From Cenococcum geophilum (lineage: Eukaryota): a stretch of DNA of 64,000 nt. Position 1 is the stretch's first letter; every line of letters begins with the position of its first letter. The notes below the pieces were generated by a model. The model made no database searches. It was not told the origin of the DNA and saw nothing but the letters and a program-made list of their open reading frames with translations. Where the stretch lies: NCBI GenBank assembly GCA_050273025.1, contig CP158635.1, positions 2,666,001-2,730,000 of the forward strand, given 5' to 3'. The translations under genes and the position numbers were made by a program. This document shows positions 1-64,000 of this stretch, one piece after another.

Positions 1-2956
1 GTATAAATTCTTAATTATAGAAGTAAAATACTTTAAACTAATTATTACTATTAAGGGTGTCTATATAGACCCTAAGAAAGTACGTATAATTACTAAATAG
101 TAAGCCCCTAACTGCATTAAGGATATATAAGCCTTCCTTAGTTTCGCTAACTTCTATCGGAAATTTATATATAACTTCTTAGGCGTAGTAGCACTACTTA
201 TAGTAATAATACAAACGAAGGGCCTTTCTATAAAAGGAAGAAAAACGCACCTACGTTTTACCTAGACGCCTAAATATAAGAAGGCGTTCTAAGACCTTAA
301 AAACGCTTTCACTAAAGCACCTATCCTAGCTCACTTTATACTAGGATAATAACTCTACCTTAAAACTAACTCCTTAGACCACATTAATGTAGGTATCCTC
401 TCCTAAATAGGTAATAACGGCCTCCTCTACCTAGTCACATTCTACTCGTCTAAGCTTATACTATAAGAGTATAACTGTAAGATCTATAATAAGGAACTTC
501 TCACAATTATATAAGCGTTTAAGGAATTCTAACTAGAACTCTCCTTAGCAGAACTTAATTAGCTAACTAAAGTCCTTATAGACCATCGAAATCTTAAATA
601 CTTTATAATTATAAAGCAGCTAAACTAATATTAAGTATACTAGAACGAGTTCCTCTTTAGTTTTAACTTTAAAATTGTATATAGACTAGGAGTATAAGGT
701 ACTAAACCTAATAGCCTAATACGCCGCTTATAAGACCTTCCTTAGTCTAAAAATAACCCTTATAATTAGTTCCAATAATAGACGATTCTAAAAGCACGAA
801 ATTTAGCCCTAGGCATATTACCTACATTAGAGCTAACTATACCTCAGCTTTATACCACAGAACTAAAGTTACCTCCTAAAATTAACAAGCTTATTACTAC
901 GGCATATAACACCTCTATTAACCTATTACTATATTAACTTATTACTATAAAGACCGCTAGCGCCCATATACTGCCTATTAACCTCTAAAGCTTAGGCTAG
1001 ATTAATATAGCAGCCTTAGAAGTAAAAGAGAACAGGCTCTATTATAGAGGCCGCCTATTTATCCCTAACTTAGAAAATCTATAACGGCAACTAATCTAAA
1101 TGGCCTATAACCTCTAATTAAGCAGCTACCTAGGTAGAGGAAAAACCTACAAGCTTCTTAGCCGATACTACTTCTAGCTAAAAATAATAGACTTAGTTAA
1201 ACGCTTTATAGGCGCCTACCACAGTTATAAGCGCGTTATGGCCTTTAATATAAAGTACTAAGGACTACTATATCCTCTACTAGTACCTATACAACGATAG
1301 GCAGATATCGCTATAGATTTCATTATTAACCTACCACCCTATAAACGACACGGCCGTACCTATAAGAACATCCTTATAATAATATACTAACTTATAAAAG
1401 AGCGCCACTATATCCTAACCAAAGGCGTAGCTGTTAGTGACATTACTAACGCCTTCCTTCGCGAAGTTTACTAACTATATAGGTTACCTAACTTAATTAC
1501 ATCCAACTAAGGCATATAATTTAACTCTAATGTATAGAGATAAATCTACCAACGCCTTAGCATCTCTATTAAGATATCTATATCCTTTTACTATAAAACT
1601 GCTAGGCAACCGGAAAACGCTAATGGTAGTATAAAAGCGTACCTACGATAGGTAGTTACCTATAGTCAAAATAACTAGGTAGATTACCTCCTACTAGGTA
1701 AATTCGCAGCAAATAACTACACCTTAACCACTATAGGACTTACCCTATTCTTTGCGAATAAGGGTTATTACCCCCAATCTAGTATAGAGCCACTAAAACC
1801 TATTAATAAGAACCTACTATATAGAAAACGCCTTAAGATGCTACTTGCCGACTAGCATATAGACTATATAAAAAATCTACTTAACTACTATAAGGGAGAA
1901 ATAGCCTAGGCTTAAGCAAAGTAGGCCTACTTCGCCGACTATTATAAAACGCCACCACTAGAGATACGTATTAGCGACTAAATATAGCTAGATACACGCA
2001 ATATCTTTACGTAGAGGCCTATAAAGTCACTCGATTATAAAAACCTCGGCCCCTATTTAATTAAATAAGTTATTAATAAGGGAGCTGTATATAAGCTAGA
2101 ACTCCTACTTACCTAGCTACCCGCGGGATATAGCCTATATTTTACCTATAGCTACTACACCTCTATTAGCCTAACCCCTTACTAGGGCAGATATAGCCTA
2201 AACCCCTACTAGTACTAATCTAAGATAAAAATGAAGACGAGAACCATAAGGAGTGGACCGTTGAACGAATTATTAACTCTAAATACTCTAGTAAAGGTAG
2301 AGGACGACAGCTCTATTACAAAGCTATATATATAGAATTTGACATAAATTAGCTAGAATGGCAACTATAGGAAGACTTTAAAAATGCAAGGGATTTAATT
2401 AGCAACTTTTACTATACGAACCCACATAAACCGGGCCTAAGTAGAGATTTTATACCTAATCCTCTATGGGAGCCCTTATAGAGTTAAACCGTTATATATT
2501 ACTATATAAGGGCAAATTGCCGTTAAATTATGGTAAAATGCGATTACGTAACCAGAATATTATTAAGATATCTAGGAACTTTAACTAGCGGTTAAAGTTA
2601 TCTAATTAGTTGGATTTTTAGATACTAAGCCCTATTATATAACATTGTTTTAAGCCTTTAGCAATACCCCCCCTTCTTCTTTTCTATACCTTAAGTGTCC
2701 CTTCTACATATATATAGTAACCACAGCGTCGCCGGAGCTCCGCCTCTATAGGAGGGGGGGTAGTATTACAGAACCCTACCGTAGGGGCCTCTATAGGAGA
2801 GCCCCGTGCTCTTGCATACACCTCGCGTATAGCTTATGTCAGCTACGCGTAGGTATATCACCTCCTTACGCCCTCGACCCTTACGATCGATCGCGCAACG
2901 TCTTGTAGACTCCTTAAATACATACGCTCTGTAGCCACTACCCTTGTTCCGTGACA
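1..2956 (+). mobile_element. Ty3/Gypsy (chromovirus-like) LTR retrotransposon A, 3' part (end of RT, RNase H, integrase, chromodomain, 3' LTR), RIP-inactivated
   Basis: RIP-reverted motifs: FLGFANFYRKFI (~135-170), IYDKELL (~482-503), integrase D(IA)xDFI (~1303-1326), and chromodomain-like EEWTVERII...W (~2248-2370). Polypurine tract GGAGGGGGGG at 2751-2760 is followed by the LTR. The 5' end lies outside the window. Confidence 0.9.
2764..2956 (+). repeat. 3' LTR of Gypsy A (193 bp)
   Basis: Starts TATTACAG (RIP of TGTTAC) just after the PPT and ends GTGACA. A different RT coding sequence resumes immediately after. Confidence 0.8.
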
Positions 2957-3598
2957 CCAACTATATAACTATAAGATTAAGGTTAAGTAGGGCAAATAAA
3001 ACACCCTTAGCTTTAGCCCCCTCTATAAGTAGTTTATTACTAAATTATAGGCTATAAAGTAGTATCTTATTAATAACCTAAATAAGGGCTTTATTAAGCC
3101 TAGCTAAGCGCCTTTTACCTTACTTATTCTCTTTATTAAAAAGCTAAATAGAGGACTCCGCTTCTATATTGACTATTATAAGCTAAATAATATAACCTAT
3201 AAGGACTGCTATTCGCTGCCCCTACTTAATAAGACTCTAGCCCAAATAAGTAGAGCTAAGGTTTTTATAAAGCTTAATATCCGCTAGGCCTTTTACTAAA
3301 TTAGGATAAACCTTAGGTCTAAAAATCTTATTATATTTTAGACCTATTACGGAACGTATAAATATAAAGTACTTCCTTTTAAACTAACTAATAGACTAGC
3401 TACGTACTAGCGGTATATAAATAATATACTCTTTAACTACCTTAACGACTTCTATACGGCCTATTTAGATAATATTATAATCTACTTTAAGAATAAGCTA
3501 GAATACAAGAAGTACGTCTATAAAGTCCTATAACGGCTTTATAAGGCCGGTCTCTAGGTTAATATTAAGAAGTTAGAGTTTAGTGTTAAGTATATAAA

Positions 3599-3670
3599 TA
3601 ATTAAACCTTTTTAATTTTTTATTCTTTTATTACAGAGAATATCCGATTCGAACGGATGTGATTTTTCAA
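3599..3670 (-). other. 72-bp foreign insert in the RT of Gypsy B, resembling the 3' half of a mitochondrial tRNA (Ser-like) plus AT-rich trailer (putative NUMT)
   Basis: Interrupts TATATAAA|GTAC (uninterrupted homologue at ~38081-38092). Minus strand reads ...CATCC-GTTCGAATC-GGATATTCTCTG, i.e. a T-arm with canonical T-loop and acceptor 3' strand. Confidence 0.6.
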
Positions 3671-5197
3671 GTACTTAGGTTTTATTATTAGTATAAATAA
3701 AATTAAAGCCAACCTAGAGAAAACGGCCGTAATTAACTAGTAAGTACCCCTATGGACCGTAAAGGGGGTATAATTATTTTTAGGTTTTTGTAACTTCCAC
3801 TAACGCTTTATTAAAAACTATAGTAGGATTGCCTGGCCTCTTAACCGTCTTACTAGAAAAGACTAGCCCTTTTACTTTAACGCTATATATAGGTAGGCCT
3901 TTAATAGGCTTAAAAAACGGCTAGTATCGGCTTCCTTACTTACCTATTTTAACCTAAAACGGCCCTTAATACTAGAAACTAATACCTTTAATAGCGCAAT
4001 AGCTAGTATTTTTTTCTAGAAGTAACTAGACGGAGAATAGCACTCTATTATATACTATTTAAAGACTATAATAGATACTAAGCTAAACTACTATATCCAT
4101 AATAAAGAAATGCTAGCTATTATCTCTAGCTTTTAGCACTAGCGTATATAGCTAGAGGGGACCCCTAAGCCCATTAAGGTAGTTTTAGATTATAAGGCCT
4201 TAGAATACTTTATAATAACTAAGGCCCTTATAGCCCGGCAGGCACGCTAGACGGATATTTTATCTTAGTTTAACTCCTTCATTATATATAGACTAGGCGC
4301 TATAAACTATATAAATACTCTTATAAGGCGTAAATAAGACCTAGATAACTAGATAGCTATAAAGATCTTATTACGGACCTAGATGCTACTATAACTAAAA
4401 TACCTTAACCCTTAAATATGGGCAGAACTAAGTACGGACTCTTTAGGCGCTAAAATATATCTTATTAACTCCTTTAAACTTAACCTTATTAATAAACTAC
4501 TATAGGCTAACTAAATAACCCCCTCTTTATAGGAGTATCGCAAAAAGGCAAAGAATATTACTAGCCTATAGTCCCTTAAAAACGGACTACTTAAGAACTA
4601 GGAATAGCTAGTAGTAGTTAAAGAATAGAACTTATAGACCTGGCTTATTACTAAAGCTTATACCTAGGTCTCTATAGCCTACTTTAGAAAAAATAAGACC
4701 TATAAGATTATTAGTAACCACTACTACTAGCCCGGAATAGTTATAAATATTAACCGCTATATACAGAACTACAACAACTGCCGCAGATCTATAATTCCAC
4801 GAGATAAGACCCTAGGACTATTAAAGCCACTCCTAATACTAGAACGCCCTAGTAGTGTATCTTTATAGACTTTTATAAACTACCTATGGACCATAATAGA
4901 TACAATATAGTTATAATCCTAGTTAACTACTTTGGCAAGCGCCCGTTCTTAATCCCCTATTATAAGAATATTAATACTAAAGAGGCGGCTTAACTATATA
5001 TCTACTACGTCTACCAAATTTACGGACTACTAGATACTATTATATCCGATTATAGGCCGTAGTTTATATTAGCTTTCCAGAATAAGTTTACCTAGATCTT
5101 AGGCATTAAGCTAAAGCTTTTTATAGTATACTACCTCCAGATAGATAGTTAAACGGAAATTATAAATTAATACTTAGACTAGAGACTTTAGCCCTTC

Positions 5198-5299
5198 TAT
5201 AAGAGTATATATATTAGATCCCGCCGCGCTTACGAACAAGTTCGCAAGCACTCTATATCTTTTTAGCCATATAGCGACGTAGAGGTAGGATACGTTATA
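5198..5299. mobile_element. Very short solo LTR (102 bp) inserted in the Gypsy B integrase
   Basis: Ends TATAAG...GTTATA (RIP of TGTAAG...GTTACA). 5-bp TSD CCTTC (5193-5197) / CCTTT (5300-5304). The homologous site is uninterrupted at ~39615-39625. Confidence 0.75.
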
Positions 5300-6372
5300 C
5301 CTTTATTAACTACTTCTAAGATAACTAGGCTAAACTACTACCTCTAATAGACTACGCCTAAGCGACCCTACCCTATATAAGCTTTAACTGGGAAAGACTA
5401 GAACGACCCCAGACTATATACGAAAAACTATCTTATAAGGAAGCCTAGTAGTACGCTAAGCACTTATAAGAAGCCTAAACGGTAGCCTATACAAATCTAA
5501 AAAAGGCCTAAAAATTAATATAATAGTAGGCGAATAAATATAGGTAAGAGCCTAACTTTACCGTAGGAGATATAGTCTGGGTTATAATAAAGAACTAGAA
5601 GACAGAACAACCTAGCTATAAGCTAGACTATTAGATAGCAGGACTGTATAAGGTCCTTAAAAAGATAGGTAACTTATATAAAGTAAAGCTCCTAGATTTA
5701 ATTAAAGTTTACTCTATTTTCTCTTCGGATAAGCTACGGAAAGCCGTAAATAACCTATTACCTAGATAAAAGAATAAACCTCCACTGCCAATTTAAGTTA
5801 ATAGCGACAATAAATGGGAAATTAAAGAAATACTAGCCTATAAGCTTATAAGGGGAACGTTAAAATATTATATTAGTTAGAAAGGATACGACTTAGACCC
5901 TACTTAGTACCTTATATAGAACTTTATAGGTAGCCCCTATAAGCTTTAGAAGTTTTATAGCCGTTACCCCAACAAACCTAGACCCCTAAAGTACCTCAAT
6001 AAGTAGATAAAGTGCTAAAATAATAAAGATAATAAGTTGCCTATTAAGTATAAAGATAAGAATACCCTATGGATATATAAAGCCTAAGGGCAGGCTTTTT
6101 TAGAGGGGGGGGTAATGTTACGGCGCTAGTGGAAACTAGTAGATTGTGGCTAGTAGATATCGGTAGATTATAGCGGATAGTCATAGACAGTTTTATATCG
6201 TTTTAGACAGTTTTAGAGGATTGTATATAACGTTAAGCGGCGCTACCCTCCGTCTTTCTTTCTTTAGCTTTGGATCCTCGTTTATAGACAATCCAATTAT
6301 ATAGGCTTACGCGACCTATTTGCTGTACTTGTGCCTCGATTGACTGAGTCGCTAATAGCTATTATTGTAATT

Positions 6373-7432
6373 ATATATCTAACGCGTTACTAGAAATACT
6401 ATTAATAGTACGCTCTTCCTTATTAGCTTAATTCTACTTATTCTATAGATCTAGGCTAACTTTATCTAAGTTTATAAACGTAGTAATTACTACTAAATAA
6501 GACTAGGTTATAGGCTATTCTTACAACAGTATATTTTAGTTTTAAATTAATTAGTATATTAAGTGTAATGTGTAGGTAATATATTTAGATAAGCTGTCTA
6601 ATAGGGCTTTAATAAAGGTTATAGGAAATATAAGCCTAATATTTAACCTATACGCGCTAAAAGGGTTAACTAAAGAGTAGTTATATAATTTTATAAATTA
6701 CTTAAATATTAAGTTATATTAGCAAAGAGATAATCTAATAAATAAAATAAAATAGATATAAAATAGCTCTTGGTTTTTTACTACTTCTAATAAAGAAAAA
6801 AGTAAACGCTACTTTAAATTAAAAGATAAAGCGTCCATAAGATAAGGTAGAACAAATAAATAGAGAAGCGTATTTTATAAATAATAATATAATAGAGCTT
6901 AAGGAGGAGTATAAAGGCGTATTACCTAATAATTTAAGCGCTACTAACTAGGCCGCTACTATTACTTACTAGTTAAATAAGCGGCCCTATATTATAAAAT
7001 TACTTAATAGCCTATATAGAGATCTTGCGGAACTAGTATACCTTAACTAGCGGATTAATCTTATTTTAAAATTTTATAAAATTATACTTATATTAAAAGG
7101 CTTAATAATAATATACGCCTTCTAACTTGTTAAAAGAGATAGCTATAAAGTAGGGAGATTTAATAACGCCTTATTTATTCCCTTTAGAATATAACCTATA
7201 CTAGTATCTATTTTATATAGGTAATAAGCGTTTACCTCACTAATAGAGGATTTTCTATTAGAGTCGGCTAGCTAAGATAATAGATTATATTAAGGATAAA
7301 TATCTCTATTTATTTATACTAGATATAAAAATCATCTATAGTAATATGGTATATAAGGAAAGCTATATAATATTAAGTAGCGTTCTATACCTTAAAAGCT
7401 ATACCTAAATAGTTTATAAAATTAAGTATTAG
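6373..7432 (+). pseudogene. RIP-degraded 3' half of a DUF3435 tyrosine recombinase (Starship captain-like)
   Basis: RIP-reverted translation: CIRRVTGNAVD, then an intron (GTACGC at 6408, GCTAAC at 6455), then ...ERDQVMGHS..IFQFxINQHVKCDVQAMYLDKPSDRALIKVMGNMSLMFDPRAP..., and C-terminal PLECDP.QCLFCIGNERLP...RIF.WSRPAKMMDHVE..HL...C....C......L..V.HLKSH...VH. These match DUF3435 captain motifs as I recall them. Confidence 0.8.
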
Positions 7433-7545
7433 ATTTTAAAGACTAAATCTATATAGCCTTCTTATCTTTATTATAAAAGAAGTATACTCTATTTAAAGCG
7501 TAAAGCGTCCTACTATTTTATATTCTAGTTCTACTTTATATATTT

Positions 7546-7930
7546 ATAGCAAGGGTAATAGCGTTTTATTATAATAAGAAGGCGAATAAGTTTAGTTCTA
7601 GCTATAAAGATATAGAGGTTATAGTAGATTTACTTCGTTCTCTTTTAAAATTTTATAAACGAAGACTAGAGGAAATAATTAGAGGCTAAAGAATCTTAAA
7701 AGAAGATATTAGAGACTACTATATAGCCTATAATTATTGTAAATAACTGTATTATTATAGATATAAAAGCCGCCTTCGACGCCGCTATAAATATTACTAG
7801 TAATATTAGAAATATCTTTCTAAAATTTATAACAGAGTCCGCCTAAGATACCGCTATAAATACCTTAGATACTATATATAGCACCGTAGCTATAGATACC
7901 GCTATAATAAATATACTTTAGAAGATATAA
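7546..7930 (+). pseudogene. RIP-degraded short ORF of unknown function directly downstream of the captain
   Basis: RIP reversion gives plausible protein-like text (e.g. EAAFDAAVDVAGDIRNIFPEFVTESARDAAVDALDAM). The motif (G)ATACCGCTATAA recurs. No family recognised. Confidence 0.35.
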
Positions 7931-8447
7931 TAGTAGAGATATTATATCCCATGTAAGATCGTAGCAACTTATAACATTTTTCAACAATGCGTATATATAG
8001 ATCGAAGTGAAGATAAATTCATTCATTATACATTTGCGCAACAGCATACTTAGTATATAAATAACGCCAATAACTAAGTAATAGGGGAACTAAAATCTAA
8101 TTAAGAGTAAACTCTATATAAGTGCACTAAATATTAAAGTTTGGTAAGTTTAAAGCAGTTCCTAAATAAGTAGTATATATATAATATATAGCAACTAGTC
8201 GAAGTAGAAGTAGTCGATACACATCCCGTAACAAAGAACTCTAGTGTATATCGCATAGGTGAAACAAACTTCACCAAAGTGAGATGCCGGTCACACCTCC
8301 ATCAAAGATCCCCAACACTCTCCACTTTGAGAGGAGAAATGAAATAAGACTCAAATTGATGCACTAATTTCATATACGCAAAGTCTAACAATGTTCCTTC
8401 CATAATGGATTCACCCATTACTCAACCTATACGCAGAAGATGTCTTT

Positions 8448-9282
8448 TCAGCGACCAAAACGCAAGTCATTGAATTTTATGTCCCGCTCCGACAAAGCCC
8501 ATGGGTAATACCGTTGCCCAGGCGGCTGCACAGGGATATTCCTCAGGTATGAATGATGTGGCGCATAGTTTTTCGGCGGCGGACCATGGGAAGCAATCTG
8601 TCTCTCACCTTTGTGGTGCGAGGCTTTTCGTGGTGATGTTCGACGGCCAAGACCTCCTAGAGCCCTAGAAGGTTCCATGGCTCTCTCCGCACCTGGAACT
8701 CGCGGATAGACTGGCAGTCTCACTAACACCAAACGTTGGCCTTGGTGTTTCACATAACATGTAGGCCGTGGTGGCCGAGTTGTTCGGGGTTGATTCCAAC
8801 TTGGATATGAGGTAGTTGGCAAGTGGCTTACCGCTATGGTAGTGTCGTCTTTCCTTCTTTGACTGCCTCCTCGAATGGAAACTGGGCTGATGCTCCAGTA
8901 ATGATCTTTACCTATGGAAGAAAACTTCTGGTCGACTATAGCTCCATCGAAGAGTGATGGAACCATCTCGCGTTGGTCAGCAAGTTGCCCCGAAGGTTTT
9001 AAGAGTGAGTGAGTCTGCTCCCGAAGAGGTTTGTATGAGCCGAAGAATGCTTGTAAATTCGCTTCGGGAGTATCTACGATTTCTGGAATTGCGAAAACTG
9101 GGATTTAATTGTGTTAGGAGTTGGTGATCGGGATTGTAGTTTCCCGTATTCTGCACACCTAGTAGGTACAACGTTATGTCCGAGGTTTTAATAGTATCTT
9201 CATACCATTTCTTCAACAAGTTAGAGTGGTTAGTGTAAAAAGTTGTGGCTAGATCAGTTGAATTCACTGTAATGTTTTGCAC
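8448..9282 (-). CDS. Hypothetical protein(s) or degenerate gene (adjacent ORFs 8977-9282 and 8448-8966)
   Basis: Consecutive minus-strand ORFs in sequence lacking the RIP signature. No domain recognised; exon structure unresolved. Confidence 0.3.
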
Positions 9283-9457
9283 TCAAGGGCCAAGGAGAGT
9301 TAGAGTGGCGCAGTAGTGTGGGACTTGGAGTCTAGTAAACACGCGGCATCCTAACTTATAAAGGAGACAATTCCCATAACCGAATATGTGAAATATTATA
9401 TTCTGTGTATATACAACGTAATGCGGACTTCCTGCACAATGTGTTAGAGTAACAATT

Positions 9458-12400
9458 TGTCGACCTGAATCGAAGTTCCTTACTACCATCGTAATACTGT
9501 CTGACGACCTAGATCGTCTATACGAACTATGTCTTAGTTGTCTCGTATCTTGAGCTCGTATGTCTCATCGAACGTCTAATTACCTGTTTCTCTTAACTAT
9601 GACCTACTACATGACGACGTCGTCGTTATTATATTTGGGACCTACCTAATGTATATAAGAGAGCTTCTAGAGCCCTCTTTAATAAAACAGAGTTCTCATT
9701 CCTGATTATCCGTTTAACAGTTATAAGCCCAGGCCGTCTACTGCATTATCTTTAATTCCAAAGCCTTTATTCCTATTAATTTTAATTATTATCTTAATTA
9801 TAGACAACTACCCACAATAACTTCTTAATAAGAAACCTCTCCTGTTATTATATCATCCGTTATCCTTATAAGCCCAAACAATTAGGACGAATAAATTAAG
9901 GTTATTAAGTTAAAAGCAAATAATAATTATCTCTAGAAGTATATTAACCCATTAACACCTAAGACCGATCTACTATAGCTTAAAGAACCTATTCGTGCCT
10001 TACCCAAGGATGCCAATAGCTAGGGGAAGATAAAGCTCGCGGACCTAGATAAGGAGGAGAAGGAGGAGCTCTGTATGCTTAAAGCCGACCATAGGGACAA
10101 TATAAAGCTATACAGAAAACAGTTATCAGCTCTTAATACGTTGCGTAGCTATATCCTAAGCTCCATCTCACGTACCTACCTTATCTATATATTTAAATGC
10201 ACTACCACCTATAACATCTTAGTATCTCTTAAGAAGAGAATTGCTCCGACTAACTATGCCTAAAAGCTTTAAATAGCCACTTAATATGCAAGGCTTAAGA
10301 AGGCGCCTTAGAACTAGAACTTTAAGATCTAGTTATAAGAGTAGGAGAAGGTATACACTAAGTGCAAGGAGCAAGCTCTACCTAAGGTAGATGGTAATTG
10401 TTTAGTAAAAGACTTCGCGTATATAGTCGAATTAATTATACTAAGCTGGTTAGAATATTGGAAGAACGAGCTTAATAAGCGTAAGTGGGAGAAGAAGACG
10501 CTTTTTATCTTCTTCGAACTGGTTAAAATATACTAAAACCACTGTTGTACGGACCTCGCCTAGAAGGGCAAAACCCCATAAGGAGGATTATTTGGAGTTA
10601 CCTTTAAAGACGACTTACTGAATTTAAAGCCTAAATTAAAGCCTTAATCGTTAGCAGATAAGTAGAAGAAGGAGAGGTAACTGCTGCTAGAGTGCCTATG
10701 CGGAAAACGTTACTACTTTAATAAGTGCTGGTATATTATAGAGTTAATTCCTCGCCTATTATGGTTTAAACCAAGTAATAAAATTTAGAAGAAGGTGGAT
10801 AAGAAGATTACTAATATAACGCCTAAAATTAAGGCTTATATTAAGCAAATTAAAAAGGATAATTAAGCTAATAAGGACGATTAAGCTAATAAAAAGCTAA
10901 AGGAAGGCAGTAATTAGAGCTTATAAGGGCCTACTAGAAACTTTATAGTTTATTATATAGGATTTAATAACATGACTTCTAATTACGAGCTTTGCAATAG
11001 TATAATTCTTAACTTAGAAACTAGCCTATACGTCTTTAACAATAGAGCTAGGTTTATTAGCGATATTAAGCCTATATTAGAACGCGTCTATATAGGCTTA
11101 TATATAGAAGAAATCGTAGGCTATAGTACAGCTATAGTTACAATTAATAACCTAAAAGGGAAGAGACAGATACAGCTTTTAGGAGCAGCCTTTATACTAG
11201 GCTTTTATACTAACTTAGTATATCTTAATAAGCTTAATAATAAGGGAGTTTACTAGAATAATAAAGAGAACACTTTTTTCTATAGCGACGACGAGACGTA
11301 CGCCTACTATGGCCGCCACTATGGTTAAAATACCATTAAATATAATAAGCTAAAAAGTAACTTACCTAAGGCTTTATTTATGACTTAATTAAAGCCAATA
11401 AAGCATTTATTAAAGCCTCTACTAAATTAGGTAGAAGGCTATATATAGCACTAGCAAATAGGCCATGTAGGAAAAGACGCAATTAAGCAACTACCTTAAT
11501 TAGTAACGGGCGCGATTATAAAAGGCCTAATAACGGTAGAATGTAAATCGTATGGAGTAAGTAAAGCTTATAAGGTGGTATCTAAAAGACCTTTAACTCG
11601 GTCACTGGTTCCTTTTTATAAAATCCACCTTAATTTAATACCCGGAATAGTCATATTTAATAGCGATAAGTACGCGGTATACTTCCTTAATAACGCAACG
11701 TGAATGAATAAGGTAGAGATAATAGCTAAGAAGTCGTCCCTTACCTAAATTATTATCAAATATTACAATATTATCAAACAACGATATAGCTTTAAGGTAG
11801 CCATTATCCATATAAATAAAAAGACATCTCTTATAGGCGAATTTAAGGAATAAGTAGCTAAATAAGGAATTAGTATTAAAAGATTAGCACCTAATACTTA
11901 ATCACAAAACGGTCCAGCGGAATAATCTAGGGGGGTAATTATATAGAAGGCTCGGTGTATAAGAATTAAGGCTTATTTACTAGAGGAGCTATATTCTAAA
12001 GTCTATAAAGCAGCTACTTATCTACTTAATCGAACGCCTAGTAGAAGACTTAGGTAGAAAACACTATTTAAAAGAATCTAGTTAGCTATAGGTATATTAC
12101 TACTAAAACTAAATATAGGCCACCTACGAGTCTACGGCTGTAGGGCCTACCCTCTTAAATATAATATTCCACGCCTAAATAAGCTCGCGCTAAGGGCCTA
12201 TATAGGATATCTGGTAGGATATAATTTAATAAATATATTCCGAATCTATATTCCTAGTTAAAAGAAGGTTATAAGAACTAGAGATATAAAGTTTAATAAG
12301 TGGTTACTTTATAATAACTTATAGCTAGATCTAGCGAATATACTCTAAGTTAGAACTAACCAAATATTAAAAGTTATTAATATTTATTAAATATAGGATC

Positions 12401-14812
12401 TCTAAGACAAATTGGAATTATTATTTAATAAAAGTAATAAGACTTAAGACGAGATTTAAGTTAATACTAAAGGGAGATAATAGGTGGAATCTGGTGGAAA
12501 TAAGGAAGAGCCTAATATTAAGAGTAGTAAGTAATAAGATTTAAGCTCTAAAGACAACTTAGCTTTAGGGCTTTTTACTTTAGATAAGATACTAAAACCT
12601 AACTTACCGGAGCCTCTACTACCGTCCTTAAATACCTTAGTAAAGAAGCCGCACTATATCCTAGTTCTAACCAATAAAGCTAAGCTAAAGAAGAAGATTA
12701 ATGGTGATATAGGAGAGCAAAACGTGGTTAAAGGAAAGAGACTTAAAAGACAATTAAAGATCTACGTAGGCTTTCTTACTAACGTCACCAACTAGAGCCT
12801 TTTAGCTTAAAGATTAGCCTTTAATATAGGGCTTACATTTTATAAAAAGCTGCACTGCAATTAGCTTCTACCGCTACTTAGAAATTAGAAGGAGCTTTAA
12901 AGACATTAATATAAGAAAGAGTTCGCGGCTACTACCCAAAAGGAATACACGGACCTTTAAAATTAAGGAACGTTTTAAGTCATTAATAAGACAATCTATA
13001 CCAAAACAGTGCCTATTATCTAGGTATTTATATATAAAACTAATATTAACGGATATCTAATAAGGTTTAAAGCTTGTCTTTACGCACGAGGTAATTTATA
13101 AAAGTTAATTTATAAGGATACCTATACCACAACTTTAGCAGCAAGATCGTTTAAAGCCTTAATAGCTATTATTGTAATATTTAACCTAAACTACTAGTAA
13201 GGCAACACTATTAATGCATTTATAAATAGTGTAATTAATAAGGTTATGTATATTAAGTATCCAGATAGATTTCTAATTAAGGGTAAGTGCCTACTTCTCC
13301 GAAGAGCCCTTTATGAATTAAGGCAATTACCTCTGCTATAGCACGGTAACTTAACAATAACGCTAAAAAAGGAAGGCTTAAAGCTAGTAGCGGAGGAGCC
13401 TTACCTATATTACAACGATTAGCTAATAGTCTTCTTCTATATTAACAATATTATAGCTATATTTAGAAAAAAAGACCTATTTAAGCTTTAAACCTTTAAG
13501 GAGCACCTTATAAGAAAGTATAAGATAAAGGACCTAGGTAACCTTACCTAGTTCTTAGGAATTTAAATTATCCGTAATAAAAAGAATAGAAAGCTCTGGC
13601 TTAGCTAGAATTCCTATATTAATAAAATTACGATAAGCTTTAAAGTTAAAGATTATTATAAGATATATACACTAATAGGTATTAAGGAACTTAAGCCTAA
13701 TCTAAAGTAAGCCTCTAAGTAGGATACCTACGCCTATTAGAGGAAAGTCGGATCTATACTCTATATAGCTAATATCACTTATCTAGATATAGTGAGAATA
13801 GTAAGTAAGCTATTAGAATTCTCACAAAATCCGTCACCAATTCACGATGTAGCTGCTATAAGGGTAATTACCTACCTTAATTAAACTAAGACTCTTATAA
13901 TTAAGTACTTAAAGGAGAATATAATGAACCAGATCTTCGCAAGGGCCAGCAACACATTATTTAGCAACAACCCAGTGAGTAGAAAGAGCATAGAAGGTTA
14001 TCTATTCACCTTATTTAGAGGGCTAATTAACTGGCGATCTATAAAGCAGAAGTTAGTAATAAAATTAAGTATGAAAGTAGAGCTTCTAGCCCTGTCGCAT
14101 GCAGCTACCGAGTCAATTTAGTGGTAGCAATTCTTTAAAGAAATTGGATTTAACCCTAATAAGAAGTAAACGATATATTGCGATAACCTATAAATAATTT
14201 AACTACTCACTAAAAGCAACGCGGAGCTTAATACTAAGCTTCAACACGTCAATATTTATTACTACTAGCTCCGCCAGGAAGTTCGTAAAGGAAGCATTAA
14301 TATTAAATAGGTGCCTACTGCGGATATAACAGCAGACGGCCTAATGAAGGCTCTACCTCGTTAAAAGCACGAGATATTTGTTTAGTAATTAAACCTCATT
14401 AATATTAAGGATCTAATTTAATTTAATTTAAATAATATTTAGGCAAGGTAAATATATAGAGGATTTCCTTTAACTTAACACCAAATTGCTATCGTAACTT
14501 TTTAGTATTTTCTATAGCAGCCCAGAAGGCTCTATGCAGCTAGGGGGGTATATCAACCTAAATCAAAGTTCCTTACTACCATCGTAATACTATCTAACGA
14601 CCTAGATCGTCTATACGAACTATGTCTCAGTTGTCTCATATCTTAAGCTCGTATATCTTATCGAACGTCTAATTACCTATTTCTCTTAACTATGACCTAC
14701 TACATAACGACGTCGTCGTCATTATATTTGGGACCTACCTAATGTATATAAGAGAGCTTCTAGAGCCCTCTTTAATAAAACAGAGTTCTCATTCCTGATC
14801 GTCTGTTCAACA
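9458..14812 (+). mobile_element. Complete Ty1/Copia LTR retrotransposon (5355 bp), RIP-inactivated
   Basis: LTRs at 9458-9719 and 14551-14812 (262 bp each), 5-bp TSD CAATT (9453-9457 / 14813-14817). GTTATAAGCCC follows the 5' LTR; PPT AGGGGGG at ~14542. Gag-PR-IN-RT-RH order: WHQQIGH (~11446), SQNGPAE (~11902), FFYVDDI-like (~13431), RHVDI.YHWLRQEV-like (~14242). Confidence 0.95.
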
Positions 14813-15178
14813 CAATTAGTTGTATAAGACGCAGAAGCTGCTAAGCAAAGAATTGACAGTCAGCAAAATCACAGTAGCGTTGACTAAGTGGTTGTGAATT
14901 TGAATTATGTCCTTACTTCGAATTAATCACGAACAAATTTCACGTTTGTGTTTTGCAGAGGAGAATTTTGATTTTCTGATCCCTCGGAAGGAGTGTGGAA
15001 TGCAATGGAGCTTAGGAATCTTTCTCAAGTATATAATACCCCAGCTCCTACTCCCTAAGAATATGCTGTAGAACATAAATGTGCACGAGAAAGGTAGCTC
15101 TAGTATGTCAATAAATCCTAGGACATGCACTACGTTTAGGACCAACAATCCCCCCTAAACAAACAAATAAGTCGTTCT

Positions 15179-15829
15179 TTAGGTCACCATTAATCTCGCT
15201 GACCTTCTATAGCTGACCTCTTGGTTCTCTGGCTCGTGCTCGTAGCAAATAATGATTTTCACTACACTCCCTGCCCTAGTTCCTATTTTACGCCACTTTG
15301 AACAAGGTCTCAGATCTTTCTGAGGCTGGCGGCAACAAGGCACAAAATTTTCAAAGCGAGGTGAAGGTTCATTCGGAGCCAAACTGTATGCAGCATTCCC
15401 GGTTGTTGGCGAGATCGGTCTAGAGAATTTTGGAACTCCCGCAAAAGGGTTTCTATCGGCGGTAAAATGGGCACGAGGCCTGCTAGACCCTTCTAGGTCG
15501 AAGTTTCCCTGGTTAGTTTCGACACCCTCCATTCGGTAAGCTTCTTGCTCCGTTTCAGTATCTTGGACGTCCTGCAGTTCCCAGGCATGTAACTTATATC
15601 CCTGGGGTTTTTCGTGGAATATTGATGGTGAAGCAGCTAGGGGTAACTGATCTTGCAGGCGTTTTCGGCCTAATAGTGATTGGCAGGCTTTATCGACATC
15701 GTCCTCTTTGACTGTGGGTTTGGACAGCTTTGGCCGTGATAGTAGAGGAGCACTTAGTGCGCGATCCTTCCGAGTGATTTTCTTCGGCACCTCCCGCTCT
15801 TCGTCAAGACAGCCCACATGATCAAGCAT
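15179..15829 (-). CDS. Hypothetical protein (216 aa ORF, non-ATG start in track; true start unresolved)
   Basis: Longest ORF in the non-RIPed island, with balanced composition. No recognisable domain. Confidence 0.35.
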   Translation of the reverse strand: MLDHVGCLDEEREVPKKITRKDRALSAPLLSRPKLSKPTVKEDDVDKACQSLLGRKRLQDQLPLAASPSIFHEKPQGYKLHAWELQDVQDTETEQEAYRMEGVETNQGNFDLEGSSRPRAHFTADRNPFAGVPKFSRPISPTTGNAAYSLAPNEPSPRFENFVPCCRQPQKDLRPCSKWRKIGTRAGSVVKIIICYEHEPENQEVSYRRSARLMVT

Positions 15830-16426
15830 TTCCCAGATGTTGTCTATTGAGGATAGTGGCCTATTTTATTGGCCTTGGAGACTTCCTTATGTCGTCTAAT
15901 TTGTCTTGCGTAGTCCCAAGGTCTTCAGGTAGACAAGAATGTAGAAAATAATTTAGGAGAGAGGTTTAAGAAGTTGAGGAATCCCCGCTAATGTAACTGT
16001 CAGATAATCTGTATTCTCGGTGGCGTAGGACGTGCACGAGTCACGTGCACGGGGCACGTGCATTGTAAAATCTCTTCGTAGCTTAAAGCCCCAAGGGTCA
16101 AAGTCAATCAAGCTTCAAGAAGGGACTTGATCAAGATCATCAATCAATCAACCCATTTCATCAATGAATAGCTCTATATGAACTATCTGACAGTAACGAA
16201 CGCGCCAGGTCCCTTCACTAATATGACAGCACCAGTAGCTGTCCCATGTATTGCACCACGCGGTGTTCGTTAATGAGTTAGATGACGACTCGGATAATAT
16301 TCGGCGGGAAGAGAAGGTGTATTGATTACACAAATTTGGTATTCATTTATTAAACACCAAGCCCGCTATTTACTGGGACTGAACCTATGACATATAAGTA
16401 AATTTTCTGGCTTTCTAGCTGAATTC

Positions 16427-17109
16427 TAGAGTGTCCAAGAGCTAGCAACGTTGACAGCGAAGCTGCCAAGAGGCTGATAACGTAAGCAGTCAGCGAGCTT
16501 GTAACTTAGAGTTGTGACAGTTAGTCAGCTATAAGACTGCAGCTAGCTGACAGCGAAGATGCCTTAGTGGTAAGATTTGGTGGTGAGTTGAAGCTGTTGG
16601 TAGAAGCTGAGAATATTCGGATCTTCGGCTGAGATCCGGTTGGTTAATTATACGCCAAGTAAATCTTACTGGCTATAAGCTAACTATAGAGGCAGAAAAG
16701 CCAGCTTGGTAAGATATATTTAATAGAGCTTCGTATTTGATTAAATCTGACATAGAAACAGAGCCTCCGGAGCCCTTACTACTACCTTCTTTCCTTCTTT
16801 ACTACTGACGTTACTACTGACCGTTCTACCTACCTTTTAAGCCTGTACGGGTGCGCAGGACGAATTTAACTATATTTAAATACTATATTGGGTAAATTAG
16901 GGCTGAATTTTAATCGGGCAATGTTAATATTTGCGTGTGGAGAGGTACTGCCAAAAACCCGCAATAAAACATCACGAAGTCTATATTACTTGCCTAATTG
17001 GGACAGCTAGCTGACAGCGTGACAGTCAGCGGACAGCGAGCGATCCAATTGACGCAGTCACTAAGCTATAAGGCTCAGCTCGCAGCCAGGCTGACTGTTG
17101 GACACACTG
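16427..17109. mobile_element. Non-autonomous TIR element (MITE, 683 bp) with 10-bp TSD
   Basis: Left end TAGAGTGTCCAA, right end reverse complement CAGTGTGTCCAA. Direct repeat AGCTGAATTC at 16417-16426 and 17110-17119. Multiple TGACAG/CAGTCA subterminal motifs at both ends. Confidence 0.8.
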
Positions 17110-17712
17110 AGCTGAATTCACAAGTGTAGTCATTTCTTAGGGTCGCTTGTCATATTCATGAATTTCAGTAGAACAGAAAATGACGAATAGAATAGTAATC
17201 CTTACTGTAAGAATATATAGCTCCGGGGAGGCCAGTTGCGTCATTATATAATACGGGATGACCTAACCATACAAACACTGCTGTTTTCAAATCTCAACCT
17301 AAAACAATAACGCTCCTTACACAGGCGCGCTGGATGGATTGTTCGTAGTTAATTCAGACGGGAAGGCCTTTTTTCAAAACCTAAAGAATCCACCCGTTCT
17401 CAGATGTTTTGTGAAGCAATGAAGTAGGCATAAAAAAGGTCAATAGCAATGCACTTTTACAAGAAGTAGCCAAGACGGAATAATGAATGCACGCTTTTGA
17501 AATGCACTCCAAACGCACAGCAATCTCTATTCAGGGTATAAACCTCTACATAAAGATTAGCTAAGGAACGGAAGTGCAAATAGAACAGGAATTATCGGGT
17601 TCCTTTTCACAGAAGGCAAATAGCTGGAGGGAAGGCGCATGGAAACTCGCTAAAGGAAGCACCTACTTTCTCTAATATCCTAAACACGATTCCCAAAACG
17701 CCCAATGAAGCA

Positions 17713-18135
17713 TTATGTAGAAACACTAATCAATGTTAGTCTCAGCCCTCACTCACATCGTCATCTCGCTTACCTCAACAACCTTTCCCTATCAATATCC
17801 ATCGGCTGAACATTCCCAATGCGCTCTTGCTTAGCGACACGCCTGAGCTTCTTCAGTGGTCTCTTCAACTTCATAATCGCCCTCACAACATCCCACGTCG
17901 CACCCATTCGCTTGGCTTGCTTATCAACTCCAAGCTGATCTGGGGGCACAAAGTCGTCAAAGGTAAGATTCCGGTTGCAATATTTGGTCCAGCCATTGTT
18001 AGGATCCCGTGACCGGGCCTGTGCGCGCGGTCTGCCATGAATGTTTGGTTTTGGCGCGACGGGCGCAGGCGATGTAATTTTGAGGCCGAAGCCTCCCAGC
18101 TCAGGTTGCTGCCTCGGCTTCTGGTCCTCACGCAT
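17713..18135 (-). CDS. Small basic hypothetical protein, two exons (18135-17774, 17725-17713)
   Basis: ATG at 18135. 48-bp intron 17726-17773 with GTAAGC donor, ACTAAC branch site and TAG acceptor. Spliced C-terminus ...RERLLSVST*. No RIP signature. Confidence 0.55.
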
Positions 18136-18729
18136 TCTCCTGCGTGATCCTTGTGCTCAGTCACCGGAGTCCTCGGTGTGTTTAATGAGTGACGTAACTT
18201 AATCCTCGTACAGTGATCCGTCTGTTTTTGAATGGTTCCCGGAGAGGATGAAGGGACTCTAGGTGGAAGTCCATTGAAATAGTGAAAGTGCGGCTGAGGA
18301 AGAAGAGAAAGGCTGGGGGGAAGTGAAGCGGGGCAGGCTGAAGTGTGCAGGACGTGGCTGCCGATTATCAGGTTGATTGGAGATGCACGATTAGGTAAGC
18401 AACATAGTGAACCTGTTAGATTGTACCAATTTCAGGTCAAATGGGATATAGGGGTGGTAAACATTTGGAATCGCCGCTGCGTTTTAGCGCTGCGGAAATG
18501 GTGGTTTATATGCTAGCTGTTTTGTGAACCGGCAAGTAGCGATCCGTTAAGGAGATATACTTCGACCGTGCGTATAGGTCGGCTAAACCACGCTAAAAGG
18601 TCGGCCCGATAAGCGAAACCTCTGCCTACTACACTAAATCTGACCTTCCCTTTTTTACTTTGACCTTACCTTCCACCTCACCTTCTATTATAAATCTATT
18701 AAATCTATTTAAAATCTATTTAAAATATA

Positions 18730-19849
18730 ATGTCCAGTACTCTAAAGAGCTGTGTAAGCTATCTGTAACCCGTTCTAAACCTATTTTAATAGTTTAGGCT
18801 ACTTACAAAGCCTACCTAAAAATGGAGAGGCTCCCTAAGGGAGTAGATGCTTTTGTTATGGTAAGTAGTTTTGGATATATTTAGAACATATTCCTAATAT
18901 AATACTAGCGCGATAATAAGGTGGATTTAACTATGGGGGAGGTTTTCTGTTAGTATAATGTCTCGCCTAATCTAGAGAATCCGGTACTATGTAGGGTAAG
19001 TAGATAAGTATATTGGGTTTATAATATATTGCTAATATATTTATAACGCGTTTAGAAAAAGGTTAGAGATTATAGCGCCCTTAGAAATTATATAAAGAAG
19101 TATGGTATTAGAACTAAGAATGTTGGAAAGGGAGGGGCTCCTTTTATTAAGAAGTAAGAAGAAGTAATAGGTATATATTCTAAACGTATTCTTAATATAT
19201 TTATAACTAGTTACTAACCTATTACAGCCTTCTATTTTGTGATTATAGCTATATATAATTAGAACGTGTTAGGAACCGCTTCTAAACATAATTCTACTAG
19301 TCTAGGCCGCTCTGCTTCTGCCTAACCCCCCTATACCCCTACCCCGGCTCCCCTTAGCCGCCCTTTTAGAACTACTGCCCCATAATTAACGGCTCCTATT
19401 TAAAAGAAAGTTATACCTATTAAATTTAAGAGTGGGCCTTAAAAAGGCGATATAAGATATTCCTAACGTGTTTGTAATATATTCTAATTTATTTCCTAGT
19501 ATAACTTTCCTAAAATAGTTACTCTGCTTAAGGAATTGGATGCTAAGGTTTTATATACTAAGTGTTTAAACATAACTTCTAATTGTAAGTTAATTTAGAA
19601 CCCATTTTAAACCGGTTAAGAATATAATCTAAATTTATTATAGCTTACTTATTTAAGGGTTGTCTTAATTAGAGCTACTTCCTTAATAATAGGTTGGATA
19701 ATACTAAGACTTCTACTCTAGCTCCTACTAAGACTTCTAAAAAGGGTTTAAAGAAGTCAGGTTTAAAACGTTTAAAGGCTATAAAGAGAAAGGCTGCTAA
19801 ACCTACTGGAATTACAGAGGAGGATATTATAGTAGCTATGTTTTTATAG
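18730..19849 (+). pseudogene. Accessory multi-intron gene of MULE X1 (putative C2H2-type zinc-finger protein)
   Basis: ATG at 18730 and several short GT..AG introns. Reverted exons give EVFCRYNVSPDPENPVLC...LRNHIKKHG, a Pro-rich segment and a Lys-rich tail. Homologous to 28986-30123. Confidence 0.55.
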
Positions 19850-21027
19850 ATAACCTGGAATTTAATTTATAATATATTCGTAATATGTTACGAATGGAAT
19901 CTTATAGATAGAGTTTGGATTTAAATTTTAATAGGATTCTATATCACTTTAGAACGTGTTTATAACACGTTAGGTAGCGAAAATAAAAGTTATTAGTTAA
20001 ATTATAATGTTTATTAAATTTTACTAACTTTATCTCTTTTTAATAAACTCCCTTTATATATTTTATAATTATAATAAAAGAAAATCTTTATTTTTAAAAA
20101 TAGTATAATTATATAGTTAAAAAAACCTTCTAAATTTTATTATATTGTATAATTTTAAATAAATATTAATAATTTTTTAAAGTATATAATTTTTAAGCTA
20201 ATATTATTTTTTATTTTTTATTTTTTAAAATATTTATCTAAATAATATATAAAATTAATTATAAAATTAGTTAATATAAGACTTATTATTTTAAATTAAG
20301 TATTAACTAATAACTTTCTATAGGTAACTATATTTATATATATAAATAAGGCTTAAATATATAAATAGTAAAAAGTAAAAAGTAAAAAAATTAATTTTTG
20401 TTAAATAGAATAAAGAGGTATTAAGATTTCTTATAGTCTTTTTTTCTATTTTTTTACTATTTAATAGTTATTAGTATCTTAGTATTTTATTAAATAACTA
20501 TAAATTCCTAATTAAAACATTTATAATTTATTAATATATAATTACTAATATATATTAAGCTGCTTAAAATGGATATATATATATATAAAACTATAGCGCT
20601 ATAGTCTAGACGCTGTGTATATAGTATTATATATAGTATTAAACGTTATATAATTAAATAAGTATAAAAAAGGCCTAAATATAAGTATATTTTAATAGGA
20701 ATATAATAGGAATATATTTAGAACGTATTTTATATTTAATATACTTATTTTTATATACAAGCCTTTATTGCCTCTAGTTAAATCCTTTTTTCTATATTCT
20801 CTAGCTCCTTTACCTTTAATTTAATCTCTATTTTATAAAGTTTAAGCCTTTAGCGTCTTTCCTAAATATCCTAGTTATTGCTTAAGGCCTAACGCTTTAG
20901 TAACTACGAGAGATTAGTGCTAATACGCCTAGAACGTATTAGTAACTAGTTATATATATATTAGAATATAAATATACCTTATAATTTCTTAAATACTATA
21001 AAGGATAACCTAAAACGCGATATAGAT

Positions 21028-24000
21028 TGTCACGGCATTAACCTAACGCATACTGTTTTATACTGTCTCGTACTATTTCCTACTATTGGCTAGCCTACTA
21101 CTAGTGACTTAGCGGCCGGCCCTACTATTTATATACAATACCCCCTTTCCACCTTCTTTCCCTCTTTATACCATAACGTAGTTATTTAGTCTACTTTATT
21201 ACAGTACTGTGACAGTTTATAGTATCTTTAATTTGCGCCCTATCGCGATTACTAATTCCTTATACCCTAGCTAATTAACCTCCGCCCTAAAGCAATCGCG
21301 ACCTACGCGCGCCTCTGCTGAAACTAATACGTCCCCAGCATAGTCCTAGAATAATCCTTAGTTTTTACCCAGTACCTAAATAGGCGACACTAACGACGCC
21401 AAGATAGCTGAAACCTAGAACCCCCGCGATGTTTTTGTAGACCTCTTTACAGAGATATACCCTAATATCGCGTGGACAATCCGCTACTCCCCACTGTATC
21501 CTAAAACCTTTAAGCCTAGTAAAGCTTACCTTACCCTTATTAACTATACCAACGAGTTCCTTAATAATATTAAAGTAGGACTATAGTGTATATATAACAT
21601 AAACACTACTAATAAGAAAGCTAACGAAAACTTTAGTGCCCTTATTGCTTTCTAAATAGGAACTATTAACTCCCAGGTAAAGACTATCGCTATTCTAAAA
21701 CAATTAACCCCTATAACAACGGTAGTAACCTAGTAGAAAAAACGGAGATCTAAAAACCCACTAATATTTAGCGGAAAAGGTACCCCGCTAGAATAATAAG
21801 CTAATTTTAAGACCTAGCATATTAAAATTAAGGGAGTCTTTAACCGGGACTAGAACTACTTTAACACAGTTTAGTCCTAGATCCTTTATATCTTAGATAT
21901 GCTAAAGGATAAGGCCTATAAGTTTATTAAGTAGGGCCTAGAGCTTATACATAAGAACCTAAATAACACATCTACGTAGAAATGGCCCACTAAGGAAGAT
22001 ATGCTTAAAGACCTTACTACCTACTGTAAGGTCCTTAATATAACCTAGGTTGCAAAGAATAAGCTTAACTATTTCCCCTAGGGCGAGCGTAATTACTAGT
22101 CCTAGAAGGGAGAGCTTAATAAGCTAATAGTCCGCGCTAAAAAGACGGACGAATAGAAGGTGGACCTACTCTAAAAGTTTATCTCTCCAAAGATGGAAGA
22201 GCTAGTACTTAAACTTGTCTATAAAATTAACAACAGCGACTATATAGGTTAGAGTAAGTAGATAGATATATTTACTAAGAACCTCGCGAACTATACACAC
22301 CGAGTTAACCTTAAAAAGAACGCTAACCACCGCCTACCTACCTAAGCCCCTACCCCTATGTTAACCCTAACCTTAGTAGTAACTAAAGAACCTATAGACC
22401 TTAATGGAATCTTAGATACAGAGCATAAGCGTTACGTTAATAATAGACTATACCTTACCTATAGCCTACCTAGCCACTAAAAGGACACCTATAACCCTGC
22501 TAAGATAGTAAACCCAGTCCTAATACCACCCTATTAAATAACGTAAACTAATAACCGCAGACGCGGTAACTGTAGGGTCTATTATAAACGCGGCAACCGC
22601 GGAGCCTATTATAGCCGCGGCGGACGACCCCCCCCCCTTTAACCCTATGGCTTAGTTACTTTAAACCATGCCCTATATAGGAGCCTAACCCGTTAATAAC
22701 GCCTAGTATTAGCAACTCCGCGCTAGCGAATATAAACACAGCTATATTATCGGCGAGGTATTATCTTCCTATACCCTAACTAAGACTAAAACTAACACCG
22801 CTAGCTAAACGGACACTGGACCACCCTACTAAGACAGCCCCATACCCTAGTCGTTAAAAGGCAGACCTTTAAACTAAGTCGTGTCTAAGGGTTTAAACTA
22901 TATAAGAAGAAAAACGAGAAGATTAGGTCCCTATTACTAGATTAATTAGTCCTTTCTATTAGTAAGCTGCCACTTAATCTTAGATTAGCAAATAATAATA
23001 AAAAATTAATCCTTATTTAAACCTAACTATTCTTATTACGTAACCTATACCCCTAAGTTTATATTAATACAGTAAGCCTAGTAGACTCCAGTAGTACTAT
23101 AATGGCATTTACTAACGCAGAGTTTATTATAAGAAAGTATAATATTATAACTAAGAAGCTGCTAATATCTAGGCCACTGCGCCTCGTAGACAGTATCTTA
23201 ACTTCGCTTATTACGGACTACTTTACCGCCTAAATATTAATCGGCCTCTATACTAAAGCTATACTCTTTTTTATTACTAAACTCTCGCCTACTACCCTAA
23301 TTATTTTAGGTATACCTTAGCTTCAGAAGCACGAGCCCTGTCCTAGCTTTAGGAAACTTAAAATCCGCTTTAACTTAGATTACTACTTTAGGTACTGCCT
23401 TCTATAGGGGATAACCGACGGTAGCAGGGACGCCCTATATAGATACTTAGCACTACTAACCCTAGTGCCTAGGACTATATATAAAGCCCTAATAGTAGAA
23501 GATATTCCTAATAAAGGGGAGCCTATATAGCTATAAAGAAACAAGATAGTAAAAGACTGGACTACCCTAGCACTTAAAACTAAAACAATGGGCCAGCCAG
23601 CCCTACCGAGACTAAAAAAAAAGGTCCGCTTTGCGCCGCTACTATTAAGAATTTAACCCCAACCTAGGCACTATTTAAACCCTAGCCGCCCAGCCCAATA
23701 CCTAAAACTAAGCCATATGCTATATACGCATACTATAGCTCGCGTTATAGCAAGAACTAGCTATAGAACTACTAAGACCCGGATAATAAAAACCGCGCCA
23801 CCGTAACGCCTAACCTTATACCCGTCTCCTACGCGTACTATATAGGGCCGCCGCCTTGTTTCCGCCCCCCTAGGCTAACTAAGCTATACTAGCCTAGCCG
23901 TAGCATTAGAGAACCAGATACGCCCTAACCTAGACGATATTAAATACACTTATACTATTAATTTCACCTAGTTCTATAAATAAAAAGACGTAAAGGTAAT

Positions 24001-27000
24001 AAGGATTTATATAGCGGAGCTAGTAGAACTAGTTAAATAAGATAAGCACCGATAGCTACTTAAAGAGCTGCCTATAGGCCTAATAGAAGTACCGAACCTA
24101 TTAAAAAGGTCTTTCCGCCGGCTAGTGGAAGGCGACTATACAATAAAGGAAGCCCGTAAAGTGCTCCCCCCCTCTATTTTTATAACTTCCTTAAGATAAA
24201 TCTAAAAACTAAACCCAAGCTTTTACGTCGGAAGATAGTCGATACTAATGTTAAAAAATTCTTAAAAGGCAAACTAGGATTAACCCGCGAAGACATTTTA
24301 TAACGCCTATTAAGGGAGTTTTGTAAATATATTAAGCACTTCCTCCCTAAGAACGTAGATAAGCTACCCCCTTACCAACCATGGGACCATAAAATTAAGA
24401 TTATCCCTAGAAACTAGGCCCCGTACTATAAAAATAGACCACTCTTACCTACTAAACTTAGGTGTATAAAGAAGTAGATTAATAAGATGCTAGATAGGGG
24501 TTTTATTTACAAATTAACCTCACTAGCTACCGCACTACTTCTCCTCGCTGCTAAGCCCGGTGGTAGTGTATAAATTTACTATAACTATTAAGGCTTAAAT
24601 ATAGTTACTATTAAGAATTAGTACCTACTACCACTAATCCATAAAACACTTAACGCACTTTATAGTGCTAAGTACTTTACTAAACTTAATATAATTACTA
24701 CGTTTAACCAGATCCGGATTGCAAAGGGCTATAAGTAATTTATAGCATTTATTACCCGGTTCAGACTCTATAAGATACTAGTTACACTATTCGGCCTCTA
24801 TAATATACCCGCTACGTTCTAAAACTATATTAACTATGTTCTATATAACGCCCTTAATAACTACTACACTGCCTACCTTAACGACGTCTTTATCTTTTCT
24901 AAGACACGCGCTAAGCATACTAAGTATATAAACGAAGTTATCTAAAGACTTAGTAATGCTAGACTTTAGATTAATATTAATAAGTCTAAGTTCTACTCTA
25001 CTAAAATAAAATACCTTAGCTTAATTATCTTAACTAATGGCATAACTATGGACCCTAAGAAGGTACAGGCCTTACAGAAATAGAAGGACCTGATATTAAT
25101 TAAAGAACTATAATAATTTCTTGGCTTCGCGAACTTCTACTAACAATTTATCTAAGGCTACTCTACTATCGCTATACCTATAATAAAACTCCTAAAGAAG
25201 GATATTAGATGGCTATAGGGATTAAAATAAACTAAATCTTTTAAGGCCCTTAAGGGAGCCTTTACTTTAGCACCAGTACTAGCATACTATAACTATATAA
25301 AGAAAACAGTGGTAGAGATAGACGTATTAAATTAGGCTTCCGGTAGAGTCCTTTCCTAGTATAATAATAATGGAAAATTAAAACCGGTCGCATTCTTCTC
25401 CGTAAAACACTCTATGCTAAAGTATAACTATAAGATCTATAATAAAGAACTCTTAGCTATTATTAAGGCTTTAGAGGAATAGCGTCCTAAGCTATAAGGG
25501 ACTAAGGAGCCGTTTAAAATTATTACCGACCATAAAAACCTATAGACGTTTATAACTACTAAGCAGCTAAATTAACGCTAAGTCTAGTAGGCAGAGTTTC
25601 TTTTATAGTTTAACTTTATAATTATATATAGACCTAGTAGTAAAGCTACGCTTCCTAACACCCTAAGCTAGCTACTAGGAATAAGGCCTAAGGATATTAA
25701 TAATAAACGCCTCCGCTACCAAGCCTAAGTTATTATACCGCCCTAGAAAGTTAACCCTATAATCTTAGAAGAATTACTACACAAGTCCCGTAACTTTAAC
25801 GACGCGGAGTTTATAGCCGCTCTAGACCCTAAAATAGCCGAAAAGTCACTAAATAAGTTAATCTGGCTAGGATACTAGGAAAATAAACTCGCAAGAGATA
25901 TAGTGGCGGCCCTATATAATTAGAAAGCTCGCCGTTAGCTAAAAAAGATTAGGAAATTACTCTATTATAATAAGTTAGAATGCAGTATTATTAACGGACA
26001 GATCTACTTCCGCTAATATCTCTTTATCCCTAACGCCTTAGACCTCTACCTAAAAGTTACCTATTACTCTTATAGTAGCGGCCCCGCTAGTTACCCTAGC
26101 TGGGTTAAAACTCTTAACCTCCTAAACCGAATATACTAGTAGCTAGAAATCTCCTAGTTTACGGCTACCTTCGTTAAAGACTATACCCTATACTTTTGCA
26201 CTAAAACCCCCTATTCTGCCCCGCCCGGTTTCCTAAAGCTACTAGAATTACCTACCTACCCATAAACCGATATCTCGATTAACTATATTATAACGCTACC
26301 AGTATACTAACGCCACGGTAAGGTATATAAATATATCCTTATTATTATAGACCGCCTAACTAAAATATAATACCTTGTTTTAGTAATAGGACTCTTAATA
26401 AAGGAGCTAGTTAATAGCTTTATTAACAACGTATATATGCTCCACGGTGCACTAAGCACGATTATCTCTAATTACGGCATATAATTTATTAGCGACTTTT
26501 AGCGACAACTAAGTAAACGCCTTAAGACAACCTTATAACTAAGCTTAGCCTAGTACCCAAAAACAGACAGCCAAACCGAAATTATTAACGCTGCCGTAAA
26601 TAAATACCTCTGTGCTTTTGTTAGTTTTATATAGGATAACTAGGTTAACTACCTACTACTCACTAAGTTTACTATAAATAACCAAGTTAACAAGAGTATA
26701 GGCATCTCCCCGTTTTTTACAAACTATAGCTTTAACCCTCGCCTTAGAATTAAGCCTACTAGCCCCTACCTACTAATACTATCAGCATAAGCAAAGAAGG
26801 AGTTCTTCTACGTAGACTCTATGGCTAACCGCTTTAAGCGGATATTAACACAGCTTAAGGCCCTAGCCCAGATTTTATAGTAACGCTATAAAGATAATAC
26901 TAATACCCGTAGGGATAAGAGCGTGTTATTCTACGAAGGCGATATAGTTATAGTTAGCTTAGAAAATATAAAGATAAATAGACCTAAGAAGAAATAGGAC

Positions 27001-27945
27001 AATAAATAGGACGGCCCGTACCCCGTACTCGCAGTATACTAAAGGGTAGTTATAGTAGACCTCCTGGACCATATCTAAGTAAATAAATCCTTTTATACAT
27101 CTAAGGTCCGCCTCTAGGCTGCTAAAAAGATCCTTAGCTAAGTAAATATTAATACTATAGAGCGCTATAATATACAAGGATAAGTAACAGAGAGAGATAA
27201 TAATAGCAACATAGAAGACAAATAGGAGTTTAAGAAAATCCTTAATATATACAATGAAGACCCCTAAGGCCTAACTTATAAGATTAAATAGAAATATTAT
27301 AAGGACATAACCTAGTAGCTAAAGGAAGACCTAAAGGGTTATAAATAAGCTATACAGCGCTTTTATAAGCAATACCTTAAGAAGCTAGGACCCCTAGACT
27401 GGGCATAAGATAAGGAAAGGTCACGCTAAGGTCGCAGCTAACCACCGTATTAAAATTTGTGGTGGTTAAGATGTTATAAAACTTTAACCGGCGGTTAAAG
27501 TTATCTAATTAGCCAAATTCCTACTAAGAAACGCCACGTAGATCGATTCGGGTGGCGGTATGGAGTTTTACTAACCTTACTTATTAAACTAACTAATCAG
27601 GATTTTCTATGCCTAGTATAGAAAATCGCCATTAGCTTAGCTAAGGGCGGTAAGCAGAACTAATATCTTTACGGTAAAAAATAGGCAACCCCATACACTG
27701 CCTATTTTTAAGTTATTTATTTAGTTTAGGGACTAAACCATTTAGGGGAGAGAAGTACTGTTACGGCACTAACCTAACGTATACTGTTTTATACTATCTC
27801 GTACTATTTCCTACTGTTAGCTAGCCTACCACTAGTGACTTAGCGGCCGGCCCTACTATTTATATACAATACCCCCTTTCTACCTTCTTTCCCTCTTTAT
27901 ACCACAACGTAGTTATTTAGTCTACTTTATTGCAGCACTATAACA
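21028..27945 (+). mobile_element. Complete Ty3/Gypsy LTR retrotransposon C (6918 bp) nested in X1
   Basis: 187-bp LTRs at 21028-21214 and 27759-27945, TSD TAGAT (21023-21027 / 27946-27950). LVDSSS protease-like site (~23078), YLNDVFIF RT (~24874), IYNKELL RH (~25435), integrase and chromodomain. PPT GGGGAGAGAAG. Confidence 0.95.
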
Positions 27946-28985
27946 TAGATCTAGATCTTAGCCTCTTTAAATATTAAGCAGAACTAGATTATAACCTTAC
28001 TACACCTAATAATAATACACGAAATAAAATATTATCCCCGCTATTATTAGTGGCGGCCTACTCCAATTCCTCTTAAAGTTATTAACATTTTTATTTTAAA
28101 CGTGTTAGGAACTAGTTTAGAAAAGGTTTATAATAAATATATACTCTCTCTGCCTATATAGTTTGCATATTAGGCCGATATTAATGTGTTTCTTTATATA
28201 TATTATATTCCGAACTAGCTTCTAGTAAAATACTAATTAACGTCCTGTTAATCTAGTTTTTATACGCTAAATATAATATAAGTATATTATAAATAGGTTA
28301 GGAATATATTAATACCTTATAATAATAGGAAGAAGAAACTGCCGTATACTAAATATATACGATTTATTTGCTATTTATTTTACTACATTTATATAGCGTC
28401 TTAATCTATTAAATAGCTTATAATTAATTAACGTATTTAACCACTCCCCGGGCTACACCAGTCCTCAGGCCACTCCAAAAACCACCAAAAATCGAGAAAA
28501 TCGCATTTTGATATCTTGACAACGGCTTTATAATAAATTCTAAAATTCCGTAGCTAGCCTTTTATGCCTATTCTAAGACTTTTATTAAAGTTCTAGAATA
28601 ATAAGCCCAGCCGTTATTAAGATATTAAGTTTTGGCCCCCAATTTTGAGCTAAATTGCTATTCCTCTAGAACTACTAAATGAATTACTTCTAAAGTCAGA
28701 GTAGAGTCTTAGAATAGGCATAAAAGGTTAGCTATAGAATTTTAGAATTTATTATAAAGCCGTTATCAAGATATTAAAATGCGATTTTCTCAATTTTTGG
28801 TGGTTTTTAGAGTGGCCCAAGGAGTGCGTACAGGTCGGTCGGACCACGCTAAAATGTCGGCCCGATAGGCGAAACCTCCGCCTACCACACCAAATTTAAC
28901 TTTCCCTGTCAAACTTTAACCTCACCTTCCACCTTACCTTCCATCACTAATTTATCAAATCCATTCAAAACCAATTTAAAATATA

Positions 28986-30123
28986 ATATCTAGCACATTA
29001 AAGAGCTATATAAGCTATCTGCAACCCATTCTAAACGTATTCTAACAGTTTAGGCCGCCTATAAAGCCTACCTAAAAATAGAAAGGCTTTCTAAGGGCGT
29101 CAATGCTTTCGTTATAGTAAGTAGTTCTAAACATATTTAGAACACGTTACTAACGTAATACTAGCGTAGTGACGAGGTGGATTTAACTATAGAGGAGGTT
29201 TTCTATCGGTATAATGTCTCGCCTAATCTAGAGAATCCGGTACTATATAGTGTAAGTAAATAAATATATTAGGTTTGTAATATATTGCTAATATATTTAT
29301 AACGCGTTTAGAAGAAGGTTGGAGATCGCGGCGCCCTTAGAAACTATATAAAGAAGTATAGCCTTGGAACCAGGAACATTAGAAAAGGAGGGGCTCCTTC
29401 TATTAAGAAGTAGGAAGAAGTAATAGGTATATATTCTAAACGTGTTCTTAACCTATTTATAACTAGTTACTAACCTATTACAGCCTTCTATTCCGCCATT
29501 ATAGCTATACATAATTAGAACGTATTAGGAACTACTTCTAAATATAATCCTATTAGTCTAGGCCGCTCTACTGCTACCTAACCCCCCTATACCCCCACCC
29601 TAGCTCCCCCTAGCCGCCCTTCTAGGACTACTGCCCCATAATTAACGGCTCCCATTTAAAAGAAGGTTATGCCCATCAGATTTAAGAGTAGGCCTTAAAA
29701 AGGCGATATAAGATATTCCTAATGTATTTATAACATGTTCTAATTAAGTTCCTAGTATAACTTTTTAAGAATAGTTACTCTGCTTAAGGAATTGGGTGCT
29801 AAGGTTCCATATACTAAGTATTCAGACACAACTTCTACAGGTAAGTTAATTTAGAACCCGTTTTAAACCGGTTAAGAATATATTCTAAATTTATTATAGC
29901 CTACTTATTTAAGGGTTGTCTTAATTAGAGCTACTTTATTAATAATGGGTTGGATAATACTAAGGCTCCTACTACTTCGGCTCCTACTACTCTAGCTCCT
30001 ACTAAGACTTCTAAAAAGCGTTTAAAGAAGTCTAGTTTAAAAGGTTTAAAGGCTATAAAGAGAAATACTACTAAACCTGCTAGACTTACGGAGGAGGATA
30101 TTGCGGCGGATCTATTTTAATAA
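28986..30123 (+). pseudogene. Accessory multi-intron gene of MULE X2 (putative C2H2-type zinc-finger protein)
   Basis: Homologous, exon for exon, to 18730-19849. Start codon mutated ATG>ATA. Confidence 0.55.
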
Positions 30124-30705
30124 ATAACCTAGAATCTAATTTATAATGTGTTTATAACACGTTACAAATTAAATCTTATAGATAGAGTTTAGACTTAAAT
30201 TTTAATAGGGTTCTATACCACTTCGGAACATATTTATAACATATTAGGTAGCGAAAATAAAAGTCATTAGTTAAATTATAATATTTATTGAAATTTACTA
30301 ACTTTAGCTCTTTCTAATAACTCCCTTTATATACTTTATAATTCTAATAATTTAATTATAAACTAATTATTATTTAAATTTTAATAAAATAAGAGTTTTA
30401 ATTTTTAAAAATAGTATAAATATATAGTAAAAAAAGCCTATTAAATTAAATTATTTTATAATAAATATAATTTTAAATAAAAATTATATATTTAATAAAA
30501 ATTTAAAGTATATTTACTTTAAGCTATTATAATAGTATTTTTTTTTAAGTATTTATTTAAATATAAAAAATTATTAAACCTTTAAATAATATATATATAT
30601 ATAAATAAAATATAAAATTAGTTAATATAAAACTTATTTTATTTAATATATTTTTAATTAAGTATTAGCTAATAGTTTTTATAAGTAACTATATTTATAT
30701 ATATA

Positions 30706-30852
30706 GTAGTAGTTCTTTAATTAACGTCTAATACGGATCCTATCTAGGCCCACGCAGACTACTCCGTCATAGGGGGAAAACTTATATATTTACAGGAAGA
30801 AAACCCTGCAGTTTAGGGGAGGAAAAACCCTATAAGCTACCTTAGTCGGATA
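30706..30852 (-). mobile_element. Short non-LTR (LINE/SINE-type) 3' fragment inserted in X2
   Basis: Absent from X1 (~20330-20345). Flanked by a 15-bp direct repeat ATATTTATATATATA (30691-30705 / 30853-30867). Minus strand ends in an (ACT)n-like tail. Confidence 0.55.
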
Positions 30853-31288
30853 ATATTTATATATATAGATAAGGCTTAAATATATAGATAGTAAGTAGTA
30901 AAATAATACATTTTTTTTAAATAGAATAAAGATAAATGTTTAGATTTCTTATAGCCTTTTCTCCTATTTTTTACTATTTAATAGTTATTAGTACCTTAGT
31001 ATTTTATTAAGTAACTATAAACCCCTAATTAAAAGATTTATAAATTATTAAAATATAATTACTAATATATATTAAGCTGCTTAAAAAGGATTTATATATA
31101 TAGAACTATAGTGCTATAGTCTAGAGACTGTATATATAGTATTATATATAGTATTAGACGTTATATAATAAAACAATCATTAAAAAAGGCCTAAATATAA
31201 GTATATCTTAATAGGAACTTAATAAAAACATATTTAGAACATATTTAGAACGTATTTAGAACGTATTTTATATTTAGTATACTTATTA

Positions 31289-34200
31289 TTACATACAAGC
31301 CTTTATTGCCTCTAATTAAATTCTTTTTTCTATATTCTCTAGCTCCCTTACCTCTAATTTAATCTCTATTTTACGAAGTTTAAGTCTCTAACATCTTTCT
31401 TAAATATCCTAGTTATTGCTTAAGGCCTAACGCTTTAGTAACTACGAGAGACCGGTACTAATACGTCTAGAACATATTAGTAACCAGTTACGTATACATT
31501 AGAATATAAAGGCGGCCTTATAATTCCTTAGATGCTATAGAGGATAACCTAAAACGCGATACAGATCTAGATCTTAGCCCCCTTAAACGCCGAGCAGAAT
31601 TAGATCGTAACCTTACTACACCTAATAATAATACCTAAAATAAAATATTATCCTCATTATTATTAGCAGCGGCCTACTCTAATTCTTCTTAAAGTTGTTA
31701 ACGTTTTCGTTCTAAACATATTAGGAACCGGTTTAGAAGAGGATCGCAATAAATATATACTCTCTCTGCCCATATAGTTTGCATATTAGGCCAACATTAA
31801 TGTGTTTCTTTATATATATTATATTCCAAACTAGTTCCTAGCAAAATACTAATTAACGTCCCGTTAATCTAGTTTTTATACACTAAATATAATATAAGCA
31901 CATTATAAACGGGTTAGGAACGTATTAATACCTTATAACGGTAGGAAGAAGAAACTACCGTATACCAAATGCATATAATTTATTTACTATTTGTTCTACT
32001 GCATTTATATAGTATCTTAATCTATTAAATAGCTCGTAATTAATCAGAGAGCAGTGCTTATTTAAGCCTAAGGTAATAACTAGGTATCTCTTATATCTCG
32101 CCCAGTTGGCAACTAATCGAAATTTATATACTATACTATTAATACCTTCTAAACGAATTATAAACGGGTTCAGAACAACTTACCAATTAGTAAATCACAG
32201 AGTTCTTTATATTCTGACTGGCTCTTACATATAAGAAGAGCTTTCATCCGTTTATATATAGAGTAGGCCGTTTTATAGTTACCCGCGGCTCTTAAGATGC
32301 TTCGTAGGAAGTGTACTTAGTAGAAAACTAGTGTTTTCCTAAGATGCCACGTCCAATTGCGCCTATGAGGATTAATATACTATAGATACCGCCTAAACCC
32401 TTTTATAAAACGTTAGGAAGGCGTTTTAATTACGTTCTAGGTATCCTACCAGCCATTTACTTACTATCTATATCGGATATAACAGCTTTAAAGCCTTCCT
32501 CACTACCATAAATATGTTTCCAACAAATCTACTTCTAAAGACATTTAGAAAGCAATTAAAAAACTCGCTTAAAGCATAACTAGTAAGTACGCCTTATTTC
32601 CGTGTTAGTAATAACGTGTATAAGCATAAATACTATTAGAATATATTAGCATCGCATTCTAAACGGGTTTATATTATATTCTAATACTTTTACTATGCTC
32701 TTTAAGCCAAACAGCGAATATAATCTCATTCATATTTCTTTTAATAATACGTTTAAAAGACATATTAACTTCAAATATATTTTGGGATAGGAAGATCTTA
32801 GCTTACTCTTATAGAAAGCAGATTATTATAAACCCGTTTTAATCATTGTAGATCTGTTAGATATAAGCCTATAACATATTAGCAAGCCAATTAGAACGTA
32901 TTCGTAATGTATTTATTACCATTTTAGGATTTCAATGCTTTTAATCAAACTCATATACTACCCCTACTAGTCCTTTTCCTTCTAGGTATAGAGTAAGCTT
33001 CTCTTTTTAAATTATTCTAGTAATACAATCCATAGTAGCAAAGCTTATGTAAATCTATACTAAAGAAGCCTTTCTATACTACATACAAAACTATTTAAGG
33101 GCAGGACTTCGAAGAAACTTTCTTATAAAAACGTTAGGTATTTGTTCGCAATCGGTTTAGAATATATTTACTAAGAGTAAGATCTGGATTATGCATTTAA
33201 TGAACCAATTTAATCACCTCATTTAATATCTCTAGAGGCGGCTTATTTAGGGGGGGTGGTGTATAACTATATACCCTATACGAGGTAAAATAAATATAAG
33301 GAGTCTCTTCTAAGTCGTCTAAAACAAAAACGTAAAAAGTAACCTCGCAGTCCTAATAGATAAGTTTCCCTAGTCCCTAGGGGTAGTCAATTCCTATAAA
33401 TACGTTACGAATATGTTACAAATGTAACCGGAATACGTTCTAAGTAAGTTATATTTTTTTCTTACCGCACTCTACCCTTCTACACAGATTTAATTTAATA
33501 ACTCCGCATTTCTCCATTACATCAGCACCTATATTGCCTAGTTAAATAAGAGATATTAAATACGCAGTATTATATTTCTTATTTACTAGTAATACTTTTC
33601 AGAAGTACTCTAAATGTATTTCTATAGTAGCCTATATATAGGTAAGAAATAAGTGCCGAACGTTAGCAATATCCTAATATAATTAGTTCTAAACGTAATC
33701 TGGTTAAATTCTAAACATATTTAGGTAAGATAATTATATATAGAGTATCTTTGTTGCTTAATTGTTAGTATACAAGCCTCTATTTAAGAGCTGCATATAT
33801 TTCTAGCTTAAAATCATCTTTAAGCTGCTAAAAACAAGCTTATATATATTAACTTAAGTACTAAATATATTTAAAACCAGTTCCGTACCTATTCGCATTA
33901 CATTTACAAATATCTAAATCGCTTCTATCCAGGGCCACCCGCTCTCTCTATATTAGACCCCATGTCTCTTTAGTAACTATAGTGTGGCTTAAAGATCGTA
34001 ACCAATTCTAAAGATATTCGCAATATTTTACTCCTAAATAACGCATTTTATATTTTTTACCTCTTATATTTAAGAGAGCGGACGTTATAGGCTTAGGAGC
34101 ATGCACTTATCTAGTTCTATATTAGATCTAAACGCGTTATAAACTAGTTATAAATATAGTTAGGGCATAATTTAGATTTTTATTAACTTACCTATATGGC

Positions 34201-34609
34201 TTTTTGTGCATCTATGCCTCTTAAGTTAATACGGTAAGTATAACCTTTATGCAGCGTCTATAGGTACTCTAGAAGACTTAAACAATCCTTAATTACAAGT
34301 ATAGTAAGAGGATTAGTAGATGCCTTGGTAAGAAATATAATATAAGGAACTTCGGGCTAAATACGTTTAGAACTAGATTAGAACGCGTTTAGAACATATT
34401 AAAAACTTACCTCAATCTAATCTTGCGGCTGTATTTAACTCTCTTCTAGTATATAATCTTCTAACCTAAGGACACTGTCTTCTAAATTAATTTCAAACTC
34501 ATTTTTATTATCACTAGAGAAATCCAGTGGCTGGTAATCATTAGATAGATCTATTTAAATTAGAATATATTCCAAACACGTTACAAACACGTTATAACTA
34601 GTTACCCAT
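31289..34609 (-). pseudogene. Intron-rich MULE-type DDE transposase of X2 (RIP-degraded)
   Basis: ATG at 34609 followed by a phase-1 intron. Reverted motifs: C.V.F..F..DDLEETPY..F.S..VH.H.PPPP.KP (~33230-33350), FEVDMSFKR...NEIIFA (~32710-32775), AVISDMDSKQMAG (~32450-32490), LVFCQVHF (CxxH, ~32310-32335). Confidence 0.75.
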
Positions 34610-34799
34610 AATGGTTGGTTCTGTTTTGGAGCTAAGAGGTAAGTTATATGGTAAGATGAGCGATTTGCGCTCGGTTAACTACGTAATCTTATATTTTTAG
34701 CTAAGGCTGCCCCGTATAGGGATTGTGCATTAGCGCTTATGGTAGACCCACCCTTTAGCGTGGCCTAACCGACTTGTAACCACGCCTGAGGACTAGTAT

Positions 34800-37700
34800 T
34801 ATTACGGCACCGTAACGCGTAACCTGGACAGGGAGCCTAGTTAGGGGTTTAGCTAAGGACTTGGCGTTATAACGCGTATATATTACGCCTCTACCTCCTA
34901 TACATACCTCTCCTCTTCTCCTTAGCTTAGTATTTTCGTAATACAGCATTCTATAAGCTTTGGTTCAGAGGCATTTATATAAGCCATAATATTATACTAA
35001 GCTTACCCTACCCTACCTAGGAAGGCCTTAATAATATTCTACCCTAAAAGAAACTTCGTCTACAACGACGCGTTAACGCGCTATACTTAGACACTAAAAC
35101 AACTCTATATTACCTAAAAAGGCCTAGATAATATCCCACCTTATAAGCTAGACAGAACTAGACCTATACCCCCGGAATTAAAACCAAAGTGTATAATACC
35201 AACAAACCTTAGGAAGCTAACGATGGCGCCTAAAGTAAGCTTATTTAAGAGAGCTACCTCTACCTAAGAGGAACCTAAGATCCAATTAGGATTAGAAATT
35301 AAAGATAATAATAACATTGTAGATATACGCGAGTAGATTTATACCCTCGCAGCTAGCTAGGAAGCTAATTATCTTAAAGCGAGAAATATATAAGAGACCC
35401 TATAAGAGATCCTAGAAAGCCTTACAGCCCTATAAAATAGCCCGGCTTCCCCTTTTTAAAGCCCTAGCCGACCTATTTACTTTACTAAATATAATATACT
35501 AGGGAGTACGGATACAATAATAAAGCAATTAAAGTCCGTTAAGCTCCCTAACCCCCTACCACTATCTAATAGGATAGACCCTACCTTTAAGAATTAGAGG
35601 ATTTAAGTATAAGGAAAGCTCCGCGTTAACTATAACTATTTCCTTTCTAAAGAAGCCAAAATACTCTACCTCTTTAGTTAAACTACTAGGGACGCCTAAC
35701 AGCACCTCCAAGCTAAGTTTAAGGACGATTCCCCTGTCTAATTTACATCTATTAATAAGATAATACGGCACCTAGCAGCTATCTACGTTAACCTAAACAA
35801 AGTATAGGACGCCTGGTACGACTATAATCGCCTAATAATAAAACTAAACTAATCCTTTACTAAATTCTAGACTTAATTCCTATACCTTACGGAAGAAGGC
35901 TAGGTTCCCCTTAAGAACTACCGATTAGACCTATATAATAAGCTAATAATTCGGCTATAAGAGAAGATTGCTATAACCTTAGATAACCTACCGACTTATA
36001 ATAGACTCGCAGCCCGTTACCTATTATTAGACTTAAAACTAAAGCGGATTAAAGCCCGTCCTAATCGGCAGAAGCGACTCTATAGCAACTAAAACTTACC
36101 AACTATACCTATAGGAGCTAGAGTAGAAAAATAAGTTACAACTACTCTTACACTAAGAGCGGTTATAACTACGCACCGGCAAGCGACGCCCGACTAGCCA
36201 CGTATCACGCCATTAACTAGTGTTCACCGCAATACTCCGATTAACCCTGCCTTAGCTACGTACTATAACTGCGATAAGGAGGGCTACTTTGCCTTGTCTT
36301 GCCCGGAGCTAAAGGATATAGGCGATATTAAGGAGATAGAGGAAGGAGAGACGTCTAATAAGTTGGGAAAAGAAGAACCCTAGGGAAAAACTCCCCCCTA
36401 GGGTACCCTATTAATCTTAAAGAGATTAATCTAAGTCAGTTAATGGGTGGAAAATACTTTACGGTTCTATATACAGTATCTTAAAATGGATATAGTGTTA
36501 ACACAACCGCCCTTATTAACACTGGAGCAAATGGTTTTGCCTTTATAAATACTGCCTATATAAATAACGTTGCTAAGTTTCTAAATATAAAAGCCACTAG
36601 ACTAGAGAAGCCTGTCTAAGTAAAAGGATATAGCGGTTAGGCCGGTAAGCTGGTTATCTACGTCCTAAAGTTGCATATTGCTCTTAACAGACGACGCCAG
36701 TATAATATCCCCTTTTGCATCCTAGACCTAGGGTCCCATGATATAATCCTTAGCCGAAAATAGATATCCTATTTTAATATTTAGCTGAATATATAATGAA
36801 GACAATTTGTCTAGCCAGAGGATAGACCGAAATTACCTTCCTTTACTAGGGAAATCCAAACCAATCACAAGACACTAGCCGCGAGGGCTGACCCTACCTA
36901 TTAGCAGGATGTTAGGGACCGCGACCTAGCCTTTGCTTAAGAAGATGCCCGTCGCAAGGCCAGAAGGAACTCTTTTATACTAATAAAGATACTCCCCTGG
37001 AGCGCTACGGTTGATAAGGACTCTATATACGGCAGTAGGATAGATAGCGATATAGACGACGTCTAAATCACGTAGATCTAACTAACATGGAAGAGAACAT
37101 ACCAATAGGACATAAGAGATGACCTCTAAAAGATGCGATAGGAGCTAAAAGGAGCGATAACAACGCCTTTACCCTAGAAGCCCCTAAGGTCCCATACACC
37201 CCCATTATTACGCAACCCCCCTATAGTAGATATCGCGGCAATCAGCGCTATAGTATTCCACTTTAATATGTATAGGAGGGACAACGAGGTCTTTATAACT
37301 AGCTTATATAAAATTAACTAGATTATTAATAAGAGGGAAGAAAAGCCAGCTAAGGAAACTAATAAGGAACTAGTTAAACGCCTCTTCCTTACTACTTATA
37401 CGGGATACAAGAATGCATTCTTAAAAGTGGCTTTGGACAAGTTACCTCCTTACTAGACGTACAATTATAGGATTTAATTAGAAGCCAATAACTCGCTAGG
37501 ATATAGCCCTCTATACTAACAATTAATAGATAAGCTAAAAGCAACAAAGTAGTACTTAATTAAGAACCTTAATAAAGGGTTTATCGAGCCAAGCCAAGCC
37601 CCTTTTACTTCCCCTATCCTATTTATAAAAAAGCCTAATAGAGGCCTTTACTTCTATATCGACTACTAAAAGCTAAACGCTATTACTTAAAAAGATTAGT

Positions 37701-40700
37701 ATCCTATTCCTTTAATTAACAAAACCCTTATACGTTTAAGATAGGTAAAGATCTTTACTAAACTTAATATCCGCCAAGCTTTCTACCAAATTAGGATAGA
37801 CCCTACATCTAAAAATTTAATAACATTCCGTACCTGTTACGGGTCCTATAAATATAAAGTCCTTCCTTTTAAACTAATAAATGGGCTAGCTATATACTAA
37901 AGGTATATAAACGATATCCTTTTCAACTACCTTAATAAATTCTATATAGCATACCTAGACGACATCCTTATATACTTAGATAATAAACTTAAGCATAAAG
38001 TTCATATAAAGAAGGTCCTAAAGAGACTACGGAATATAGGCTTATAAGTTAATATTAAGAAATATAAATTTGGAGTAAAATGTATAAAGTACCTTAGGTT
38101 TATTATTACTATAAAAGGAATTAAAGTTAATCCTAAGAAGGTTAAAGCAATCCGTAACTAGAAACCCCCTTATACCGTAAAAGGGATCTAGTCCTTCCTT
38201 AGTTTTTGTAACTTCTACTACTAGTTTATCCGTAACTATAAAGTTATAGCTAAGCCTCTAGTACGACTTACCCGGAAAGACACGCCCTTTATCTTTAATA
38301 GTGACTATATAGAAGCCTTTAAAGAGTTAAAAGAGTGGCTTATTTCTTCTCTAATCCTTTATTACTATAACCTAGACCTTAAATTAATGTTAGAAACGGA
38401 CGCTTCTAATAGAGTTATAGCGGGAATCCTATTATAGCTATATTAGGACGGCGAATAGTACCCTATCGCCTTCTTTTTAAAAATAATAGACCCGGCCGAG
38501 TGTAACTACGAAATACACGATAAAGAAATGCTAGCTATTATTTAATTACTGTCCTAATAGCGCGCGGAGCTTAAAGGTATAAACTCCTAGATTAAGATAT
38601 ATACAGATTATAAGGCCCTAGAGTACTTTATAACTATAAAGCAGCTTACTAAACAGCAAGCCTAATAGGCCGAAGTACTCTCCTAATTCTTCTTTATAAT
38701 TATATATCGTTCTAGCAAGTAAAACTCTAAGGTAGATACCCTAACTTAAAGAGAATAAGATATAGGACCCTAGAACGAGCTAAAGACCCAATATTAGACG
38801 CGCGCGCTTCTTTATTCCAAACAGCTCGACCCGCGGATCCTTAAGGAGCTAGACTCCTAGTAAAACGAGCTAGCACTAATAGAGGAGTCCTTAGATAAAC
38901 TAATAGGGCTAATTAACCGCCTTCTAACTGCAAACCGCACGGCTAACGCCCTAAAGGCCCTCCGCGATTAAGCTATAAGAGAAAACCCCAATCTTAAAAC
39001 GGAGGAAGGATTACTCCTATATTAAGAGCGGCTTATAGTCCTTAACGTTAACAATCTACGTACTAAACTAATTCGCGAAGCCTATTGCTAAGTCTTTACG
39101 GCACACCCCGGAAAAAATAAGACCTATAAAATTATTAGCGGCCGCTACTACTAGCCTAGGATGGCTACGGATATTAATTAATATATACGGAACTGCGACG
39201 ACTGCTAAAGAGCTATAATCCCACAAGACAAAACCCTAGGACTACTAAAACCACTCCTAATACTAGAGCGCCCCTAGCAATATATATTTATAGACTTTTA
39301 TAAACTACCTATAGACCGTAATGGATATAATATAGTTATAATCCTAATTAACTGCTTTGGCAAGCGCCCATTCTTAATCCCCTGCTATAAGAATATTAAT
39401 GCCAAAGAGGCGGCCCAGCTATATATCCACTATGTTTACTAAATTTATGGACCGCCAGACACTATTATATCTAATCGCGGGCCGCAGTTTATATTAGCCT
39501 TCTAGAACGAGTTTACCCGGATCCTAAGCATTAAGCTAAAGCTTTTTACGGCGTATCACCCTCAGATAGACGGTTAGATAGAGATTATAAATTAGTATTT
39601 AGACCAGAGACTCCAGCCCTTTATTAACTACTTCTAGAACAACTAGTCTAAACTGCTCCCCCTAATAGACTATACCCAAGCGACCCTACCCCATAACTCT
39701 ACAGGGTTTGCCCCTATTTAGCTAGAAATAGGCTACTTACCCCGTATAAGCTTTAACTAAAAAAGACTAAAAGAACCCCAGACTATATATAAGAAACTAT
39801 TCTATAGTAAGGCCTAGCAGTACACCAAACGCTTAGAAGAGGCCTAGACGGTAGCCCGTAAGAACTTAGAAAAAGCCTAAAGGTTAATAAAACAGTAGGC
39901 AAATAAACACCGCCAGGAACCTAACTTTGCCCCTAATAATAGGGTCTAGGTTATAACAAAGAATTAGAGAACTAAGCGGCCTAGCCGTAAGCTAAACTAC
40001 TAGATGGTAGGACCGTATAAGGTCCTAGAGAAGGTAGGCAACTTATATAAGGTAAAGCTCCCGAATTTAATTAGAGTTTACCCTATTTTCTCGCCGGATA
40101 GGTTACAGAAAGCTATAAGCGACCTATTACCCGGGCAGAAGAACGAGCCTCCCCTACTAATTTAAGTTAGTGGCGACAATAAATAGGAAGTTAAGGAAAT
40201 ACTAGCATATAGGCTAGTGCGAGGAGCGCTAAAATACCGTGTCTAATAGAAGGGCTATAACCCAGATCTAACCTAGTACCCTACTTAGAACTTTATAGGC
40301 TACCCCTAAAAGCTTAAAGAGTTCTATAATTAATACCCTAACTCACCCGGACCCCTAAAGTACCTGGATAAGTAGATGGAATATTGGTATAATAAAGACG
40401 ATAAGTTGCCAGAAGAGCATAGAGATAAGAACGCCCTAAGGCCTAAGGAACGAAGCCTACTATAATATACGGCCACCTAGATTTACGCGTCACGTAAGGC
40501 CTTTAGATATCCAGGAACTTTAACCACCAGTTGAAGTTCTCTAATTGGTCGGATCCTTGCCAAGAGTTTTAGCGGCTACCCCTTCCACTCTAGCGCTCTA
40601 CGTGACCTACGGTCGCCTTATATACTTAGTCCAAACGCACTTATATCTCCTCTCTCTAGTTCTACTTTGTTTCTAATAAAGCCTAAGGGCAGGCTTTCTT

Positions 40701-40908
40701 TTAAAGGGGGGGGTGATGTTACGGCACTATAACGCGTAACCTGGACAGGGAGCCTAGTTAGGGGTTCGGCTAAGGACTTAGCGTTATAACGCGTATATAT
40801 TACGCCTCTACCTCCTATATATACCTCTCCTCTTCTCCTTAGCTTAGTATCTTCGTAATACAGCATTCTACAAGCTTTGGTTCAGAGGTATTTATATAAG
40901 CCGTAACA
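34800..40908 (+). mobile_element. Complete Ty3/Gypsy LTR retrotransposon D (6109 bp) nested in the fold-back MITE
   Basis: 192-bp LTRs at 34800-34991 and 40717-40908, TSD AGTAT/GGTAT. Gag CCHC knuckle CYNCDKEGHFALSC (~36261), ALIDTGA protease (~36508), intact YLDDILIY (~37952), RH, integrase and chromodomain. PPT AAAGGGGGGGG. Confidence 0.95.
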
Positions 40909-41669
40909 GGTATAGCCCGGGGAGTAGTCAAACACGTTAGAGAGCAGTGCTTATTTAACCCTAAGGCAATAACTAGGTGTCTCTTATATCTTACCCAGTT
41001 AGTAACTAATTAAGATTCGTGTGCTATACTATTAATACCTTCTAAACGCATTATAAACGGGTTTAAAATAGCTTACTAATTAGTAAATTATAGAGTTCTT
41101 TGTATTCTAACTGGCTCCTATATATAAGAAGAGCTTTTATCCGTTTATATATAGAGTAGGCCGTTTTATAGTTACCCGCGGCTTTTAAGATGCTTTATAG
41201 GAAGTATACTCAGTAAAAAACTAGTGTTTTCCTAAGATGCCACATCTAATTGCGCCTTTAAGGATTAATATGCTGTAGATACCGCCTAAACCCTTTTATA
41301 ATACGTTAGGAAGGCGTTTTAATTGCGTTCTAGGTATCCTACTAGCCATTTGCTTGCCATCTATATTAGATATAATAGCTTTAAAGCCTCCCTTATTACT
41401 ATAAATCTATTTCTAATAAATCTATTTCTAAAAATATTTAGAAAGTAATTAAAAGACTTACTTAAAGTATAACTGGTAAGTACGCCTTATTTCCATATTA
41501 GTAATAATATATATAAGCGTAAAAACTATTAGAATATATTAGTATCGCGTTCTAAACGGGTTTATATTATATAATAATACTTTTACTATACTCTTTAAGC
41601 TAAACAGCGAATATAATCTCGTTTATATTTCTTTTAATAATACGTTTAAAAGATATATTAACTTTAAAT

Positions 41670-43317
41670 TGTAAGGCAGTATTGCCAGGGTGTACGGTAG
41701 GGAGCAGGCAAGCCGAGCATGAGTCACATAGGGAGTCGATGGAAGAGGACGATATGGTAAAGAGTAGGCAATAGCCTCGTACTGAGAGAGACGAACCGAT
41801 GGGGGAGGAAGGAGGCTGCAAGCCCGAGGTGCTTATAAGGAGGTGCCAAGCCTAGCCTTCGGCTAGGCCTTGGCTACCCCTTAGAGCTCCTAGGCGATGC
41901 AGCCGAGTAAGGGACCAAAAGTACCCTTACATTGCCCCCCCCCTTCTTGCGGTCAGCCCCCTCCATTACCTTGCGGTAGCGGGAGATTATAGAGGGCTCG
42001 TCCCGGAAGGGGTTCGGAGAGATGTCGGGTCTTGTGAGCTTTTGAAGCAAGCTGGAGCTCTTGGAGCAACCAAAGCTTTGCAGAGAGATGATCGCGTAGG
42101 ATCTTTGAGCTGCTGCCATTTTCTTGGGCAAGCTATAGCTCTTGATGCAAGCTGGAGCTCTTGGAGCGACCAAAGCCTTGCAGAAAGATGATCGCGTACG
42201 ATCTTTGAGCCGCCGCCATTCTCTTGGGCAAGCTGTAGCTCTTGGAGCAAGCAGTAGCTTGTGAGATCACGTAGGATCTCTAAGCCGAAGCTTCTTGAGG
42301 TAAGCCGTAGCTTAATGAGAGACAACCGCCTACGGTTTAGTCTCGGCAGCCCTTTGGCTGATTGGGCCGTAGCCCTTGATTGCATTTAATCTGGAAGAGA
42401 GGGTAGTAGCTATAGCTTTGAAAACTAGCCGTTAGTTCTTCGGATGGCCATTGAATAGCAATCGGATAGCCTCTAGGGTAGCTGCATCTCTTTAAGGACG
42501 TTCAACCTTCCAAGCTCTGTTGGTGGCACTGCCCTGCGCAAGTGAACCGTGGTTGGCCTATAGAGTATTGCAAGCTTAATCGCGCACGATCCCCCTTAAC
42601 TCCTGCCAGAAAGCTTTCGGATAGCAATTGAATCACCTTCGGGTCGCCGTCGGGGCAGAGCTGCACCGCTGTACTGTCGATTGTATGCGTATACCAATCG
42701 CGTCGAGAGATGATCGCGTATGATCCGGATAGCCCCTGACCCTTGGCCAGGTAGCTACCGTCTCCCTTGTCTCCTGATCCGTATCTACCACCGTAATATG
42801 CGGATGCGATCTGCCAGACTCTGCTGGTGTAGCTGCTCTGCAGCATACGCGATCGTCCTAGGTAAGGTAGAGAACCTGATCCGTATTCTAACACCGTTAT
42901 GCGGATGCGATCTGCTAGGCGTCTGCTGGTGTACCTGCTGTGTCGCAGTAAACGCGATCGTCCTAGGTAAAAATGGAGGATTGTGATTTTGCTCGAGGGC
43001 GCAGCCCTCGGCTTGCTGTAGGCTACCACCCGCGAGGGTGTAGGATCGGTTCGAATGTAAGGCAGTATTGCTAGGGTGTACGGTAGGGAGCAGGTAAGCC
43101 GAGCATGAGTCATATAGGGAGTCGATGGAAGAGGACGATATGGTAATGAGGGTAGGCAATAGCCTCGTACGGAGAGAGACGAACCAATAGGGGAGGAAGG
43201 AGGCTGCAAGCCCGAGGAGCTTATAAGGGGTAGCTAAGGCCTAGCCGAAGGCTAGCCTTGGCAGCCCCTGAGAGCTCCCGGGATGTAGCCGAGTAAGGGA
43301 CTAAAAGTACCCTTATA
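41670..43317 (-). mobile_element. Non-autonomous LTR retroelement E (TRIM/LARD-like, 1648 bp) nested in the X1 transposase
   Basis: 262-bp LTRs at 41670-41931 and 43056-43317 (TGTAAGG...CCTTACA). Poly-C at 41935-41943 is a minus-strand PPT. AAAT is duplicated at the ends. The 1.1-kb interior has internal tandem duplications and no RT/IN. Confidence 0.85.
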
Positions 43318-46059
43318 AAATATAGTTTAGGCTAAGAAGATCTTAGCTTACTCTTATAGAAAGTAGATTATTATAACTCCGTTTTAATTATTATAGATCT
43401 GTTAGATATAAGCCTATAATATATTAGTAAGCCTATTAGAACGCGTTTATAACATATTTATATACTATTTTAGGATTTTAATGCTTTTAATTAAACTTAT
43501 ATACTACCCCTACTAGTCCTTTTCCTTCTAGGTATAGAGTAAGCTTCTCTTTTTAAATTAATCTAGTAATATGATCTATGGTAGTAAAGCTTACGTAAAT
43601 CTATACTAAAGAGGCCTTTCTATACTCTATGCAAAACTGTTTAAAGGTAGAACTTTAAAGAAACTTTCCTATAAAGACGTTAAGTATTTATTCGCAATTA
43701 GTTTAGAATATATTTACTAAGGGTAAGATTTAGATTACGCATTTGACGAACCAACTTAATTACCTTATTTAGTATCTCTAGAGGCGGCTTATTTAGGGGG
43801 GGTGGTGCATAACTATATACCCTATATAAGGTAAAATGAATATAAGGAGTTTCTTCTAAGTCGTCTAAAATAAAAACGTAAAAAGTAACCTCGCAGTCCT
43901 AATAGATAAGTTTCCCTAGTCCCTAGGGGTGGTTAATTCCTAGGAATACGTTATAGACACGTTATAAATATAGTTAGAACGCGTTCTAAGCAGGTTATAT
44001 TTTTCTTACTGTAGTCTACCCTCCTATAGAGATTTAATTTAATAACTCCGCATTACTCCGTTGCTTTATTACCTATATTACCTAGTTAAATAAGAGATAT
44101 TAAATACGCAGTATTGTATTTCTTATTCGCCGGTAATACTTTTCGGAAGTGCTCTAAATGTGTTTCTATAGTAGCCTATATATAGGTAAGAAATAAGTGC
44201 CGAACATTAGTAATATCCTAATGTAATTAGTTCTAAATGTGATTTAGTTAGGTTCTAAACATATTTAGGTAAGGTAATTATATACAGAGTATCTTTGTTG
44301 CTTAATTATTAGTATACAAGCCTCCGTTTAAGAGCTATATATATTTTCAGCTTAAAATTGTTTTTGGGCTGCTAAAAACAAGCTTATATATATTAACTTT
44401 AGTACTAAATAAATTTGGAACCAGTTCCGTACCTATTTATATTACGTTTATAAATATCTGGGTTACTTCTATCTAGGGCTACCCGCTCTTTTTATATTAG
44501 ACCCCACGTCTCTTTAAAAACCATAATATGTCTTAAAGATTATAACAAATTCTAAAGATATTCGCACTGTTTTACTCCTAAATAATGCATTTTATGTTTT
44601 TACCTCTTGCATTTAAGAGAGCGGACGTTATAGGCTTAAGAGTATGCACTTATTTAGTTCCGTATTAGATCTAAACGCGTTATAAACTAGTTATAAATAT
44701 AGTTAGAGTATAATTTAGATTTTTATTAACTTACCTATATATATTTTTATGTATCTGTACCTCTTAAGTTAATATAGTAAGTATAACCTTTATTTAGCGT
44801 CTATGGGTACTTTAGAAGGCTTAAATAATTCTTAATTATAAGTATAGTAAGAGGATTAGTAGATGCCTTGGTAAGAAATGTAATATAAAAAACTTTAGGC
44901 TAAATATATTTAGAACTAGACCAGAACGTATTTAGAATATATTAAAAACTTACCTTAATTTAATCTTGCGGCTATATTTAACTCTCTTTTAATATATAAT
45001 CTTCTAACCCAAGAACACTGTCTTCCAAATTAATTTTAAACTTATTTTTATTATCACTAGAGAAATCCAGTGGCTAGTAATTATTAGATAGATCTATTTA
45101 AATTAGAATATATTTCGAACACGTTACAAACACGTTATAACTAGTTACCTATAATGGTTGGTTCTGTTTTGGAGCCGGGAGGTAAGTTATGTGGTAGGAT
45201 AAGCGATTTGGGCTCGGTTAACCACGTAATCTTATATTTTTAGCTAAGGCTGCCCCGTACAGGGATTATGTATTAGCGCTTATAATAGACCCACCCTTTA
45301 GCGTAGTAAGACCGACCTGTATCTACTACTTCGACCTTTCTTTATTAACCTGAGGTACGAATAGTCTATTACTTTTCTGTCCCAATTTTTAAACTTCGCC
45401 AAGCCTATCTTTAATTGGTTTAAAAACTTTGCTAAGCTCGCTTTTAATTAGTTTAAAAAATATAACACGTGGTAAGTTATGGTAGAATCCACGTAACGAA
45501 CATTAAAATATTGCAAACGTTAAAATATCTCAGTATTCCTTTTTTGTTGACACCTTAATTAACACTACTATATACATTATAAACGTAGTAGAGCCTACTA
45601 TAATTAAGTGTATTAAGTGCCATATCTATAAGCCCCGTATTGACTTTGTTAAAGACGGCCCATTAAAGAAGCTTTTAAAGCTATGCTAGCTATATTAGTT
45701 AAAGGCACGTTTTCCCTATATATTACTTTTACTTATACTTACTTTTCTAAAACTCTACATCTATTTTAAAAAAGCGGAAAGCTCTTATAGGGCTAGGTTC
45801 TACTACTAAGAATTATTCTATAAGGCGCCAGCAAACTACTTAACCTAAAAATAACCCTAAGAACGCCTTTCTGCCTTACGGCTAGAATAGCCAAGATACC
45901 CCTAAAATAGCTTAATAGCGGAGGACAATTAGGGTAATATAACGGGAGCACCGCATTCTTATTCGGTAGGGTAAAGCTTACTTACCTACTCCTCTACTAT
46001 ATACTACAGATAAAGCTAGAAGGGGTATCTAAGAGAGCCTAAATGCGTTCTTGCTGGGA

Positions 46060-46180
46060 CTAGCTCTAATACCTACTCTAGCGCCAATACCTACCCTAGC
46101 GCCAATACCTACCCTAGCGCCAATACCTACCCTAGCGCCAATACCTACCCTAGTGCCAATACCTACTTTAGCACTAATAC
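46060..46180 (+). repeat. 18-bp tandem repeat (CTAGCGCCAATACCTACC, ~6-7 units) within the Helitron ORF
   Basis: Direct reading; in-frame hexapeptide repeat (LAPIPT now, probably Pro/Ala-rich before RIP). Confidence 0.85.
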
Positions 46181-48039
46181 CACCTTCCTTACAGCAAGCT
46201 CCGGCTTCAGCTACACTATACCCCATTTTAGCTATTAATTAGAAGCGAATTAAGAAGTTTAGGAGTATACTATAGGCTAAATATATAAAGACATGCAGTT
46301 ATTATAAAGAGCGGTGGTTCTAAATAGGCCTAGCTACGGAGGGTAACAATATAGGTATATATAAAGCCTATATTAGGGACGCCGATAGCCTTAATAATCT
46401 AACCCTTCCTTTCCTATTTGGTGAAAGCAACGAGCTTAATCTAGGGCCTGTTCCTGGCTTTCTACCTATACTTACCACGGTGGAAGAGCTTCTAATTACG
46501 CGCGTATACGCGGCCAGCAATATTACTATATTAGCCACGTTTGCTGCTTTAGCTAGAATATACTAAAGACTTAAAGGCAGTTACCATAACTACCTACTAA
46601 ACTTAATATACTGGTTGTAAGGCCTACGGCGGTAGAGGGTGGCAAATACCTAAGTCGGCGGTTTACCAAGCGGTATACTATAAGGCGCTCTACTATAGTA
46701 TAGTGGCTTTACTCTCTAAAGGTTAATTATCCTAATTATTACAACGTTAAAATATATAGCACCCGGCTTACCAGCTTACCTAAAAACGGCTCTATATTAG
46801 AGCAGCTACCTTATATTAATAAGTTAGAGTTGGAGTTTAATTCTAGTGGCCTAATGGCTTACCTTACTGCTCCTATATAACGTCCTTCTACTTTACCTAC
46901 TAAGCTTAGCAGTAATATACCGGACGGCGAATTTAATAACAACGTACTAGATACTCTGGTTCCTAATCTAGTGCCTAACCTTAATAAATTAAAGCTTTTA
47001 GGTCGCGAGGTTTAATACCAATAAGACCTACGAGTAGGGCTAGAGGTTCCTACTATACGGTAAACACCTCTCTCTAAGCGATTAGCTAGTTTTATTATGC
47101 GCGGCGCCTTTCTTACTCTGTTTTCTTATAGTAAAGCCGACTTTAATATGCTATAAAGCCGTATAGTTACTCTAGCTGCGTACGGCAAGCATATGCTTAA
47201 GTATTAGGATAGTTAGTTTAGCCGCTATCCCTTATTTCGCTACTATATGTTTAATTAGATTATAAGAGAGCAAGCCCTTAACGCCACCCGCTTCCTTTAC
47301 AGCTAATTAAATAAGAATAGTCTATCTTTAAATAAGCTTAGTAATCTTATAAATAGAAGTAAGGGTAACTAGATTCTAAAAAAGATTATATAGTATATAC
47401 GGAAGCTTAAGGGCACTAGGCCTTACTAGAAGTAGAAGAGAAATAAGCTTACGGCTTATACTAAAAATATTAAAAGCGGGTCTTTATTCTTTACACTTAG
47501 CGCTATTAATCTATATTGGTATAATCTACACTCTTATATACCTCGATTTAACGAATATAAGGCTGTTAATAAGGCTTAGCGCTACCGGATTGCTTCTTAG
47601 AATCTTAATAATAACCTATATATTGCTACTTACTGGCTATATTACCGCTTTAATCTATTTAGGAAGCACATACTTATAGGTCTATTTAATAGCACTAACT
47701 TTTAGTTCTAATATAAGTGGTAGATATAAGGTAGCGGCTATATATATAGCTTCTTATAGAGTTTAATAGCCCTAAGGCTAGATCCGTTAACTAGTAAATT
47801 AAGGGCGGCTTTTGCTAAGCACTGGGCTGCTTTTATATCTATAATAAATCCTAATTAATCTAGGCCTCCCAATCTTTAATACCCTTTTGCTCTTAGCTAT
47901 AAAGAACAGCTTAATACTAGTAAGCTTCTTACTACCTACGTCAGGAAAAAAATTTACCAGCATTTTTACAGCATTTGGCAGCATTTGGCGGCTAAATGCG
48001 CATTCCGCGCACTACAACGTGTAGCGTATGGTATCGACT

Positions 48040-48285
48040 AAGGTGCGGCATACTGCTGTATTTAACAATACAGTGCGGCATACTGCTGCGTACTGCTGTA
48101 TTTAACAATATAGTGCGGCATACTGCTATATTTAATAATGCAGTGCGGCATACTGCTGTATTTAACAATGCAGTGCAGCTAATTACGCATTTTGCGCATT
48201 CTGTACATAATGCCCTCCTCGTACATTCTATACATAATGCCCTTCTCGCGTATTCTGTATATAATGCCCTTCTCGCACATTTTAT
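48040..48285. repeat. 30-bp (CAGTGCGGCATACTGCTGTATTTAACAATG) and 27-bp (GCATTCTGTACATAATGCCCTCCTCGC) tandem repeats
   Basis: Direct reading; about 4 and 3 units respectively. Followed by a (CCTA/CCTG/TCTG)n tract at ~48397-48512. Confidence 0.85.
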
Positions 48286-48579
48286 ATATCTTGCTCACTT
48301 TAAGCAATAAATAAGTATTGCTCTTCCTATGCAGTTGGTGCAAAATAAATTATATTATTTTAGATAATTTAATATAATATAGCGATGGTTCTCCCCTACC
48401 CGCCTACCTACCGACCTACCTACCTGCCTGCCTGCCTACCTGTCTGTCTGTCTATCCATCTGTCTGTCTATACCTACCCGTCTATGCCTACCTATCTGTG
48501 CCTACCTGTCTATGTCACCTTGATTCGATCGATCGATCGAATCGTTTATCGTGTTCGCTGGCTGGTCGTTCGAACGGTT

Positions 48580-48825
48580 GTCGTGTGGCTCTGGCGACGG
48601 TCGTGTGGCGATGACGACGGTCGTCTAGCTCTGGCGACGGTCATCTGGCTCCGGCGACGGTCGTCCAGCTCTGACGACGGTCGTCTAACTCTGACGACGG
48701 TCGTCTGGCTCTGACGACGATCGTCCAGCTCTGGCGACGGTCATCTGGCTCCGGCGACGGTCGTCTAGCTCTGACGACGGTCGTCTGGCTCTGACGGTCG
48801 TCTAGCTCCGGCGACGGTCGTCTGC
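48580..48825. repeat. 21-bp minisatellite (GACGGTCGTCTGGCTCTGGCG-like), ~11 units
   Basis: Direct reading; each unit contains the near-palindrome GACGACGGTCGTC. Confidence 0.9.
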
Positions 48826-48966
48826 TGGCTGTCGTTCTGGTGTCTTCCTAGGTAGGGAGGATGTAAGGAAGGGTAAAAAATGAGGTGGCTACCTAGGTGT
48901 ATATAGGGGGTATACTTGGCAGAGGCACCTGTAGAGGCTATCGGGAATATAGCGGGGACCCGATGC

Positions 48967-49398
48967 GGAGCTTCGTGTAGAGCCTCCGTACGCAGAGCTT
49001 CGCGCAGAGCCTTGTGCAGAGCCTCTGTACGCAGGGCTTTATGTAGAGCCTTGTGCAGAGCCTCTGTACGCAGAGCTTTATGTAGAGCCTTGTGTAGAGC
49101 TTCGTGTAGAGCTTCGTGTAGAGCTTCGTGTAGAGCTTCGTGTAGAGCTTCGTGCAGAGCTTCGTGTAGAGCTTCGTGCAGAGCTTCGTGTAGAGCTTCG
49201 TGCAGAGCTTCGTGTAGAGCTTCGTGCAGAGCTTCGTGTAGAGCTTCGTGCAGAGCTTCGTGTAGAGCTTCGTGCAGAGCTTCGTGCAGAACTTCGTGTA
49301 GAACTTCGTGTAGAGCTTCGTGCAGAGCTTCGTGCAGAACTTCGTGTAGAGCTTCGTGCAGAGCTTTATGCAGAGCTTCATGCAGAGCTTCGTGCAGC
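48967..49398. repeat. 12-bp minisatellite (GAGCTTCGTGYA)n, >30 units
   Basis: Direct reading; the GCA/GTA alternation is a RIP-type C>T at CpA. Confidence 0.95.
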
Positions 49399-50232
49399 AT
49401 TTAATTTTACTTTTCTGCCATTTTAGCATTTTCTAGCATTTAGCAGCTAAATGCTAATACTTAATTATAAATGCAGCATTTGGCGGCTAAATGCTAGTAC
49501 TTAGTAATAAATGCAGCTAAATGCTAATACTTAATTATAAATGCGGCATTTGGCGGTAAATGCTAGTACTTGGTAATAAATGCGGCATTTAGCTGCTAAA
49601 TGCTAGGAAATGCTAGAAATGCTAAAATGGCAGAAAAGTAAAATCAAATGCTGGTAAATTTTTTCCTGACGTACCTTAATTAATTTTAACGGCACCGCAA
49701 TTACACTAAATCTTACTGCTTAAGATTAAAGAAAGGCTCCGCTGGAGTAAAGGAGTGCCGCTTTTACTTTCTACGCTCTCTCTGTAATAAGGCCGCTGTA
49801 TTAAAGGATTAAAATCTATATCACTAGACGTTCTGTCCATAGCGTAACAATAAGCTTCTTAATAGCTATAATTCAGCTATAATACTAGCGTGGATGGTAA
49901 ATATTAATACGTCGCCCGCTATAAGTATATTAGTAATAGTTAACTATATAGGCAAATATTATAGTAAGAAAGAGAAGAAGTTAACTTCCTACTAGGAGTT
50001 ACTCTAATTAGTACAGCTATACGCCAACAGTCTTTATACCTTTAGTTTAATAGTAGCTAAGTTTATATATAAGCTTATTACTAAACGCGATTAGTTAGCG
50101 TAGGAGGTATACCATCTGCTTCTTAATATTCCCCTTTCTAAAGGCTTAAGGAATATAGTAACTTTAGACTACCGCTAGGAGGATAATTGAAGCGCTATAT
50201 ATAAGCTTAGGGATAGGCAACTAAGAGGGTAC

Positions 50233-50490
50233 TGTAAGGCAGTATTGCTAAGGTATACGGTAGGGAGTAGGCAAGCCAAGCATAAGTCATATAGGGAGTC
50301 GATAGAAGAGGACGATATGGTAATAAGGGTAGGCAATAGCCTCGTACTAAGATGAACTAATAGGAGAGGAAGGAGGCTGCAAGCCTGAGAAGCTTATAAG
50401 GGGTGGCCAAGGCCTAGCCAAAGGCTAGCCTTGGCAGCCCCTAAGAGCTCCTAGGATGTAGCCGAGTAAGGGACCAAAAGTACCCTTACA
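50233..50490 (-). mobile_element. Solo LTR of the element E family inserted in the Helitron
   Basis: TGTAAGGCAG...CCCTTACA, homologous to 41670-41931. 5-bp TSD GGTAC (50228-50232 / 50491-50495). Confidence 0.92.
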
Positions 50491-53042
50491 GGTACGGACT
50501 GTCTAACTATAAGAAATATAAGCGCTGCCTAGATAGGGTAGAGGACGTTACTTTCCTTAATTTTCTACTCTATTTTAATTACTCTACTTATAAGCGTTAA
50601 CTAAGAGTAAGGCCTTAAGTTATATCGTACTTTCCGCAATATAAAGGCGATCCTTTCTATCTATAGTATCCTAAGTTCTGCCGTATAAAGCTTATTCTTT
50701 ATTATCCATAGAGGGAGTATAAGGAAGTGGCTACTTATACTAATAGATTTGGGGCCCCTAATTATATAGCTTCCAATTAGGCTTATATTAACTCTTATTA
50801 GCACCCACTTAACTACTTCTATAATTAGAAACTAGAGAAAGGTTATAAAACTGCTAATAATATTAATAAGTTTAAGGGCGATTTTGTAGATAACTTAGAG
50901 CTATACTAGTCCTTTAAGGCCCTATATGCCCGCGTTTAAAATACTAATAGAGTTAAAATTAAGAATCCTAACAGGCTTAGTAATAGGGAGCTTAATTATA
51001 ACTATAACTAGAGTACGCATTAGGGTACGTACCCGCAGCTTAATAAGAGGACTTATTAGTAGAAAGTATGGCTATAGCCTCTACCATAGAGCCGCCTATC
51101 TTAAATAGTAACTCCGTCCTCCTTATAACCAGGTCAGCGTTGTATCTATAACATTATAGTTAATTACTACAGGCAAATCTAAGTAGGCATTAGCCCCTCC
51201 CTACTACGGATTAACGTTAATAGAGAGGTAGGAACTAGTAAATTACATCTTATTACTATTCTCTCTACTACGCTCTATAATATAGTAAGGGCTATTAGCA
51301 AGCTAATGCTATTAGCTTAAGCGGCCCCTACTAGGGTAGCTACCTTTAATATTAACGGTAGAACTATATACGATCTATTAAGGTTGTTAGTAAATTGCCT
51401 ATTTAAGGACTTACCTGCTGCTAGTCTTACACCTCTATAATAGGCTTTTAAGGATATTTACTATCTCGTCCTTAATAAGAAATCTATAATCGGGCAAGTA
51501 TATCTAGCCTAGATTAATTGCCGCCTTTATTAGATCTACCCTATACGTAACAACAACTACTTTAGAGGCTTAAATATCTTACTAGTAGGCAATTTCTATT
51601 AGCTTCCCCCTATAAATTAGGTGGTCTTATATAGCAATCTACCCACTAGGCCGTTAGAACTCGCTAGCTACGGAAAAAAAGCCTATAAGGTAATTAACCG
51701 AACTACTGTTCTGGATTAAGTTATACGGTAGGGTAGTAATAACGCTAAGAGCTTTGCATTTAGGACTGCCCTTATAGAGCTACGTAGTAATTCTGTAAGT
51801 AAATTAACCTAAAAGCTTCTTTTAACTAGGTATAAGCAGGGCCTATCCACTAATAAGGTTGCGGGCTTTAATGACGTAATTCGGCTATATGGCACACGCG
51901 CTGCTATAGGTAAGTATAACACTACTTAGCTTCGCAACCTTTTACAGCCAGTAGTGGCTATTAAGTTAGTTAACACTAGTATAGGTATACGGAAAGTTAC
52001 TCCTAATTAGTGCGATACTATAGAGAATCTAGCCCTATATATTAGTGTGAAAGTAATACTAATATAAAATATCTAGATTAAACTAGGCTTAGTAAATAGT
52101 ACTACTAGTATAGTTAAAGATGTCGTATAGAAGGGATACGCGGATATTAAAAAGGATTAGCCTTAGTTACTACTAATTATAGTAGATGGGTATAACGGAC
52201 CTACCCTATTTACTCGGTAGGATAGTAAGAAAGTTATCCCTATATTTTCCGTACTTCGTAAGTAAAAGGGTATAAAAGGCTCTTACTTACAGCGTTAATT
52301 TCTAATTACTCTAGCTTTTACTCTTACCGTATATAAAAGCTAGGGCCTAATACTTAACTGGGTAGTTCTAGATGTTAAGGAAAAGAGAAAAATAGCTAGG
52401 CTAACCTATATAGCAATCTTATAAGTTAAGAAGCTTTTAGGGCTTATATTTAAACGTAGGTTTAATATAAAATAATTTTAGTTATCTATAAGTAAGACTA
52501 AAGAGGCATAATAAGAAGATTTTATACGGAGGTAGTAGTAATTACTCGTAAATGAGTTTTCCTAATTAGGAAATTATATACTGGCTTAGAGGTAAGCAGA
52601 GAATATAGCATTTATCTTAGTTTTTTAACTTTTAAATAGTTTAACCGCGAAATCTAATTTTCTAAATTTTAACCCCCCTATCTGTCCTACCTTCTTACCG
52701 CTTTTAGAGCTGTTAAATATACATATAATAGTATATAGGGAGAATTAGCAGTACTGCCGGATTAATATTACTGCTATTTATAGCGTTAATTAATTTTTAA
52801 AAATTTTAAATTTTTTTAAAGGGAGAAAATGTTGCTTATATAAGAAGTCACGTGACCTTTAAAAATACTTAGGACCGTATATTAGCAGCCATAACTTCTC
52901 TATACTATAGTTAACATTTTATATATACCGTACCTAGAGCTGCTTATAATAACTATTACCTATAAATCTGCCGATTTATAAATTAAAAATTAGATATAGT
53001 TAGAGCTATTAATAGGGGTTATTAATCGCGCTCCCCGTAACA

Positions 53043-53545
53043 AAATTTTAGATTTTAGTAATCTAAACTAATGAATTAAATTAAAAGTTTGGAACGTCTA
53101 AATAAGGTTCTGCTAAGACGCTAGCTAAACCCTAACCTAGACCCTTCCTAACCTATTAAATTCTAAAAATAACAACCTTTATTAAATTAAAAATTAACCT
53201 TATCCTTAATAAGCCATCTAATTAGATTTAATAGTTCTTTATTATCTAAAACACAGCCAAAACTAATAAGGTATAGCAGTATATTAACCTATCTAAGAAG
53301 AAAAACGATTTTCTAAAGCTAGAACTACTAAGTCGGCCTATACTAAGGGATATACTACCTACGGCTATATTAATAGCAAAGCTAGACCTAAACCAGCTTA
53401 CTGCCTATAACTAGCTCTACGCCGAATATAAGGACAATTTATGCGTATACTAGAAGCAAAAACAGGCTATAAATGATATTAATTACATCGTTTGCATTAT
53501 ATTAGTAGCCTACCTTCCACTTATTAACAGCCTTAGTAATTAGTT
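53043..53545 (+). mobile_element. Truncated Copia-like gag 5' fragment
   Basis: Reverted LILDKPSDWIQWFFII...AKTNKVWQYIDPS, similar to the gag start of the Copia at ~9860-9955. Preceded by CCGTAACA (possible LTR end at 53042). Confidence 0.55.
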
Positions 53546-53672
53546 ACATTAAATATTTAAGGCGTTTCTACTACTATAGTAGCTACTACAGTAATAGAGA
53601 TACCCCGTATTTTGGTAAGTAATTAAGCCCATCTTATACTATTAGTACTTACTAAATTACGTGCTCGTAGGG

Positions 53673-54400
53673 CCTCCCGTCTATAAATACTCCCTCCTTT
53701 ATACCTTTCTTTCTTCTTTTCTTCTTCCTTATAAGAGCTAGAGGTGCTCTAATACTCCTCCCTAGTCCCTATTAAGGGATCTATTAGTTAATATGGCAAT
53801 ATAGATAGCATCGGACGATAAGACGGGCGAGAGAGGACAGAAAGGACGAAGGAGCCTTTGGTATATATTAGTTGAGTAATATTACTAGCTATATTATAGC
53901 TACCTAATCTCCTATACTCGTAAGCCTCCTCCCGTCTATAAATACTCCCTCTTTTATACCTTTCTTTCTTCTTTTCTTCTTCCTTATAAGAGCTAGAGGT
54001 GCTCTAATACTTCTCCCTAGTCCCTACTAAGGGATTTATTAGTTAATATAGCAATATAGATAGTATTAGACGAGGAGATCGGTAAGAGAGAAGATAGGAA
54101 GGACGAAGGAGCGTCTAGTAGGTGTTAGTTAAGTAATATTAATGTCTATATTATGGCTGCCTAATCTTCTATTTATAGGCCTCCTCCCATCTATAAATAC
54201 TCCCTCCTTTATACCTTCCTCTCTTCTTCTTTCTTCTTCCTTATAAGAGCTAGAGGCGCTCTAATACTCCTCCTTAGTCTCTATTAAGGGATCTATTAGT
54301 TAATATAGCGATATAGATAATATCGGATAAGGAGACGGGTAAAAGAGAAGATAGAAAGAATGGAGGAACCTCTAGTAGGTGTTAGTCGAGCAACGTTAAC
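53673..54400. repeat. ~255-bp tandem repeat, ~3 units, RIP-diverged
   Basis: CCTCCCRTCTATAAATACTCCCT recurs at 53673, 53928 and 54183, each followed by the same pyrimidine tract and purine-rich block. Confidence 0.85.
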
Positions 54401-55521
54401 GGCGGTTTTTGTTACCTAAAAATTGCGTTATATAATAATATTTAGGAACGTAAATATATACCCCCGTCCTATACTTACACTACTATTAAATATTCTAGAT
54501 TTTGTACTCGGAGCTACTTATAATAGGTATTCCTAAAAGATCTACCGGTTTAAAGCTCTATAATTAAATGTTATTAACGTTTTATATAGAGGTCGTTAAT
54601 TAAGCTCCCAGGACATAATATTTAAAGTTTAACACTATACTAATATTACGACCTTCTTGCAGTGGCCAAGCCACCCCCAATCTCCTCCCCTCCTCCCTCC
54701 TATTACTTAGCGCTAAGCTATTATATCGTCGCCACGCCATTGCGTCGTCATACATCTAAACTAGGTGGGTAATAACGTGGTTAATAGTTATTAGGTATTA
54801 AGAATATTTAGTATATAAAGCTTTAAATTGGAATTATAATCTACTATATTATATCCTACGTAGAGGGCTCTGCATTAAAGCTCTGTAATCTAAATATATG
54901 CTATATTCGTAACTAATATATTCTTTAAGCCTAGCTTAAGTAGGGCGCCTTAGTTACTGTAGTAGATCTTTACCTAGCAGTAACTAAGGTGCCTTAATCT
55001 TACTACTACTTCTAAATTAAGTAAAAGCTCTATAGGGGGGTCCCAGGGGGTCTCCCCCTAGAAAACCTTATCTCTATATATATTAATTAAAGTCTATATA
55101 ATAAAGCTCTAAATTAAAGCTTTGGGTTAATTAATTGGCTTATTAAACTCGGGTTAAAATTTTAGTTAGGAAGCCAACTATCCGCATGTTATTGTCTAGT
55201 GCAATAAACTTAAAGCCTTAAAAGGTAGAGAAATACATAAGAATAGGAGTAAACGTAAGAGACGTATACTATGTAAATACCGGACTCGTGCCTTACTTTC
55301 ACTAGGTCATATCAAACGCCCTTTATTTAAGCAGAGAATTCCAATGTTCAGATCTTAACCGTAACAGTGCGTCCAAGAACTTAAGCGTTGCTTATCATGA
55401 ATATGGAGAGAACTAAATCAAAAAATCCTTATATCTCAGAAATTCCACTAAACCGTCCATTCTGATCCCATTCCTTCATCTCCTAATATAGGGTCCCGCG
55501 CTTCTTCAACTTCAACGTCGC

Positions 55522-58500
55522 TAGTAATCTATTTGGACTAAAGTGGTGTAGATCTGAGGTCAAATCCACTCTATCTACTAAAAAGACGATTTGGCTCTAG
55601 GAGCGCCACGGAGCTCCAGTGTAGATATATACTATTTATAGTAAGTCTTAGCATGACTTTAGTGTTATATTTGGGGGGTAGGAGGCGTTTAAACTTACTA
55701 AAAAAGATTATTAGATTTGCTAATTAGTTTCCTTATTACCTTCCTCCGTAATCTTATCGTCCTTAATAACTATTACCTTATTGCCAGGCGTAGGCTCTTC
55801 CTCGGAACCAATCTCTTCTTCTTTAATTGTATTAAGCTCCTCCTTAAAGCTAAAGCCCTAAACGTCCTTAGGTTTAGTAGGTGGTGGAGTAAGAGCTTCC
55901 GCAGCCTTGCGAGCCGCGGAAGCTTATAATGGTGATATTAAGGGAGTCGTAGGCTCTTCTTCTACCTCTCTAATCGCCTGATTGTTAAATATACCTTTCT
56001 GCAGGCGACTATACGAGTGCCGAAGACACTTATTTGCCTTAACTATATCCATCCGTAATTAAGAGCGATAATCCTTAAGTAGAATCTTACAGCTGCTAAA
56101 TAGCCTCTTATATTTATCCGATATAGGAGGTACCGCGAGAATATTAAGGGCAAAGCAAGCTAAATTGGGCTAGCTCTTAAGGCGATCTAACTAGTATTGT
56201 AAAACGTTAAAGTATTTGTCATCGCTAATAGGCTCACAATTAGTCTTAAGGTAGGTAATAAGATTGCCTTTTTTAAGCGACGGAGTTAACTAATCTTAGT
56301 AAGAGACTTTAAGGCGCTTATAAGCTCGAGTAAAGGTATACGTCTTCTCTTAATTTAGCTGCTGCGGTAGAGAGTTTAAATAAGGTAGATTTAAGGGCCT
56401 TACTAAATATTTATCTTTATATTTAAGCCAGAGCTCTGTAATTAAAGCTTTAACTATTAGAATTTACTTCTTCTTTTTATCTAAACTCCCCTATTACTAC
56501 TTAAACCACTTTATTTTAAGTGTTAGATTTAGTACAATCGCTATATAGTACGCTCTAGTAATATCTGCCTTCTTAAAGTACTTCTTACACTTCTGCTATA
56601 TAGCTTCTGCGCAGCCTGCAAGATATTTATAGCTTTATACCTTATAGCGGCTCTACTATAGCTTTTACTTCTTAGCTAAAATCTCTAAGAACTTTTGCCT
56701 TATAGTATTAAGCTTATTTAGAAGCCAATTAAGTATTTAAAAATGGTCCGTAAGATTTGTTATATTACCTTTTACTATAAGAGTAGCCTTATAAAAGGTT
56801 TCTAAGTAATTATATAAGTATTTAAGCTCGTTCTAGTAGTAAGGTTAAAGTATATCGTCCTTAGTAAGAGGCTTTAAGGTAGCTATTATATATTTATTAT
56901 AGAAATGCTTAACGCGTTTCCGGCAATTTAGAAAGCGACTTATAGCTATAAAAAGGGAATTCTATTGTATTTGATTATTCTAAATTAACTAATTAATGTT
57001 AGTATTAATCTATAAGATAAATTAAATATTGCAACCGTATAGAGACTCTTGCGATTTTTAACCGGCGTTTTAGAAAATCCATAACTAAGCTAATTAACCT
57101 CCCTACTTATAACGTCAGAGGGGTACAATTAGCTTAAATCTTAACACTAAATGCCTATATAAGATCTTTGTACCTACCTTTAAGCCATTAAACTTAGTTA
57201 ACGAACCTCCTATTTAAATCTTTATAAAGAAACTATAACGCTAGGAGGTTAGACAAATATATTAGACAATATTATAAAGCAATCCAACTACTCCGCGCTT
57301 TCGCTAAAGCTTTTTAACGGTTGCTATATCCTAATTGCGATAGGCCGTAGGGAGCTGCTTATAAATCTTCTTAGAGTCCTTTCCTATAATAAACGCCTAA
57401 GCGTAAAGGTTTATAATATAGCTAAAGCAACGTAGCCAACGTGCCTTCCGCTATTTTACTAATATATTACTATAGAGAGCTTAAAGAACTGCATTGATAT
57501 AAGTATTATTTAACTCCGAATTATCAGCTATAAAATATTCTATATTACTACAGATCTCGTACTCCTTAAAGAGAGCGATAAGTATACTAGTTTAATTCTC
57601 GCCGCTATATTTACCTAAAATCTCTCATAATCCAAGAACAATATTATAATGCCTTCCTCTCCTGTTAATAAAATAAGCAACTACCCTAAGAACTATATAC
57701 GTATTAGGGGACGTCTAAAGATTAAAGGATATTAATATCGCGCTGCGAGCTTCCTTAAGGTCCTTCTTTAATTACTCCTTCTGTTTTTTATACGCCGTAA
57801 TAACCCAACCCTAAATTATATTTGCGGCCTTTAGAAGGAGCTTCTTAAGGCCTAGGTATAAGAAGAATAGGAGTTATCAGAAATACACGTTTTTAAATTG
57901 GAAAAAGGTAATATAGCAATTTTTTTTTTTTTTTTTTTTTTATATCCATTGTATTATACTACGTACAATACTGCGCATGCAGCCTTGGGCTATGGCGCTA
58001 TAGTTCTATATACATAAATCCTTTCTAGGCAGCTTAATATATACTAGTAGCTATGTCCTAGTAGTTTATAGTTTCCTAGTAAAACACTAAGATACTACAA
58101 CTACTAGGGAATGAGAAAATGGTAAGAAAAACTATAAGAAATCCTAACCCCTGTCTTTGTCCTTTTGCAATTTATTTCTATTCTTTTACTCTCTAATATC
58201 TTTTTAAGAGTCTAGTAGGAGTTGCCTCCTTCTAGAATCCTATCTGTTTTATTCTTCCATAGAATCTCCTTCGCGTACTAGTTTAGCAGCTTTAAGAGTC
58301 TCGCAGTCTTTACTATTAGCAAAGTGTTTTTCTTTACAATTAATGCAAAGAGGGATGGTATGCTGGTAAGGCTTGCCTGTTATTATACAGGTAGAACAGG
58401 AATGGTCTTTAGATAAATATGCAGCCGCACAGTATCTGCAGGCCCTAGTAGAGCACCTGTCTCCTATATGGCCAAATTTTTAGCAGCTCGTGCACTACGT

Positions 58501-60335
58501 AGTAGGAGAGACTTCGAGGTATTTTACTACCTTAGTAGCTGTACCTGCAATTGATATCTCTTTTTGCTTAAGGATTTCTTGTCTTTTTTCTTCGTTCTCT
58601 ATAGTAAAAACTATAGAGCCAAATCTGGTCTGTAGATTGTGTCTTTTTTCGCTAGATAAGATCCATCTAGGTAGTCCTTGTATCTTTATAGGATTAAAGG
58701 TCTCAATTTCTTCTTTTAGAAGCTTAGAGCCTCCTTCTCCTAGGAAAGGTAGGGTAGGAACCCTATGGGCTATAACTTGAACCTATGGTTCTAGTTTTTG
58801 TTCTCTTTAGAAGGTAAAGCAGTTATACTAGATCTCCTTATATTTAACTAGGAAATCTATATTATACTCCTCTGTAGTAGTAAGGAGAATATTTTGTTTT
58901 CCTCTAGTTCTAGCTATAGACACTAGTACTAGTTTTTCTACTTACAGTTTTGATGTAAATAGTTAATTAACTTTATTTCGTATCGAGAAGATATCTAAAG
59001 GTTGGTCCTTTTTGTCTGTAATTAGGACTAGCTTCCTTTTTTATAACTGCTTTTTCTTACTTCTAGTAGAAGTAGGAGGACTCCTACTAGAAGGAGGTGG
59101 TAGTGAGGAGGGTAGGGAGGACGAGGAAGGGAGGTTCTTCCTTAGTCTTTCTGCGTAAGTTTCCTTAGTAGGGGCTACCTCCTTACGGAGAGCCCTTACT
59201 TCTTCTACTAGCCCTTTTAGGACATCTTTTTCCTTTTCATTTCCTTTTATAAAGGGATTTTCTCCTACTAGGATACTCCTTGTATAGTCCTCTAGCTATT
59301 TAACTTGTTCTTTTTTTTCTTCTTCTTCTAGCCCTTTATATGCCTGGGTTAGGCTTTCTAAAGCTTTTTGTAGGTATTATTCTGGAGAAAGGGGAGGAAA
59401 AGGTATAGGTGTACTAGGCGTGCCATCCGTAGTAGTTATTGGTTTCTTTTTTGTAGGTTTTTGGTTTTCTTTTTTAGGAGAAGTTTGAGGATGTTCTCTT
59501 TTCTCTCCCTTCTTAGATAAGCTGGGAGGAGAAAGAAAAGAAGATGAAAATAGAAATCTATTATCATTTCTTTCTATAGGGGTTTCGCCTATAGACTCGT
59601 TGTCGTCACTTGTCTCTATAGGAGGTTTCTTTTTGGGCCTGGTAGGCCTTGGCATCTTATAGGGGGAGTTTTCTAGTTTTTACTATCCTTATACCCTTTT
59701 TCCTTACTAATCCTACTAGAGGATTTCTGGGGAGATTAGGTTTAAAGGTAGTAGTAATACTAGACCCCTGGTATTAGTGGTGGTAGTAGTGGTAGTAGTT
59801 TTAGTGTTCCTGTCCGTGCCTCGCTTACAAGCTAGGACCACCCCTAAGAAGAATTTTCTGTTGGGGGAAAGGGGGTAAAACGACAATTAAATCTACCTAT
59901 AGCTCGCTAAGCAGTAGGAATTGGGTCTTGAAAGTTAGAAAATCGATTGTTTTTGGTGGTAAGATGGGTATGCGTAAGTTTTGAAGTGCGGCGCTTCCTT
60001 TTGGTAAGGTTGCATGTGTGGTAACAGGTAAATATAGCAATATATAATCTATTAAATTAGGAGCCGTTTAAAACTGTTAAAATTATAACTTATCTTAAGA
60101 GCCTACTAAGTAGGGTACTCCTTAATCGTTAGCTGATCTAATTTGGGTAGACTACTATTCTAGAGCTCGCCGCTAACCCTATGCATATTATAGTCTTCCG
60201 TAAGGTAATCTAAAGCCATATACCTTCATTTTAACATAATTATAAGCTCCTAGTGGCGCTTCTGCTTTTTATAAAGCTAGCAGTAAAAGTACGTAGTTTT
60301 GCCATTTAAATCTTTTAGGAAGATATCCTATTTTA
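55522..60335 (-). mobile_element. hAT-superfamily DNA transposon (5'-truncated), RIP-inactivated, interrupted by a LINE
   Basis: hATC dimerisation motif PNLA.FAL.ILAVPP.SD.CERLFSS...EANECLR (~56020-56170). FKRLLI.WI..CHI.FFQFEN spans the LINE insertion. BED-like YFYC.LC...H....H (~60190-60295). Candidate terminus TAGTAATCTA (CAGTGATCCA) at 55522. Confidence 0.85.
57920..60030 (-). mobile_element. Non-LTR (Tad1-like LINE) element containing only ORF1, with poly(A) tail
   Basis: T22 run at 57920-57941, TSD AATATAGCAA (57910-57919 / 60031-60040). Minus-strand gag-like ORF with Cys/His knuckles (C..C.KFGH....C...CRYCA...HSC..C...CINC...H.ANS..C, ~58300-58495). No endonuclease or RT is present. 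Confidence 0.85.
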
Positions 60336-63300
60336 TAAACGCCGTTTTAGCTAAAGCAGCTACTATTACCTCTTACTATAGCACAAGACTCTATATAAAG
60401 TTAGTGCTAGTAAAGTAACGTATAATATATATATAACTCACTAGGTTATTATAGGGGACTATAGCCTAGGCTAAGGGGTCTTCCTTAGGGTTAAGCGTTA
60501 TTAGGCCGGTTAAAGTAGTCTTAAAGAGAATAGTAGGACGCTCTAGTCCGCCGGCGCTAAGTTTATAAGGGTCGCTCGCATACTATACGTATACTACTCG
60601 CTAGTATAGTATAGTAGTACTAGGGCCGCCTATAAGGCCTATAACCCGCAACTTTTACTACAATATAGGCAGTATAGTATTAAGAAGTGTCCTCTTACTA
60701 CTATTTTTAAAGCCTTTAGCATAATCTAGGCGCCGGGATAGTATATTAGCGGGATTTACTTTACTTAGCTTATATTTAATCTTAAAGTTAAACTTAGCTA
60801 GTTTCTTAGCGTACCGGGCCTAGTAAGTAGATAAGCTCTTAGTAGTTATAAAATACTTAAGATTATTATAATTATAAAGTACGCGTGTTGCATACGTAGC
60901 GTATTTAAGGTAGTAGCGCTACGTCTTAAAGCATTACACTATAGCGAGTAGTTCCTTATTATGCGTATTATACTATACTTCTAGGTTAGTAAGCTTCTAA
61001 CTATAATAGGCAATTAGGTACCAGTAGAGTTAATCTCCCTATCCTAAGGGCTGTAGAAGTATACTACTATAGATATAGTTAAAAGCGTTAGTAATTACCA
61101 TTAAGGGTAAATTAGGGTTAAAGTGGCGAAGTAGTAAATCCTATATAAACGTAGCGCGTAGCTTATAGAATACCTACTACGCGTCGTTAGGCCAGGACTA
61201 AGGTTAATACTATTTAGTAGGCCTTTTTAACTTGCGCTTCTGCTTCTTCTCCCTATCTAATATTAGGTTGCAATGTGCCTATATAAAATATATATGTAGG
61301 GGGTATATAGTATCTAAATAGTTCTAGATAAATCACCTATAGAAATTAGCGAAGCTAAAAAAGACCTAGATATCCCTATAGAACTTAGGCTTAGGCCATT
61401 CCTTAATAGCTTTTACGCGGTTAAGGTTTATTATAATACCCCTAGGGGTAATAATAAAGCCTAGGAACTTAACGTTCTTAGTATAAAAGATATATTTTAA
61501 TAGTTTAGCGTATAGGCCCTAAGCGCGGAGCTATTACAGTACCTACCTAATATACTTAACGTGCTTATCCTTATTATTTAAGTAGATAAGAATATTATCT
61601 AAGTAAACTATATAGATAGTATCTACTAGGGTTTTTAAAGCTTTATAAATATAGCTTTAGAACGTCGTAGGCGCGTTAGTAAGACTAAAGGGCATTACTA
61701 GGTACTTAAAGTAACTATAGCATATCTTAAATACGGTCTTTTATTTATCTCCCTTTTTAATATAAATTCTATAGTACGTATTATAAAGATCTAGCTTTAT
61801 AAATATCTTCGCATAGCTAAGCCTATTAAAGAGTTCGCTAACTAGTAGTAGGGCGTACCGATTCTTAATTATAATCTTATTTAGGCGTCTATAGTTAACG
61901 GATAGCCGTACTATACTATCTACTTTCGGTATAAAGAGGATAGGCGCTCTAGCAGGCGACTTACTGGGCCCAATTTAGCCCTTTTTAAGAGCACTATCTA
62001 GGTACTCTTATAAGATCTATAACTCTTTCTATAAGAGGTTATAGAGGGGTATTTATAGTAGCGTCTTACCTTCTTTTAAGTCGATTGTATAGTCGTACTT
62101 AGAGTTCTGCGGTAGCATACTTGCTAGTTTATTAGAGAAGATATTAATTTCCTCCTTATATACCTCTAGCAGGCCGGGGGCTACGGAGGTTAAAGCGACT
62201 ATTACGTAGTAGTGTACTTCCGGGAGTTAATAGAGAGAAGGGTATAGCCAATATATATTTTATAAGTATACTTACACTAAGAGTATATACAGCTCTACTA
62301 TAGTATACTTAATAATTTTAGGGTTTTAATTACCTCCCCCTTATATATAGGTAATCTACACTAGCACTAGAGGGTCTCTATAGGTACTCGCTGCTAGTAA
62401 CGGCAGGTTCTCTACTATGTTTATAACTGGTGTCTTTACGTCCAGAGGGTTTATATGGGTACTCGCTGCTAGTAACAATAGGTCCTCTATTATGTTTACA
62501 ACCGGCGTAAAAAAGGAGTCTTCTGGCTATAGTAAATAGACTATTTCACTAGCCTTAATGTCTACTAGGAGAGCGTTAAGGGTGACTATCTAAAGGCGTC
62601 TAGGGTTTAAAGTACCCTAGATAAACTGTCTAGAATGGAAACTAATTAATAGATCTACTTCCGCGAGCTAATCCTATTTAAGAACTATATTATAACTATT
62701 AAATAAGCCGCCCTAAAAGGTCTGCGGGCTAATAGTATAAGGGGTACCTTAGGAGTCGCTAGTGGTAACCGTTAGATTATAAGTATCCTAAATTATTACC
62801 TAGTTGCTATTAAGGAAACGTGTAATAGGTTTATATATACATAACGCGGAGCGTATAGGTAGGTTAAACCTATAGACGACATCTTAATTAATAAGGTTAA
62901 TTTGGCACCTATTATTATATAAAGTATATAGGCGGACTTCGCCCTAGGGCGTATCTATCGCAACGTATACTATAATACGTTTCTTCTCTCCCTCTATATT
63001 AGGCCCTAGTTACTATTAAGAGAGATACGCTATTAGGGCTTTAGGTTTTCCAAAGGCCGAGCTAATTTCTCTTTATTAGCCTGCTTTTAGTATTTCTTAT
63101 AGTAGCCGCCTACGGTCCTTTAACTTACGTGCATAGCACTAACGTCTAGGGAGTCCCCTAAGCCGTCCGGCTTTTAGGTAATCTCCCTAGAAATTTACTT
63201 AAAGCGTTGCCCCTTTTAGGTTTTATTCCCTAAACCTAACTTTACGGAGCCTATACTACGACCACGCTTTATACGCGATAATTTGCTACTACTACTTACG

Positions 63301-64000
63301 CAATCTTCTGCAAGCTTTACAGTATTAAGTAATTACTCTATACGGCGGATTTTATTAAAAAGGTCCTTAGTGGTTTTTATTTATTAGGCGAGGTTCTATT
63401 AAAAGAGCTCTGCTTATAGGTAGGCTAGGAGATATAAGAACTAAAAGTTTACCTATTATTTAGGATTAATAAAAGGGGTATATAAGAAGAGGTCCTCTAA
63501 GCTATATATATAGGCTAGGAAGACGTTAAACCTCTAGTTCTCCTTTATAATAGCCGTATAGTATATTATAGCGTTATTAAAGCATCTTACTATAGGGTCT
63601 CTAATCTAGTCTTAGACTATAGTCTTAAACTTATCCTATAGTAAAGGACCCTTATCCTTAATACCTAACTAGCAATAAACTAGTTAGGCAATTATCTTTT
63701 TTTTATAAGAGCTTTAATGGCCTAGCGCGTGCGTCGCTTATAGTTATAGTTAGCGTTATTAACCTTAAATTAGTTCTTAACTACAGCAATCTACCGGTTA
63801 AAATGCTATTAAGTAGTACCGCTAATATTGGGTAGTGACTTCTTAACTAGGGCGTTAAGATTTGTTTAGTATATGCGTTTGCTACGTAACTTATACTCTT
63901 TACTAAAGAGGCGATAGAAGGGCTTTATTAAATTAATAATACTCTATAAGTTGGCTATTTTCTTAGCCAGCTTATCTAGCTCCTTTATATTAGCGGTATT
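60336..64000 (-). mobile_element. Ty3/Gypsy LTR retrotransposon F (gag part, protease, RT, RNase H); integrase and 3' LTR missing
   Basis: Minus strand YLD(D)ILIY (~61582-61605), MPFGLTNAPTTFQ-like (~61658-61696), THDKELL-like (~60945-60965), NPADALSRRPDY-like (~60720-60756). Continues beyond the window. Confidence 0.88.

Follow-up and report, generated by a model that had tools for sequence, protein, structure and literature searches.

Positions 6347–7456 (+ strand) of the window, the 64,000-nt stretch of Cenococcum geophilum DNA analysed here (GCA_050273025.1, contig CP158635.1, positions 2,666,001–2,730,000, forward strand), hold the 3′ ~47% of a DUF3435 tyrosine-recombinase gene that was killed by RIP. 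This relic is very likely a dead, 5′-truncated copy from the clade of family 1 (Phoenix), interrupted by a Gypsy element and belonging to a short unit that was multi-copy when RIP acted on it. It retains approximately residues 396–746 of a protein of ~746 aa, and spans approximately positions 190–415 of the 418 of the PF11917 (DUF3435) profile. It is a pseudogene of the DUF3435 family and not a working member, and has no present-day function. A preliminary description had placed the gene at 6373 to ~7432; homology in fact begins at 6347 (to within ~±6 bp), and the stop codon in the family register is the TAG at 7454–7456.

The identification was proven through a natural, un-RIPed counterpart. 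Back-translation of the 10-residue motif RPAKMMDHVE retrieved 20 metagenome loci, among them L010, a contig of 1476 bp that encodes ...SCIRRATGNAVD, a 70-nt intron, and ERDQVMGHSYDGIFQFYINQRVKCDVQAAYLDEPSDRALVKVMGNMSLTFDPLAPKE ... QCLFCMGDERLPYQQRIFCWSRPAKMMDHVENKHL. A RIP-aware DNA alignment of L010 with 6347–7305 contained 958 aligned pairs (699 identical) and 24 gap columns. C>T and G>A changes numbered 112 each, beside 16 reverse transitions and 19 transversions; with RIP-type changes set aside, the two sequences were ~96% identical. The alignment score of 1463 was 15 times that of the best control, the controls being 111 other 2.2-kb tiles of the window on both strands (mean 48.4, SD 13.9, maximum 98.5). 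The L010 exons matched PF11917 at E-values of 4.2e-29 (profile 214–415) and 3e-21 (profile 96–210), both exceeding the 25.8-bit cut-off, which bears out the earlier reading of the relic as a gene of the DUF3435 captain clade. The protein strings previously obtained by reverting RIP agreed with the L010 gene almost letter for letter, including the 70-nt intron and the QCxFC...RPAKMMDHVE tail.

Standard searches passed over the relic. It contains no long ORF, as the preliminary description stated; the six frames of 6100–8003, read with X at stop codons, matched no Pfam family at E ≤ 10, and none of the 112 candidates returned by word-based homology searching for the X-read frame 6474–7052 reached that level. 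A RIP-aware protein scan with P0001, by comparison, gave three HSPs (90.4, 47.2 and 88.5 bits), of which the third reached the final residue (746), against ≤38.6 bits in the reversed-sequence control. Across the whole window, the relic was the sole place to score above that control, and blastn found no second copy of it in the window. Because relics of this kind escape standard searches (ORF callers, Pfam and word-based search all missed this one, which was recovered by RIP-aware reading), captain-type counts in RIP-active, repeat-rich fungi are probably too low.

The relic opens with the last ~20 codons of the penultimate exon (6347–6407; ...GLEQPLSQSCIRRATGNAVD in L010), where the alignment starts at position 494 of the reverse complement of L010. 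A 70-nt intron follows at 6408–6477, conserved with L010 (reverse-complement positions 555–624); its 5′ GT is intact, and its 3′ end has changed from ...GTAG to ...ATAA, with loss of the acceptor site. The last exon (6478–7456) comprises the catalytic C-terminal region of DUF3435, a linker and a Cys/His tail, and ends with the stop codon TAG. Comparison with L010 and the family showed that the tail motif QCLFC...RPAKMMDHVE, located at 7202–7294, reads (stop)YLFY...RLAKIIDYIK here. In a walk along 304 codons against L010, 139 were the same, 123 were missense, 29 had become stops and 13 were hit by indels. Four indels (−2, −1, −20 and +1 nt) give rise to three changes of reading frame.

The active-site set (R, K, [H/Y]xxR, H, Y) is not intact in the relic. 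The first Arg and the Lys belong to the missing 5′ half, and the codon of the family-invariant Tyr, the presumed nucleophile, was found at 6543–6545 as TAA, just as previously noted; it is TAT in L010. This change is a T>A transversion and not of the RIP type. All 11 family proteins share the Tyr in question, that of ...FQFYIN..., and the family alignment conserves the R / K / xxR / H / Y pattern. By analogy with the Starship captain HhpA, for which this activity has been shown, intact relatives presumably cut and rejoin DNA by means of this conserved Arg/Lys/Arg/His/Tyr active site.

With L010 taken as the unmutated reference, the relic carried 224 RIP-type changes and 35 other substitutions, 16 of which were reverse transitions. 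The mutated fraction depended on context: 116/120 at CpA (97%), 69/115 at CpG (60%), 22/124 at CpT (18%) and 17/101 at CpC (17%). Conversion had affected roughly half of the C and G sites in the relic, and changes in the opposite direction only 16 of 498 A/T sites. The relic thus displays the one-directional C>T / G>A change with CpA preference by which RIP is recognised. Measured as the RIP index, (CpA+TpG)/(ApC+GpT), values were 0.19 for the relic, 0.59 for the adjoining LTR-like piece, 0.35–0.47 for the Gypsy end and 0.15 for the 3′ flank (7457–7948). Along the sequence, the index was 0.14–0.20 at 6400–7900, ~0.7 at 7750–8350 and >1 at 8200–8950.

Upstream of the relic lies a nest of RIPed Ty3/Gypsy elements, all on the + strand. 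The 3′ part of a first element, "A", occupies 1–2400 (right limit approximate), where the X-read frame matched RT_RNaseH_2 (E 4e-15) and RT_RNaseH (~266–625). A chromodomain-like reading was also seen in its translation near 2200–2400. The pol region of a second element, "B" (3000–6000), showed Pfam domains in its X-read frame: RVT_1 (~3135–3689), RNase H (~3894–4271), Integrase_H2C2 (~4647–4790) and SH3_Tf2-1 (~5566–5745). This element is homologous to a second copy at 37490–40729. Next, as read from the sequence, 6090–6346 contains the purine tract AGAGGGGGGGG (~6102–6112) and an LTR-like piece (~6116–6346), which is more lightly RIPed and runs up to the start of the relic. This piece has no partner within the window and lacks clean TG...CA ends; because 6116–6346 has no second copy there, the LTR label derives from its position.

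The recognisable gene ends exactly where the LTR-like end of a Ty3/Gypsy element starts. Only the 3′ part is present, abutting the 3′ end of that element, which fits the earlier proposal that Gypsy DNA split the captain. The first 493 nt of L010 found no 5′ half in the window (best tile 79, next 76.5 and 65.5, mean 39.8), nor did the RIP-aware protein scan of the window find an N-terminal half. We infer that a Gypsy insertion into the recombinase gene pushed the 5′ half outside the window. Deletion or rearrangement could also have truncated the gene, as neither the 5′ half nor a Gypsy target-site duplication was seen.

The 3′ flank (7457–7948, + strand) is as saturated with RIP as the gene and is probably non-coding. 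A second RIPed ORF had been described at 7432–7930. RIP there is indeed like that in the gene, but the ORF did not hold up: even the best frame is interrupted by 8 stops in 163 codons, no Pfam family matched, and 27 of 125 AT-rich tiles were as good or better in stop density. Three short metagenome ORFs (P0032–P0034) matched 7540–7843 at E-values of 4.5e-8 to 4.4e-7. Against 7440–8300, the best of the 477 downstream ORFs of the 20 metagenome loci reached 26.3 bits, below the reversed control of 31.7, and DUF3435 proteins scored no better than the reversed control against 7460–8300.

Saturating RIP stops sharply near 7948, ~490 bp past the stop codon. A transition zone with a weak RIP signature follows (7949–8350), leading into an un-RIPed island (8200–9100). 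Since saturating RIP ends near 7948 and 8200–9100 is un-RIPed, we place the end of the duplicated unit ~490 bp past the stop. The island contains an orphan ORF (8448–9104, − strand) with a single relative of 172 aa (96% identical) and no family; by homology search, it classes as neither core nor cargo. Among 24 listed sequencing runs, 20 contained part of 6347–9600, and four runs labelled as the same species contained next to none of it; the shares, which ranged from 0.79 to ~0, are not evidence of absence.

The closest proteins, 11 at E ≤ 1e-20, were headed by one of 746 aa from Zopfia rhizophila (66% identity). In the starfish study (Gluck-Thaler & Vogan 2024, PMC11162782), tables S3 and S4 file Zopfia rhizophila KAF2194980.1 and others, as well as Paraphaeosphaeria minitans KAF9730231.1, under "tyr", fam01, and Table 1 gives family number 1 as Phoenix. 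L010 was 66% and 65% identical to two fam01 Zopfia proteins, and the median identity within a family is 35.4% (PMC11162782). By transfer from these proteins, and reading fam01 as family 1, we assign the relic to family 1 (Phoenix). The relatives are multi-copy: two 90%-identity clusters comprise 4 and 3 Zopfia proteins, and the near-identical copies in Zopfia number at least 7, of which two lie in tandem and several at the end of a contig.

We weighed three other explanations against this reading. The resemblance might be over-reading, as free T→C / A→G reversion could spell motifs in any AT-rich DNA. A "best ancestor" RIP codon matrix has an expected score of +0.18 per position, and because this expectation is positive, free reversion would match anywhere; the matrix was dropped for that reason in favour of a log-odds RIP model, whose expectation is −0.67 bits per position. 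Under the latter, the main matches still reached 90 and 88 bits, well clear of the reversed sequences, and the DNA alignment to the natural L010, intron included and 15 times the best control, refutes the objection, which has virtually no chance of being correct. Alternatively, a single-copy domesticated or solo recombinase may have been mutated only by RIP leaking from the adjacent Gypsy repeats. RIP can spread into adjoining unique DNA, and the relic directly abuts RIPed Gypsy DNA. However, RIP is heavier in the relic than in either the LTR-like piece or the Gypsy end, and it is saturating over 1.6 kb and then ends abruptly, with no decay over distance. In addition, the 3′ flank has relatives elsewhere, and the nearest relatives are multi-copy in Zopfia. 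Leakage is therefore very improbable, and of the two causes of RIP raised in the preliminary description, a multi-copy state is the better fit.

The third explanation, also put forward in the preliminary description, makes the relic the captain of a derelict Starship that began left of the window, its cargo being part or all of what follows on the right, gene islands and nested retrotransposons alike. Starships carry NLRs, among other genes, and 41 kb downstream, at 48765–49400, there is an NLR-type N-terminal domain (NNH2, E 1.3e-6); the neighbouring ORF at 8448–9104 is an orphan, like much Starship cargo. The gene also falls within the Starship recombinase clade and points rightwards, as a captain defined by its 5′-end position would (PMC9156397). 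AT-rich, TE-rich DNA is where most insertions of the Phoenix family are found (PMC11162782), and RIPed "derelict" Starships are recognised (PMC11162782, PMC10104507). Against this stands the extent of RIP. Duplication of a whole Starship leads to RIP along the entire element, whereas local similarity leads to local RIP (Urquhart et al. 2023, PMC10104507). Here, saturating RIP stops ~490 bp past the stop codon, and the island beyond is un-RIPed, which argues against a multi-copy element reaching that far. A Starship-like region is marked by co-located DUF3723, ferric reductase, patatin-like or NLR genes (Gluck-Thaler et al. 2022); the 124 window ORFs of at least 55 aa included the one NLR-type domain (NNH2) and no DUF3723, ferric reductase or patatin, in a test to which RIPed genes are invisible. 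The 90 flank ORFs of the metagenome relatives comprised ordinary genes and one NB-ARC+TPR, with no DUF3723, FRE or patatin. As 559 delimited elements stand against 10,212 "solo" recombinases (PMC11162782), cargo does not follow from the presence of a recombinase gene by itself. For Zopfia, represented by one genome in that study, 55 "tyr" genes and no elements appear among the rows listed (PMC11162782). Overall, cargo to the right of the relic was not supported, and we consider a derelict Starship of this kind unlikely.

Since RIP saturates the relic, exceeds that of the LTR-like piece and ends sharply, we favour a short duplicated unit over an element covering cargo. In this preferred reading, a DUF3435 unit consisting of the gene and a short 3′ flank, and not a long cargo-bearing element, would have been multi-copy when RIP struck. 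The extent of RIP serves here as a natural marker of the duplicated unit, and it points to a short recombinase unit over a cargo-bearing giant. We read the compact unit entirely from that extent, and a single-copy Starship with paralogues of its captain and 3′ flank elsewhere would look alike.

It is possible, if somewhat doubtful, that the sub-clade of family 1 to which the relic belongs (~740 aa, with the tail QCxFC...RPAKMMDHVE...C.HP.C...HFK.H...VH) moves as compact, cargo-free units of a few kb in the style of Cryptons. Metagenome pairs in unlike flanks (L009 vs L018, 90.6% identity) lost homology 115–135 bp past the stop, in proteins with only ~50% identity to the relic. Several metagenome loci carried a partial tandem repeat of the 3′ end of the gene just downstream. 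These observations, together with the RIP edge at ~490 bp and the Zopfia copies (at least 7), are clues to compact units. If such units exist, they bear on why "solo" recombinases exceed delimited elements 18 to 1. The extent of RIP described here also touches on the nature of "solo" captains.

Compared with known systems, the relic resembles the Starship captains of family 1 / Phoenix (PMC11162782): its counterpart L010 matches PF11917, the nearest proteins are "tyr", fam01, and, as for Phoenix-family insertions, it lies in AT-rich, TE-rich DNA. Unlike captains, it is truncated and RIP-dead, with no element, boundary, direct repeat or cargo tied to it. In addition, in contrast to the usual H/YxxR captain motif, the H/Y position in its sub-clade reads S-C-I-R-R. 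As with "solo" recombinases and CryptonF, the repeated unit appears to consist of the recombinase gene with short flanks and is multi-copy in a relative, and repeats holding DUF3435 were originally annotated as Cryptons in M. phaseolina (PMC9156397). However, CryptonF forms the outgroup of the Starship recombinase tree (PMC11162782), whereas the relic gene lies inside the Starship clade. Derelict Starships and Hephaestus copies are RIPed along a delimited, cargo-bearing element, unlike the relic, in which RIP is limited to the gene and ~490 bp. What they share is the course of events, in which RIP after duplication kills the recombinase gene and remnants persist as ordinary sequence (PMC11162782; PMC10104507). 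RIP-degraded ("derelict") Starship recombinases have already been described, and the relic is an ordinary derelict element of this type.

The window consists of AT-rich, RIP-degraded fungal repeat DNA with a few islands richer in GC. Between 6100 and 8003 there was no long ORF, Pfam returned no match at E ≤ 10 in the six frames with every stop read as X, and, with the best frame as query, a word-based homology search gave 112 candidates, none at E ≤ 10. The captain (DUF3435 recombinase) that the preliminary description placed at 6373–7930 was thus, as claimed there, missed by ORF calling, and it was equally invisible to ordinary annotation. As bait we used the tail motif RPAKMMDHVE (RLAKIIDYIK in the window), back-translated to a 30-nt degenerate pattern with an estimated information content of ~47 bits. 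A metagenome scan with this pattern yielded 20 loci, and all 20 have the motif embedded in a shared tail at the C-terminus (QCxFC...RPAKMMDHVE...C.HP.C...HFK.H...VH...LR, followed by a stop). One of these loci, the 1476-bp metagenome contig L010, matched the window nearly residue for residue when C>T and G>A changes were allowed.

In a RIP-aware local DNA alignment, in which C>T and G>A were tolerated on the window side, positions 494–1474 of the reverse complement of L010 aligned to window 6347–7305 (958 pairs, 699 identical) with a score of 1463. The 111 other 2.2-kb window tiles, scored on both strands, averaged 48.4 (sd 13.9, maximum 98.5). From L010 to the window, C>T and G>A changes numbered 112 each, beside 16 reverse transitions and 19 transversions, together with 24 gap columns (indels of −2, −1, −20 and +1 nt). 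The mutated fraction was 116/120 at CpA, 69/115 at CpG, 22/124 at CpT and 17/101 at CpC, and 16 of 498 A/T sites were altered in the opposite direction. This context dependence is exactly that of RIP. The exons of L010 match Pfam DUF3435 (E 4.2e-29, profile 214–415 of 418, and E 3e-21, profile 96–210), and its 70-nt intron is kept at window 6408–6477. Among its 304 codons, 139 are unchanged in the window, 123 are missense, 29 have become stops and 13 are hit by indels. The tyrosine that is invariant in 11/11 family proteins is TAA in the window (6543–6545), produced by a T>A transversion rather than RIP. The identity of the relic, the RIP-destroyed 3' part of a DUF3435 gene, is therefore proven through its natural un-RIPed counterpart. 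The intron, the Cys/His tail, the TAA at the Tyr codon and the de-RIPed motifs CIRR.TGNAVD and ERDQVMGH...DVQA.YL...MS...DP.AP had all been read correctly, as the alignment with L010 confirms.

For the protein-level check, a 'best ancestor' codon matrix was dropped because its expected score was positive. It was replaced by a log-odds model (BLOSUM62 target frequencies, 50% RIP rate, window codon background; expected −0.67 bits per position), with which the entire window was scanned in six frames using P0001, a 746-aa Zopfia rhizophila protein. Three segments of 90.4, 47.2 and 88.5 bits ended at ~6828, ~6931 and ~7451 nt, corresponding to residues 533, 576 and 746 (the last). They were confined to the relic and occurred nowhere else in the window, and the reversed-sequence control reached at most 38.6 bits. 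As the third segment extends to the final residue, the family's stop is TAG 7454–7456. The proposed limits needed correction: the start of homology moves from 6373 to 6347 (± ~6) and the end of the gene from ~7432 to 7456, and four indels shift the frame. Neither the N-terminal 395 residues of P0001 (six-frame log-odds scan) nor the first 493 nt of L010 found a match anywhere in the window. The top background scores in every RIP-aware scan came from 20001–21000 and 30001–31000, which are extremely AT-rich (GC 0.16 and 0.20).

Two RIPed Ty3/Gypsy elements lie upstream of the relic on the same strand. The first retains RNase H (~266–625, +); the second retains RT (~3135–3689), RNase H (~3894–4271), an integrase zinc domain (~4647–4790) and an SH3-like domain (~5566–5745; all +), and has a further copy at 37490–40729. 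Past the pol of the second element, a purine tract (~6102–6112) is followed by a 230-bp LTR-like piece that stops where the recombinase homology starts. This junction fits a Gypsy insertion into the recombinase gene. The earlier reading of a captain split by this element is supported by the abutting LTR-like end, but the window contains neither the rest of the gene nor a target-site duplication nor a partner LTR, so the insertion is inferred. A RIPed Ty1/Copia-like element occupies ~10000–14500 (+), with a gag/integrase-like reading in translation and a retroviral polymerase SH3-like domain at 12082–12258 (E 7.5e-10).

The stretch past the stop, 7457–7948, had been described as a second RIPed ORF. 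It is indeed RIP-saturated, but coding was not borne out: the 163 codons of its best frame include 8 stops, a result that 27 of 125 AT-rich tiles equalled or bettered, and we found no Pfam match, no likeness to DUF3435 proteins and none to the sequence downstream of the 20 metagenome genes. When the best frame was searched with phmmer against 1.84 billion representatives, three short metagenome ORFs (49–121 aa, E 4.5e-8 to 4.4e-7) matched window 7540–7843 over two frames, indicating that this sequence recurs elsewhere. Most simply, it is the non-coding 3' part of the recombinase's repeated unit. Several metagenome loci carry, just past the stop, a partial second copy of the gene's 3' coding end (~100–180 bp, 74–84% identity; ~+371 to +551 from the motif start in L018, ~+303 to +401 in L009, also in L004 and L012), which might have been left behind when one copy inserted into another or recombined with it. 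In the un-RIPed island beside the relic, a 218-aa open frame (8448–9104, −) has no Pfam family and a sole relative, the 172-aa protein P0031 (96% identity); it is either an orphan gene or no gene.

Starships are defined by a DUF3435 gene at the 5' end reading inwards and by flanking duplications, usually with accessory DUF3723, FRE, PLP or NLR genes (Gluck-Thaler et al. 2022, PMC9156397). Cargo to the right of the captain, as previously suggested, found no support in the RIP edge, RIP intensity, metagenome flanks or accessory-gene scan, all of which speak against it. The RIP index, (CpA+TpG)/(ApC+GpT), is 0.14–0.20 at 6400–7900, rises abruptly to ~0.7 at 7750–8350 and exceeds 1 at 8200–8950. 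Urquhart et al. (2023, PMC10104507) showed that a Starship duplicated as a whole is RIPed over its full length, while local similarity leads to local RIP; by this rule, the edge suggests that the duplicated unit ended ~490 bp past the stop. Mere leakage of RIP from the adjoining Gypsy is argued against by the relic being RIPed more heavily than the LTR-like piece (0.19 vs 0.59). The metagenome loci L009 and L018 are 90.6% identical with different flanks, homology being lost 115–135 bp past the stop, and other pairs lose it after the stop in the same way. Among 124 window ORFs of at least 55 aa, none had a DUF3723, FRE or patatin domain, and the sole accessory-type match was an NLR-type N-terminal domain 41 kb from the relic. 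The Starship-with-cargo reading is thus unsupported and mildly contradicted, and a single-copy Starship with paralogues limited to the captain region is unlikely.

The NLR-type match comes from a GC-rich island, where an open frame of 211 aa (48765–49400, −) hits NACHT N-terminal helical domain 2 (NNH2, E 1.3e-6) and probably marks the beginning of an NLR-type gene. In the metagenome locus L007, an NB-ARC + TPR (NLR-type) gene (2193–3897, +) lies downstream of the DUF3435 gene on the same strand. A short window ORF (46324–46563, +) matches DUF6570, a companion of Helitron-type helicases, weakly and just under the cut-off (E 7.9e-5).

Eleven full-length proteins were closest at E ≤ 1e-20, led by two from Zopfia rhizophila (746 and 740 aa; 66% and 65% identity) and followed by Trypethelium, Paraphaeosphaeria minitans and Pyrenophora tritici-repentis. 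The accessions of the closest relatives are listed as 'tyr' (table S3) and fam01 (table S4) by Gluck-Thaler & Vogan (2024, PMC11162782); in Table 1 of that paper, family number 1 is named Phoenix (clade 1). The family assignment was right, and the relic is therefore a pseudogene of the Starship-recombinase clade. In the family alignment of P0001–P0011, the closest relatives read S-C-I-R-R at P0001 ~403–408, where the reported YxxR of clades 1 and 3 is expected, whereas a more distant Botrytis aclada protein reads Y-C-F-R-R, so the motif's first position varies within the sub-clade. As listed in table S3, two of the closest relatives stand in tandem, ~1.9 kb apart (Zopfia rhizophila contig ML994610.1, 326148–328365 and 330270–332731, both +), and others lie within 2–4 kb of contig ends, as multi-copy repeats tend to.

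The relic is an ordinary derelict transposon gene, 'derelict' being the term recommended for RIP-killed copies (PMC11162782); of interest are its RIP-aware detection and the hint that its sub-clade may transpose as compact units. The same source describes Phoenix-family insertions as mostly in AT-rich, often TE, DNA, lists 55 'tyr' genes and 0 elements for Zopfia, and counts 559 delimited elements against 10,212 'solo' recombinases.
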